DNA of 64,000 nucleotides from Selaginella moellendorffii. Lineage: Eukaryota > Plantae > Lycopodiophyta. The first letter of the stretch is position 1, and every line of letters begins with the position of its first letter. Made by a program: the position numbers and the translations under genes. Below the pieces are notes generated by a model, which saw nothing but the letters and a program-made list of their open reading frames with translations, did no database searches and was not told the DNA's origin. The DNA is taken from positions 633,207-697,206 of the forward strand of contig NW_003314333.1 in NCBI RefSeq assembly GCF_000143415.4, given 5' to 3'. Shown piece after piece: positions 1 to 64,000 of the stretch.

Positions 1-2459
1 ATATAAATTGTATATAAGGAAGGGTTTAAACCCCATCCTTGGAGGGCAAACCTTTTTTGCAATGTTTTACTCTAGTGTTTGGGATTTTATTTTTGTTTTT
101 TATTCCTTTATTTCTCTTTTAAATCTAGATTTGTATTAATTTTTTTGTAAATTCTAGAATTCTTGCTATTGTTGTGTTTAGATTTGCTCTTCTTTTTACT
201 CTTCATTGCATTCCCTTCTTATGCCATACCACATTATTACCAATGAAAGAGTATGTCATTTGAGGCTATTGATGCTGCTTTATTAAATTAAGTTTTTAGT
301 GTTCTAGGGTGTGATTATATTGCTCTATATCAATAAAAAATGGTAAAACACTAAGAATATGATAAGTTGTGTAATTATATCTCACAAAAGTTGGAGACAA
401 CAACACACCAAGGATGGGTATAACACTATAATCGTAACATTGATTAACGAGATATAAATGATGCAATTTGGTTTTTGGAAAATGTTTGAAGATCGAGCTT
501 ATGAAAAGATGATGTGTATGAGCTTAAGTGAATTTCATATTGTAATGATGAGTTTGATTATTATAAAGATAGATTTGGAGATGAAATAGAGATTTTGTGG
601 GGTAAGTATTAATCTTTTAATTTACCATCAGATCCTTTTTCTTTACCTTCTCATCTTTCCCAACTATTTTTTTATTTTTCAGCTTGAACCACTTTTTCAT
701 ATTCTTAGTTGTAAGTCATAAATTTTTTAATCCAAAGTCCTTTAGCTTGGATAACTACTTAGACATGGTTTGAAAGTAGACTAAGTTTTGAGATAACATA
801 ATGTTTTAATTATAATTTTGCTTTTGTCAAAGCCTTGTAAGATTTAGATGAATAATTCTTTAATTTTTTCTTCACTAAAGCTAGCTTTAGTTCTTTTCAA
901 ACTGGAGTCAAAGACAATAGTTACAGACGACTAATTTTCCTACTTGTATATGCCTAAAACAATTATGACACACTTATGAAAAATATGTCCTCTAATACTT
1001 AAGTGAGAACTTGCTTAGAAGAAAAGACTTCTAGAGTAGTTAATTATGCTTTCCATATCAAACAAACTCCATTCTTTCTTCTTTTGGATTTTTCTCATAA
1101 AATTACTTGTAAAATAATTTAAACTTGAATTTCTTGGCAATATATACTGTATTTCAATTTCAAACTCATCCCATCTTTATAGCTTTGGTGACAGATAAAA
1201 ATTTTATTCACTTTTGGTGGCCATAGTGGGATAAGCTAGCACTCTAGCTTGAAAAATAACCAAGAGAAAATCATTTGTAAATTTCAAATGTGCTCAACAC
1301 TAAGAATTATAAATAGATCTTTTAAATGATTGCAGAGGCCCTGAAACCCAAACAACACTGAACAAAAGAGTTTTTTTTGCGATTACAGTGGCATAATGTT
1401 TAGATAACACAAGAAAGATAGTTTTCTGTATCTATACTTGCATTCTTGCCTTTACCTACAAAATAGTGACAAATAAACAAAAACAAGAACATAGAAGGAG
1501 AAAAAAAGAAAATAAAGAAAAGGAGAATAAAAGAGAACTCATCATTAAACCCTAAAGACATGAGTAAGGATAAGTATATATCACTATCTCAACTCTATTT
1601 TGCATAAACAATTATAAATGGGAGAAACATGGTTAATTCAATGCAAATTGTTTTTTAGCATAGTTAAGTATATAATTTTATAACCATTTCTAATTGCTTC
1701 ACATTTGTCTATAATGAGCATTGCTTAAGTCAAATCTTTCTTCTTTGAATGCCTAAGCTTAAGTGTAACTCCATTTCGCCTAAATTTCCTTCTTTACTTT
1801 ATTTGGGAAGATATACAAAATAAAACATTTACTTCTTCATTACACTAAGTAGGAGTTGGTACAATAGACAGAACCTTGGCAATAAAACTTAACTAAGGCC
1901 AAGGCAGTGGTTGTTAAATAAACAAGGTAAAACTGACAAATTACAAAAGTATCCCAAGTTTAAATTTTCTATGCATATTGCAAAAGCTTATGAAATTTGA
2001 ACAAGTCAAAAATTTGGAAGCAATTATCACAAACCACTTTAACCATTTGAACTATTTTACACTTAATACACATAGCCAAATTAATCAAAGCTCAAAATCT
2101 GTCATAAAGACTTGTATTAACCATAATCGCCCATTAGCAAAGAAGTTAAAGAGAAATTTGTCTTGAAAAACATTTTTTGTCTAGATAAGTGTTAACAAAT
2201 TAACTGATCAGATTCAACTTAGACACTCTTTATTAACTTAATTAAATTCATCTAAAGGATTGTTTCGACAATGTAGAAGCGTTGTAAGTATCAAGTTGTA
2301 AGTTGATATAAATACCTCTTACATGTTACCATTTGTCATTTTAGCATTTGGAACAATTAATTCTTCTTCTTCTCCTGCTGCTGCTGTTGCTGCTTTGTGA
2401 TCCCCTCTGCGCGATGGAATCCAGTCGCATTCTGACACGTGGCCAAAAAGTATATTCGC

Positions 2460-2975
2460 ATATATTCCCTGATGGACCGCTTCTGTGGAGCTTGTCCCAA
2501 TAGCCATCCGAAGTGTATAAATTCCTGCAAGAATCTGGCGTTTAGAGCCTACAACAATGCCGAATTGATCGAGTGACCATTATCAGGTTCTCCAGGCATT
2601 GGATTCAGACGAAAACAGACGCTCACAGAGCTGCAGAATAGCAGAAGTTTTTGTCAGTGTTGCCAGTTTTTGATAGCCTAAAGCGTGGACCAGACTCGAG
2701 TAGCTTCTCGAAATGCCTTGCTAGCCTGAGCTGGTGGTGCCTTACGTGTTCTCGCAGCTTGGTAGCACCATAGAGTCGCATGACGAGCCATAGCTTCAGG
2801 TTATTTGGTGTCATTAAAACAGAACACTCACCTTAGTTCTCAAGCACTCCGGTATCACAGAAAGAACTGAAGTTAAAAGCCTCGAATCCTGATAGGTGTG
2901 TCAATAGGACTCTCTAGCAAGCTCAGAATGATACCTTAACCCAAAGCGCTGAACAGTCAAAAGTTGATACCGTCA
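2460..2975 (-). pseudogene. Aromatic amino acid (tyrosine/tryptophan) decarboxylase C-terminal fragments
   Basis: Minus-strand peptides FDCSALWVK, LKLWLVMRLYG...LARHFEKLLESGPRF, VCFRLNP and GIYTLRMAIG..TEAVH match plant group II PLP decarboxylase motifs in the expected order. They are broken across frames and the N-terminal half is absent. Confidence 0.75.
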
Positions 2976-3568
2976 AGGACCACATTCTACCCAAGAATAT
3001 AGACGTTCTCACCTTTGCATGACTGTGCTCCAGGCTATCATCTTCAAATCGCATTAAAAGAAAGATCTGGACCAAAGTCCAGCTCCACCAAACTTGTGAA
3101 GCGGGCAGCAAAGCTTCTGCAGCATGAAAGGTCCAGCTCGGGTGCATAAACAGAAGCTATTTTCAGCTGTTTCTAGCATCTGGTAGCCCCCTTCTATTGA
3201 AAGACTTTGGCAAGACTTTAAAGCCACACACCGAATCTGGCTTCCTTCAGCGAGATTTCCAAAATCGCTGCGACCCAGCAACGCTTCGTTGTTCTTCGTC
3301 CTCCTCTTCAACCTCGTTTTCCAATCTAGGCCAGCCATGATCTGAAACAACTCAAGACTCAGAAACTGAAACAAGTTGACAGGAAGTTCCGATTTTCTGC
3401 TGGCAGCCTGGCACTCGGCGAGTATATTGACCAAGGCGTCCATTCGCTTCTTCACCTCGGCGTTGTGAGTGCTCGCCCACAACTTCGCAGTCGCACTGAG
3501 ATAATGACCTGCGCAGCAGAATTCATCCATAAGATTCACTCTGGAAACTAGCAGCTTTTATGATCGAT

Positions 3569-5790
3569 CAGGGCTGCCCCGGGCCCGGGATCGAACGACT
3601 GCGGGGGTTTGGGCCCTTTGTTCTTAAATGTCTGTTTGCAAATCTTTATATAAAATATATTTGGAATAATTGTACAGAATGTTTAAAAAATAAGGCACAA
3701 AAACTGCAATAAATAGCATAAGGAGAATGGTAATAAACCTACAAAATATTAAAGCTAAAATCATCAATGATTTAGATATAAAATTAACATTAAAATAATT
3801 GTAAAGGATATGTGTTTTTTGATATACTTCCACCTTGCCATCAACATAAGTGCAGCTAAAAGTGGAAATTTAGTGATTGGGATTAAAATCCCAATCCAAT
3901 TAACAATTCTGGAAATTATCAAAGAATGAGGTAAATTAGTAGTAACAAGAGATTGGGTTGTATGCCTAAGCATAATAGCTCTAGCTTCACCAATGTAAAA
4001 ACCTAGTATAAATTTAGTGTTAATATAAGGAGGAATAAAATTAAATAAAAAGGGTGAATAAACAATGCCATCCAAATTTCTTTATTATATAGAAATATTT
4101 ATAGTATTTTACCTATATTAATTATTTCTAAAATGGTCTTGTGGACTCTCTTTGATTTCCCAATGGATGAATAAATGCTAGGAAACACTGGAGTGCTCCA
4201 AAAGTAAGAAAACAAATTCTAAATACTTTAAGGATTTCACTTAATTTTAGTACTATTGATATATGATGAAATCCTGTTTCTTTTGCACTTAAAAAATAAT
4301 AAATTAAAAACAGATTAAAGGGTAAATATAAATATGATGTACTTATGGATAGCACACATCCCATAACAATAATTAATGATAAGTTGCAAGGAAAGAAAAA
4401 AATGACATGATAGTCAAATGCTGCCATGTCATTAGCAATATAATAAAAAATCCTATCAAAATAGCAATATCACGACCTTGGAAAATGTTGAAGTGGAGGT
4501 GTATAAAGTGGGGCATTGCAATTTCTGACATGTCATTAATGGATATAAAAAATCCCACTAAAGTTTCAAATATCTCTAGATAAAACAAAGTAGTGATGAC
4601 ATAATGTCTCTAATGTGGGAAGGTCTGCTTTGCTAATGTCATGTAAAAATTTGCACTACTAGATTCTATACATTTGAACATAAGGAGGGTGGCATTTCAA
4701 TATCATCATTGCTAGTATTATTTTCCATATATTTGAAATGAATGTGCTTGTGGTGCTCTACTATCCTTAGCCCAGATGGATTATGTTTAAAATTATGATA
4801 TTGCTATTTTGATAGCATTTTTTATTATATTGCCAATGATGTGATAACATTTAACTATCATGTCATTATTTTCTTTCCTTTGCAACTTGTCATTAATTAT
4901 TGTTATGGGATGTGTGCTATCCATAAGTACATCATATTTATATTTTCCCTTTAATCTGTTTTTAATCTATTATTTTTTAGGTGCAGAAGAAATAGGATTT
5001 CATCATATACCAATAGTACTAAAATTAAGTGAAATCCTTAGAGCATTTAAAAATTTTTCTTTTACTTTTGGAGCTACTCTAGTGTTTCCTAGCATTTATT
5101 CATCCATTGGGAAATCAAAGAGAGTCCACAGGACCATTTTAGAAATAATAATATAGGTAAAATACTATAAATATTTCTATATAATAAAGAAATTTGGATG
5201 GCATTGTTTATTCACCCTTTTTATTTAATTTTGTTCCTCCTTATATTAACACTAAGTTTATACTAGGTTGAGTTTTATACTTGCAATTAGAATTTATATA
5301 ATACTTGGTGAAGCTAGAGCTATTATGTTTGGGCATACAACCCAATCTCTTGTTACTACTAATTTACCTCATTCTTTGGTAGTTTCTAAAATTGCTAATT
5401 GGATTGGGATTTTAATCCCAATCACTAAATTTCCGCTTTTAGCTGCACCTATGTTGATTGACATGGCAAGGTGGAAGTATATCAAAAAACACATATCTTT
5501 ACAATTATTCTAAGGTTAATTTTATATCTAAATCATTGATGATTTTAACTTTAATATTTTGTAGGTTTATTACTATTCTCCTCATGCTACTTATTGCAGT
5601 TTTTGTGCCTTATTTTTTTAACATGATCGAGTTAGTATGGTCATCCTTAACTATTGCTCTTTGCACAATTATTCCAAACATATTTTACATGAAGATTTGC
5701 AAATGGACATTTCAAGAAAGCATCTATAATAATAAGAACAAAGGGCCCAGACCCCCGCAGCCGTCCGATCCCGGGCCTAGGGCAGCCCTG
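3569..5790. mobile_element. Foldback/long inverted-repeat element with hAT-like termini, non-autonomous
   Basis: Starts CAGGGCTGCCC (3569) and ends GGGCAGCCCTG (5790). Arms ~3569-4472 and ~4796-5790 are imperfect reverse complements around a ~320-bp spacer. No 8-bp TSD seen. Confidence 0.75.
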
Positions 5791-6135
5791 CTTATGTTTT
5801 GCTTTTAACATTGTGGCTGGGCTTTCTGGGATGAACAGAGGGCTGCGTCTATTGTTCAATCACTCCATAGCAATGCCTTGCTGCTGCTGATGATGATGAT
5901 GAAGATGGTTATGGTGTTCGCTGTGAAATAGATTTGGGCTAAACAGATAATGGTGTTGCTGAATTCAGCTATGCCAAGCTCATGTACCTCAAGTTCATGG
6001 CCATTCCTTGCCCCTGCGGAAAGTCCAGATCGATGCGGCACCTTAATCCAGGCAGCAATAGAATCTTTGGAGGAACTAGTACCCATTGCATCAAGCAGCA
6101 GTAGATCTAATCAACTGCCCAGCAGCCCCAGCTCC

Positions 6136-6460
6136 ATGGATCCCTACGAAGTGATGCAGCTAGTGTTCACCAGAGTTCAAGCTCAGGATCCGGATTCTGG
6201 AAAGTGGCTCCAATATCATGGGCTACTTGTTGCTGGACTGAAGCAAGTAGGAAATGGCTCAATTGGCAGTGAACTCCGATGCGCTGCTTCAATCCAGAGT
6301 CAAGACCAAACTCTGATCCTCATGCTCAATGTGGGTAATATGGCATATAGCTTCTACAACACTTCTAGACTCCCCAGTGCCTTATGGATGCTGGGAAGCT
6401 CCAAATCAAGAACTCAAGGGGCACTTTCTTGATATGTCTATTGTAAGTACTGCCATTCCT
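6136..6460 (+). pseudogene. N-terminal fragment of a C3H46/53-like CCCH zinc-finger/RRM protein
   Basis: MDPYEVMQLVFTRVQAQDP, then after a frameshift SNIMGYLLLD*SK*EMAQLAVNSDALLQ. This resembles the family N-terminus (MDxYEATRIVFSRIQxLDPENASKIMGxLL...EMIRLA). Stops and frameshifts present. Confidence 0.6.
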
Positions 6461-7672
6461 TTTGTTTCTTGATCATCCTTGGTATAGAACTGCTAGAACT
6501 TCTCATTGATCATAAAAGCTACTAGTTTCCAGAGTGAATCTTATGGATGAATTCTACACAGCCCAAAGGGCATCACTAGAAACTCAATGCTTCCATACTT
6601 TGTTTGATAAGTTGTCTTCTCGACATCTTCTTCTACTACTTTGATCTAGTAGTATTTTGACCTTACATCAATCCTCGATAAGTATTTCACTTTTCCCAAC
6701 ATATCAAATAAGTCCTCAATCCTTGATAAAGGGTACTTATTCTTGTTTATATATTTGTTGAGCAACTCATAGTCTATACACATGCACATAAATCCATTTT
6801 TCTTTGTTACAAATAACATCAGTGCTTTATATAATGACTTGCTCAACTTAAGATACCATTTATCCACCAACTCCTCAAATTGGCACTTGAGCTCCTCAAG
6901 TTCCTTTTAATTCAACTGATAGGGGGATGAACCACTGCTTTAACACCCTCGACCAGCATTCTATTGGTCGTATAAGGGGTAATCCTGCCGGTAGTTCCTT
7001 CGGTATGGTATTTTGAAATTGGTTTAACACCTGCTGGATCACTAAAGGTATTTTTTTTGTTCCCATCTTTTTATCACTCCCCACTAAGAGTAAATACAAA
7101 AATGCAACCTTAGTTCTTTTAATGAGTTGTCCTTTCATGAACACTAGGTTTAAGCAAGAGTCTCTGGCCTTACATTGCTCTACCTTTAGATCTTGGGCTT
7201 CCACCTTTGATCATTTTCCCACCAAGTTTTTACCTTGTCCATGTAGGGCATAAATTAATTGAACCAATCCATCCCAAATATTATATCAAATTCTATCATA
7301 TCCAATATAGTGAAATCCATGTCTACTTTCCATGTCCCTACTTCAACTCTTCCTTGTTAAAATACTTCATCGGCACTTTGGCTATCTTGAACAAACTTTA
7401 TAGTCCTTGGCCAGCCATTGCACCGTTGTCTGGTTTGCCAAACTATATTTGTAACCACAAAATTATGCAAAACACTCGTGTTAATAAGGATCTTGATAAA
7501 GCTACTTTCGAGCTTCCCTCAGAGGGTTAGTAAATGTCGTAAATGACTCTTTACCAAAGTTGTTCATATAATGGGTAACCTTGAGTTAGGGACTAGATCA
7601 TGTACCTCAGTTTGAATTTCACCAGACTTAATAATCATATTGACTCTTGCCTTCTTCAGGTAAGGACATTCT

Positions 7673-9500
7673 TGTAAGCGACTAAATTTTCCATTCTACT
7701 TTAGTCATTTAACCACACCTCCGACCACTTGGAAGAGTCTCATTCACAACCTCCATAAGTCCAATTTAGAACTTGGGACTTGCTAGCCCCAAGAATGGCA
7801 TCCATGCCACTCAACCTTTGCACCTGGTCCAAATGCTCCACATGTCCGATCCCATGATTGACACTCAAAGGTACCACCGACATAGCAGCCTGTTACACTA
7901 AGGCCATGTCCAATCACCTTTACCGCACTGGTAGTCCAATACCACTTGCAACACAGTCTTGTCTCTTCAAGACTGGGCCAACCATCCGTGAATGGTCATC
8001 TCAGATCCACTCCTTAGCATCCTTAGGATGCCCACTGACAAGGGGAACAACCTTCCCCAATATCCCTCTGTCCGTCCCCACTAAGTCCCTTTTTGCCCTT
8101 GGCCGTGTTTGCCAACACTGCCACTGGGTCGAGGCCCACAAGCCTGACCACTAAGTCCCATGGTCCTCTGGGACTTCCTCACCACGTGACCGTATCCTTG
8201 GCCACCACACCAAAGAACTGCTCCTTTTCCTTTCCACAGTCTGGGACTTTGGGACAACACTTCAAAATACCGTGGCCTTACATAAGCCACCTGGGTACTC
8301 TCCCCGCCTTCCACCTTTGGGTGCTCTAGCCATGGGCTTAGAGCGAGGTTCCGTTGAGCCACGCTTGGTATCCAAGTAGGTAGTGCCACCCACACTTGGA
8401 CTGGGAGTATCGGCTAGTCGATCTCCCGGGGGAACTAGAGCTGGCTCTTGAACATTTCACCAAGCTACCTCGCTTGTCGGTCCGTATTCACTCTAGTCTT
8501 GGACTTCCCAGTGGTCAGTTCATCACCCAACACTGGATCTGGCCTTTCCTGGCCAAACTGGCTCCATTGCAGTCCTCCCCCTTACTATACTTTTGGAGCT
8601 CACCAAACCCCCCAGGGTCTGGGAGACGAATGCTTTGGGCTTTCACCCTCTCAGACTCGAACTCGGACTCGGACTTGGACTCGGACTAGGACTCGGACTC
8701 GGGCTCAAGCTCAGTCTCGGCCTCGGCCTTGGTCTCGGTCTCGGTCCCGGTCTCGGTCTCGACCTCGAACTCCATCTCGGGTCCTTCTCGGACTCCATCT
8801 TGGATTCCATCTCGGGTCCATCTCGGACTCCATCTCGGGCTCTGTCTCGGACTCCATCTCGGACTCCATCTCGGGTCCATCTCGGACTCCATCTCGGGTC
8901 CATCTCGGACTCCATCTCGGGTCCATCTCGGGTCCATCTCGGACTCCATCTCAGACTCCATCTCGGGTCCATCTCGGACTCCATCTCGGGTCCATCTCGA
9001 ACTCCATCTCGGGTCCATCTCGGACTCCATCTCGGGTCCATCTCAGACTCCATCTCAGACTCCATCTCGGACTCCATCTCAGACTCCGTCTCAGTCCATC
9101 TCGGACTCCATCTCGGGTCCATCTCGGACTCCATCTTGAGTCCATCTCGGACTCCATCTCGGGTCCATCTCAGACTCCATCTCAGACTCCGTCTCGGTCC
9201 ATCTTGAACTCCATCTCGGACTCCATCTCGGGTCCATCTCGGACTCCATCTCGGGTCCATCTCGAACACTTCCACGTGTCATGTGTTGGTCCTTTTTGGG
9301 TCCTTTTTTGGAGCCTTGCTTATTGGTTGCCTCGTGCTCGCTCCTTGAGCACTTTGTTGGGAGTTCCACTCCCGCTCTCGACCTTCCAAGTCGGAGCTTT
9401 TGATCCAAATGTGTTATGCTCATTTGGCTTTTGCTTCAGCCACTACCATGTGGCACCCTTTCCGGCTCCACTTTGGGGCCTAGGGATTTTGTGTCTCACA
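7673..9500 (-). repeat. 3' LTR of element B
   Basis: Direct repeat of 21044-22589. It carries a longer minisatellite. Confidence 0.9.
8650..9270. repeat. LTR-internal minisatellite (TCCATCTCGG-based ~11-12-nt units preceded by 6-nt CTCGGW units)
   Basis: Dozens of tandem units, with a shorter copy at ~22040-22355. Related arrays occur in the LTRs of C (~12400-12670, ~18810-19080) and A (~24570-24870). Confidence 0.9.
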
Positions 9501-11579
9501 ACTCCACCACCCATAGACGAAGTTCGATGTCCTCATCAAACGGTAAACCATTTTATAAAGTAACACCCGCATGTGTTACCATTTCCATCCTTGGCACCTA
9601 GCCTATATTTGTCAATGGTGTGATATTGAAGGCTCACTATGCCTTCTCCATATTCGTCAATGGTTTGACACCAAAAGCTCACCATGCCTTGCCTATCCTC
9701 TAAGGAGCATAGTCTTTCCAACATGAAGACTTATTCAACCACCTGGGGTGGTTTACTCCCTTTTATTGGTTTAGTTCTTGCTAAACCTATTAAAGACATC
9801 TTCTCTAACTCAATTCTCACTACTCCTACTCAAGTGGTCTCAGTTCCCATCGATATAACTTTTGCACTTTGGAACTTTTAATTTTGACTTCCTAAAGTCA
9901 ATTTCCTAGGTGTCTCCAACACCTTGCTTTGCACCTTTTGTGCAACTCCGCTTCCCCATCCTAGGAAGTTCTCTACTCAAGGGCACCATCATCCTCTTTT
10001 CTATTTTGTGCCACCATTGGCACTATGTTCCCATTATCATTATTTATGCCACGACCCTACCCTTTGGCTACTTTGCCGCTCCTCACTTGGAGCTTTTATT
10101 TCGCCAAATTGGAGCACTTGGGAATCTATCCTTGGAAGTCCACTTCCCTTCCCACAATCCGTTAGCACCCAACATGTTAGTGTTCTCTGCCTAACTTTGC
10201 CATTTGGTTTCTTTCCCATGATTCCCATGGCTCTTTTCTTAGCCACTAGTCTTTTGCTCCTATCCTTGATTGTTACACCTAACAACATTGGATCACTACC
10301 TCCATTCTTGAGGTATCCTTTTGATTCTATAGCAAAGATTTTGCTTTGCCAAGTCCAAAGGGTGTTCACCCTTAGTACGTTTCTTTAACATTTCCTGTTG
10401 TGGGCTCTATCCACGGCCCAATTTTTGAGACCCTCCTTGGATCTTTTATAAGGACTACTTTCCTCAAACTTACTATGCCATAGCAGTGACATAGCTCATT
10501 TCCTATAGGTGCTCTTTCCACTTGGTCATCTTGACCAAGCCACACCATTATCAATAGTTCAAATCAACACTTTGAACTAGGAATCATATCCCTTAACCTA
10601 AACAAAGACCTTATCCTTGTTTAGCCACAAGATCACCTAGTGATCTCATCTTGACCCCTTAATAAGTCTACCAATAGAGACTAGATCTTCCAGACCCTTC
10701 TAAGTTGTTGACTATGACCCCGGGGGCATCCCCCACACTTGGCAGTGTGCCCAAGCCAGCCCTTCTGACCAAGGATCCATAGCAACTGAGACTGAGTGTC
10801 CCCATCTCATTCACCACGTCCTTGGTGCCCTTTGCACTAAAGTGTTCAAGTTAGATATGCCGAGCTTTCACTCTAAGCAATCTAACCGTGTATCACGACT
10901 CTGGGGCATCCCCCGCTTGGCAGTGTGCCCAAGCCAATGTCCTCGACTCTCCACGCCGGTGCACCAACTTATAGTTAAAGTGCGCTATAGATCACAGCTT
11001 AGGAGCCTAGTTCCCCCGCACTGCCAAGTCCTCTCACTTGACAAGTCTATGATCATGCATGGACTCCTCCATGTTCGGCCCCATGGGCCACCCTTTTTGA
11101 AGTTAGCACCTTCAACTAGGGTATTTGTTCCCCCGACTTGCCACTCTCGCTTGGCAAGTCCTTCGACCACTATAACATGGTTTCTGCATAAGCGTGAAAG
11201 TCCTTGACCATCGACTTTCATTCAAAGCCTTCTTTTTGAACACTCAGGAACTACTTCCCTAACCTTGATAGCCTTGCCTCATGGCAAGCTTCAAGACCAC
11301 GTTTCTGCTGTCCCACTTTGATTTCGCGCGTTCCATGAACCATTTACACTTGGCCTTTCTAGGTACTAAGCTACCTAGAATCGTCTTTGGGAACTTTGAA
11401 GGAACTTTGTCCCTTAGCTTGCTAAGGCCTCCCTTTACATAAGCTTTCTAGTTGCCATATAGTCTAATATGGACAACTCCATATTTTAGACTCTCCATGG
11501 CATCACAGTTGCTAGCAACAACACCCTCGAGCCCCCACTTGATTCTCCACTCCCAGTTAGCATAACCAACCTTGGTTAT

Positions 11580-12762
11580 TGTAAGCCACAAATTTTTCCT
11601 TTCCAATTTGCCAGCTTACCTCGTCTATCCGACCAACTCTGCCTTGGCTTGTGCTAAGTTCCCTCGCCAAGGTTCTCGCCTATGGTACCAACTCCTACTT
11701 GGTCCTACTTGGTTTTAGCTACTCACTGCACGAGCAATGGAGTGTTAGCCATCCATCTACGGATTCCCAAATCTCTCCCAATCCCCCTCCCCGGGTTAGA
11801 CTGGACTTAAGGTTCGGCTACACTCCCCGCAGGCACAAGCAGCCAAGCACACCAAGCCTCCAGATTCCTAACACCCCTTGGTACCACAAGACTTGATCAT
11901 GGGACCCTCTAAATCCCAAGTCTTGGGTGCAGCACTTGCTTCGGGACGTCGGGGCGAAACACCGTGGCCTAACGGCCCGGTATGAGTACCTCTACCCCCC
12001 CTCTTCCATCCCGAAGGGAAGGCCCAAGCCCCCGGAAGGGCGAGGACCAATGAGCCACAAGGTACTCAAGTGGGGCACCACTCCACCTGAGCCGGGAGCA
12101 CCGCAGTCGGTTTCCCTTTCGGGAGTGGGAGCTGCTCTTGAGCACTTCCTTGGATGGCCCCTCCGGCACCAGCCAAGTCCATGCTCACTCCCACCCAAGG
12201 CCCCTCGGTCCCAGTCTCAACCTCAAGTCGGTTTGGAAGCCCAACTGGAGAGTCCCTTCAAAACTGGTTCCTGGACCTCACTATCCCTACTATACTTTTG
12301 GAACCCCCTGCAGCCCCCCCCCCCCCCCCCCCCCCCCTGGGAGACGCACGCTTTGGGCTTTCACCCCTTGACCCATATTAGTATTTGGACTTAGTCTCTG
12401 GCTCGATCTCGGACCCAATTTCGGATCCGACTTCGGATTCGGTCTCGGACTCGATCTCGGACTCGATCTCGGACCCGATCTCGGACCCGACCTCAGACTC
12501 GACCTCGGACTCGGTCTCGGACCCGATTTCGGATCTCGGACTCCGTCTCGAACTCGGTCTCGAACTCGGACTCGAACTCGGACTCGAACTCGGTCCCCGA
12601 GTTGGTCTCGGACTCGATTCCGGACTCTATCTCGAACTTGGTCTTAGAGTCGGTCTTGGACTCGATCCTCGACTTGGTCCCATCCGATGAACTCTTTGTC
12701 ATTTCTGTCAAGCTTTTGGGGATCCTTTAGCCTACGACATCTCGGGGAGTCGGTTCCTTACA
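11580..12762 (-). repeat. 3' LTR of element C
   Basis: Direct repeat of 17997-19173. Confidence 0.95.
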
Positions 12763-13547
12763 ACTCTACCACCCATAGAAGAAGTTCGATGCCCACATCG
12801 AACGTCTTGTTTTATCCTATGACTTGTTGACCATGTCTCCGGGGGCATCCCCCCACTTAGCGGTGTGCCTAAGTTAGCCTCCCCGGCCAAGAGCCCATGA
12901 CAACGGAATATAGGTGTCCCTATACTCCTCACCTCACCACGCCCTAGTATGGGGTCGGGACTTGAACCCAGCCTTGCTTTACTAGGGGGTTGGGACTCGA
13001 ACCCAACCTCCGTAGAATACGTCTACGGATTCGACATCCCCGCGGGGAGTCGGGCGTAGTGCCCTACGCCTGGTCGACCTATCCAACCCATGCTAATTAG
13101 CTTACCTTTGGCACGCCTTCGGGTCCCAACATATGCCATTTGCTCAACTTTGCAAATTGATATTTTTAATTGAATTTTGCATAAGTACATAGAGTTCTGC
13201 CTTGCAGAAATTTCTCCACTAGATCTCGCGCGTTCGCTAGGTTCTCCTCCGGTTCCCATGTTGCTTCGCAGTGTGGAAATCCTTTCCACTTCACATGGAA
13301 CTCTCTCACCTCGTGTCCTTGTCGCTTGCTCTTGCGCGCATTGAGGATGGCCTCGACTTCGTATTCCTCTTCCCCTTGGATAACCTCAGGTAAAGGTCTC
13401 ACTTGGTCCTTGCGAAGCGGATCCTCAAAGTACGGCTTGAGTAAGTTCACGTAGAACACTGGGTGCATCTTCCCCATCTCTCGAGGAAGTCGGAGTCGGT
13501 AAGCCATTTTACCGATTCGTGCCTCAATCTCGTAAGGCCCCGCGAAC

Positions 13548-13599
13548 CTGCTTAAGGAACTCAAGATCAATTCATTTACAGGAATACATGCATCTTTAC
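13548..13599 (-). other. Spliceosomal intron (52 nt) in the integrase GPY/F region of element C
   Basis: AAAG|GTAAAG...TAAGCAG|GTTC. Removal joins ORF 13596..13931 to ORF 13166..13570 as KLTQRFAGPYEI. Confidence 0.85.
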
Positions 13600-14017
13600 C
13601 TTTGGGTCAACTTTCGGCTGATCCCACTTGGTAGTCTGAGGTTCTTGGTGTTCAGCCACACCTTCTCCCCAGCTTGGAACTCTACATCCCGACGCTTCTG
13701 GTTCGCGTATTTGGTTTGCCTTTGTTGAGCCCGTTCCAAGGAATCCCTCACTAGATTCCAAATGTTGAGTCTTTCCGCCGTGAATGCCTCCACTGCGGGC
13801 AACTCTCCATGATACTCGGCCACGCCGAGTTCCACAGGACCTTCAATAGCTCGCCCATTGATGACTTCCCATGGACTCACCCCGATACTCGAATGTGGTG
13901 AGTTGTTATAACACATTTCCGCAAGTCCCAAATGACTTACCCAATCAGTCTGGTCTCCCGAGACATAGCATCACAAATAATCCTCCAGCTGCCTATTCAC
14001 CCTTTCCGTTTGTCCGT

Positions 14018-14063
14018 CTGTCAAGAAGTGTTAGTGCCAACAACTTGACTTAATACCCCATAC
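14018..14063 (-). other. Spliceosomal intron (46 nt) in the integrase core of element C
   Basis: ACAG|GTATGG...CTAAC...TTGACAG|ACGG. Removal restores YHPQTDGQTERVN. Confidence 0.9.
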
Positions 14064-16689
14064 CTGTCTGTGGGTGATAGGCTGTGCTGAATTTCAACTT
14101 GGTGTGATACTGTTCCAGGAGAGTCCTCCAGAACCTACTAGTGAAGATCTTATCTTGATCTGAGATGATCTCTTCCGGTCTTCCCCGCACTCGAACCACT
14201 TGTTCGAAGAACAGCTTTGCCACACCTTCCGCATCCACCTCCGTTGTGGTGGGTATGAAGTGTGCCATTTTCGAAAATTGGTCCACCACCACGAATATCG
14301 CATCAAACCCCTCGCTTGGGAGGAGTCCCGTGATGAAGTCCATCGTAAGACATTTCCACGGGCGATCTGGAATTGGGATGCTTTGCAACAAGCCCCCACT
14401 AGCCTTAGTCACGGCTTTTACCTGCTGACATGTTGGACATGTCTTTACATAGTCTTGGACGTCCTTAGCCATATCTGGCCAATGGTACTTCCTTTTGAGT
14501 AAGCCCATCATCTTGGGCACTCCACCGTGTCCCGCAAGAGGTCCGTCATGACACTCTTCTAAGGCCACCTTCCTTAGTTCCCCTTCTGGAATATACACCC
14601 TCGTTTGCTTGTAATAAATGAGTCCGTTGTGTTCCGCATAGCCCGTTTTCTCTTCCGTTGGCAGCTCACCTCTCTGGTGAGCTTCCCGCGCCTCTAGATT
14701 CCTCAGCAACACTTCCTGTGCTAGACCATCGTTCTCATATGCTGTCCGCACATCGTCCCAGAAGGTTGCTGTGGCGCTGGATATTGCCAACCTCAAGCTC
14801 GCTTTTCGACTTAGCGCATCCGCCACGATGTTGCTCTTCCCAGGCTTGTACAGAATTTCGCAATCAAACTCGGCCAAGGCATTGGCCCACCGACCTTGTT
14901 TCCCTCTTAGGTCGGGCTGTGACAAGAAGTGTTTCGTTGCCACATTGTCCGTGTAAACCTTGAAGTGTCTCCCAAGGTAGTGCCGCCACTCCTTGAGCGC
15001 CTTGACCACCGCAAACAATTCCTTCTCGTGGGCAGGCCACTTCCGTTGAGCCTTGTCCAGCTTCTTCGAGAAGAACGCTACCGGATGGTTGTCTTGCTTC
15101 AAAACTGCGCCCAACGCAAAGTCCGAAGCATCCGTTTCTACCTCAAAGTCCTTACCAAAGTCCGGTAATGCCAATACGGGAGCCTTCCTCAACTTCCCCT
15201 TGAGGTGGACGAATGCCGCCTCGCATTCCGCTGTCCACACCATCTTCCCTTTTCCTGTTTGGTCCGTTAAGGGCAGGGCTACTCTCGAATAGTGTCTGAT
15301 AAACTTTCGATAGTAGTTGCATAGCCCCAGGAATGCCCTCAACTCGTGTACATTGGATGGTCGCTCCCATTCCTGGATCGCTTGGACCTTCTCCGGGTCC
15401 ACCTTGAGCCCATCCTGGCCCACCACATGCCCGAGAAACTTTACCTCTTGTTGAGCAAAGTCACATTTGCTCTCTTTAGCATACAGCTTGTGTTCCCTTA
15501 GTTTCTCAAACACCTTCGCCAAGTGTTCGGCATGCTCCTCTAGCGTCTCGCTATAGATCAGGATGTCGTCGATATAGACGACCACAAAGTGATCCAGATA
15601 GGGTACAAAGATGTGGTTCATTAGCGCCAAAAACGTTGCCGGCGCATTGCATAGCCCGAAGGGCATCACCAGAAACTCAAAGCTCCCATACCTCGTTTGA
15701 CAGGTTGTCTTCTTGACATCTTCCTCGGCTACCCTGATCTGGTAGTATCCTGACCTTAGGTCAATCCTTGAGAAGTATTTTGCCTTTCCCAACCTATCGA
15801 ACAGGTCCTCAATCCTGGGCAAAGGGTACTTGTTCTTCTTTGTATACTTGTTGAGCAACTGGTAGTCTATGCACATGCGCATAGATCCATCTTTCTTCTT
15901 CACAAATAACACCGGCGCCCCATACGGCGACTTGCTCAACCTAACATACCCTTTGTCCACCAACTCCTCTAGTTGGCACTTGAGCTCCTTGAGTTCTTTT
16001 TCGTTCAAACGATAAGGGGGACGAACCACTGCCTCAGCACCCTCGACCAGCTCAATCTTATGTTCTATCGGTCGTGCTGGGGGTAGCCCCGCCGGTAGCT
16101 CCTCCAGCATGGTATCCTGGAATTGGTCCAACACCCGCTGGATCACTAAAGGTACTTCTTCCATTCCTGTCTTTTTGTCACTCTTCACCGAAAGTAAGCA
16201 CAAAAAGGCCGCCTTAGTTCCTTTAGTGAGTTGTCCTCTCGTGGACACCAGGTTTAAGCAGGAATCTTTGGCCTTGCTTTGCCCTACCTTTAAATCTTGG
16301 GCCTCCACCCTAGATCTTCTTCCTTGGGCATTCGCCAGTACCACAAGGTTTCTACCTTGTCCATGCAGGGCTACCACGAATCAATTGAACCAGTCCATTC
16401 CGAAGATCACGTCAAATCCCGCCATGTCCAACACGGTGAAATCCATGTCCACCTTCCAAGTCTCCACTTCGACTCTCGCTTGTCGAAGTACCTCATCGGT
16501 GCTTTGGCTACCTTGAACAAACTCTATAGTCCTTGGTTTGCCTAGCCGCTGCACCGTTAGTCCGGCTTGCCGGACTATGTTTGCAGCTACAAAATTATCC
16601 AAAGCACCCGTGTCAATAAGGATTTTAATAAAGCTACCTCCGAGCTTCCCTCGGAGGGCTAGTAGATGTCGCGAATGACTCTCTACCAA

Positions 16690-17937
16690 AGTTGCTCATG
16701 TAATGAGTAACTTTGAGTTAGGGACTGGATCACATACCTCCGTTTGGACTTCACCCGATTTGATGGCCATATTGGCTCTGGCCTTCTTCGGGTAAGGACA
16801 TTACCTCGAGAAGTGTCCCGCTTCACCGCAGTTGTAGCATACGTTGTTTCCCACGCTGCTATACGACTTGACCTTCTTATCCGTGGGTTTGTCTCTTTTC
16901 GCTTGACTCCCCCACGTACTCGCTCGCTGGCCACCGGATTTGCCTTTCCGGAACCCCGAGGACTCATTCTTAGAGAAACTCCTCTTGAATTTCCCTCTGC
17001 TAAACGTTCCCCTTGGTTTGGCCCCTTTGCTAAACGTGGATCCCGACCCCGTCGTGTTCCTTTTTCACAGGTTATCGTTGAAATGCACCTTGATGGCTGC
17101 ATCCAACGCTTCCTTGTAGTTGGTCGGGTTCCACCGCATTACTTCGCCGCGAGCCCAGGTTTGCAAACCTGATATGAAGGCATGGAATGCATCCATATCC
17201 CCCATGTCCGTGACAAGTATCCTCTTTGCCATAAACCCATTCACATACTCCTGAATGGTTCCGGTCTGCTTCAGCCTACTCAGCTCATCCCTTAGGTGCA
17301 GAGTAGCATTCGAAGGAACGTAAGTTGCGCGGATCCTCGCCTTCATCATTTCCCAAGTGGCCACCGGTCCTTCGTTGGCCTCCGTTGTTCTCCACCAAGA
17401 CTTGGCGTTATCTGCCAAGTATGGTTTTGCATATGGGACCTTCTCCGAGCTCGGTAATCGCAACGCTCGGAAGTAGTCCTCCATATCGTAAAACCAATCC
17501 TCCACCACCTTATAGTCGTTCACTCCCTTGAAGACCGGTGGGGGCTTCGGTTTGTACTTGGGAACTGCCTGGGGGACTGATTCCACTTCGGTTTGTTCGA
17601 CCTTGTCTGGTTTTGCCTCAGTCCCTACCGAAGGGTCTGCACCTTCTGCGCTGCCAGCATCCGCAGTCTTTCGCTTTTTCTTTCGCTTCTCGTCACGCTT
17701 TAGCTTGCGTACGAGAGTCTCTAGCAGGGCATTGGTCTGTGCCAATTGCCCTTCTAGAACGTCCAATCGAGCCTTGGATGACCGAACCTCACCACCGGAC
17801 TCCTGTTTGGAAGTTGCCTCACTGGAGTCCTCCTCATGCAACGATTCCTCATCCATAGCCTCTTGTTCGACCGGAGGCTCCAGCTCTGGAGGAGGTTCTG
17901 TTTCCGCCTGGGTTCGCTTACGTCCTGCCCTTGCCAT
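16690..17937 (-). pseudogene. gag: gag of element C
   Basis: 290-aa ORF with retrotransposon gag motifs (WFYDMEDYF, AKSWW, LKQTGTIQEYV). The same frame continues past a TGA to the zinc knuckle CYNCGEAGHFSR*CP. Confidence 0.9.
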
Positions 17938-17981
17938 CTCCCAGCAATCCGCCTCTATCCTTCGCTAGAACTGAGGAAGAG

Positions 17982-17993
17982 GCTCCGATACCA
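17982..17993 (-). promoter_or_regulatory. Primer-binding site (tRNA-iMet type) of element C
   Basis: TGGTATCGGAGC, 3 nt from the 5' LTR, one mismatch to the canonical TGGTATCAGAGC. The same variant is present in B and at 61400. Confidence 0.85.
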
Positions 17994-17996
17994 AAT

Positions 17997-19173
17997 TGTA
18001 AGCCACAAATTTTTCCTTTCCAATTTGCCAGCTTACCTCGTCTATCCGACCAACTCTGCCTTGGCTTGTGCTAAGTTCCCTCGCCAAGGTTCTCACCTAT
18101 GGTACCAGCTCCTACTTGGTCCTACTTGGTTTCAGCTACTCACTACACGAGCAACGGAGTGTTAGCCATCCATCTACGGATTCCCAAATCTCTCCCAATC
18201 CCCCTCCCCGGGTTAGACTGGACTTAAGGTTCGGCTACACTCCCCGCAGGCACAAGCAGCCAAGCACACCAAGCCTCCAGATTCCTAACACCCCTTGGTA
18301 CCACAAGACTTGATCATGGGACCCTCTAAATCCCAAGTTTTGGGTGTAGCACTTGCTTCGGGACGTCGGGGCGAAACACCGTGGCCTAACGGCCCAGTAT
18401 GGGTACCTCTACCCCCCCTCTTCCATCCCGAAGGGAAGGCCCAAGCCCCCAGAAGGGCGAGGACCAATGAGCCACAAGGTACTCAAGTGGGGCACCACTT
18501 CACCTGAGCCGGGAGCACTGCAGTCGGTTTCCCTTTCGGGAATGGGAGCTGCTCTTGAGCACTTCCTTGGATGGCCCCTCCGGCACCAGCCAAGTCCATG
18601 CTCACTCCCACCCAAGGCCCTCGGTCCCAGTCTCAACCTCAAGTCGGTTTGGAAGCCCAACTGGAGAGTCCCTTCAAAACTGGTTCCTGGACCTCACTAT
18701 TCCTACTATACTTTTGGAACCCCCTGCAGCCCCCCCCCCCCCCCCCCTTGGGAGACGCACGCTTTGGGCTTTCACCCCTTGACCCGTATTAGTATTTGGA
18801 CTTAGTCTCTGGCTCAATCTCGGACCCGATTTCGGATCCAACTTCGGATTCGGTCTCGGACTCGATCTCGGACTCGATCTCGGACCCGATCTCGGACCCG
18901 ACCTTGGACCCGACCTCGGACTCGACCTCGGACTCGGTCTCGGACCCGATTTCGGATCTCGGACTCCGTCTCGAACTCGGTCTCGAACTCGGACTCGAAC
19001 TCGGTCCCCGAGTCGGTCTCGGACTCGATTCCGGACTCTATCTCGAACTCGGTCCTAGAGTCGGTCTTGGACTCGATCCTCGACTTGGTCCCATCCGATA
19101 AACTCTTTGTCATTTCGGTCAAGCTTTTGGGGATCCTTTAGCCTACGACATCTCGGGGAGTCGGTTCCTTACA
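17997..19173 (-). repeat. 5' LTR of element C
   Basis: Direct repeat of 11580-12762, adjacent to the PBS. Confidence 0.95.
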
Positions 19174-21043
19174 GTTATGCCCTTCGATTCCTATGGTTTG
19201 GTTCTATCCCCTTACTACTTGATTTTTGGCTTCACACCTTTCCTTCGGTTATTCGCCTCCAAACTAGGAGGATAGTTTTGCACTTTCTACCATGCCTTAG
19301 GAAGTATTCTTGGGGATGAACCTACCCGACAGCCTAGGGAGTGGTTCCTCAATCCAGGTATGCTCACCTTATAATCCCACACACCGGGATTAACGTTGTT
19401 GTTTATGGGCCCTTACATGCCCATCACTAACCTTGCCAAAATTCCATTTTTGGCTTTGTCCAATTCGGGTAAACAGTCTTCTCCTGTCTCCGCAACCTTG
19501 GACATTTGGATAGCACCTTCTATCCATCATTCACGAGGAACTTAGTCCCTTAGGCCTTATCTATTGCCCTTGCAACACTAAACACCACCTCCTGGTGTTC
19601 CAGAGTGTTTGGGTGTCCCAATGATGGTCTCCTTGATAATGAGCATTTCCTTTTATGACATTGACTCACTATATCGCAACATAAGCAATTTATCCCCTAT
19701 AAGGGTATATCTAACTTCCTTATGCCATTTAGAAGTCTTGGGTAGCTACCTTCTACCCATTTAACCAATTATGTTTATACCTCTTGCTTAGTTGCCCCAT
19801 AGTTGTCAAGTCTTACAACTCATTGCTTAGTGCTTCCACACCTCCATCATTATCTGGGTCACCACACTCCAACTGCATGCCTTTCAGCTTAGGCCATGCC
19901 ATTTCCGCTTTCATTGGGATTCCCTTAGCAAGGGGTTTTTATGAACCCACCATCATAACCTCAAGGTATCACACCTTGGCACATTTGGTGTCTCCACACC
20001 ATCGGCTCCACGAGCCTACCTCTATGACACTTTTTACTTGTGTTTAGGTCTTTGCCAAGTCTAAAGTAGTCATTTTTCATGCCAACTATCAGTTAGCACT
20101 GCACCATAGTGCACACACAACTCTATGCCAAAGTTGCTTTCTTTTTGGGGAACACCTTTCCCACAACTTTAGCATAACACATTCTGCCATCGATGAGATA
20201 CCCTCTATTCTCATCCTTAGATCCTATGATCCCCCCCATCCTTCGTGGGGTACAACACACCTTAGTCCAAATGCTTCTATCAGTCCTTTAGGACGATTCC
20301 TTGACTCTACTTGAATCATCTAGCAGTTTTGGACTTGGTTAATCCACAGATTCGTAAGGTCCTACTTGTGAGGCACCAACTCACTAGAATACAACTTCTT
20401 GCATTCATGTCCTACTCATAAGGACTATTTTCACAAGTGTTACTCTGACACTTGATTTTGTTCTCTGGGGGCAACCTCTGCCCCTTAGGACTACTTGTCC
20501 ATGTGATGAGAATACCAACTCATCCTCTAAGTACATCCCCAACTCCTTGGGTTGTTCCAGCATTCATCAAGGGTAGCCTCGGCTACCATTTCAAGGACTT
20601 GTGTCCTCTTCTGTATTTAACCTCCCATGGTCATCAATTCCAATCTCAAAGTTATGAGCACTAGCCTCAACTATATGAGGTAATCTTGTGACTCCTTTAT
20701 TGTTTTGGAGTCTACATCTTTCCCGTGATCCCAACTATAGTTATTTACCACAACTATGTTAGCCCGTTTGCTGCGTGAAACACTCATCTGGATCACATCC
20801 TCAGCTCTCTGAGGAAACCTTATACTGTTCCCAAGATCCCAAAGTCATTCCATTATTGGCCCTTTTCTATCCACCACATCGTGCCCAAGTTCACGCATGA
20901 ACTTGAGTGGAGAGCCATGTCCTCTCGACATGCTACTCCTCAAGGATAGGCCCACTCCTAGGACCTTCCGATGCCAGCATCAATGGTGATATACTTAAGC
21001 ACCAATAAAAGTCGGACTAAGGAACTTGGCTCCGATACCAAGT

Positions 21044-22589
21044 TATAAGCGACTAAATTTTCCATTCTACTTTAGTCATTTAACCACACCTCCGACCACT
21101 TGGAAGAGTCTCATTCACAACCTCCATAAGTCCAATTTAGAACTTGGGACTTGCTAGCCCCAAGAATGGCATCCATGCCACTCAACCTTTGCACCTGGTC
21201 CAAATGCTCCACATGTCCGATCCCATGATTGACACTCAAAGGTACCACCGACATAGCAGCCTGTTACACTAAGGCCATGTCCAATCACCTTTACCGCACT
21301 GGTAGTCTAATACCACTTGCAACACAGTCTTGTCTCTTCAAGACTGGGCCAACCATCCGTGAATGGTCATCTCAGATCCACTCCTTAGCATCCTTAGGAT
21401 GCCCACTGACAAGGGGAACAACCTTCCCCAATATCCCTCTGTCCGTCCCCACTAAGTCCCTTTTTGCCCTTGGCCGTGTTTGCCAACACTGCCACTGGGT
21501 CGAGGCCCACAAGCCTGACCACTAAGTCCCATGGTCCTCTGGGACTTCCTCACCACGTGACCGTATCCTTGGCCACCACACCAAAGAACTGCTCCTTTTC
21601 CTTTCCACAGTCTGGGACTTTGGGACAACACTTCAGAATACCGTGGCCTTACATAAGCCACCTGGGTACTCTCCCCGCCTTCCACCTTTGGGTGCTCTAG
21701 CCATGGGCTTAGAGCGAGGTTCCGTTGAGCCACGCTTGGTATCCAAGTAGGTAGTGCCACCCACACTTGGACTGGGAGTATCGGCTAGTCGATCTCCCGG
21801 GGGAACTAGAGCTGGCTCTTGAACATTTCACCAAGCTACCTCGCTTGTCGGTCCGTATTCACTCTAGTCTTGGACTTCCCAGTGGTCAGTTCATCACCCA
21901 ACACTGGATCTGGCCTTCCTGGGCCAAACTGGCCTTTCCTGGCCAAACTGGCTCCATTGCAGTCCTCCCCCTTACTATACTTTTGGAGCTCACCAAACCC
22001 CCCAGGGTCTGGGAGACGAACACTTTGGGCTTTCACCCTCTCAGACTCGAACTCAGACTCGGACTTGGACTCGGACTCAGGCTCGGGCTCGGTCTCGGCC
22101 TCGATCTCGGTCCCGGTCTCGGTCTCGGTCTCGGTCCCGGTCTCGGTCTCGACCTCGGACTCCATCTCGGGTCCTTCTCGGACTCCATCTCGGATTCCAT
22201 CTCGGGTCCATCTCAGACTCCATCTCGGACTCTGTCTCGGTCTATCTCGAACTCCATCTCAAACTCCATCTCGGGTCCATCTCGGACTCCATCTCGAACT
22301 CTGTCTCGGTCCATCTCGGACTCCATCTTGGACTCTATCTCGGGTCCATCTCGGACACTTCCATGTGTCATGTGTTAGTCCTTTTTGGGTCCCTTTTTGG
22401 AGCCTTGCTTATTGGTTGCCTCATGCTCGCTCCTTGAGCACTTTGTTGGGAGTTCCACTCCCGCTCTCGACCTTCCAAGTCGGAGCTTTTGGTCCAAACG
22501 TGTTACGCTCGTTTGGCTTTCGCTTCGGCCACTACCACATGGCACCCTTTTCGGCTCCACTTTGGGGCCTAGGGATTTTGTGTCTCACA
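21044..22589 (-). repeat. 5' LTR of element B
   Basis: Direct repeat of 7673-9500, adjacent to the PBS. Confidence 0.9.
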
Positions 22590-23791
22590 ATTCTCTTGAA
22601 AAGTGTCCTGCTTCACTGCAGTTGAAACATATGTTATTTCTTACACTACTAACAAACTTAGCCTTCGTATCAATGGGTTTGTCTTTTTTCGCTTGCCTTC
22701 ATTTGTACTCCCCCACATACTTGCTCACTGGCGACTAGATCTGCCTTTCCAAAACCCTAAGGATTCATTTTTATAAAACAAATTCCTAAATTTCCCTTTG
22801 CCATATATCCCCTTGGTTTGGCTCATTTGTTAAATGTAGATTCTGACCCAGTTGTGTTCCCCTTTCACAAATTAGCATTGAAATGCACCTTAATAATTGT
22901 ATCCAATGTTTCTTTGTAGTTAGTTGGGTTCCAATGCATCATCTCGCCTCGAACCCAAATCTGTAAGCCTGATATGAAGGCATAGAATACATCCATGTTG
23001 CCCATATCTGTGACAAGAATCCTCTTCGCCATGAATGGATTCACATATTCTTGAATGGTTCTTATCTACTTCAGCCTACTTAACTCATTTATTAGGTGTA
23101 GAGTAGCATTTAGGGAATATAAATTTCATGGATCCATGCCTTCATCATTTCTCAAATGGTCATTAGCCCTTCGTTAGCCTCTGTTGTTCTCCACCAACAC
23201 TTAGCATTATCAGTCAAGTATGGTTTTGCATATAGGACCTTCTTCGAGCTAAGTAATTGCAACACTTAGAATCTTCTATATCGTAAAACTAGTCCTCCAC
23301 CACTTTATAGTCATTTACTCCCTTGAAGACTGGTAAGGGCTTTGGTTTGTAGTTGGGAACTATTCGAGGGACTAATTCCACTTCAGTTTGTTTGACCTTA
23401 TTCGGTTCTGCCTCAGTCCCTGCCAAAGGGTCCACGCCTTTTACACTAGTAGCATCTGAAGTCTTTTGCCTTTTCCTCTATTTTTTATCAAGCTTTAGCT
23501 TGTGTACGAGGGTCTCCAATAGCACATTAGTCTGTGCCAATTGTCCTTTTAGAATGTCCAATTGAACCTTGGATGACTGAATCTCACCACTAAACTTCTA
23601 TTTGGAAGTTTCCTCACTGGAGTTCTCCTCTTGCAAAGATTCTTCATCCATAACTTCTTGTTCTACTGGAGGATCCAGCTCTAGAGGAGGTTCCATCTCT
23701 ACTTTAGCTCTTTTATGCCTTACCTTAGCCATCTTCAAGTAATCTGCCTCTATCTTTCGTTAGAATTAAGGAAAAGGCTCCAATACCAAAT

Positions 23792-24953
23792 TGTAATTTA
23801 CAAATTTTTCCTTTCTAATTTATTAGTTTACCTTGTATATTCGACCACCACTACCTTAGCCTTAGTTAAGTTCTTTTGCCAAAGTTCCCACCTATTATAC
23901 TAGTTTCTATTTGGTTCTACTTGGTTTTAACTACTCACTACACAAGCAATAAAGTGTTAACCATCCATCCATAGATTCCTAATTTTTCTCCCAATCCCCC
24001 TCTTTGGGTTAGACTAAAGTTTGGCTATACTCCTTGCAAGCACACCAAGCCTTTAAATTCCTAGCATCTCTTGGTACAATAAAACTTGATTATGGGACTC
24101 TCTGAATCCCAAGCTTTATGTGCATCATTTACTTTGGGACCCCAGGGGGAAACACCATCACCTAATGGCCCGGTATGAGTACCCTTACCCCCCCCACTTC
24201 CATCCTGAAGGGAAGGTCCAGGCCGCTAGGAAGGAGCAAGGACCAATGAGCCATAAGGTACTCAAGTGGGGCACCACTCTACATGAGTTGGGAGCACTAT
24301 AGTCAATTTCCCTTCTAGGAGTGAGAGTTCTTTTTGAGCACTTCTTTGGATAACCCCTCTGGCAGCACTTGAATCCATATTCACTCCCACCTGAGGCCCC
24401 TAAGCCCCAATTTCAACCTCAAGTTAGTTTAAAAGCACCACTAAAGAGTTCCTTCAAAACTAATTCTTAAACCTCACTATCCTTTCTATACTTTTGGAAC
24501 CTTTTGCAACTGCCCCTTCCTTGTGGGATGATTGCTTTGGGCTTTCACCCCATGACCTATATTAGTATTTGGACTCGATCTTAGACTCGATCTCAAACTT
24601 AACCTTGAACTCAGTCTCAAACTCAATCTCGGACTTGATCTTGGACCTGACGTCAGACTCAATCTCGGACTCGATCTTGGACTCAGTTTTGGTCTCAGAC
24701 TCGATCTTGGATCTCAGACTTGGTCTTAAACTCGGTCTCAAACTTGGTCTCGGAGTCAGTCTCAGACTCAATCTCAGACACAGTTTCAAACTCAGTCTCG
24801 AACTCGATCTCGGACTCGATTTCAAACTCGGTCTTGAACTCAATCTCGGAGTCGGTCTTCGACTCAATCTCAAACTTAGTCTAATTTAATGAACTTTTTA
24901 TCATTCCGGTCATGGTTTCAGGGATCCTTTAGCCTAGAGTTGGTTTTCTTACA
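23792..24953 (-). repeat. 5' LTR of element A (CpG-depleted homolog of the element C LTR)
   Basis: Colinear with 17997-19173, with many C>T/G>A changes. Confidence 0.85.
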
Positions 24954-26467
24954 TTAGTGTTTTTTCTTGATTTGTAATGTTTTCTTCTCTTGGCATATCA
25001 ATCATTTATAACTCTTATAATTTAATTCTCAGTCCACTGTTCAATTGAGTGTTTTCTGTCCTTCTTATACTAATTTAGATATTGAATATATGCATGAAAT
25101 TGAGAATCTTGCATTTGTTTCATTAGTAAAGTCTATGATTAATTTTAATATTGAGTATTTCCTTGTTCCAAAGGTTGAGTCACTTCAACTAGAGTTTCAG
25201 ATGGAGTGCCTATCCCCACTTGTGAGTGCTATTGAGAATCTTTATTTTACCGTTGTTGTTGAGGAGTTTATATGCTCTCTTAAGAATATGAACGTTTTTA
25301 TTATTTTCCTATTTCAAGTGTTGAGGAGGTTGAGTAGTGTGAATTTTTTGCTTATAGTATGGTAGGCTTTTATCACATATCCTTCCTTTTTCCTTATTTC
25401 TATATTGCTAACTATTGAAAATTCCTCTTCTTAATGCTTCTTTGTCTATTTTTTCTTACTCCCATAACAGTTTTTCCTTAATTTTCTCACTTTTTCCTTT
25501 TTGCCTCGATATTTTAAACTTTTTTTTCTTCAAAGGAGGGGGTAAAGGGGGTGGACAAGAGTCCAACCCTAATGATGAAGTGATGATGAGTGGATACAAT
25601 AATGAACCAAGGATAAATAATATAAATTGTGAAGTGAAGACAAGCATAGTGTGTCCAAAAAGAATATTTGGCCTCAATATAATGTGACTGAGTGAAGTGA
25701 AACCAAACATAAATGGTAAAGTGAGAACAAACATAAATTTGAATGGAGAAAATTCTTTAGAATTTATTTTCCTTTGAAGAGGGGGTAAGGAGGATGTGGA
25801 AGATGAACAAAGTGAATTTGACCTCCCATATATAGTGCTAGATGAAAGCAAAGGTTGTGAGTCCGAGTTAACACAAGTCTTGGATGTTGACTGGAGGGAA
25901 GACTCAAAGATAAATTTGGATTATGGTTATGAGTTTGAATTAATAATGGTCTCAAAAGATTATCTATGGGTAGATTTAAAGGTGGGATATTGCAATAGTG
26001 CTTTATGGACTATAGTAACTCTTGAAGTTCCTTGCTTTCATTCAAAATTATAGCTTTAAGGTTGATATATATATTCATATTAAATTTATTATTGGGTCTA
26101 CAAAACCATTTTAAAGACTTGACTTAGAAGTCTTTTTAACTTTTATAGTAAATAATAAATATTATTACTCATGTAAATACTTATTTTAATTAGTACTTAG
26201 CTCCCACAATTAAAACTTATTTATTTTTATAAAATTCTAATCAGATACAGTAACATATTAATAAATCTTCTCTTTCACAGTAACATATTAATAAATATTC
26301 TCTTTCATAGTTTTTTATTCACTAGTAAATTTCCTTTCATTTACAACCATTAAACAAGGTCAAAATTTTAATTTTAAAACATTATAAAGGTTTGATAAAG
26401 ATGACTATTAGGTCAGATGTTTGCCGACAGCACTGCCACGGATTCAAGGCTGGAGATTTACGAGGAA

Positions 26468-27483
26468 TGAAGCGCGATGAGCGCCTCACTCTCAACTTCG
26501 TGGGTCACACGTTCGTGGTTATGGACACGCACGAGGACAAGATCCTGTTCGTCCGCGACCGCATTCGCGAACGCTTCCACAGCTATGTCATCTTTTGTAA
26601 CACAGCTGATTCGGTGGCGCTCGTCTCCAGCGCCCTCCTCTCTCCAGCGAATGACATGAAATACAATCCTTTCGACACCTTTCTCGCCAGTGACGAGTAC
26701 AAGTTTCGTCGGAGACCGCGAGCGCTGATTACAAACAGCGATCTCAGGTAGACAAAATTGAATTTTTGTGACTCTTACGTTTGTTTCTCTCAGGGACGAG
26801 CGGCTGTTTGATGATCTCGGAGGGAATCTGGTGGTAAACTATGACATCCCAGACGATCTGGCGACGTATTACTACCGTGCTGCAAGAGTTCATCACGACT
26901 GTCGCTCCAAAGCAGTTGTTAATCTTGTTTTCAAAGAAGAGTTGCACAAGCTGATACGTCACAAGGAGCTGCTGCGGCTGGAGATCTTGCCTAGCCGTCT
27001 TATCAATGTTCACATCGACTGGGAGTACGTATTTGTAAAATCCTCTTCTCTTTGTTCTTGACAGGTTTTTGTAGTGATCCACCCTTGGAAAAAGTCTCAC
27101 TTACACAGCTTCAAGTCGCGGCTGGACGAGTGAGCATGGATGAGTATCGCAGGTTTGACGAAACAAGAGGGTAAGAATGTAAAATCTTTTCGAGTGTAGA
27201 AACTCACCCTGTGGGCCTCAGGGAAGAAAGACGTAGGGAGAAGGCTCAGCCGATGGAGGGAAGGCAAGCATTAATACTTTTCGTGTCTCTGACTATGTTT
27301 TTCTATCTCAGGGTCTCCTTGAAGGTGCCATGGTTTCACATCGAGGATCTAATCGAGGCACGAGGAGATAGTATCGAGCCCCCAAAGCGAGGAAGCAAGA
27401 AAAGAAAGGCAGTGGACGCTACTATCGAGCCCCCAAAGCGTCCTCGTTTGTTGCAGAGATTCTTGGCATGGTTTGGATTGTAA
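26468..27483 (+). CDS. Divergent DEAD-box helicase C-terminal (HelicC)-like protein, spliced
   Basis: VIFCNTADSV, RALITNSD, LVVNYDIP..LATYYYRAAR and KAVVNLV parallel eIF4A-type motifs IV-VI. Candidate introns at 26748-26793, ~27025-27063, ~27171-27220 and ~27264-27311 (GC-AG). Start codon uncertain. Confidence 0.6.
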
Positions 27484-27624
27484 AAGAACGGGCTGTAGAT
27501 AAAGTGATCTTTTCCGTGATCGATGAAAGTTCTTATCTCTCTTATAGCTCGAGCTAAGCTCCTTAGTTTATTCATTGCTACTGCTCCTTGAATCCTAGTA
27601 GGATGATGACGATTGAAAGAGCTA

Positions 27625-28761
27625 CTATTTCCTGAAGTCAAGAGGGACTGTGTCCTGGGTGAAGTAGTCTCTCCGAACACTATCAGCTGTACAAAAGCGC
27701 ACCTAGACTTTGACAGTGGCATTAACTTCTCGATCCACAAATAATTACTTGAGGCTTACCAAGCTTGCGTAGGATTTGAGCAAAGGCTTGACGAGCATCC
27801 AGACCGGTTGGAAAACAAATGGCGCGTCAACAAACAACACTTCCGCTAGCCGCCTCGGGTAGTAGCTGTAAAAGACGTCGATCTTCTCGCACGAACGAAC
27901 CAACAAGAATGGATGAAAAAAGAGATAAAGCACAGCGCCTCTACGCTTACCAAGAACTTGAGAAAGGTAAGATCCGCGTTTGCTGCGTTGAATCCTCGCA
28001 AGTCAAATATCCCAAGGATTTGATCGCCACCGGGAGGAAGATTTTGCAGAGCCTTTTCGACGAGATGCACGCACAGCTTCTGACTGGCTAGAGCCTCTTC
28101 TTCCTACAACAAGTTGAAAGTTCGTAAATAGGTTGGAACCACTGGATCAAGTAAACTCACCCGAGGGAAGTGTTTTGCAGCAACTACAACCAGCACTGGC
28201 CTTCCCTTAACGTCTGGACTTGAGTTTAGATACGCTTTTCCAGAAGACGCGATCTTCCTGATGGAGTCGTCGGTAATGCTGTTTACTCCAAACTCTTCAC
28301 GCCATTTCTGCACAGCTCTGCAGTTAGATCAAAAAAAGAAAAGAAAGAAAGAGATACGATGTAATTGGCTAGCTTTGTCCCAGCCTTGGGCACGTCGAAC
28401 TTTCGATCCTGAAGGAACCAGAGGAGCAGCTCGTCATCGTCACGGCCATTCTTTCCAACAGGGAGGTAGGAGTGGCTCGTTGCAAGATGGTGCTTTAGCT
28501 GGTTGACGAGCTGCAAGACGGGAAAAACAAGATCAAAGAATCCCGAACACGAACTTACTCGCTCCTGACCGGGAGAGTCTGGGCTGCTATAATTCATGGT
28601 GGCAGCCACTCTCAGCGAAGTTCCAGTCTGCAAGCAACGCACCACGTTAAACAACGCGCACAGAAAGGAGACCAAAGGCTTTGTACCTCGAGTCGTCGTC
28701 CAGGAAAGGAGCAGCGCCAACTAATCTGCGGCACAGCAAACGCCATGAGCCCTAGAGACAT
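27625..28761 (-). CDS. CPSFL1: CRAL-TRIO/Sec14 domain protein, chloroplast CPSFL1-like, multi-exon
   Basis: [82 protein letters not shown] and [15 protein letters not shown]. Transit-peptide-like N-terminus and ~50-nt GT-AG introns. Confidence 0.85.
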
Positions 28762-28814
28762 TGCTAGACCGAAAAAGGAAACAGGAAAATCAGAGATTTT
28801 TCGTTGCTCCAATA

Positions 28815-30843
28815 TCAATAAACATCGGAAGAAGAACTTTTGTGAGTGTGGGGACGCTTGTTTGCGTCCAAATCTGTGTCGTCAATGCTCCTCTTGCACT
28901 TTTGGTCCGAGGGGTTGCTGGTGTTCACTGGACCATCCAGACAGCCAACAAGTCTCATTACGAAGTGAGCAAGCTCTCAAAACCAAGCGGCCTTACTTGC
29001 GGGCTCCGCAGAGACACGCTCCACTTGAGAACTGTATGGCGCGATGTGGTGCGTCGCGGAAATCACAGAACCGAGGAGGTCTTCAATCAGTTCATACCTG
29101 CGAAGCAAACAACGATCGTCATTCAGAACAAACATGAAACGAGCAAACATGAAAACTTACAGTCGGCAGCAGAGTCTATCGGTGAGCGCGGTGACACTGA
29201 GAACCTTAAACCTTACTCCGCTTATGTCTTGTTCCAGCACCTCTTCGGGCATCTCAATAAGCATCGACAGCCTCTCAACCTGTTCTTCAAACTGCTGCTG
29301 CTGGTCTTCGAACAGCACCTGGTTCATTGCGTTCTGCTCCGGGGAGATGTCGTCCTTGAAGAGATCGTTGCCGAACATAAAGAATGCGAACGGATACGAG
29401 CACGAGACGGCACGCCGGGCCTTGTAAAGCATCTGGAGCCCAGACTTGAGCCATGTGTAGTCCTTGACAATCAAGTCGCGTTGTTCCAACCTTTCAATCT
29501 TCTCCTGTACAAGTTGTTCTTGCTTCTCTTCGAACTTGAGAGAATCCATATGCGCTCTCCACAGTTTGTAATAATGAAGGTATCTCGACAGCGTGCGTTT
29601 TGCATCGGCTGCTCTTGTCTCGGCTTCCTCTTTGTAGCGACCACAACTATGCCCCACAATGTGCTCGTAGCTATGAGCAGCACCGGTGGCAGTACCACAT
29701 TTCCAGCTACACGAACAAGGGGAAAAGTTAGTTTCCATCCCGCGAAGGCGAAGAAAAAATAAACACAACTTACCAGAAATGCTGGCCACAGCGGCAAGTC
29801 ATGAGGTTGCAACCTTCGTTCTTCTCGACTGGCTTACTGCATTTCGGGCATGATTTAGTGTGGCTGGTGATCCAGTGATTCGTCTCGGAGTCGTCTTTAC
29901 ACTTGCGCTCCCACAGCTCCCACAAGCTGCATGACAGCGGCGAGTGCGGCAGCTTCAAGCAGTTGAAGCAAAACTGGTGTGAGCAAAGGCACTCGATCTC
30001 CCAGTACGGCCCCCCCTCCACCTTGATGGCATTTCCGCAGTGTGGAACGCTCGGGCACCACTTGACTGCTGCATTGTCTTCGATGTAGGACTCGAGCAAG
30101 CACCTCTCATACCGGGCCAAAGCCTCGCTGTTCCTGAATGCTAAGACGGCACGAACCTTCTCCTCGTCACAAATCGTTGCACACTTGAAAGCCATGCACT
30201 TCAACTTCCGGCTCTCGCCCTCCATGATCTTGACGGTAAAGTTCTCGAGCCAGCCTGCCCTTCCGAGTTAGATCGAAGGAAAAGCAAAGAAAGAGAAAAG
30301 ATAGCAAAGGAAGACCACTTACAATCGTTGCAAAAGGCATGGCCGCAATCCATTTGAGTGGCATCGGCCTGTGGAACATCGTCGAAACAAATGCCGCAAG
30401 TGACAGTGCTTGGCAGCGGCTGTGAGGCGGGCTGGTTTTCAGCCAAAGCTGGCAAACCAACCCTGCGAAAGACCGCATCTCTCCCAGCCTCAGCCATGTA
30501 GCTAAACAAAACCTCGACGTTCCATCGGTAGTGGATGAGAAGAGCCCTGGCGTGCTGGATTTTCACACCAAACATGTCCATCACTCTTTGCAGATCTTGT
30601 TGCTGCCACGGCAAAGATGCGATGAGGAAGCGCGCTGCAAAGAATGGATCCCTTACCTGAGCAAGCGCTAGCGATTCGGCGGTGATCACCTGCCGTAACA
30701 CGCAATCCCGTGAATGAGGACAATCTTTTGGAGGCGCTTACCCTATGCGACGATCCGCGCAGCTCAGCGGGATCGTCATCGCCGCACTCGAGCTCGCTCT
30801 CCGCGTAGATCCCCGAATTGTCTTCGTCCTCGTCGCTCATCAT
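28815..30843 (-). CDS. ARI: ARIADNE-family RBR E3 ubiquitin ligase, multi-exon
   Basis: Acidic N-terminus, ARALLIHYRWNVE, RING1 (CGICF...CGHAFCNDC), IBR (WCPSVPHCGNAI...FCFNCLKLPHSPLSC), RING2 (CPKCSKPVEKNEGCNLMTCRCGQHF) and Ariadne domain (RYLHYY). The last exon is inferred. Confidence 0.92.
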
Positions 30844-30849
30844 GTTAGG

Positions 30850-31720
30850 CTACTACTAAAGAACCCTAAATTTTGCCCCCCTTAAAAACCGTCCAGCGTG
30901 GCAGCGGCAATGGGTCTATTAATCGCTCAAAGAACTGCCTTTCGCCCTCCAAATCTCTTGATGACCCGAAGAAGCTCCACTCTCAGATCGCGATCCAGCA
31001 CAGGGCATCCCCAATTCAGATGTTCTTGCGGTGCGGGAGTATTGACGAGGCGAGAAGAGTTCCTTGAGGGACGAGTTCTCTTGGGCATCGATGATTTCCG
31101 CGTACGCGCGAGATGGGCTGCTGGAGAAGGCCAGGATTTTGCTCGATGCGATACCGGAGCATCTCAGTCCCGGACGAATGCTCCTTCCATATGCCCGTGT
31201 AGGGTATACCGAAGAAGCGAAAAACCATCTTCGATTGTATGAGAGAGAGGAACATCCATTCGTGGAATGTGATTCTAAGCGCATTTGAAAGATCTGAGAT
31301 GGTCCGGGAAGCCAGTTCTTGTTTCCAGAAAATTCCGGAGAGAAATCCGGTGTCCTGTACTGTCATGCTTGCACTATTTGCCCTTCTTGGGCATTTACAT
31401 GAACTTTGACGAGATACATGGTGGTCTCATTGGTTTTTTATGCGCATACTCAAAACATGGTTTCGCTGCCGAAATCACAGAACTGTTTTATTCTATGCCG
31501 TAATGGCACTTGGCTTCCTGGAACAACTTTTGTTAGTATATGCCCATAAAGGGCATCTTGAGAACGGGAAGAACATCTTCGATTCGATGGAGAAGGACGA
31601 TGTAGTATCATGGACTGCACTGGCTTTCAAAAACATTGTCTCATGAAATGCCATGCTTTCTGCATTTGCCGAAGCCGGGCATATACGAGAGGCAGAAGAG
31701 AAACATGACTCTCACACAAC
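30850..31720 (+). pseudogene. Truncated tandem duplicate of the downstream PPR gene
   Basis: Colinear with ~32145-33130 (e.g. AAGAAGCTCCACTC...CGCGATCCAGCACAGG; RDEFSWASMISAYARDGLLE), with many internal deletions and frameshifts. Confidence 0.85.
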
Positions 31721-32188
31721 ACTCATTTCGTTTGCAAGTTTGTTCAATCCCACACTTGTACGGAACGTGTTGCTTCTGCTTGAGTTTGTCTTGAATCGTA
31801 TATCCATTAAAGAGAGGTTCCAAACTCCCGGCTGATGCAGGCTCCATGAGCAAATCTAAAAGACTCAAGATAAGAGTTGAAAACTCTCTCAAACAGCAGC
31901 AAGCCTTCCACCACAAGTATCTCTTGCTCACTCGCCCCTATTGCCTCTTCTTCCCCAGCTTCTTCAGATCGACCAATCGTACTAATCCTCTCCAGCGCCA
32001 TAATCAAGCTCCCAAGAAACCAAGCGCCAAGGTGGAAAATCGAATCCTCCCATCTCGAACAAAACCAACAACATTGCCATAATCCTGCCAAAAAAGAGAG
32101 AGAATCAACGGTAGCTAAAAACAATTGCAGCCATAGCATTTTTCCTACTACTAAATTTTGCCCCCCTCCAGCGTGGCAATGCAGGTGT

Positions 32189-34141
32189 ATGAATCGAGCC
32201 CAATGCATCAAAGAGCTCACAGGCTTCTCCTCCAAATCTCTCCATGATGCGAAGAAGCTCCACTCCCAAATCGCGATCCAGCACAGGAGCGACGCCTACG
32301 TCTCCAATTTGCTCATCCAGATGTTCCTGCGATGCGGGAGTATCGACGATGCGAGAAGAGTGTTTGTAAGTTCCACGGCGAGGGACGAGTTCTCTTGGGT
32401 ATCGATGATCTCCGCGTACGCGCGAGATGGGCTGCTGGAGGAGGCCAGGATTTTGCTCGATGCGATGCCGGAGCACAGCCTCCAGTCCTGGACGATCATG
32501 CTGCTTGCATATGCCCGGGAAGGGCATACTGAAGAAACGAAAACCATCTTCGACTGCATGAGAGAAAGGAACATCCATTCGTGGACTGTGATGCTAAGCG
32601 CATTTGGAAGAGCTGAGATGGTCCGGGAAGCCAGTTCTTGTTTCCAGAAAATGCCGGAGAGAAATCTGGTGTCCTGGACTGTCATGCTTGCGCTATTTGC
32701 CCGTGTTGGGCATTTGCAAGAACTTCGACTCTTGTTCAATGAAATGCCGGAACGAGACATGGTGGTTTGGTCCGTTTTCTTGTCCGCGTACGCTAAACAC
32801 GGTATCCTTTCAGAAACCACAAAAGTGTTCTATTCCATGCCGGAATGGAACTTGGCTTGCTGGACCAACTTGCTCTTGGTAAATGCCCATAAAGGGCATC
32901 TTGAGGACATGAAGAACATCTTTGACTCGATGGAGGAGCACGATGTGGTGTCATGGACTGCGCTTCTTACTGCCTACTCTCGTCATGGAGATGTTTTTTA
33001 CGCTTGCAAAGTTTTTAAACTGATGGCTTTCAAGAACATTGTCTCATGGAATGCCATGCTCGCAGCATTTGCCGCGTCAGGGCATATACAAGATGCGGAA
33101 GAAACCTTCAAAAAGATGCCGGAGCGAGATTTGGTGTCGTGGATCACGCTGCTCGTCGCGTACTCCGTCCGCGGAAGAGTTGACGAGGCTAGGAAAACTT
33201 TCAATAGCATGCCCAGATTGAATCTTGTAGCCTGGAATGCGATGCTCACGGCCTATGCTCACGGTGGATTCCTTGGCAAAGCCCGGGAGATTTACAGATC
33301 CATGCCGGAGAAGAATCCGGTGTCGCACAGCGCAATGTTGGCCGCGGAAGCGCAGCTCGGAGACTTAAGACAAGCTCAAAACTTGTTTGATGCGATGAGA
33401 GATCGGACTCTCGCTTCGTGGACGTGCATGCTAACCGGATTTGCAAGGGAGGGGCATCTCGAAGAAGCCCAGCAAATGTATGAGATGATGGGAGAGAGCA
33501 AAGATCTCATCGCCCAAAACGCGATGCTCTCCGCCTTTGCTCGCAACAAGGCGATTGGAAGCGCCGAGGGATTCTTCTGGGAAGGAATGGAGGAGCACGA
33601 CTCGGTGTCTTGGACGATCTTGGTCTCCGGCTATGCTCTTGCCGGTCGTCTCGAAGTAGCGAAGAAGATGTTCGATGGGATGATCGATCGAGACGTGGTG
33701 TCCTGGGACGCAATGCTTGCGGGATTTGCTCACGGCGGTCGCTCCAAGGAAACCATCGAGCTCTTCCACCGCGGGAGCTTAATGGATTCTCCAGACGACG
33801 TTGCTTTCGTCCTGGTTTTGCTTGCTTGCAGCCACTCCGGGGACGTGTTCTTGGCAAGGCAGTACTTTCGTAGCCTCGAAGTCGACTATGGAGTCAAGCC
33901 ACTCAAGCAGCATTTTTCCTGCGTGATCGATCTCCTTGGTCGAGCCGGCTACCTGGAATTCGCAGAGAGTCTCATAGATTCTATGCCGTTTTTGCCTGAA
34001 GCATCGGACTGGACTAGCCTTCTCGGGTCGTGCCGATCGTATAGAGATTCCGAGCGAGGAGCACGAGTTATGCAAAAGCTTGTAGCTTGCAATGCCAGTC
34101 TCGGTTCTCCATATCAGCTGCTATCGTCCGCTCTTACGTGA
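32189..34141 (+). CDS. PLS-class pentatricopeptide repeat protein with E-type C-terminus (no DYW), intronless
   Basis: Tandem 31-aa S-type motifs (F..MPER.LVSW..ML.A.A..G), followed by HFSCVIDLLGRAG...WTSLLGSC. Probable start is ATG 32189 within ORF 31877..34141. Confidence 0.92.
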   Translation: MNRAQCIKELTGFSSKSLHDAKKLHSQIAIQHRSDAYVSNLLIQMFLRCGSIDDARRVFVSSTARDEFSWVSMISAYARDGLLEEARILLDAMPEHSLQSWTIMLLAYAREGHTEETKTIFDCMRERNIHSWTVMLSAFGRAEMVREASSCFQKMPERNLVSWTVMLALFARVGHLQELRLLFNEMPERDMVVWSVFLSAYAKHGILSETTKVFYSMPEWNLACWTNLLLVNAHKGHLEDMKNIFDSMEEHDVVSWTALLTAYSRHGDVFYACKVFKLMAFKNIVSWNAMLAAFAASGHIQDAEETFKKMPERDLVSWITLLVAYSVRGRVDEARKTFNSMPRLNLVAWNAMLTAYAHGGFLGKAREIYRSMPEKNPVSHSAMLAAEAQLGDLRQAQNLFDAMRDRTLASWTCMLTGFAREGHLEEAQQMYEMMGESKDLIAQNAMLSAFARNKAIGSAEGFFWEGMEEHDSVSWTILVSGYALAGRLEVAKKMFDGMIDRDVVSWDAMLAGFAHGGRSKETIELFHRGSLMDSPDDVAFVLVLLACSHSGDVFLARQYFRSLEVDYGVKPLKQHFSCVIDLLGRAGYLEFAESLIDSMPFLPEASDWTSLLGSCRSYRDSERGARVMQKLVACNASLGSPYQLLSSALT

Positions 34142-34230
34142 ATAATTTGAAGAGTATCAAAATCATACCTGTGTGGCTCTAGTGACAATGTACTGTTTAT
34201 TCTTGAGTCCTCCAATAAAAAATCGCAATT

Positions 34231-35924
34231 TCATATCTTCAACATCGGCTTGCCAGCATAGCCTTCCTTCCAAGTTTCCTGGATCTGAATGGCGGTGGCA
34301 TAAGGCTTCCCTTCCTACAAACATTCGCAAAGGTAAGTTACAAGCGTTACAAAGAACAAACAAAAAGAAGTACCGGGGACTGGAAAACAGCGGTTGTTAT
34401 ACGACAGTTGAGCTCTCCGTCTGGAAAAGAATCTGTGCTTAGACACAAGCAAAGAAACTGAAAAAAAAAAACAAAAAACCCAACCATAATGCTGCCACTT
34501 ATCGAACTTTGCAAGCCAAGTGTCCTTTCCAATGTTCGTCACCCGGATTCGATCAACCCAGATCCAAAACCGCTTGTCCTTATGAAGGCCGTGGAGGGGA
34601 CGAAGCATCTCGATTGCATTCGCAAGCTGGATATCAACACCCCAAGCGCCAATTAAAGTAGAATGTGGAGCCTGAATCAAGGAGCACTCAACTTAAGAGG
34701 ATTTCAGAGAAGAAAAAAACGAACGAGTTTTTCTTACCACTGGAGCCTTGAGAATCTCAAAGACGTGGTCATTGCACTCCACCTCGCCCTTGAGCCACTT
34801 TTCACACAGAAGCTGGTGTAGAACAATCTCGCGAGCAATCGCCTGATGACCGTCTTTGTCACCCGCGACAAAATCGCCATCCATCTCCAAGTCTCGCGGC
34901 GACACGCACGGATCGATGCCAAAGTGCTGCAATCCTTGGATGATACCCGACGCACACGTCTCAGTGGCTCGGAAAATTTTTTGATTGTCACGAGCGTTTT
35001 CATTGTACCAATTTATCAGCTCCTCCATAGCATTCCCTACCTGTGAAAGATGCAGCACCTATCAGTAAGTCACAAGGGACAAAAGGGAAAGAAAAGAAAA
35101 AGCCAACCATTGAGCCATATACTCCAGGAACAGCAAAAAGCTCAGCATCGTTTCCGGAATCGCCACAAACCATAGTTTGCAGTGGAGATTTTCCTTCGGC
35201 CTCGAACTTCTTTAGCAGATAGGACAATGCATGGCCTTTGCTTGCTCCAATGGGAAGAACATCCAAATCCTGGCCGCCACTGTGGATGAGTTTCACCTCC
35301 AACTGCATATGAACAGCGAGAGTGACAATGTAAAATAAGAAAAGGAGCACATACCCCACGAGCTTTCAATCGATCATCGAGGATTTTCATAATCTCCGGT
35401 GCTTGACCCCTGTCCACTGAAAAACTCACTTTATGTGGTCTTTGCTCTGTAGCACTCTACAAGTTACAGAATAAAAACGAGAACTTGCAAGTTTTTCTTA
35501 ATGAAAACGAACCTGGAAGGTGAGCTGGGGCATCTCAGAAGCTACTTCCATAACGATCGATCGGTCCCAGCCTTTGTCGAGCTCCTGTTCCCAGCCACTA
35601 TCGGGAATCATGGAATCGCCATACATTATCTCCGTTCCGACCGAGAGAATTGTAATGCCCGGAGTGAGCAATGGCTTCTCTCGTCTCAACTCTTTGTAAA
35701 GGGTCGGAGACCTCCCAGTCGAGAAAACCAGCAAGGAATCGTGACTGAACTCGGCAGCCCACAATGCGTTGAAGCGGAGAAGGGACTTGTTCTCCGGGTC
35801 GTGATGATCCACCTGTGCAAAATCAAAACTTTTTGAGACCAAATGAAAGGTCGATCGATTTGCGTACCATGGTGTGGTCTAGATCGGAAACTATCATCAG
35901 CCGCGGCGAGCTCGATAGATTCAT
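34231..35924 (-). CDS. SPP: Sucrose-phosphate phosphatase (HAD family), multi-exon
   Basis: [65 protein letters not shown] and the SPP C-terminal domain (KRFWIWVDR). Introns ~50 nt. Confidence 0.95.
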
Positions 35925-36084
35925 TGTGCCTTTTCCAAGTGTTCCTCCCGAGTAACCTAAGTAAAAAAAAAAAAGACAAGAATATTCATGAAAAAGGGTG
36001 GACAAAAATGATATTTTTACCAAGCCATTTTGTCCCGTGTTCGTGATAGCCACTTGTCAAGTTGTCGCTTGAACCAAATGTTCG

Positions 36085-37470
36085 CTAGAGTTCTCTTGCT
36101 TTGTCGACGTCGTCTTCTACATTTCCATCCGAGTCTTCGTGTTCTGGATCGCTTTCTACCTCCGAGACCTCCTCTTCGCAGTCAGAAGCACTGTATCGAC
36201 GGTCAGACCCGTCGACTTCCTCGGCCTGGTCCGAGTCCGAGAGCTCCACCCGGTCCAATCCATCGGTTATTTGGATGGCTGCTTCTCCGCCTTCTATCTC
36301 TAAAGCCTTTGTGAATTCCCCTGCTAGAGACTTCGTGCAGTAGTCCTTTTGTGCCAGGCCCGCCATAAACTTAACCAGCAGTTTCTTGGCCTTCACGCAG
36401 CTCCTTCGCTTTGACTTTTGGATCTCCTCACTCTCTTTCTGTTGTTTAGACTGCCTCGAAAGATTCACTTTCATTTTAAACTCGCGTAGCAACCTCCGCA
36501 ATTCCTGCCAAGTACATACGTTCATTTGTCCAGATTTTAATCGTGAATGAAGAACTTACCTCCCTGTCATACCCGTATGGCAGCGTATAGATTAGCCTTG
36601 TAACACTCAATTCGTTGTCCATGAGTCCATTCACCCATGTTTCAGAGGTGGTTTTCACGTATTTATCCCTCTGAAGAAAGTGGGATAAAGAAAAGTAAGA
36701 TAAACGAAGAAAACCTAGCCACAGTCGCATACATGAGAAGATTGATCTGCGAAGAATTGTTGGAGGGAAACCGTTTTTCCAAGCCTCACACAATATATCA
36801 CATACTCGAGCACGTCCAGCCGACAGTGACGAACCATTCCCTCTGTTTGATTTCCAGTTAGAAGGAAACGAGAAGAAAAAAAGGCATCGAGACACCGACC
36901 GATAAAACTGTATTGCCGCCTCTTCGCTTCCTTCACACCAGTGATCTCCATTTTCTACAAGAAAGACAAAACCAGAATCATCGTAGAAAAACGAAACTTT
37001 CTTTCTCGGACACTCGTTTACCTGGACAATCAGTGTGGCTTCCAAGACCTCTGGTGGTAGCGAAGCCCATCTAAAGAACAAAGAAAGAAAGAACTGCGAG
37101 TAAGGAAACTTTCGCGAAGAACCAAAAAAAGAATAGAACTAGAAAGAAAGAAGAACTGCGAGTGACGAGTAGATGACTTACTGGATCACATTTTTAATCT
37201 GGCCGGGTGCCAAAGTCGCCATGAGCCTGACGAGCGAGAGACCCTTGTCACTGCGTCGCTTGAGAGCGTTCCTGGTAAGCTTGTCCTCTAGCACTGGAGT
37301 GGGATCCTCCTGACCTTGGAGCACGCTCTTGATCGCTGGGGTGAGAGGAATCGGTGTGATAGGCTTCTTTGTCTTTGGACGACGCACCTTCAATCCCCTC
37401 ACAAACACCAGCATTGCGGCATTCTCGTCGCATCCAGGCAGCAGCAGCGATGGCGGTGACGACGCGCACT
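36085..37470 (-). CDS. Hypothetical spliced gene or pseudogene with an acidic C-terminus
   Basis: Coding-like segments 37178-37470, ~36560-36670 and 36085-36510, separated by T-rich intron-like tracts with GT/AG sites. No family recognised. Confidence 0.35.
36673..37165 (+). repeat. Dispersed direct repeat, copy 1 (copy 2 at 41253-41716)
   Basis: Shared blocks CATGAGAAGATTGATCTG and CGGACACTCGTTTACCTGGACAATCAGTGTGGCTTCCAAGAC, plus repeated GAACTGCGAGT units. Confidence 0.85.
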
Positions 37471-37676
37471 TCCGATGGATACGCGATCGAAGTAAAAACA
37501 TATCTTTCTGCCCTAAAACTCTAGGGTTTTTGAAAATTCCTTTAGAACCCTTATATAAAAGCTCCAGCACAGAGTACTTTCACTCGTCTATTTCGTGGTA
37601 ATCTTACGAAAAAACGTTGCTTTTTTTTAAATTTTCGTCTGATGGATGTGAGCTTGGAATGTGGTGTATAGCTTTC

Positions 37677-39576
37677 TCAAGCACAGGTTCGTTCCTTGAT
37701 CGCCACCGAGTCCAGTGGCTGTGACAGCTTGAGAATGGTGTCGAAAACCTGCAGCGTTCCAAAGTGCTTGGGCACGCCGTGCCTGAACAGAAACTTGCGC
37801 TTGGCCTCGGGCTCCAGCGGGAAATGCTTGGCGTACATAAAAACGGCGGTGGAGAGAGCATGCCCCCATGCATACGAGGGCGTAGCCACCACAGCATGCC
37901 TCAGCTGCTGGAGCGCCTTCCACAGATTCTCATCCTGCGCCACAGCTTCTTCCGGTGGCTCGTAATCCTCGGGACGCATATGGACTAGCTTCTCGTATGC
38001 AGTTGGGCCTTCTTTCCTACAAAAAGCAATGCAATGCAAGACATTGATCTTCTAAGAGAAGACACAACATACGTACCACATATGGTTTAGTGTGTTGTGT
38101 CGCAACACAGTCTCTACTACAGACGGCCCGCGCTCCACCAGGAAACCACCATTGAGAGCCTGAACACGACATTAATAGCTGTTTCTACAGCTGCAGAGAA
38201 GTATAAAAGCCTACCTCTTCTTCGGCCGATGCAGCTCCTCGGGTACACAGCTCACCGTCTAGAAACGAGCAGGAAGCAAGTTACAGTCAGCGAGAAGCGA
38301 GCGGATCTAGCTTACACGTCAAGCTGTAGTCGTAGTAGATCGGGAGGTCGTAGCGGCCGAGCCAGAGGCGCGCGTGAGCGCTGGCATTGACAATCGTGTA
38401 GTAGTGCGGGAGTGTTGACTGTGGCGGCCGGTGCAACAGCAGCGAGCGTAGGAGCTGGTTGGACCGGATCCCGCGCAGCAGCAGCCTAGCCTCGCTCACA
38501 CGTAATGGAGAAGTTGTAACTTCAACGCATGGGTATGTTGCTGGTGGCACTCTGGGCAAGGCGTTCCTGTCACCTTCGAGTTTTGAGTAGTACTCTTCTA
38601 CCGTGTCTCGTTGCTCTGTGTGAATCCGCAAGTTCCATCCCAGGTTCTTCACTGGCAAGTAGAAAAAGTAGTCACTCTCCGTCAACTTGCAAACAAGGTC
38701 CAGGATGTTAGGAACATCATAAAGCCCGACGGCTAGAGTCACTGCTGATCCCTTCCCTGTTACTAAGTTACAAATAAATACGTTAGCACAGCACTCGGGT
38801 CAAAACTTACATACCGCCACCATGCAGCGGGCTGCCTCCTCCTTCCTGCCATCCTGGAAAAACAAGAATCATATAAGAAGAAAGAAGTCAAACCATGGTT
38901 ACCAAAGTAGAGGGGCTCCAGCGGGGGCCGCACAGGCTCGAGGGGGCGGTCCTCCATGACAAGTTCTCCTGGTCGATGAGGCACGCCGACGCGCACGCCT
39001 TTGCTGCCACAAAAGCGCTCCCAAAACATCTGCAGCGGCTTCCCAACCTCGTCATCTCCATCGCAAGCACCAAAGTCGTGGCCCAGCAGCTCCCCCGCAA
39101 ACTCCACCACAAGATCACACGCAACCTGAGAAGCCGGCGGAAGGGATCTTCGGAGCCCTTCACGCTCCTCGGGCCCGAGGCTTCCCAGGTAGAGGATTGA
39201 AACGAAGGAGAAGAGGGTGTGGTCGTTGGCAGGCGGATAGAAGCCTCTGCGATGTATTCACAGAGCGCTCGCGCCTCCAGCACGACGTCGGCGGCGGCTG
39301 GCTCAGTATCAAGCCTTGCAGCGAGGATCTGCGCGAGCTTCAACAAACTACTAATATTAACCCTACAGGGAAGATGGGATAGGGAGGCAATAGTTTATAG
39401 TGAGAGAGCAAAGAGAATATACTCTCTCCTCCACACATCATTGAGGAGATAAACATGGGAAATCTACATCTTAGCTTGCCCGAGGTTCTTCCAACTCTCA
39501 AAGACTTACCCTTGCAAGGATCCATGAATTTCATCGTCGAGGTTCTCGAGCAAGAAGAACAAGGCTGCAAGATCAC
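37677..39576 (-). CDS. Hypothetical multi-exon orphan gene, head-to-head with the RtcB gene
   Basis: GC-rich coding-like blocks (37677-38010, 38287-38760, 38890-39350) separated by AT-rich intron-like gaps. Exact structure unresolved and no family recognised. Confidence 0.4.
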
Positions 39577-39655
39577 CGACGTGTACTCGGTTTCTTAGGA
39601 CAAGACTGTCAACTATAAAATTTCTCTAGAACCCTAAAAAATGTAGGGGATTTCC

Positions 39656-41092
39656 ATGCCTGGAACGAGGATCACGCTCGCCAGGAACAGCCGGCAGACG
39701 GTAAGATCGGCAGTAGTTCTCGATCTGGATGCCAGCAATCCAGAAGAATCGATCAGATCGATCCTCGCGGCCGCCGAGAAGAAGCTCCGCATCAAGAAAC
39801 CCCAGCGCCTCTTCCTCGCTGCCGATGGCACAGAGATCGGGCCAGCGACGCTGTCCAGGGTCGCAAACGACGCGGTTGTGCTCGTATCGGCAGGGGAGGG
39901 ATTCGTCGGTGGAGGAAATCTTTCCTCCAAGGATGGTGATCAAGCTCCAGCGGCCGCAGTCTCAGTGGTCCACTCCTCGGAGAGATTTCTCGAGGATTTC
40001 GTGGAGCGGCTAGCAATCGATCAGCTAGAACAGGTCGCGAGGCTTCCGGGAGTGGTCAAGGCGGTGGGAATGCCCGACTTGCATCCATCGGATCACTATC
40101 CCATTGGGGCGGCCATCGAGTCGGAGGAATGCATCTATCCAGTGCTCATCGGTGGCGACGTTGGCTGTGGCATGGCCTTGTTCCAGACCACTCTCTCCAG
40201 CTCCACTCGTCCAAAGAGAATTTGCGACAAGCTCCAGGGGATCGAGGGACGCTGGAAGGATGGAAGCCTCTCGGAGTGGCTAGCCAAGAACGGTATCTCC
40301 GCGAGCTCCAGCACTCCTTTCGACGAGAGCCTGGGAACTATAGGTGGTGGCAATCACTTTGCCGAGATCCAGCAAGTGGAACGAGTTGAGGATCCGGTGA
40401 GCTTCTCGGCGCTGGGATTGCACGAAGACAAGCTTGTACTGCTCGTTCACAGCGGCTCCCGGGGACTTGGAAAGCACATCGCTCACTCGCAGCCCGTCCA
40501 GCTCCGCGAGAACACGCCAGAGTTTGATGCGTACATGCAGCAGCACAACTACGCTTGCAACTGGGCTCGAACCAACAGGGACTTGATCGCTCACCGGATC
40601 ATGACGTGCTTGAGCAGCGATCCCGACGCTAGCGCGAGCAAGGTGCTGGATATCTGGCACAACAACGTGACCAACAAGGAGATAGATTCGAGATCGGTGT
40701 GGCTGCACAGGAAAGGGGCTGCGCCGAGTGATCAAGGGGCAGTGGTCATTCCGGGGTCGAGGGGATCGTTCTCCTACTTGGTGATGCCGGTTGGCGACCA
40801 GCGAGAGAACTCTTTCTCGCTCGCTCACGGTGCCGGGCGGAGCTTGACGAGGGGAGTGGCGCTGACCAGGATGAAGAACAAGGCCTCGACCGTGAACGCT
40901 GCTGCCGCGGCGCTCCAGGAGACGCGATTGGGAGGCCGGGTGATTTGCGAGGATGTGAACTTGCTCTTCGAGGAGGCCCCGGAAGCGTACAAGGATGTGG
41001 ATGCTGTTGTGGGAGAGCTCGTTGGCTGCGGGATCATCAAAGTCGTGGCTGTTTACCGTCCGGTGGTAACTTACAAGAAGAGAAGCGAGTAG
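39656..41092 (+). CDS. rtcB: RtcB-family RNA ligase (RtcB2/release-factor-H-coupled type) with an N-terminal ubiquitin-fold-like extension, intronless
   Basis: 478-aa ORF with GMPDLHP, GGDVGCG, LGTIGGGNHFAEIQ, VHSGSRG, WHN, HRKGAAP, IPGSRG, AHGAGR and EEAPEAYK. The metal-binding and guanylylated residues appear intact. Confidence 0.92.
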   Translation: MPGTRITLARNSRQTVRSAVVLDLDASNPEESIRSILAAAEKKLRIKKPQRLFLAADGTEIGPATLSRVANDAVVLVSAGEGFVGGGNLSSKDGDQAPAAAVSVVHSSERFLEDFVERLAIDQLEQVARLPGVVKAVGMPDLHPSDHYPIGAAIESEECIYPVLIGGDVGCGMALFQTTLSSSTRPKRICDKLQGIEGRWKDGSLSEWLAKNGISASSSTPFDESLGTIGGGNHFAEIQQVERVEDPVSFSALGLHEDKLVLLVHSGSRGLGKHIAHSQPVQLRENTPEFDAYMQQHNYACNWARTNRDLIAHRIMTCLSSDPDASASKVLDIWHNNVTNKEIDSRSVWLHRKGAAPSDQGAVVIPGSRGSFSYLVMPVGDQRENSFSLAHGAGRSLTRGVALTRMKNKASTVNAAAAALQETRLGGRVICEDVNLLFEEAPEAYKDVDAVVGELVGCGIIKVVAVYRPVVTYKKRSE

Positions 41093-41252
41093 AACAAAGC
41101 TCAATTGAAACTTCTGTGGCTTCTCGATCTCTAGCACGGTCGATGATCTTGGTGATTTCTCTACGTTCTTTCACCGGTTCTATCCTTTGGAGGTAAACAT
41201 GATCCGGCCCTGACAAAAGGATAAAAACACAAGATCACGGAGTATCCACGAT

Positions 41253-41716
41253 GAGAAGAAAGTAGAAAAGTAAATGTAAGAAAACCCAGTCACAGTCACA
41301 TGCATGAGAAGATTGATCTGTGAAGAACTGTTCGTTTTTCCAAGCCTCACATAATATATCACACGTCCAGTCGACAATGACGAACCATTCCCTCTGTGTG
41401 TTTTCAAGTTAGAAAAAAACGAGAGAGAAAAAGCCATAGAAACCAACCGATCAAATTGTATTGCGCTCCATTTTCTAGACGAAAGATAGAAGCCAAGTGA
41501 ACGATCACATGGAAACGAAAATCTCTTTCTCGGACACTCGTTTACCTGGACAATCAGTGTGGCTTCCAAGACTTCTGGTGGTGAAGCCCATGTAGAAAGA
41601 AAGAAAACTGCGAGTGAGGAAACATTTGCGAAGAACCAAGAAAAAAGAACTAAAAAGAAAGAACTGCGAGTGAGGAAACTTTCGCGAAGAACCAATAAAA
41701 CAAGAACTGCGAGTGA
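41253..41716 (+). repeat. Dispersed direct repeat, copy 2 (copy 1 at 36673-37165)
   Basis: See copy 1. Confidence 0.85.
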
Positions 41717-41929
41717 GGACATGAGGGTCTATCCAGGAATATCCCATACGTCATGAAGGCTGTTGACAATGCTGTAGAGGACTGCACGAAATGTTGTTTG
41801 AGATCTGCTCAATATTGGCCCATAGCTATTAAGATTCGAGCACTTATATGTAAGAGAACTATTTACCTCGTTCAACTCTTTCTCTTCAATGCTCCCGATT
41901 TATGGCAGAGTTTCATGGTACTTTCAATG

Positions 41930-42685
41930 CCTCGTGTTTCTCCTCATGACTTAGGATTGGAGATGGAGTTTCCTATCAAGAACTCTTAAGACTATGAGCA
42001 ATTTAAAAGAAGAACTTACCTTAAGTAGCTTTTAGTGCCTCGAGCTTGTCTTTGTCCTCACCGGTCAGGAATTGTGGTAGAGTTTCCTGATGAAAACTCT
42101 AAGTCTCTAGGAGCACAAAAAACAAAAAAAATAAATTCTTGCCTTCAGTGCCTTGTCTTTCTTCTCAGAAGGATTGAAGGTGGAATTTCCTATAGAGAAC
42201 TCTAAGACTAAGAGCACAAAAAAGAAAAAAACTTACCTCGTGCCTAGTTGTTTTGAGTGCTTTTTCCTCACCCGTCCTTATGGCAAAGTTTCCTGATGAG
42301 AACTCCAAGTCTTTAAAAACACACACAAAAAAAGGAACTTACCTTCAGTGCCTCGTCTTTCTTGGGATTGGAGGTGGAATTTTCTATAGAGAACTATAAG
42401 ACTAAGAGCAGAAAAAGAAAACTTACCTCGTGCTGCCCCTCGTTGTTCCTCCCCCATGCCCATAGCTCGCCGGATCGCGAGAGCGCTAGGGAGTGGTAGT
42501 GGCCAAATCCCAAGCATTGAGGAGAAAAAGGAGGCACTGAAAGCAGCTGGGCACGAGGTATTTTGTTTCTTTTTCTGTGCTTGACTTTCAACAGGAAACT
42601 CTGCCACAATGCCCAACTGGTGAGGAGAAACACTGGATCCTATCGAGAACTCTAAGACCCAAGAGCACAAAAGAAAAACTTATTG
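41930..42685 (-). repeat. Degenerate tandem ~110-nt units, each with a splice donor/acceptor pair; includes an RCC1-repeat fragment
   Basis: Recurrent plus-strand TTTCCT...GAACTCTAAGAC..GAGCA(A-rich)ACTTACCT. At 42430-42515 the minus strand encodes CLGFGHYHSLALSRSGELWAWGRNNEGQH. Confidence 0.6.
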
Positions 42686-42963
42686 CTAGCTTGTTAACCT
42701 CGTTGACAATTCCTTTCTGTGCCTCCTCACTTAGAGCTGCCAAGAAGATCAACATTAATTTCCGTTGTGTAAATAGTTAGGTGTTAATTGTAATACATCT
42801 TGTGATTCTGGACTGTGGTATTGTTGCTGGAAACAAGAATGGTAAATCTTTGCAAACTGGCCAGAACGCCTTAAACCCTAGGTTGGCCTACCTTGCGGTT
42901 TGTTAAATAATAGTATTAATTCTGTGTTGTAAGCTATTCGAGAAGTTAGGTTATCTTGGCGCA

Positions 42964-45292
42964 ATGCAGGAGTTCCGGGATGCAAAGGCAGTTGTGGAAG
43001 CAGTTTTGAAGATGGGTGATTGCGGTTTGTCTCGTAGAGAGAAGCTCAGCTGGGATAGCGCAAGGGTTAAGGTCCTGGATTTGTTCGACAATGAGACAGC
43101 TGGTACCATCATTGACGCATTACTCCAGCTTACAGAGTCGACCCGATTGGACTATTTCCTCCCTGCCGATGCTGCGACCAAATCTGCTCTACTGTCACTC
43201 GGTACGTCAATTTGTGTTGATCCGGCATTACTTAGCGCTTGTTCTGCAGTTAGCAGGAAAAGGCGCAGAGTAGATCCATTTGGGGAGGTGAAAGCTCAAG
43301 CTTCTGCGCTGGCATTGTCTTTGGAAACGTCTTATCAAGAGATGACAGAAGAAAAGCTCGGGAGCATCGATACCCGGATAGATCTGCTGGCGCCGGACAT
43401 TCTTACAGAAGACGCGACCTCATTTTCATACATGGGACGGAAAACTACGGTGGACATACTGAAGTTTTTCCAAGCTGTGAAGAAGGGTCCGAGCGTGTAC
43501 AGCACGAACCCGAATCTTGCCATTCGGTTCATAACTGGGACCCCTGGGGCTGGAAAAACGTACAGCGTTGCAGCCGCAGCTGGTTACTTATATGCCAGCG
43601 AGCGAAGAAAAGCTACCGGCGCTGCTGCTGTTGCGTATATCAACGCCCGAGTGTTCATGGAAGATCCATCTTACAATTTATGGCGTGCGCTCATTCTAGC
43701 CTATGCTCGTGATGAAGCGGCTCTCAACGCGCTGAAATGTGTCGACTACGAAAGGCCGGACAGTCTGCTCCAATTTCTCAAAGAGCGAAAGAAGCTGCAA
43801 AAGGTTTACCTTTTATTCGACGATGGCAACTCGCTACATGACAAAGCTATATTCTCCGGCCAGATCAGATTTGCTGCTCGATCTTTTGTCGAGTCTCTTG
43901 CTCAGGTGTGCGTCGTCGTCTTCTGTGCATCCATAGAAAGCAAGCTGCGCAAAGAGCTTATAAAGGACGCTGCTCCGCCTCAACTTATCGTTTGCGGAGG
44001 GTATACGGTAAGTCCCTGTTTTGGAAAACTGGTTATTCACCGAGCTGTTTTGTTAGAGAAAAGAACTAGTTGCCTGCATTGGCATGTACCTCGAAACTAC
44101 GGACCAGCGTTTGATTGATGGAGAAATTGCTTATACTCTGCAAAGAACTGGTTCTGTGCCGCAACTGATTTATCATCACTATTTCGGCGAGGACGGTGAA
44201 CTGGATAGTGCTATCAGTCGGCTCAAGGATGAGATTGCGGACTTCATCCTGAACCGGAGCAGCTGGGAGGTTAGTGAACTTGCCAGAGCACTACGGGGGG
44301 AGCAGGTTGCTCGCTTGACGGTTGCGATGGATACCCGTGCCTTCTACAGGGGTCGAGATGGAAGAGGGAAGTGTTTAACTGGTGAACTCCGTTCGTATGC
44401 ATTTGGCTTAATTTCGGAGAAGGTGAAGGCGGAAAGTTTGGAGGAAGGGAAGGTTGAGGTTCGGAGGTGGCTCGGAATGATCATGAAGGACAACAACCTG
44501 GTGCGCATTGGCTGGAATGTGGAGGAGGCTACCATCTTGACGCTCAAGCTGCTGACCCCTTGTATAAGAGTGGACAACAATGACCTGAGCGAGAAAATTT
44601 TGATCAAGCCTGCAGGAGTGCGGACAGTCAAGGGGAAGTTTGGGATAGATGAGCTGAAAGATGTGGGCCTGTCACCTACACTTTTCCTTCCGAACTTCAA
44701 CCACATCGGAGCCGATGTTTTCTACTCCGATGAGGAGTGGTTAGTCGTCTTCCAGATTACCGTTGCTAACAATCCCGAGAAGCATCATAAGAGAACTCTA
44801 GAGGTTGCAGACGAGTTGTTTGCAGTGACACAAAGAAGGACGATGCTAGTTTGGGTGGTGTACACTCCTACAGAGACAGATACTTGGGTGGTTAAGGATT
44901 GGGAACACCCTCATGTTACTCAAGTTTTCATGTCTTTCGGTCAGCTGTCCAGCCATCTCAAGGATATCGATTCCGCACTTCGGGTGCTCAAGAGCAATCG
45001 CTACTCAAAGAAGCCGGCCGAGGACGTCTGTCCAGAGTGCAAGTGTGCTGAAACCTGCAGGGATGATAAGTGGATAAGCTGTACTTACTGTAACGTCTGG
45101 TTTCACTGGCTCTGCACCACTGCTACTGAGGAAACTTGGGAGTTGTGGTTGTGTGATAACTGCCGTGCTCCTGGTAAGTATCAAACCTGTCTCTTGCTCC
45201 TTCTGACGCCTCATTTTGCAGATGATGATCCCGATGTGGAATTGCCTCCACCAGTTCCGGATGCTGGTCGAAGGCGTGGAATCTCCTTCTAG
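42964..45292 (+). CDS. Crinkler/RHS-effector-like protein: P-loop NTPase + restriction-endonuclease-fold domain + C-terminal PHD finger
   Basis: Walker A GTPGAGKT, Walker B LLFDDG, GGYT..E / TGSVP, REase-like PNFNHIGADVF...VVFQITV, and PHD CPEC...WISCTYCNVWFHWLC...WLCDNC. Intron 44008-44056 joins the two ORFs in frame. A second in-frame intron lies at 45174-45221. Confidence 0.75.
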
Positions 45293-48200
45293 TCGTAGCT
45301 TCTTCCTGCTGTGCAAATGAGTTTAAATGTGCAAATCCGGGTTTGATTTGGCTACATCAAACGTTACGTCATTTATTTAAATAAAATCACCAGTAAAATA
45401 ACAAAGGTGTCTTATAACTTATGGTCGCACTCTTCCTTGGTATGAAGAACTGCAGTATGAATTCACATCTAATAGAGCAGGGGGTGGCCTGACAAATGAA
45501 TTGCTGGCCGGCACTGTAGTGCCAAGTGATTCAAAATATGGTCATTTTTTGGATCGGTGCAAAAGCATGGTTGAATTTTATAGCTATTGGCAGAAATGGA
45601 GGCGTCGACGTTTTCTCCTTCAAGGTCACAGCTCACAAGCACAAGCTCCTCGTCCACGTTGCTCGACCTCTCCATGCGAGACTTGGGGGCATGGCCCTGG
45701 AGATAGTGAGAAGAGGACTGTTGACACAAAGAAGCAATTCCCTGCACAAACAAAGAATGCGTAAACTTGGATATTCTCTGCATGTTCCCCACGTGAAATT
45801 GAATATTTCCTACATGTGAAATCGAATATTCCCACCTTAATCAAATATTAGATTTTTTAAGGATATTCCCCAGAATCTAATGGCCATTATGTAGGGATCA
45901 TGGTCATGTAAGGGGCCATTTACATGACCATCCATAACCATTCAACTAATTGTCTCAAATTATTTATAATTATAAGCTTTGAATTGTTTGCCTGATTTAT
46001 AATTCTAGTTGATTAAAGCTTTTGGGCATTGTTGCAACTTAGCAAGGGCTGAGGAGCTCAAATAGAGTGATTAACTTTATAGTTTTCAACCATGGATGCT
46101 GGGCTTTATAGGGTAGTAGATCTTGGAGGAAACAAAAGAAAAAGGAATATGTGTTATATCTAAGATTATATGACTTATAAAAGGTACAATTGTCTTCCAA
46201 TCTTGATAAATTCCCATTCTCCTTCCTCTAAGCATAGTATATAGTATGAAATTTTGGCCATTTTTACAAACAAAAGCAATAATTAAGTACTCAAGCATTT
46301 TGAAATCCCAAATAATTCCCCAGGAAATAATGGAATTCCATGAAATTTCATATACTGCTCTAAAATGAAATTTGGTTTAGTGAAGGATCAGGCCCAAAGG
46401 TGTGAATTGCTCCCAATCCCTCTTGTGTTTCACCCACCAGTTTGCCTAGTGTGCAAAAACCCTAGCCTAAGCGCACAGCCAAAGCTAAAGATGAAGAGGA
46501 AGATGTTACAACTGAGGATGAGTTTGGGGGGTTTGAGGAGTATAGTGATGTTATGTGAGGAGCAAAGTGCCATACTTGTGGAGCTTCAAGAGGTTGCTTG
46601 TTTAGAGAGCAATGCTTTCAAGCAAGTGGTTGGAATAAACTATCTTTTAGAGAACTTTAGTAGTGTATTATTAGGCATAGATGGTAGGTGATGGCAGTTG
46701 TAAGATGCCCACCAAAGGGAGAAAGCCAAGAACATCAAGAAAGAACTCGCGTGGATGAAAATGCGGACACCAATTCTTGACAATGCTCCATGGAGTACTC
46801 CACTTTTTTTAGGACAATAATATGCTTCTATCTTCATCTAGTGTTAGAAACCAATTTGCAAGGCATCCCCAACCAGTTGCAACTCCAAGAAAAACATGTG
46901 GTAGACCACAAGTGCCATACACTCTTCTATAGTATCATTATAATTACCACTGAGGTCCCTTAAAGCCGTTTCCAAAACTTGGTGGAGATGAGTGATCAGT
47001 AAGTTCTCCAATATCTCTTTCATCACTTTTTTTCATTTGTTATTTGGAGACCTATGGTGGGTTACAACATGTTCACTCCATCCTAAATCTGTGGGGCATA
47101 CAACTTCAAGTCCATCTTGAAAAGGCCACCTTATGATAGTCTTTTGTCGCATAGCTGGAATCTCCTCTATAGCCATTGCTAGTGTAGTTATATTATACAG
47201 TTGAGAGACTTGTGCTTGAGCTTCAAAACATTAGAACAATAGCTAGCCAACAAACATGTCCAATAAAAAAGTATAGTTAAAAGAATTTAATATATTCAAC
47301 TTGTAATTCGTATCTTTCTCTTGTTAGCTTTTTGTAAAGTCATTCAAGATAGGAGTTTCTTTGGATGCCAATATGAGGCACCTTTAGCATACACACAGAA
47401 AAAAGAACATTAAAAGATATGGTAAATAAACTTTAATCTTATTCACATTTCTTGGTACTTGCCATAATGTTTTATCTAGTGCATTTTGTCATAGACGTCC
47501 ACAATCAATGGTTTTTATCTCCCACACTATTGCCCTATCAACATCACATGCATACTTTATTTGAAATTTAGGAGTACAACAATTTAGTCTGAAAAGAGCC
47601 TCCAAGTACAAAAACTCATTATTTGCAAGATCTAACTTGAATTTTTTCCTATCCTCCTAGTATGGATGCAACATTGTGTGCTTCACCAAAAAATGTGAGA
47701 ATTGGCTATACTTTATTTTTGTAGCTTAGTCAAAGATGCTTGTATTTTAAAAACAAGCTCCATTATCCACTAAAAAATGATAACACTAAATCTTACCATC
47801 TTTCCAAGTACCAATGTCTTGTAATCCTTATAATAGTGTAGGCATTTGGATCATGTGAATTCACCACCACAGCATTGATACCTCCATCACAAAAAAGAGC
47901 TTTATAGTCAACCTCTATAAAACTTAATCAACCAGGAATGTATTACCACTCCTACCAATACGGCATTGCATTCCCAGATATAGAAAAGAACTCTCTATAA
48001 GCTATTTCAATTAGGGGGCTTCTACTACTATTTCCACCATGTCTGCTTTTCACTGCATGGGTTATAATTTGTAACAAGAGTAATAGAAAACTATCTTTAA
48101 TCATCTACTTGTACACACAAGTCAACACTTGACTCATAAACACTTGCTCCACTACCAAACACAAGCACATACCTACTAGTAGTGAGAGAACAATGCTACT

Positions 48201-50408
48201 AGTATATTTTCTTTTCTTTGTAGAATTTATCATTATATTGATGTTGTCATATTTTTCCTGCAAATGCATCTAGAAGTGTGGGATGCCATCTCTAGCACCA
48301 AGCAATGCTGCCAATCAAATTTTGTGAGAAGAAAATATTGGCTTGCTAGATATTTGACAACAACAATGTAATGAAGAGGTTGTTGTTCATGTCAATAAGG
48401 ACAATGTAGAAGATGAAGAAGAAAACTAGTATCTAAATGAAGAACTAGAAAAAATAAAAGACATACTAGAACTCCCACCATTTGTTCCAATGTTTAATTC
48501 AGGTAAAAAGTGTTGTTTTCTATTGCTTCCATCCTTGACACTTTTCCATAAATTGACTGCTTATGATATCTAACAATGAAGATGATTGAATGGAGGAAGA
48601 TTCATTACACTAGGTTTCAGTTCGTGATGGGAGTGACATGTAACCATTTGCATGTTTAATAGATCTCTTAGAGGTTGGAGATGTGTTTTATTGACATCTT
48701 TTTAACAATTGTGCATGCAGGTTTGAACATATGCAAGATTATTAGTCATGAGTGTGAGTAGTACACATGAGAAGTCTAGATAACCTCACAAATAAATATG
48801 AAATTCCAATTGTTGCAAGTAGAAGAGATTGGTGGTATCGAGCATGCAATAGGAGTGCTACTTTAAAATCCCAGGATGACAATATGATAGCTATGGTAAC
48901 ATAGTTGAATACCAAGGTCCTTGGGGCTTCAGAAAGCTCTCTCCAAACTTAAGAGTGTCGATATGCATAGATGTTCCTTGCATTTTGCGAAACCGCTTCA
49001 CAAAGGCACCAAGCAATGTATATTGATCTGCTAGTAAGTTGTGTAGAGGACATTAGAGCATGTCATGAATAGCATATTGTGATGTCCTTGGAACAAAAGC
49101 ATTTATCCAGTATATGCCATCCCATTCCAAGCACTTTGGTATGATCTCTATAATCTTTATACAAGGTTCCCTAAGCCAGCCATAGCTATGTTCATGCCAT
49201 GCAATTGAAATAGTGATGTACTTGGAGCATGGCATTGTTGTCAATGGCCAAGATACTCCTTCATCAGAAGAGCCTCCATAGGGGGCTTTGCCATGTTTCT
49301 TATTGCTTTGGGGTGCCAAAGACTAAAGGTTGATTGTTGCATGTTATTGAACACTAGCCACAATAGGTGATAGAGTTTGCATGGAGGTATTTTACCCATG
49401 AAAAACTTTAAAGAAATAAACCTTATTAATGGCTCAGGTGGCAATGCACAAGCAACCTTTCGATTAGTGATCCATCATCGGACCATCGCAAAATGTTAAG
49501 GACCCTGTCGAGAGAGTTTAGTGCTAGGGGCTTCTAGAAAATCTACTTGCTGAGCATTGTCTAGGTGCTAGCATGGCAAATGCATGAAGTTGGGACTAGG
49601 AAAAACAACCAAAGAGTGAGTATTGTGAACAAGAAAAACAAAAAGCTAACCACTCATATACATCCCTTTGGGTGTTAAAGCCAATTGTGTTGGTGTGTGC
49701 TCGGTGGTGTTGTGTGGCCTTGAAAAAGAAGATTTTCCAGGAGTATGTGAGCCAATGCATGTGTTGGCATTGCAGGATTTAAGCTACACAAGTTTTTTGC
49801 TGCTGTTGTTGCCTGCATTGATTGTGTTGGATGGTCATGAAGGCAAAACTCCAGCTAGAAGAAGGATGGGAATGGGATATAGGCCACATATAGGTGAGAG
49901 TGTTCTCTGTGATTGTTCTTTTAACTTGCTCATGTGTTATAGGTATGACAGGAACTAAATTGAGTAGAGGATTACTCATTAGATAGCCATAGAAGATTGA
50001 GCACCTATTGTGAATCCATAGAAGATCCCTTCTCTAGGTTTCCCCTCTTCTTGTCATTTTTAGCCCACGTGCCTAGAACAAAAGAAAAGTAATGAAGATG
50101 TATCTTGGATGGGATGAAGATTGCTTAAGCCTTACTATGTCATGATGCCACCCAGTCGATCACTAGAACACCTGCAAGAAATGGATGATGAAGCTTGTTG
50201 CCTTTGGAAGCGAGAGAACACAAAATTGGGGCAAAAATATAATCATGCCAATGTTAATAAATTGATATCTTGTGCTGTCCGCACCAAACCCTAAACAAGG
50301 GTGGCCCTAACCCTAAAAGAAAAATATCACAGATAGTTGAATATGAATTTTAAAAATATATTAAACTGAAATTAATGGTTCTCAATTAAAATATAATAAA
50401 AAGGGAGC

Positions 50409-53400
50409 TATGAGTGCATAGAATATAGAAAGAGAATACAGAAATATGCATATCAATTAGCCCAAAAACCCTAGCTTATATATAAGAGCGAGTGGTCCAG
50501 ATTGAAACCAATCCGACGGCTACCAAAATCCCACTATGCTAATATTAGTATACGGCATCGTAGCCGTACACTTAGCCCTCACATCATCCCCTCCTCTCGG
50601 AATAATGGAAGACTATCAGGATTCTCTTGTAGACGGGTTGGGATCTGGAGGAACATCAGGAGGAGGTATCGGCGGATCTGTAGATGGTATTAACTGCTCC
50701 TAATCCTTTTGTATGAAATGTTTCAACCACTGCACATGCACAATGTTTGGAGGATCGGCCTACTGGATGTCATGCTAAACCTCATAAACTTGTGGTCCAA
50801 CTTGCCGCAACACCCGATACGGTCCTTTCCACTGTGCAAGGAGCCCCTTAGATAAACCACATATCGTAAGATGGGGAAAACGGACTAACACCAAATCATC
50901 CATTTTGTACTCTGCAAGTGGACGATGATGGGAGTTGTAGTGCCGTTGTTGTCCCACTTGTACGCAGCCTAAGTGTTCGGCAAACTCTACTCGGACAAGT
51001 GGAAGAATGCTTGTCAAATATTGATCCCATGACCTAGCATTCGCAGCTCGTGGCAATCGCGAAGGTAAACCTAGCTCCGTTGGTAATATTGGATCATGAC
51101 CATATAGGAGTTTATATGGTGAAGCACCAACAGAACTCTGCACCCCAGTGACATACGCATACCGAAGAGACGGCAAATGACCATCCCAATCCGAATGCTG
51201 AAAGTTCACATACTTCGCAATCATCCCCTTGAACGTCCGAATGAGCCATTCCACCAGACCGTCTGATTGTGGATGATAAGCACTCGTGAAAGTGTGGCGA
51301 ATCCCCAACTGAGACGTCAAAATATGAAATGCCTCAGCCATAAATGCGGGACCATTATTTGAAAGAATCCGCTCTGGATAAGAATGCTGGAACACCACTC
51401 GATTGAGGAGGAAGTATCCAACAGTAGTTGCAGAGGCACTAGCAAGAGCACCAACTTCCACCCAATGAGTCAAATAATCAAAAGCAATAATAACATATTA
51501 ATTGCCAGCAGTCAACTGTGGAAAAGGTCCCATAAGATCAAATGCCACCAACTCAAACGGACGGGAAACTGCAATTGACTCCAACCGTCCTTCCGTAGCC
51601 CGAGGGGGAGTATTACAAGCTTAGCACCAAATGCAGCTACGCACATACCGGATAATATCATGTCGCATCTCCGGCCAATAGAAAGACTTGCGTAGCTTCT
51701 CAATTACATGACGATGTCCCATATGCCCACCTAGAACAGGAGAATCATGGTAGGCATGGAGAAATTGCAGAATAAAGATAGAAGGCACTACCAGCCATAA
51801 ATGATTATCAGGATCTGTCCTCACAAAATAAAGAAGGCCATCTTCAAGACGATATTGAGAATGTAAATGCCGGAAAGGCAAGTCATCAGCAAGTGATGCA
51901 GGATTCTCAAACCCATCTCGAAGCCTTCGAATCCAGGGCTCAATCTGTTGAGCCTCGCGAACCTCATCAAGCGAAGGTAGATTTTGCTCTGCACCTTATG
52001 GACACTGAACGTCAAGTATAGCAATTGTCGACGGCACAGAATCCTCGTCTAGAAAATCCACAGATGCTGGAATGAAAAGCTCATCAGAAACATGAGAAGA
52101 GAGTGAAGAAGGAAGAGGAGCTCAAGAAAGGGCATCAGCATCAGCCATAGAACTCCCTGGGCGGTGAACAACATCAAAATCATATATCTGAAGCTTCAAA
52201 GCCCACCGAGCAGTACTACCAACCAGGTTCTTCCGCTTTAATAACGAAGTAACAGTAGCATGGTCACCTTCAAGTAACATCTAAGAACCATGTAGATATG
52301 CATGAAGTTTCTCAAAACCCTAGATTGTTGCTAAACACTCCTTCTCTGTCGTGTCGTGGAGTAGTTCATCTCCGCTGGTTGTAATATACGGCTTATATAT
52401 GCAATGGGATGGCGCTGACTAGGCACACTCAAGCTCTCTTGCATTAACACACCTCTAAGACCAATGTCAGAAGCATCCACGTGCAAAATAAAAGGTCGAA
52501 TGTAGTCAGGATATGCCAAAATCGGAGGAGTTGTCAATAACTCTTTGATATCCCCGAACGCCCGCTCACAATCTGGAGACCAAATGAAAGACGATGTTGA
52601 TGACTTCAGCAACGCTCGCAATGGTGCAGTGCGATCAGAAAGATGATCCACAAAACGCCTGAGATATTGCACCTTGCCCAAGAAGCGCTACACGTCATTC
52701 ACACACTTTGGAGTAGGGAACTTTAGAACAGCCACAAGTTTGTCAGGATCAACTTGCAAACCCTCACAAGAAATACGGTACCCAAGATAAGTTGTGTTCT
52801 TGGATCTAAACACACACTTCAACCGCTTCAGTTTTAAACCAACATTGCATAGCCGATCCAACACTTTACAAACATCATGAACGTGCTCCTCCTACGTCCC
52901 CTCCGAGTGGATCAAGACATCATCAATGAAGTTAGCAGTCATCTCTGACATATTGCAAAGAACCTTGTCCATCATCTGTTGAAAAGTTGCTGGAGCATTG
53001 TTCAAACCAAATGGCATGACCAAGAACTCATACAAACCAAATGGTGTACGAAAAGCAGTCTTAGGAATATCTTCTTCGGCCATCGGTACTTGCCAATACC
53101 CAGAAGCAAGATCTAGCTTGGTGAACCAACGACTTCACCCTAGACGATCCAAGAGATCAGCAGTGTGAGGAAGAGGGTACACATCTGGGATCGTTACGTC
53201 GTTTAACGGACGATAATCGATGCAGAAACAAATACTCCCATCAGACTTCGTCACAACATGAGGTTCACATGCCCAAGGACTCCGCGACTTCCGAATAACA
53301 CCCTTCTCCAACATCTCCTTGACATTTGCACGTAAAATCTTGATCTCCTTTGGTGACCGATGACGAATAGGAACCTTGATTGGACGAGCATCCCCAGTTG

Positions 53401-55426
53401 GAATCGGATGACGTGTGGCAATCTTGGCTCCAGACGATAGGTCAAAGTCAAAAAGATCAGAATACTCCTTCATGAGCTGGTCAACTGCTGCAACACAAAG
53501 ATCGTCGGAGGGATCGAAAAAGAGAAGAGCAGAACAAGATGGAAACACATGAGGAAATAGTGGGGAAACAAAAGTAATGGAAGCAGAGGTAGAAGTAGAG
53601 GGATGAAGAAGTACGGAAGTGAGAGGAATGGATGAAACATAAGGAAGTATGAGACAAGGGGGAGAAACCTCAAAGTCACACTTGGCATGATTGCGCTGCA
53701 ACCAATCCATACCAAGAATGAGGTCAAAAGCTTGACTCAACACCACCCACAACGACTGCAACTCAAGCTCGAGATCGCCCACACGCACAACCAGGTCTGC
53801 CTCATCCCGTGCACATGCATGTGTACAGCCGTTGCCATAAAGAATGAAAATTGGTTTTGCCGCATGACGCAAGTGTAGATGACAACGTGTGGCAACAGGT
53901 CAAGCAATAGAAGATAAACTCGAACCTGTATCAACCAACACGGAGAGAATAATAGGAGACCTCTTGTTATAAAGACGAGCTTGGAAAATAAACACTAGAT
54001 GAACTGGTGCCGAGTGAACCGCTTGATGATACTTCTGAAAGAAAGATGGAGGGGTCATTGACTCATTCGCGCAAGGTCCCTCCATTACTCGCGTGACTCC
54101 TCGTTTCCTGGAGGCATCTCGGTGTCCAAACCTTCCATTGCAGCAGCACCAACGGGACGTTGCTGACGCCAAGGTCTCCACCCAGGAAATGGAGGTCGCC
54201 AATCCGGAAAACGTCGACAACGCCGATAAGTATGACCAACTTCATCACATGCCCAACAGCGAACATCACGGCCATGACCACGTCCTCGCCCTTGACCTTG
54301 GACTCGAGCAGCAGCAGCATCAACCTCCATTGAAACAGGACCATCACTCATAGGAAGTGGAGCTGAAGGATGTGCAGCGAGAAGTGGAAGAGGCGACGTC
54401 TTATAACATTGTGCCAAACAAAGAGCATCGTCAAGGGTGGCAGGAGCAAGTGCATGCACAAGTCCGACAAGATCTTGAAGAAGTCCTGGCCACAACATTC
54501 CTAGCTTGATCCGCTCTGACATATATGGCTCCGCACGAAGCAAAAGACTTCGAAAACGAACACCAAATTGCATCACTGACTCAGATGGCCATTGGCGAAG
54601 ACGATGCAATTGTTGGAAAACATCATCACAGTCATTGGCATGTCTGAAGGCGTGTTTGAAGACATCCGGAAGAACACTTCAATCCCCGCAAGTGGCTGCT
54701 CCCAAACCGTTGTACCACTGCAATGCCGTCCCTTGGAGACACGTGGGAAACTCACGCAAACGTCGAGCATCATCCCAAGAATGATATGTGGCAATCACCA
54801 TAAAGTGATCGAACCAATGGTACACATCATCCCCAGGATTCCTGTGAAAGAACTCTGGCCGAACGCGAGGATTGGCACCAAGAGCAGGAGGAGTTGTACC
54901 ATGGGCCGTGAACGCCGCCATCAACTGAGTTTGGTTGTTCAATTGCAAGTGCATAGCATCAAGCAATTGTACCAACTGCTGCTCCAAAGTCAAAGGAGGA
55001 GATTGCTGATCTGCCATGGAGACGAATGAAAAAGAAAGAGCAAAAGAAGAGAAATGACAAAAAACTAGAAGGAAATGGTAGATCTAGACAATGCAAAAAG
55101 TTAGATCTAAACCAAAATCCTGAAAGGAAAGAACAAAAGAAAGGAAATGGAAAAAGTTAAATTTAGACAATGCAAAAAGTTGGATCTAAACTGAAATCCC
55201 AAATTTAAGCACTCCCCAGGGACAATCAAAGGTGCCCCTCAACTCCACCAATGCGAATGCTTGGAATATAGAAAGGGAATATAGAAATATGCATATCAAT
55301 TAGCCCAAAAACCCTAGCTTATATATAGGAGTAAGTGGTCCAGATTGAAACCAATCCGACGGCTACCAAAATCCCACTACACTAATATTAGTATACGGCA
55401 TCGTAGCCGTACATTTAGCCCTCACA
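50409..55426 (-). mobile_element. Ty3/gypsy element D (short LTRs, no chromodomain), full length but pseudogenised
   Basis: 175-bp LTRs at 50409-50583 and 55252-55426. 4-bp TSD GAGC, PBS TGGTGGAGTTGAGGGG, PPT GAGAGGAGGGGATGA. Gag has a CWACDEVGHTYRRC knuckle; LVDTGSS (PR), FIDD (RT), HVDASD (RH) and YHPQSDGLVE (INT) are present, with many stops. Confidence 0.93.
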
Positions 55427-55689
55427 GAGCTAGAGATTATTATAATTAAATTAATATCAGAAATGCCCACATTATTATCATTATAAGACATGCAAGATAA
55501 GAAATCATAAACATTCTTTATAATAATAAATGAAAAACTATGAACAAGGTGCTATTGATAAATATTTAAATTAAAGTGTAATTTTACTTTATTTTAACTA
55601 TATAATAACAGGTTATAATAAGCAGTAAAGCTCGAACATACTTGAAGGGTAAAAAGCTTTATTGTGAACTTGGATCAATGCCTTGGATG

Positions 55690-56020
55690 GTGCTTTCTTC
55701 AATGGTGGCTGTCACTTGGTCATGACATAGCTTAAACAGTTTTATTGCAGTTATTATTGAAGTATTGAACTCTCAAACTTCCATTATAGCAAAGCTCTCT
55801 AGAAAAGGATGGCATTGCAATGTGAGTCTGCAAAGAGGAGGTTTATGCCAGATGTTTATATTGCAAATTGCATAGTTGACATGTATTCCAAGTGTGGAAG
55901 CTTTGTGGATGCACAGATGGGCTTGGACAACATTCAAGAATGTATCTAACACTCTGTTTCATGGAACACTATGTTTCTCAGGTATGTTGAAAGTGGTAAA
56001 GCCCACTTAGCTCTTATACC
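55690..56020 (+). pseudogene. PPR gene fragment
   Basis: DVYIANCIVDMYSKCGSFVDA...VSWNTM, with stops and frameshifts. Confidence 0.65.
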
Positions 56021-56059
56021 AGGTTATAGTATGTATATTTTCATATAAGATTGTTACTT

Positions 56060-56230
56060 TTTATGACTTGCTATATGATATGGAAATGTTTTGACTCTTA
56101 AATGGAACAAGTGAGTTGATTGATTGGATTTTTTATTCTTACCTGTGGTACTAATGAAATAGCTAGGTTGGATCCAAAGAAAACTGAGAAACTTGTCCAT
56201 ATCTATCAAAACTCTTGTATGTGGAGTAGA
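56060..56230 (+). pseudogene. hAT transposase C-terminal dimerisation-domain remnant
   Basis: YGNVLTLK.NK, an intron-like gap, then RLDPKKTEKLVHIYQN. This resembles the hAT RNRL...EKLVYV..N motif. Confidence 0.45.
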
Positions 56231-57202
56231 AGGCGACAACAATCCATTGATAAATAAACTGATGTTGAATTTGATATTACAAATTATGGAACAACACCTC
56301 TAGAGGCAGTAACTATAACCAGAGTAATAACTGGTGGAAGCAAAAGGGATTATGCTGAGGTTGACACAAATGACACATTCTCTAAATGTGAAAATAAGCA
56401 AGATGATGCTACTAAATAATTGAGAAGAAGGTTAGTAATATTATCACTTATTTTGCATGGAGTACTAAGAACTAAATTGTACTTTGCAATGGTGATGATG
56501 ACGAGTTGGAAACATTGTTAAGGGCATTAGATAATAAATCTGCCTTCATTTGCTATATACCAAATCCACAGGTCTAGGATGCTCCAGATATGGTTCAAGA
56601 GACACAAGTAATAGTTTGCAAGGAAGAGCTCTCCCACCTTCTCCTGAGATGCAAGTGCCTTGGAGATAACAGTTTTTGAGGAGATCCAGGAAATTTTTTT
56701 GAAGGAGGTGAAACAAGTAGCAAGAGAATAGAAGTTGGGGCACCAGAAACATTTTCAACTCTAAGTCTGTTGCCTCCAGCTCAGGCTCAAATTCATGCTT
56801 CTCCAATAGCTCACGCAGCTGCACAGCTCAAGTGACAAACCAAAGAAAAGTTGCAAATATAAATGCATTTTCAAGGCCACAACAATAATGTCAAATAAAA
56901 AGTATAAGTTTTTTCATCTCTTTTTCTATTCAGGCGATTCTCTGGCAAAGTGTTATACTCTGATGAAACACTTTGATATAATGAACTTGAATAAATAAAA
57001 TGAACCTGCATAATTCTTGTACCTTGCAATCATTGTTTGTCTATACTGTATAATATACATTGATGAACAGCCAGCCAGGCGCCCAGAACCTGCCTCAGGC
57101 AGGTTCTGGCTACCGGAACTTGCCGGTCTCAAAGTCAAGCATATATTAGTAACATTTTCTAGGCATTGCATAACATAGAAATTCCATTTTGCCCCCTGCA
57201 AG

Positions 57203-57700
57203 GTGTACAACAAGAAAATGATCAATCTCCTGTTTGTGAAGGTGAGAAACGGCACTACACTGATTTTCTACATACCTGCCTGGAAGGAGACCGTGTTGGA
57301 AGCCAAGACGGACTACAGTGAGTATGAGGTTCAGTACTACATCATAATGCCAGAGAACATCAAGCAAACTGACTTGCTGCCTGATGAGCAAGTTGGGGAA
57401 GTCCCCATAGTCGATGTACAGTTTAAGAAGCTCTCTGACGTCCGCAATGATTTAGGCTACTTCGACCAGCGGCTCATGTTGGCAGAACCTAGCATCCTGC
57501 AGCCGCGAGTGATGGACTATTGCATGGGCAGAAACCGTGACGACTACACACCTTGCGGAAACTGGGTTGAAAGGGGTGGCTACTGGCATACTGCAAGTTA
57601 CACGTGCAGGAAGTATGGCCTTTTTTGTGCTTTGATGCACTTGCTCTTTTTCACTTGCAGCAAAGACGTGATTCCAGACAAAGGCTATTTCAAGAAGTGA
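57203..57700 (+). CDS. Hypothetical protein (exon of an orphan gene, probably 5'-truncated)
   Basis: 165-codon coding-like ORF preceded by a splice-acceptor-like sequence. No family recognised. Confidence 0.4.
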   Translation: MYNKKMINLLFVKVRNGTTLIFYIPAWKETVLEAKTDYSEYEVQYYIIMPENIKQTDLLPDEQVGEVPIVDVQFKKLSDVRNDLGYFDQRLMLAEPSILQPRVMDYCMGRNRDDYTPCGNWVERGGYWHTASYTCRKYGLFCALMHLLFFTCSKDVIPDKGYFKK

Positions 57701-58284
57701 CGGCTCGAGTCAGGTGAGCGCAGTGAAGGTGAGCACTGCGTTTCTGGATTTCAAAACTAACTACTTCAGACAGATGTATGCTAATTTTTTTGGTGGGAGA
57801 ATTGCCCGCGTGCCGCTTATGACAAGGTGAGTGGTTCAGTCTCATGAGCGGATTTGCAGTTGGCAAAAGGTGTCCAAGCTGAGTTTCTTTTGAAGCTGGC
57901 GGCAAATGGATGAAGGCTTTGAGATCAAAAGAAGCTTCTTCACAAATTTGAAGAAATTGAGCTTAATTTATTGCCTTGAGCGTTTTGATGGAGTTATAAA
58001 ATTCTACCTTGAGCTTTTCACTGTGGAGTACATGTTTGAACTTTTGCAAAGATGATTTCTCAAAAATGTGGATTGAGACGTACATCTGCTTTGTGGGTCA
58101 TTGGTGCAGGACAAACGAGATGATGACGGTGTGAGGATTCCACCATTTTGTCACTGACATTGGAGTGCCCAAGGGAGTTAATAATATCGATAATCTGTAT
58201 GGTGATCAGCAGTGCCTATGCGCCTGAAATATTTGAGCACATTAGTATGAGCGAGGTATAAGGTTCTAGGGTTAGGGTCTCTCA

Positions 58285-60452
58285 ATGCGCTCGTGGCGTG
58301 GGAAGCGCCAGCGCGAGTATGTTACGGAGAGCCAAGCAAGGGAGGCGGTGAAGAAGATCCTGGCACTGGAGGAAGACGATCTGATTGATTCAGGTAAGCT
58401 GACGTCGCTGCCATACCCCGGAATGGGACGGTCCCCTTCTTCCATTCGGCCACCGGTGGATTTCAATTTTGTGGGCAAGGACACGTTGGATGGCTTGGTG
58501 AGGGAGTGGCATTTGGGATACACCGAGCTGGTTGTTTACGGGCCCAAGGGCATCGGGAAATCGTCTGAGTTTCGAGCGCTTGCGTGCCTCTTATACCAAA
58601 AGCTCAACACTGTGAAAGCCAAGCAAGAGTTGAGGGCTCGGGTGGTATTCCTGTGGGCGATCACGCTGCTGCAAGATATAGTTGCGGCCTTAAAGGATGC
58701 GCTCTTGTTTTCCTATCTGGTGGACAGTGTCGAGAATGTGGATGGCTGGCAAGAGGTTGAAGCTGTTATCAAGGCCATCAAGTCTACGCAAGATATCATC
58801 TCCTTCATCAGCAGTCGCAAGGGTGGCTCCAAGCCGGAGGTTTTTCATTTCCTGGTGGACGGTGGCGAGAAGCTAGACCCCGCGGATTTTCTCGGAAAGC
58901 CGGTGTTTAACTCGGAGCACCTTTCTGCAGTGGGTCGCCATTTACAGCAGGTTTTGGCAACAGGCGAAAGGGTCTGGTGGTGCACAAGCTCAAGAGCCAG
59001 CCAGGCAATCCAGGAGCTACCGTTTTACACTTACGGAAATGAAGGCTTCAACAACGTAAGTTCACTCTCACTTTTTTCTTTTTCTGATTTTATTTTTATT
59101 TTATTTTATTTGGCTGCATGCAGGATGAGTACTCCATCTATGCTTCAGACTGTATACTGGGGAAAATTCCTGCTCGTCGTGCAAGCATCTACTTCTACAC
59201 CGGACTTGTGCCACTTTTCCTCGACGTACTATGCGATTCGTGCAACTCCGTGATATGTGAAACAAAGCTACAGAGCAGTTTTCGGGATCGCAAGTTATGG
59301 GAGCGCAGCGGCTTAGCTGCAGCCATTCTGCTGGATGGCGACGACGAAGCGGATGCTTCAGCGCTCGAGGAAGAAGACGAGTACTGGGACGCGGTGATTA
59401 AGACGTTTTGTGAACATACCGAGCTAAAAGCTGTTTCGAGAAAGGCAGATCGAATAGTGGTGCAAGAGGACTACTTGACCGACGAGTCCATGGCAAGTCT
59501 CGACCCAACTTACGTCCTCAACGCTGGAAAGGGCCAATACTGCTCGCCTTACATAAAAACAGTCTACGTGAAGACCGTGCGCTCCAAAGAAGAAGTTGCC
59601 AAGCCCCATGCCAACGGAGTGTGGTTGGCATATGCAAGCCGCAAGCTGTCAGATACAGGTGAAATCGACTGGTCGTGCCTGGGCCACCTCTGCGAGGACG
59701 TTCTAGCCAGCGTGATTCCAAAGAAAGGCTTGGTCCTCGGGCAGCTTAAAGTGCGCGGAGCTATCTGTGTCGAAACGTTTAACAGCATCCCGTCGAGAAC
59801 CATCAAGTCACTGGTACAGCTGAAGCCAAATTCAGGGTATTATTACAAGCCTTGGGAGCGTGCCTTCCCGGACGTGGATGGCGTGATTGTGTGGGTGGAC
59901 GAGAAGGGCGAGCTGCATGTTGTAGCGCTGCAGTTCACCGTCAACATTGACAGGCATTTACATTCTGCGGACCAGTTCATGAGCTTGGCATCCCTGAAGC
60001 GCTGGTTCCCAGACATTGAAGAGTATGTGATGGACACGGCATCGACGTCGCAGCCGCCAGTGTCGCCATCGACGGTGAAGCTGCACTTCGCATTCATTGG
60101 CTGTTCTTCACGGCCTGGCGTTTGCAGTAGCGAGAAGAAGTTCACACTCAAGAAGCGGAGGCGTACGGTGATCGGAACGCCTGCCTACATGCTGCACGTT
60201 CAACCATTTGATACTGACTCGATTCCAGGTTTGAGTGCGGATGATTACAAAGTGTTGGTAGACATTACTCAGCACAGGACGTGGACAGGAAAGAGCAACT
60301 ACACACAAGTCTGTGATGACGGGTTTGGCCTCCTCGCTCTCTCCAGAAAAGAGCTAGAGAAAATGGCCAAGGAGGATTTTGGAATCCCTGACCCAGGTCA
60401 TAACGTCTACAAAAACAAGGCACTGCTTATCAATGCGATGCTCTCAACGTGA
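58285..60452 (+). CDS. Second Crinkler/RHS-effector-like protein: P-loop NTPase + REase-fold domain + short helical (HeH/SAP-like) tail
   Basis: Walker A GPKGIGKS, Walker B FLVDGG, GFN.DE / TGLVP, and REase-like P...FPDVDGVIV...VALQFTVN. Intron 59056-59123 joins the two ORFs in frame. Confidence 0.75.
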
Positions 60453-61052
60453 CAATTGACATTGCTAACTCAAATAAAAATAAAAGAGTTAAAATTTGCT
60501 ACAGCCGAGTCAGAAACATGATGATTTGTGGTTGGCACTGTTTTTACAAGTATTATTCATCATTTTTGTTCTTGAATATTGACCTTCTTTAGCTGGTGTC
60601 CAGGGTTTATATTTTAAAAGAGGAATTGAGGAAGGTAGCATTAGAAGAATGTTATAACGAGAATCTTTTGCAAGACATAATAGAGTGCTTAAAACAATAC
60701 ACTAACTGAATATAACTAAGATATAAAAGAATATGTAAATGCATGTTCGACATGTTAACAGGTGGAGGTTTATTGTAAAGTCTCTTAATCCCAGACCATT
60801 TGTGGAAATGCCTTACCATGGACGTTATCATGGAATGCACCCTAATTAATAGGTTTGATGTGATATTTGTGGCGGTAGATTGATTTTAAAAAATGGTGCA
60901 TTTTATACCCATCACAACAGAAATGGATGTGGAAGGTGTAGTGAATATGTTCTTTGAAGAAGTGGTTCAGATGCAAGGAAATCCAGAAGAAATTTATTTC
61001 AGACTAAGATAAAATATTTATTAGTAAGTTCTAAAAAACTTTCTTATAGTAG

Positions 61053-61915
61053 TGTAAGCAATTAAAAAGGACAACTTGAGAGATAATTCATAGTTTAAAT
61101 ATAAAGGGAAAAGGCCCATGAACAAAAGTGCACCCTTTTTTCCAATCAGTTAAGGGTCTTGGGATAATTAGGGTTAAGTGTCCTTAGGTTTAAATAGTAC
61201 TGGGTTGGGTGTGGTAGGTTTAGTTTGCTCCAGTTGGGCTCAACCCAAAGGATAGGGTGTTTAAAGAGTAGGGTTCTCAGGAGAGTTGTGGCTTTCAGCT
61301 TCCATTCACGAGGGCGTGAACTTGCAAAAAGGGCCCTGCAATCAAATGATCACCTCTTTAGCCAGTTGGCTTAGGGTGTAAGGGATAGGATCCTAATAAT
61401 GGTATCGGAGCCCAATTCGATTCTTGTGGTTGACGAGTGAGGCAGAATATTCTGAAGGAATATTCAACATGGTGGATCTAGAGGGAGAACCAAGGTTTGG
61501 TAAACCCTAAGAGAAGGACCATGGTGACCGGAGGGTGGCCTAAGTATGATCGCGTGTTAAGCACCAGGTCAGGATAATAGGATAAGGAAAGGGCCCTGCA
61601 ATCAAGTGATCACCCCTTTAGCCAGTTGGCTTAAAGCATAGTGGATTGTAAGCAACTAAAAAGAATAACTTGAGAGATATAGGGTTTAAATATAAAAGGA
61701 AAGGGCCCATAAACAAAAGTGCACCCCTCAATCCACCAAAGATGATGACTTGAGAGACATGGGGTTTAAATATAGAGGGAAATGGCCCATGAACAAAAGT
61801 GCACCTTTTTTTTCAATCTGTTAAGGGTCTTGGGATAATTAGGGTTAAGTGTCTTTGGGTTTGAATAATACTAGGCTAAGTGACCTCCCGGGAAGTCCAA
61901 AGTTAGAAGCTTACA
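61053..61915 (+). mobile_element. Cassandra-like TRIM (5S-rRNA-like LTR), chimeric
   Basis: TGTAAG...CTTACA ends and TSD AGTAG (61048-61052, 61916-61920). LTR copies at 61053-~61211 (truncated) and 61647-61915, with a PBS at 61400-61411. Segment 61844-61898 resembles the 5S rRNA A-box to C-box region. Confidence 0.8.
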
Positions 61916-61966
61916 AGTAGTATCACACTAAATTGAAATTCAGCACAAACTATCACCAATAAAAAT

Positions 61967-62013
61967 GTATTAAGTATTGAGTTAAGTTATATAGTAATAA
62001 CCAGTCTTGATAG
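61967..62013 (+). other. Intron remnant (47 nt) at the same position as 14018-14063
   Basis: GTATTAAGTATTGAGTTAAGTT...TAACCAGTCTTGATAG|ATGGACAAACAGAAAGG aligns to intron 1 of element C and its downstream exon. Confidence 0.85.
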
Positions 62014-62195
62014 ATGGACAAACAGAAAGGGTGAATAGACAATTAAAGGATTATTTATGATATTATGTCTCTGAAGACTAAATAGACTTGGTAAATTATT
62101 TAAGATTTGCAAAACTATGCTATAACAATTCACCCAATTTGGTATTCATAAACTATCAAAAGCACAGAGACATAGAGTATTAATTTGGGGAGAAG

Positions 62196-62390
62196 TGTAA
62201 GCCCTTGAATTTGGACTTCCCAAGATGTCACCCATCTTAATATTATTCAAACCCAAGGACGTTTAATCCCAAATATCTCAATGCCCTTAACCGATTAGAA
62301 AAAGGGATACACTTTTATTCATTAATCTTTTTATTTTATATTTAAACCCTATTGAATTATTTTTCAAGTTGTTCTCTTTGATTGTTTATA
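62196..62390 (-). repeat. Degenerate solo Cassandra-like LTR (a further fragment lies at ~62545-62640)
   Basis: Reverse complement of the 61647-61915 LTR, including the 5S-like GGACTTCC...GTCACCCATC segment. Confidence 0.7.
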
Positions 62391-64000
62391 ATTCACTTTG
62401 TGATGGATTATAAACAACCATACTTCCTTGCAAGTGCATGCCCTTATGAACAAAAGTTAAGAGCCTAACCAAACCATTATTCAACATATGATGCAATTCC
62501 CTTGGTTAGACCCAAGACCCCTTTGATATTAAATATAAACTCATGAATTTGGACTTTTTGAAAGGTCACTCAGTTTAGTACTATTCAAACCTAAGAACAT
62601 TTAACTTCAAATATCCCAAAATCCTTAATTGATTAAAAATGAGCTTATTGCGGTTCGATTAAATTCGAATGGTCATTTAATTTGTGCTTGTTTATGTTTT
62701 TATATTTTATACCTAGGACATTACCTTTATGTTGGACAAGTATATGATTCGATGATATGAATTTAGTGTTTGGGTCTTGTGAATGTAAGTTAAAGAGTGA
62801 TTATTAGTTGCTTTACAACTATTGATTGCTTGTAGACTTCATAGAAGATTTTGAATACTTATTTCGCTCAATGATGATTTAGCAATAATAGACTTGTTTT
62901 ACTAGATAATGTTATGGAGGATTGTGTTGTTAAACTTACATGATTTTTCCATGTTAGCATATCGACTCTACCTCTATCAATATCATTTAGTTGAGTTTAG
63001 TCTGTGGTGTTAGATTATATTGAGTCTTGGATGTGGTGAATCATTCCTTGATGATGTATTATCTATAATTGAGTTTTATTAAAGGTTTAGTCTCAGATAC
63101 TAACTAATGTATTTTCTACTTTGGTTAGTTTAGTTGCTAAAGAGCTTTGAGTGGTGATTCACTCTTTCTTTCTTCTAGCTTTGTTCTAGTGTTGATAGAA
63201 TGGAAGTGATGCTTTGTTATTGACATTATTGACATTGAGATTGGAGTGGAATGAGATATCTCCCTATAAAATTAATATTGAGTTTCATTAGTCTTGATGT
63301 AAATAGTATTGATGATTTAGTTGTAGCTTGTGTTATTGACATTTGTGCAATTGCTAGTTAGCAATTATATTGCCATTCAAATAAGTTGAGTAGCAAGTTG
63401 AGTTAGTTGTGTTTTAGATAAGATTTTTTAGTAGGAGTTGAGCTTTGAGCTTTTCCTTGAAAAGTGATTCAATCATCAACTATGTTAACTTCACGAGAGG
63501 AAAAGTTGGTGATTAATATTGAAGATATTGGTTCTTTATTGGATTTGAGTTAAGATATATCGATCATTAATAATTTCTTTTACACTTATTATAAAGTGAG
63601 TTATGTCTTATTATACATAGATGGATTCATGAAGAATCTATTTGGTAGTCATTCGTTAAACATAGCTTTATAGTGCTTGGTTTTTAGACTACTTTTGCAT
63701 TATGAAGTTTAACTTATGAATGTGTTGAGAAGGATATTATGGGTTGTACCATGATTTCTTTTTTAGTATTGAAGATAGTTCATATGAAATTCGTGATTAT
63801 TGTTAAACAAGATTTAGATATAAGCTTCTTCAAGTTTTTGGTTCTTTGAGTCTTATACTTATTATTCTATTTGTTAAAAATTGTTGGGGAAGGTATTTTG
63901 GCTTATTAACTTCGATGTTGAAGTTAGTATTTGCATTTAGCAATCAATAGTGACTATCATCTAGGATAATTTATTATCATTGTGAAAGGTTTTACTTGAT

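Follow-up and report, generated by a model that had tools for sequence, protein, structure and literature searches.

The main finding of this analysis concerns a 7,594-bp Ty3/gypsy element that lies at 11580-19173 on the minus strand of the window, a stretch of 64,000 nucleotides of Selaginella moellendorffii, and whose integrase is interrupted by two inserts that our results support as spliceosomal introns. The element is a dead copy of a chromovirus, likely a member of the SM1-Galahad family as described in the available part of Novikov et al. (2012; PMC3350952), and the reading that we hold to be the more probable is that this family makes its integrase from spliced RNA and transposes from RNA in which the introns are retained.

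Assignment to Ty3/gypsy follows from an LTR pair with TG..CA ends, a target site duplication (TSD), a primer-binding site and the Pfam order gag-PR-RT-RH-INT, and assignment to the chromoviruses from a chromodomain (PF00385) at the integrase C-terminus, which is joined to the integrase only after splicing. The 13-nt primer-binding site is presumably of the tRNA-Met type. The features are as follows, with the minus-strand element read from its 5' end:

17997..19173, minus strand: 5' LTR of 1,177 bp with TG..CA ends, a poly-G tract of 18 and tandem repeats of 12 bp
17982..17994, minus strand: primer-binding site directly after the 5' LTR, tRNA-Met type as presumed above and as given in the available part of PMC3350952
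16699..17937, minus strand: gag from its first ATG, Retrotrans_gag (1.7e-13) and zf-CCHC (7.6e-6), two in-frame stops within and a third (16696-98) immediately after
16581..16737, minus strand: uncertain candidate for a third splice, 157 nt across the protease start, GTATGT donor, acceptor not AG in this copy
16384..16695, minus strand: aspartic protease, RVP_2 (7.9e-15)
14064..16380, minus strand: pol exon 1, with RT, RNase H, integrase zinc finger and integrase core with both catalytic Asp
14063-14018, minus strand: intron 1, 46 nt with GT-AG ends, phase 1, separating the second Asp from the catalytic Glu
13600..14017, minus strand: integrase exon 2, catalytic Glu helix, one stop here that is absent from most DNA contigs
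13599-13548, minus strand: intron 2, 52 nt, GT-AG, phase 2, immediately upstream of the GPY motif
13166..13547, minus strand: integrase exon 3, GPY motif, SH3_Tf2-1 (2.2e-14), chromodomain (2.5e-16), stop
11580..12762, minus strand: 3' LTR, 1,183 bp, poly-G tract of 24
11575..11579, no strand: TSD GTTAT, the same 5 bp on the other flank at 19174-19178
61919..62134, plus strand: decayed second family copy, 76% nucleotide identity, keeps intron 1 at the same site and ends before intron 2
61967-62013, plus strand: intron 1 of the second copy, 47 nt, GT..AG

The initial annotation had described a TSD-flanked, two-LTR gypsy element whose pol is broken twice, and this description stands at the coordinates given here. 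To it we add that the copy is dead, with five in-frame stops (17065-67, 16801-03, 16696-98, 16381-83 and 13971-73). The LTRs share 1,140 matching positions and differ by 25 mismatches, 24 of them transitions (K2P 0.022); fungal RIP as the cause of this transition bias was rejected, the host being Selaginella. Since the LTRs are paired and the TSD is present, this intron-bearing copy arrived by retrotransposition.

Both inserts show what is expected of U2-type spliceosomal introns, that is, GT..AG ends, a branch-like motif and a gap-free frame restored by their removal. Insert 1 begins with GTATGG, ends with CAG and has a CTAAC-type branch motif at -17, and insert 2 begins with GTAAAG, ends with CAG and has a branch-like motif at -23. 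Their description as AT-rich GT...AG inserts of 46 and 52 nt, neither length divisible by 3, proved correct, the GC content being 41% and 35%, respectively, against 51% in the exons; exon windows of equal length were as GC-poor in 3.9% of cases for insert 1 and in 0% for insert 2. Exactly one register among the 6 equivalent ones of insert 1, and one among the 5 of insert 2, gives GT..AG, and the chance of this at both inserts is about 7e-4 by arithmetic from dinucleotide frequencies. Once insert 1 is removed the D,D(35)E spacing is 35 residues, and with one X placed at each break the protein aligned without gaps with 127/128 and 107/110 spanning homologs. The earlier claim that the inserts have the size of host introns holds in part, since the 52-nt insert equals the lower end of the six ARI1 introns measured (52-69 nt), whereas the 46-nt insert falls below all six. 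An Rfam scan of 11500-19300 gave no match at the gathering score, for self-splicing or any other Rfam RNA. At 60% ungapped identity neither insert matches the window anywhere else, so nothing points to an introner source. Repeats of 5 and 4 nt flank the inserts, and were set aside as a clue to their origin because they overlap the splice consensus.

Read without splicing, the element gives a Gag-PR-RT-RH frame of 1,295 codons that ends inside intron 1, upstream of the catalytic Glu, as the initial annotation had predicted for Pol truncated in the integrase core; with both introns removed the frame has 1,557 codons and the chromodomain at its end. Unspliced RNA would thus yield a product without the catalytic Glu, and double splicing the full-length one.

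Evidence that the introns are removed from RNA comes from a single contig and one inferred read, unreplicated. The contig (record 9 of run X15, 2,500 nt) lacks exactly both inserts, since the element pieces 14064-15816, 13598-14017 and 13219-13545 are contiguous in it as 1-1753, 1754-2173 and 2174-2500, so that the contig omits 46 and 52 nt, in registers compatible with GT-AG. Run X15 was guessed to be RNA, and it fits an RNA library in having 3 element contigs against 61,174 in the DNA run X1. Contigs of intron-retaining RNA did not turn up in X15. Across the protease the assembly yielded a single form, record 10, in which 157 nt are missing and which would have only Gag as its product. A single read of 150 nt from X23, a raw RNA run, is below the detection threshold and probably spliced across intron 1, as its 84 and 66 letters fall in adjacent bins, yet by arithmetic it covers 13947, 13973 and 14105. 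With about 12% of each run covered, X23 yielded 12 reads and X24 yielded 3; no joint in these raw runs exceeded the threshold, and the X24 reads could not be assigned to a junction. Of the spliced junctions that the initial annotation proposed to seek in RNA, both are seen in the contig and one probably in the X23 read, and none as a joint above threshold in the raw runs. Together with the gap-free alignments and the splice motifs, the contig supports the annotation's view that the inserts are spliceosomal.

In DNA, the presence of the introns throughout the family, also claimed earlier, is supported by the DNA contigs, by the diverged second copy and by the published consensus with its three-ORF break pattern. 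The contigs of run X1 keep the inserts (record 4 reads through intron 1 with 28 differences), insertion variants are located inside intron 1, and there was no drop of depth in the bins holding the introns. No joint was found at either intron among the best-supported 15 of 89, some joints being uncounted. Summed depth in X1 was 206-217k at intron 1 versus 686-748k in its flanks and 267k-1.1M in the exon rows shown; because intron 1 lies below its flanks and below the lowest of these rows, an intronless minority may exist. Most genomic copies carry the introns, as seen here or already published. Family-level variants were synonymous in 6/6 cases in exon 2 and 11/12 in exon 1, where 34% is expected for random transitions; the sample was non-random, 39 of the 40 rows displayed from a total of 667, and exon 3 contributed no polymorphic row.

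In its available part, PMC3350952 describes SM1-Galahad as 7.5 kb long, with LTRs of more than 1 kb, poly-G of 11-25, a 13-bp tRNA-Met primer-binding site, a 3,885-bp ORF without chromodomain and downstream ORFs of 316 and 309 bp, the last with a group I chromodomain, and places it in the Galadriel clade. Our element agrees in host species, size, poly-G in the LTRs, the 13-bp primer-binding site and, exactly, in the ORFs of 3,885 and 309 bp; the middle ORF has 318 bp and the LTRs 1,177-1,183 bp, versus 316 bp and 1,076/1,146 bp, the match being one by description and not by consensus sequence. The published consensus was built from several copies, none intact among hundreds, and its frames are handled as three separate ORFs (PMC3350952, available part), which the intron reading joins. 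The integrase introns would explain this lack of intact copies. The terms "intron" and "splic" are absent (0 hits) from the body text and from the one supplement of that paper, as available.

With respect to mechanism, both introns would be removed from RNA, as in the one contig, and integrase would reach the particles on Gag-Pol translated from the spliced mRNA, while intron-retaining RNA would serve as the reverse transcription template for new copies. It is reasonable to suppose that unspliced RNA is selected to serve as the genome. By analogy one may speculate on a BARE1-like sorting, in which RNA that is capped and spliced would be translated and a separate unspliced pool would be packaged. 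A more elaborate scheme, which we regard as tentative and rather doubtful, has three RNAs from one LTR promoter region (the unspliced genome, a Gag-Pol mRNA without the integrase introns and an mRNA for Gag only, with its splice across the protease), a retrovirus-like programme acquired by intron gain, in which a packaging filter, based either on a signal within an intron or on a distinct start site, would bar spliced RNA so strictly that two 50-nt introns outlasted hundreds of retrotranspositions. No TATA or AATAAA was found by simple pattern in the 5' LTR, which leaves the idea of two start sites unsupported here.

Splicing has been described in other retroelements. In Ogre (Ty3/gypsy, Tat lineage) translation of the whole polyprotein requires splicing (PMC6317226), an intron retained in DNA being spliced from a subset of transcripts for downstream Pol, including integrase (PMC6317226, PMC12786077, PMC3735527); unlike Ogre, the present element is a chromovirus with two introns of 46-52 nt within the integrase, one of them inside the DDE triad. 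In BARE1/EVADE-type Ty1/copia elements the intron is likewise kept in DNA, and BARE1 has separate RNA pools for translation and packaging (PMC3735527, PMC5580714, PMC12786077). The candidate 157-nt skip would, as in these elements, place a stop directly after Gag; splicing abolishes Pol there, whereas removal of the integrase introns completes it here. Foamy virus also makes Pol with integrase from spliced and not genomic RNA, but its splice removes upstream sequence for a separate Pol and leaves the integrase motifs uninterrupted (PMC7828637). Penelope-like elements also retain introns after retrotransposition, but by a non-LTR mechanism, without DDE integrase and with the shared intron in the 5' UTR (PMC8557442). 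Conserved splicing of the BARE1/EVADE type was not observed in Arabidopsis Ty3/gypsy (PMC5580714), and a 2025 review considers plant LTR elements generally intron-free except Ogre and EVADE-type (PMC12786077). These comparisons rest on the available parts of the papers, as does the absence of integrase introns from PMC2864245, PMC5718144, PMC12477816, PMC7730604 and 10.1101/2024.04.02.587720. The initial annotation knew of no description of this arrangement, and in the literature searched we found no LTR element with introns inside the integrase; on the other hand, the family is already known and named, and Pol gated by splicing is known in Ogre and foamy virus. The intron reading is what is new.

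Other explanations have to be weighed against integrase from spliced RNA combined with transposition from retained RNA. One, which we consider unlikely, dispenses with active sorting: splicing would be slow or partial where transposition occurs, both RNAs would be packaged, and intronless daughters would be few or dead ends (e.g., poorly expressed or quickly silenced), so that intron-bearing copies dominate. An intron of 46 nt may splice inefficiently, and the incomplete X1 joint table and the low depth of intron 1 leave room for such daughters; but in X15 the spliced form alone was assembled, which points to splicing being efficient in that tissue, the 15 best-supported DNA joints include none from an intronless copy, and the 2012 survey, in its available part, had no intact copy. 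It is more improbable still that integrase is supplied in trans by one or a few intronless copies or by the uninterrupted sister SM2-Galahad, the X15 contig being the transcript of an intronless copy derived from once-spliced RNA. The contig alone does not distinguish splicing in the present from an intronless locus being transcribed, SM2-Galahad numbers hundreds of copies and has a single 4,731-bp ORF including the chromodomain (PMC3350952, available part), and the parasitism of BARE2 on BARE1 is a known precedent. The fully synonymous variants of exon 2 are, however, as expected under selection for a working integrase in intron-bearing lineages, and the splice ends are preserved in the 76%-identical copy. 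Even under supply in trans the inserts would be true introns, and the RNA bearing them must still escape splicing to be copied.

By far the least probable is that a decayed element acquired two ordinary DNA insertions whose GT..AG ends are due to chance, the X15 contig being a DNA variant or an assembly artefact. The copy in the window is indeed dead, X15 is a guessed RNA run, and short flanking repeats such as those found here can accompany insertions. Against this stand two exact skips within one contig, GT-AG at both sites with branch-like motifs, and the presence of the inserts in both the family consensus and a diverged copy.

An RNA intermediate is classically proven by the loss of introns. 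Where a family with hundreds of copies has held on to two integrase-core introns, copying would have to favor RNA that escaped splicing, and the standing question of how an LTR element chooses between genome RNA and mRNA becomes testable with the introns as natural markers, since each new cDNA or insertion reports the splicing state of its template. A caution also follows, as ORF-based annotation can label such intron-bearing families dead.

The introns were probably gained within this lineage, because SM2-Galahad and the scored relatives are uninterrupted, and with a sister family free of introns present in this genome, the gain should be datable. Protein searches returned no close family protein, spliced or unspliced (best identities of about 45%, 49% and 46% among matches covering most of the query), negatives that carry little weight. 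The relatives were scored in a metagenome set of 80 loci (57 clusters at 95%), 38-52% relatives of which none is a Selaginella family member; extra bases at site 1 were 0 in 60/61 scorable loci (19 unscorable), and the difference at site 2 was at most 6 bases in 43/44 (36 unscorable). In one of these loci, L026, an insert of 311 bases follows a few codons beyond site 2.

The element is a Ty3/gypsy retrotransposon of 7,594 bp on the minus strand (11580-19173), bordered by the TSD GTTAT, and its LTRs (1,183 and 1,177 bp) show 25 mismatches (24 transitions) over 1,165 aligned positions. At the LTR substitution rate of rice (1.3e-8), the K2P distance of 0.022 corresponds roughly to an insertion 0.8 My ago. 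Pfam searches revealed gag, zinc knuckle, protease, RT, RNase H and the integrase zinc finger and core, with the SH3 domain and chromodomain lying in a different frame. The gag-pol frame is unbroken from 17937 to the first integrase insert apart from four in-frame stops, and a fifth lies in exon 2, so that the window copy is dead. The element forms the innermost level of a three-level nest (6556-24936): it lies within an LTR element (LTRs at about 7673-9504 and 21043-22589, of a 12-bp-repeat type related to its own, no long retrotransposon ORF being seen between them), itself within a Galahad-like copy, 75-78% identical, that retains an LTR (23790-24936), gag, PR and part of RT and is truncated at 6556.

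The two GT..AG inserts described in the initial annotation were confirmed at 14063-14018 (46 nt) and 13599-13548 (52 nt). Each carries a branch-like motif, and their GC content is 41 and 35%, respectively, against 51% in the exons. The integrase, translated through with one X per break, was compared with 146 proteins, of which 142 matched; the alignment was gap-free within four residues in 127 of the 128 homologs spanning site 1 (HPQT-x-GQTE; 14 did not span it) and in 107 of the 110 spanning site 2 (KLTQ-x-FAGPY; 32 did not). Insert 1 cuts off the catalytic Glu from both Asp residues, and its removal restores the 35-residue spacing. Exactly one register per insert is GT..AG, among six equivalent ones for insert 1 and five for insert 2, an outcome expected by chance at both inserts with a probability of about 7e-4, as computed from dinucleotide frequencies. 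Unspliced, the ORF has 1,295 codons and terminates within intron 1; with both introns out it reaches 1,557 codons. The inserts are almost certainly real introns. Their supposed equality in size with host introns held only as a similarity, since the 46-nt insert is shorter than all six introns measured in the neighboring ARI1 gene, one exon of which is identical to Selaginella moellendorffii ARI1 over 157/157 aa (100%; next match 62%). Host genes in the window include:

28900-30843, minus strand: ARI1 (Ariadne) gene, introns of 52-69 nt (six measured)
31874-34138, plus strand: PPR gene

Related integrases mostly run through both positions. Among 80 metagenome loci (57 clusters; integrases 38-52% related), site 1 had no extra bases in 60 of 61 scorable loci and one extra base in the other, and 43 of 44 were within six bases at site 2; the remaining one (L026, about 950-1280), a gypsy integrase, carries 311 extra bases, inserted a few codons beyond site 2. 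A decayed, different gypsy element in the window (50778-54678, minus strand; gag, protease, RT and integrase) has no insert at site 1. Protein searches found no close family protein.

The family itself is already known. The text of PMC3350952 (Novikov et al., 2012) describes SM1-Galahad as a 7.5-kb element with LTRs above 1 kb containing poly-G and a 13-bp PBS, present in hundreds of copies about 95% alike, none intact, and with an ORF of 3,885 bp lacking the chromodomain followed downstream by ORFs of 316 and 309 bp. As the window element has ORFs of 3,885, 318 and 309 bp, both inserts are very likely part of the multi-copy consensus published there. The paper's "113 aa" does not tally with its own ORF length of 309 bp; counted from an upstream Met, the window copy gives 113. 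The sister family SM2-Galahad is described there with a single 4,731-bp ORF that includes the chromodomain, and intron gain in SM1 is therefore the simpler history. Neither the text nor the supplement of that paper, figures aside, mentions introns or splicing, and a full-text literature search found no LTR element with introns within the integrase; a mention may exist in subscription journals, in Repbase reports or in supplements to the genome paper, which lay beyond the reach of that search. The initial interpretation of a splicing-dependent chromovirus family is supported in part. The family has been published and the mechanism has analogues, but no published description of this intron architecture was found.

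Four of 24 listed sequencing runs were compared with the element. In X15, a 26-Mb contig set whose library type is RNA by guess, only three contigs matched; one 2,500-nt contig (record 9) aligns in three pieces that omit exactly 46 and 52 nt at sites 1 and 2, and none of the three covers either intron. About 12% of each of two raw RNA runs was sampled, giving 12 reads in X23 and three in X24, and in neither run did a joint pass the threshold. A single X23 read may be spliced at intron 1, because its 84 + 66 letters in two adjacent bins cover 13947, 13973 and 14105, which is impossible for 150 contiguous letters. Both junctions predicted initially are present in the presumed-RNA contig of X15, and the one at intron 1 possibly in this read, but neither as an above-threshold joint in X23 or X24.

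In DNA the introns appear mostly to persist. In the DNA run X1, 61,174 contigs match the element, and the bins that hold the introns show no fall in depth (949k and 824k; bin range 729k-1,190k). Insertion variants occur inside intron 1, and a 208-nt contig reads through it with 28 differences. No joint at either intron was present among the 15 best supported of 89 (lowest depth shown 197), but some joints were uncounted, and depth within intron 1 (206-217k) is under that of its flanks (686-748k) and of the lowest exon row shown (267k). A decayed second copy (61919-62134) has kept intron 1 in the corresponding position, with a length of 47 nt and GT..AG ends, and matches the element at 131/169 exon and 33/46 intron positions; this copy is split between integrase pieces by a small LTR-like element (61053-61915) with a tRNA-Met-type PBS near 61400. 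Most family members appear to bear introns like the window copy. Of 667 variant rows, the 40 listed were considered for selection; 39 were scored, and one lay outside the pol exons. Variants at <90% share were synonymous in 6/6 cases in exon 2 and 11/12 in exon 1, against an expectation of 34%, while near-fixed differences, likely private to the window copy, were synonymous in 10/21; no polymorphic row scored fell in exon 3. Purifying selection thus appears to act on exon 2.

Since most family copies appear to keep their introns, yet the integrase requires both removed and exon 2 looks constrained, we consider two RNA pools the simplest and a reasonably probable reading: spliced mRNA would encode complete Gag-Pol, including integrase and chromodomain, and intron-retaining RNA would serve as the genome for new copies. 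The window copy, TSD-flanked, with young LTRs and both introns, must itself have come from an RNA in which they were retained. Known elements offer precedents, BARE1 for sorting RNA into pools (PMC3735527; PMC5580714; PMC12786077) and Ogre (PMC6317226) and foamy virus (PMC7828637) for splice-dependent Pol. The two serious competing readings are leaky packaging, intronless daughters being dead ends, which we regard as rather unlikely, and provision of the integrase in trans, which seems somewhat less likely still.

One observation counts against the two-pool reading, because the sole X15 form assembled over the protease could not encode Pol. This contig (record 10) omits 157 nt across the protease start (16581-16737, minus strand). 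In the GT-initial register the skip begins at a GTATGT donor (16737), and the join would place a stop directly after Gag; the resulting Gag-only RNA would resemble the splicing reported in EVADE and BARE1 (PMC3735527; PMC5580714; PMC12786077). The implied acceptor has no AG in the window copy, and a diverged relative (about 7,400-7,670) keeps the donor GT and likewise lacks the acceptor AG. A possible third splice, the skip could be cryptic and specific to one copy, or could instead be a deletion; we put the odds at about even. A stop just before the protease (16696-16698, minus strand) is common to the window copy and the diverged relative (near 7565, 83% identical there), reflecting either CpG decay that occurred in parallel or, in a subfamily, a genuine stop of Gag.

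Elsewhere in the window, long plus-strand open frames of 325-454 aa (42907-45289 and 58276-60449) match no Pfam family beyond a weak NACHT match (0.0071). A 481-codon open frame at 39647-41089 (plus strand) carries an RtcB tRNA-ligase domain (4.4e-72), which is unusual in a land plant, and is possibly of bacterial or fungal origin.

Follow-up and report, generated by a model that had tools for sequence, protein, structure and literature searches.

Intron loss is the classic proof of retrotransposition. Plant LTR elements are generally without introns, with Ogre and EVADE as the exceptions named in the available text of a 2025 review (PMC12786077). Could an intron nevertheless be handed down within a retrotransposon family, through reverse transcription, and what would keep it there? 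The question is raised by a decayed integrase gene in the window (the whole stretch of 64,000 nucleotides of Selaginella moellendorffii that was analysed, contig NW_003314333.1, positions 633,207 to 697,206 of the forward strand). At positions 61967..62013 (+) this gene holds a 47-nt segment, starting with GT and ending with TAG, which we interpret as a predicted intron: a decayed counterpart of the first integrase intron of element C, a Ty3/Gypsy element on the other strand of the same window.

The segment falls after the codons for ...YHP.. and ahead of those for ..GQTER, in phase 1 and at the position that the 46-nt segment of C (14063-14018, -) also occupies. The two can be aligned with 33 of 46 aligned bases identical and a global score of 48, a value matched by none of 20,000 shuffles (mean 11.6, sd 5.3, maximum 36). 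The exon parts on either side of it are identical to those of C at 39/48 and 100/132 positions. An earlier note on this DNA had reported a GT...TAG insert at the same codon position as in C and its alignment to the 46-nt intron; both observations hold, and the coordinates, ends and strings that it quoted are correct. It also recognised the remnant, but underestimated its extent, which is about 60598-62195. The 5' part (60598..61052, +) covers the integrase zinc finger and core and is identical to C 14605-14112 at 323/450 positions, with 85 of its 127 differences being C>T or G>A. An 863-bp insertion interrupts the gene at 61053..61915; the 3' part of the core, which contains the intron, follows at 61916..62195 (+), with a deletion after 62145, and is truncated at 62196 by a second insertion. 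The remnant's own LTRs and target site duplication (TSD) are gone, and the site of intron 2 is not reached. A continuation to that site was sought and not found (scores of 112 and 138.5, against shuffle maxima of 111.5 and 143), nor was there a second match. By part, the remnant is 72-81% identical to C, which as it stands falls short of the 80% nucleotide threshold for a family; C>T/G>A decay accounts for two thirds of the differences, and the remnant likely belongs to the same lineage as C.

Inverted repeats surround the remnant, and we considered capture by a DNA transposon. This was rejected, as the repeats come from a small LTR-type element that is present twice, in opposite orientations. 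The copy at 61053..61915 (+) is TRIM-like, with TG..CA ends, the TSD AGTAG and a primer binding site (PBS) near 61400; further parts of this element lie at 62196-62400 and 62536-62639, and its LTR segments are internally repeated. The 3' end of the remnant is cut by a reversed copy together with a partial copy. On its other side the remnant adjoins a long ORF ending at 60452. Long ORFs are present in 42907-45292 and 58276-60452 (+), with P-loop-like motifs at 42907 and 58276; no Pfam match was obtained for the two ORFs tested, 42907-44115 and 59088-60449. Host genes lie on the plus strand of the window: one encodes a PPR protein (31874-34141) and is partly duplicated upstream (30946-31699), and another is an RtcB-like ORF (39647-41092).

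Element C itself (11580..19173, -) is 7594 bp long and carries five premature stops. Its paired TG..CA LTRs (5' LTR 17997..19173, -, 1177 bp, with a poly-G of 18; 3' LTR 11580..12762, -, 1183 bp, with a poly-G of 24), its PBS and its 5-bp TSD, GTTAT, identify it as a true product of retrotransposition. Pfam finds Retrotrans_gag, RVT_1, RT_RNaseH, rve, SH3_Tf2-1 and Chromo, and the protease DTG motif is present; the domain order, Gag-PR-RT-RH-IN with a C-terminal chromodomain, is that of a Ty3/Gypsy chromovirus. Unspliced, the main frame runs for 1295 codons, and two short ORFs, 106 and 113 aa long, come after it. The available text of PMC3350952 describes SM1-Galahad, a Galadriel-clade chromovirus of S. 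moellendorffii, as an element of ~7.5 kb present in hundreds of copies, with LTRs of more than 1 kb bearing a poly-G of 11-25 nt, a 13-bp PBS, an ORF of 1295 aa and two short ORFs, the last of 113 aa with a chromodomain. C matches this description in its length, LTRs, poly-G tracts, 13-nt PBS and ORFs of 1295 and 113 aa, and its ORF2 is 318 bp where 316 is given there for SM1-Galahad. We therefore refer to C as SM1-Galahad-like, an assignment made purely by structural match to the published description. Protein searches returned no close family member, the best identities being 38%, about 51% and 34%.

The element is part of a triple nest (6557-24936, -), in which an old copy, A, holds an element B, and B holds C. 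Copy A has an LTR reaching 24936 and gag to 22595, resumes at 7667-6557, and differs from C by a K2P distance of 0.23-0.26. Element B (7673-22589, -) has the TSD ATTCT and no coding match to the proteins of C. Its LTRs (7673-8650 and 21043-22050) differ by a K2P of 0.005 on the U5 side, less than the 0.022 of the LTR pair of C although C sits inside B, and at 14/247 positions on the U3 side; gene conversion or unequal decay may be the cause.

Evidence of splicing in family transcripts comes from sequencing runs. Run X15 (70,015 contigs, 25.8 M letters, of which 3 contigs aligned) appears to be transcriptome-like; its RNA label is a guess, with which the few matching contigs, against 61,510 in the DNA run X1, agree. 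Its contigs are 90-99% alike to C and derive from other copies. Record 9 maps to 14064-15816, 13598-14017 and 13219-13545 with contiguous coordinates in the record. It thus skips exactly integrase intron 1 (14018..14063, -; 46 nt, GT..AG, with a CTAAC branch-like motif) and also 13546-13597, the same cut as intron 2 (13548..13599, -; 52 nt, GT..AG, directly ahead of the GPY/F motif and the chromodomain), shifted by 2 because GT follows both ends. Record 11 maps to 18037-18100 and 17042-17970, skipping exactly a 66-nt GT..AG segment (17971..18036, -) that consists of the last 40 nt of U5, a 3-nt spacer, the 13-nt PBS (17993-17981) and 10 nt more. Each junction is seen in one X15 family contig, with the PBS splice and the integrase splices on different contigs; in these contigs introns 1 and 2 and the PBS-spanning intron have the GT..AG ends and the precise removal expected of U2 spliceosomal introns. 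Record 10 lacks a 157-nt gag/protease segment (16581..16737, -), with a GT donor at 16737; its removal takes out the protease DTG motif and brings in a stop directly behind Gag. In copy C the corresponding 3' end lacks an AG, and we regard this segment as a splice with less certainty than the other three. The confirmed RNA run X23 (9 of 9.2 M reads aligned) has bin depths of 0.61 and 0.27, equivalent to ~104 bases ahead of intron 1 and 46 behind it, 150 in all, and at the flank of intron 1 position 14105 is covered and 14116 is not. This fits one 150-nt read spliced at intron 1, as judged from depth arithmetic rather than from a listed joint. In X24, 3 of 9.2 M reads aligned, partially and at less than 90% likeness, and are uninformative.

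The protein that would result from splicing argues in the same direction. In the integrase D,D(35)E triad, intron 1 falls after the second D and ahead of the E, and taking it out leaves exactly 35 residues between the two; the HP-to-KL spacing becomes 139, against a median of 140 in 44 homologs. Read without splicing, the frame ends within intron 1 and does not get as far as the catalytic E, and it follows that an active integrase needs splicing. SM1-Galahad is described as having three ORFs in the available text of PMC3350952, the main text of which has 0 occurrences of 'intron' or 'splic'; here, the breaks between the ORFs are two spliced introns, to which the PBS-spanning intron is added. 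The PBS-spanning intron has a decayed homolog in the older copy A (23741..23856, -; 82% over 116 nt), with the donor GT kept and the acceptor decayed. The U5/PBS region of element B is also homologous to it (74% over 85 nt), and a TAG directly follows the PBS there; from this resemblance, B is possibly a non-autonomous partner with the same splice. Two loose ends in the DNA run X1, at 17982 and 18020, resemble B-type sequence.

It could be argued that a single insertion was duplicated at the DNA level to give both loci, or that what looks like an intron arose as a chance indel. The LTRs and TSD of the remnant are lost, such that its origin cannot be read directly, and 121 of the 181 differences from C belong to the C>T/G>A decay class, both of which leave room for these explanations. 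However, the remnant and C have no flanking DNA in common, as 57500-60590 and 62420-64000 are without a match in 1-30000. The K2P distance between them is 0.30-0.38, against 0.022 between the two LTRs of C, and for transversions the difference is ~60-fold (5.8-6.6% against 0.09%). Three classes of substitution were tested for pN/pS. Among them, T>C/A>G shows a bias towards synonymous sites (12/96 against 5/213, pN/pS 0.19, p=7e-4), indicating that rounds of replication under selection separate the two lineages; for transversions the ratio is 0.51 (p=0.09) and for the decay class 0.73 (p=0.047). An indel is further contradicted by the exact skips in the transcript contigs and by the D(35)E spacing after removal. 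Taken together, we consider duplication or a chance indel very improbable, and the proposal in the earlier note that the insertions were independent stands, DNA-level duplication having failed.

The remnant is supported as an older, separate copy of the family, not a duplicate of C. As C arose by retrotransposition after its split from the lineage of the remnant, intron 1 has been reverse transcribed one or more times. The remnant's intron 1 (72% identity) has diverged to about the same degree as its exons (76-81%), which argues against recent conversion. The earlier suggestion that the intron predates both insertions and was inherited through reverse transcription is thus supported by the lack of shared flanks, the divergence, the synonymous bias, the paired LTRs and TSD of C, and the splicing in family transcripts; we hold with high confidence that the introns are real and inherited in this way. 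By itself, the remnant is one datum, and it adds age to what appears to be a family-wide intron trait.

If spliced RNA were also copied, intronless copies should turn up in genomic DNA. In X1, where 61,510 contigs aligned, the summed depth inside intron 1 is 205,719-217,428, and no splice-junction joint is found among the best-supported 15 of 91 joints (depth 207-462). Some contigs have one-base insertions in intron 1 (47-nt forms, 4 and 16 contigs), at about the position of the extra base of the remnant. Since the joints were incompletely counted, the absence of intronless DNA copies is indicated, not proven. A possible alternative is leaky splicing with selection, as in Ogre, in which both RNAs are copied and intronless copies are rare or lost, either through a cis signal in the introns (for packaging or export) or through silencing. 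Rare intronless copies could be hidden in the X1 joints beyond the best 15 of 91, and this reading would also fit the sister family SM2-Galahad, described in the available text of PMC3350952 as a single continuous ORF, a structure that may be ancestral or may have come about when introns were lost in reverse transcription. Against it are the lack of a splice-junction joint among those best 15, the divergence of the remnant's intron 1 at about the level of its exons, and the X1 contigs with one-base insertions in the intron, and we think it rather improbable.

More distant elements bear on the origin of the introns. In 80 distant genomic relatives (39-54% identity), scored by tblastn, the site of intron 1 is spanned without an insert of more than 3 aa in 74, split by small frameshifts in 2 and not covered in 4. 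The site of intron 2 is spanned without an insert in 58 and not covered in 21, and one relative has a solo-LTR-like insert. This 305-nt insert (L023:973-1276), in a distant element and only a few codons from the intron 2 position, was rejected as an intron on account of its TG..CA ends and 5-bp repeat, which mark it as a probable solo LTR. A second, distant Gypsy element in the window (50775-54678, -) has an integrase ORF (50775-51497) that reads through both intron sites, and the single ORF published for SM2-Galahad agrees with this. At the protein level, HPxxDGxxE is unbroken in 104 of 123 proteins, the other 19 being motif variants or truncations, and there was no clear intron-type stop at this motif among the 123. 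No GT[AG]AG donor was found within 70 nt upstream of the PBS at four PBS sites in distant loci, which are too few to weigh. Introns 1 and 2 are thus most likely gains specific to this lineage, the direction being deduced from the comparison of sequences.

How the introns could be kept may be explained by the PBS-spanning intron, which is absent from the earlier note and is the likely reason for their retention. An RNA without a PBS cannot be primed by tRNA, as is established for LTR elements. The 66-nt intron covers the whole PBS, and therefore an RNA spliced there cannot be primed. The element would make two classes of RNA, a spliced messenger and an unspliced genome. The spliced mRNA would encode full Gag-Pol with an active integrase while lacking the U5 end and the PBS, and the 157-nt splice would probably give a Gag-only form. 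From the unspliced RNA no integrase would be made, yet it would be the sole template that tRNA can prime, with integrase acting in trans on such genomes. The model requires coupling, in that any RNA which retains the PBS intron has to retain both integrase introns as well, or intronless copies would arise; all-or-none control at the level of packaging, export or start site, as in BARE1, would be needed. That the introns are inherited because spliced RNA loses its PBS and would not be copied is, on this reasoning, the explanation we favor with reasonable though not strong confidence. Our broadest proposal is of a splice-gated LTR retrotransposon, in which the U5/PBS intron assigns each transcript, all-or-none, to be either messenger, lacking the primer site, or genome, unable to give integrase, while integrase is supplied in trans, and the gate allowed spliceosomal introns to be gained and retained in the catalytic core through many rounds of reverse transcription; here we see the case for and against as evenly balanced.

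The coupling could also be met without a gate. In BARE1 the packaged RNA is uncapped and unspliced, and no DNA copy of the spliced form was found, according to the available text of PMC3735527. If the family of C sorted its RNA in the same manner, by start site, capping or packaging, the introns would still be real and inherited, the all-or-none coupling would be provided, and the PBS intron would be an ordinary 5' UTR intron and a by-product. The X1 joints, as far as they were counted, are consistent with such pools. Nevertheless, any RNA spliced at 18036-17971 loses the PBS whatever its cap, such that the gate would act at least in addition, and we consider BARE1-like pools unlikely as the whole explanation, with more to be said for them than for leaky splicing.

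The PBS gate, as the preferred model, has partial precedents in Ogre and BARE1. In Ogre (Ty3/Gypsy, Tat clade), the intron is kept in genomic copies and splicing is required for the whole polyprotein, as cited in the available text of PMC6317226 and PMC12786077. The family of C is alike in that a retained intron must be spliced for the full polyprotein. Ogre, however, has one spacer of ~274 bp between GAG-PROT and RT, in contrast to the two introns of 46-52 nt inside the integrase of C, one of them within the catalytic triad, and another removing the PBS; moreover, C is not of the Ogre/Tat type, as it has a chromodomain and its protease and RT are in one frame. BARE1 and EVADE (Ty1/Copia) splice for Gag, according to the available text of PMC3735527 and PMC5580714, and the 157-nt skip likewise gives Gag and then a stop. 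In BARE1, translation and replication use different RNAs (PMC3735527), an arrangement that is only proposed for the family of C. In those two elements Pol is read from unspliced RNA, whereas the unspliced RNA of the C family cannot encode a complete integrase. For foamy viruses, the major splice donor is upstream of the PBS. Their Pol is translated from an mRNA that has been spliced and needs packaging in trans (PMC7828637, available text), a route that the family of C would share, although foamy viruses use one large subgenomic splice and C has short internal introns. Penelope-like elements keep introns when they retrotranspose, among them one in the 5' UTR at the pLTR boundary, and the significance of this is called unknown in the available text of PMC8557442; unlike C, they lack tRNA priming and do not belong to the LTR/integrase elements. 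Host transcripts started in mouse LTRs often splice past the PBS (PMC12853362, available text). Our literature search found neither short introns within the integrase of an LTR element nor the PBS intron of the C family described, and these introns are also missing from the available text of PMC13148404, PMC2864245, PMC1142308 and PMC12853362; Repbase/REXdb, subscription papers and supplements may hold a description.

The interest of this family is thus in the combination of an intron-split integrase with a PBS-spanning intron. A retained intron that splits the active site of integrase is a natural way round the rule of intron loss, and the PBS gate would be a simple, testable answer to how messenger is separated from genome RNA. 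It also means that a high-copy family, published as broken into three ORFs in the available description, is likely complete after splicing. Surveys based on ORFs may misread other families of this sort, in which transposition reporters that rely on an intron would not work.
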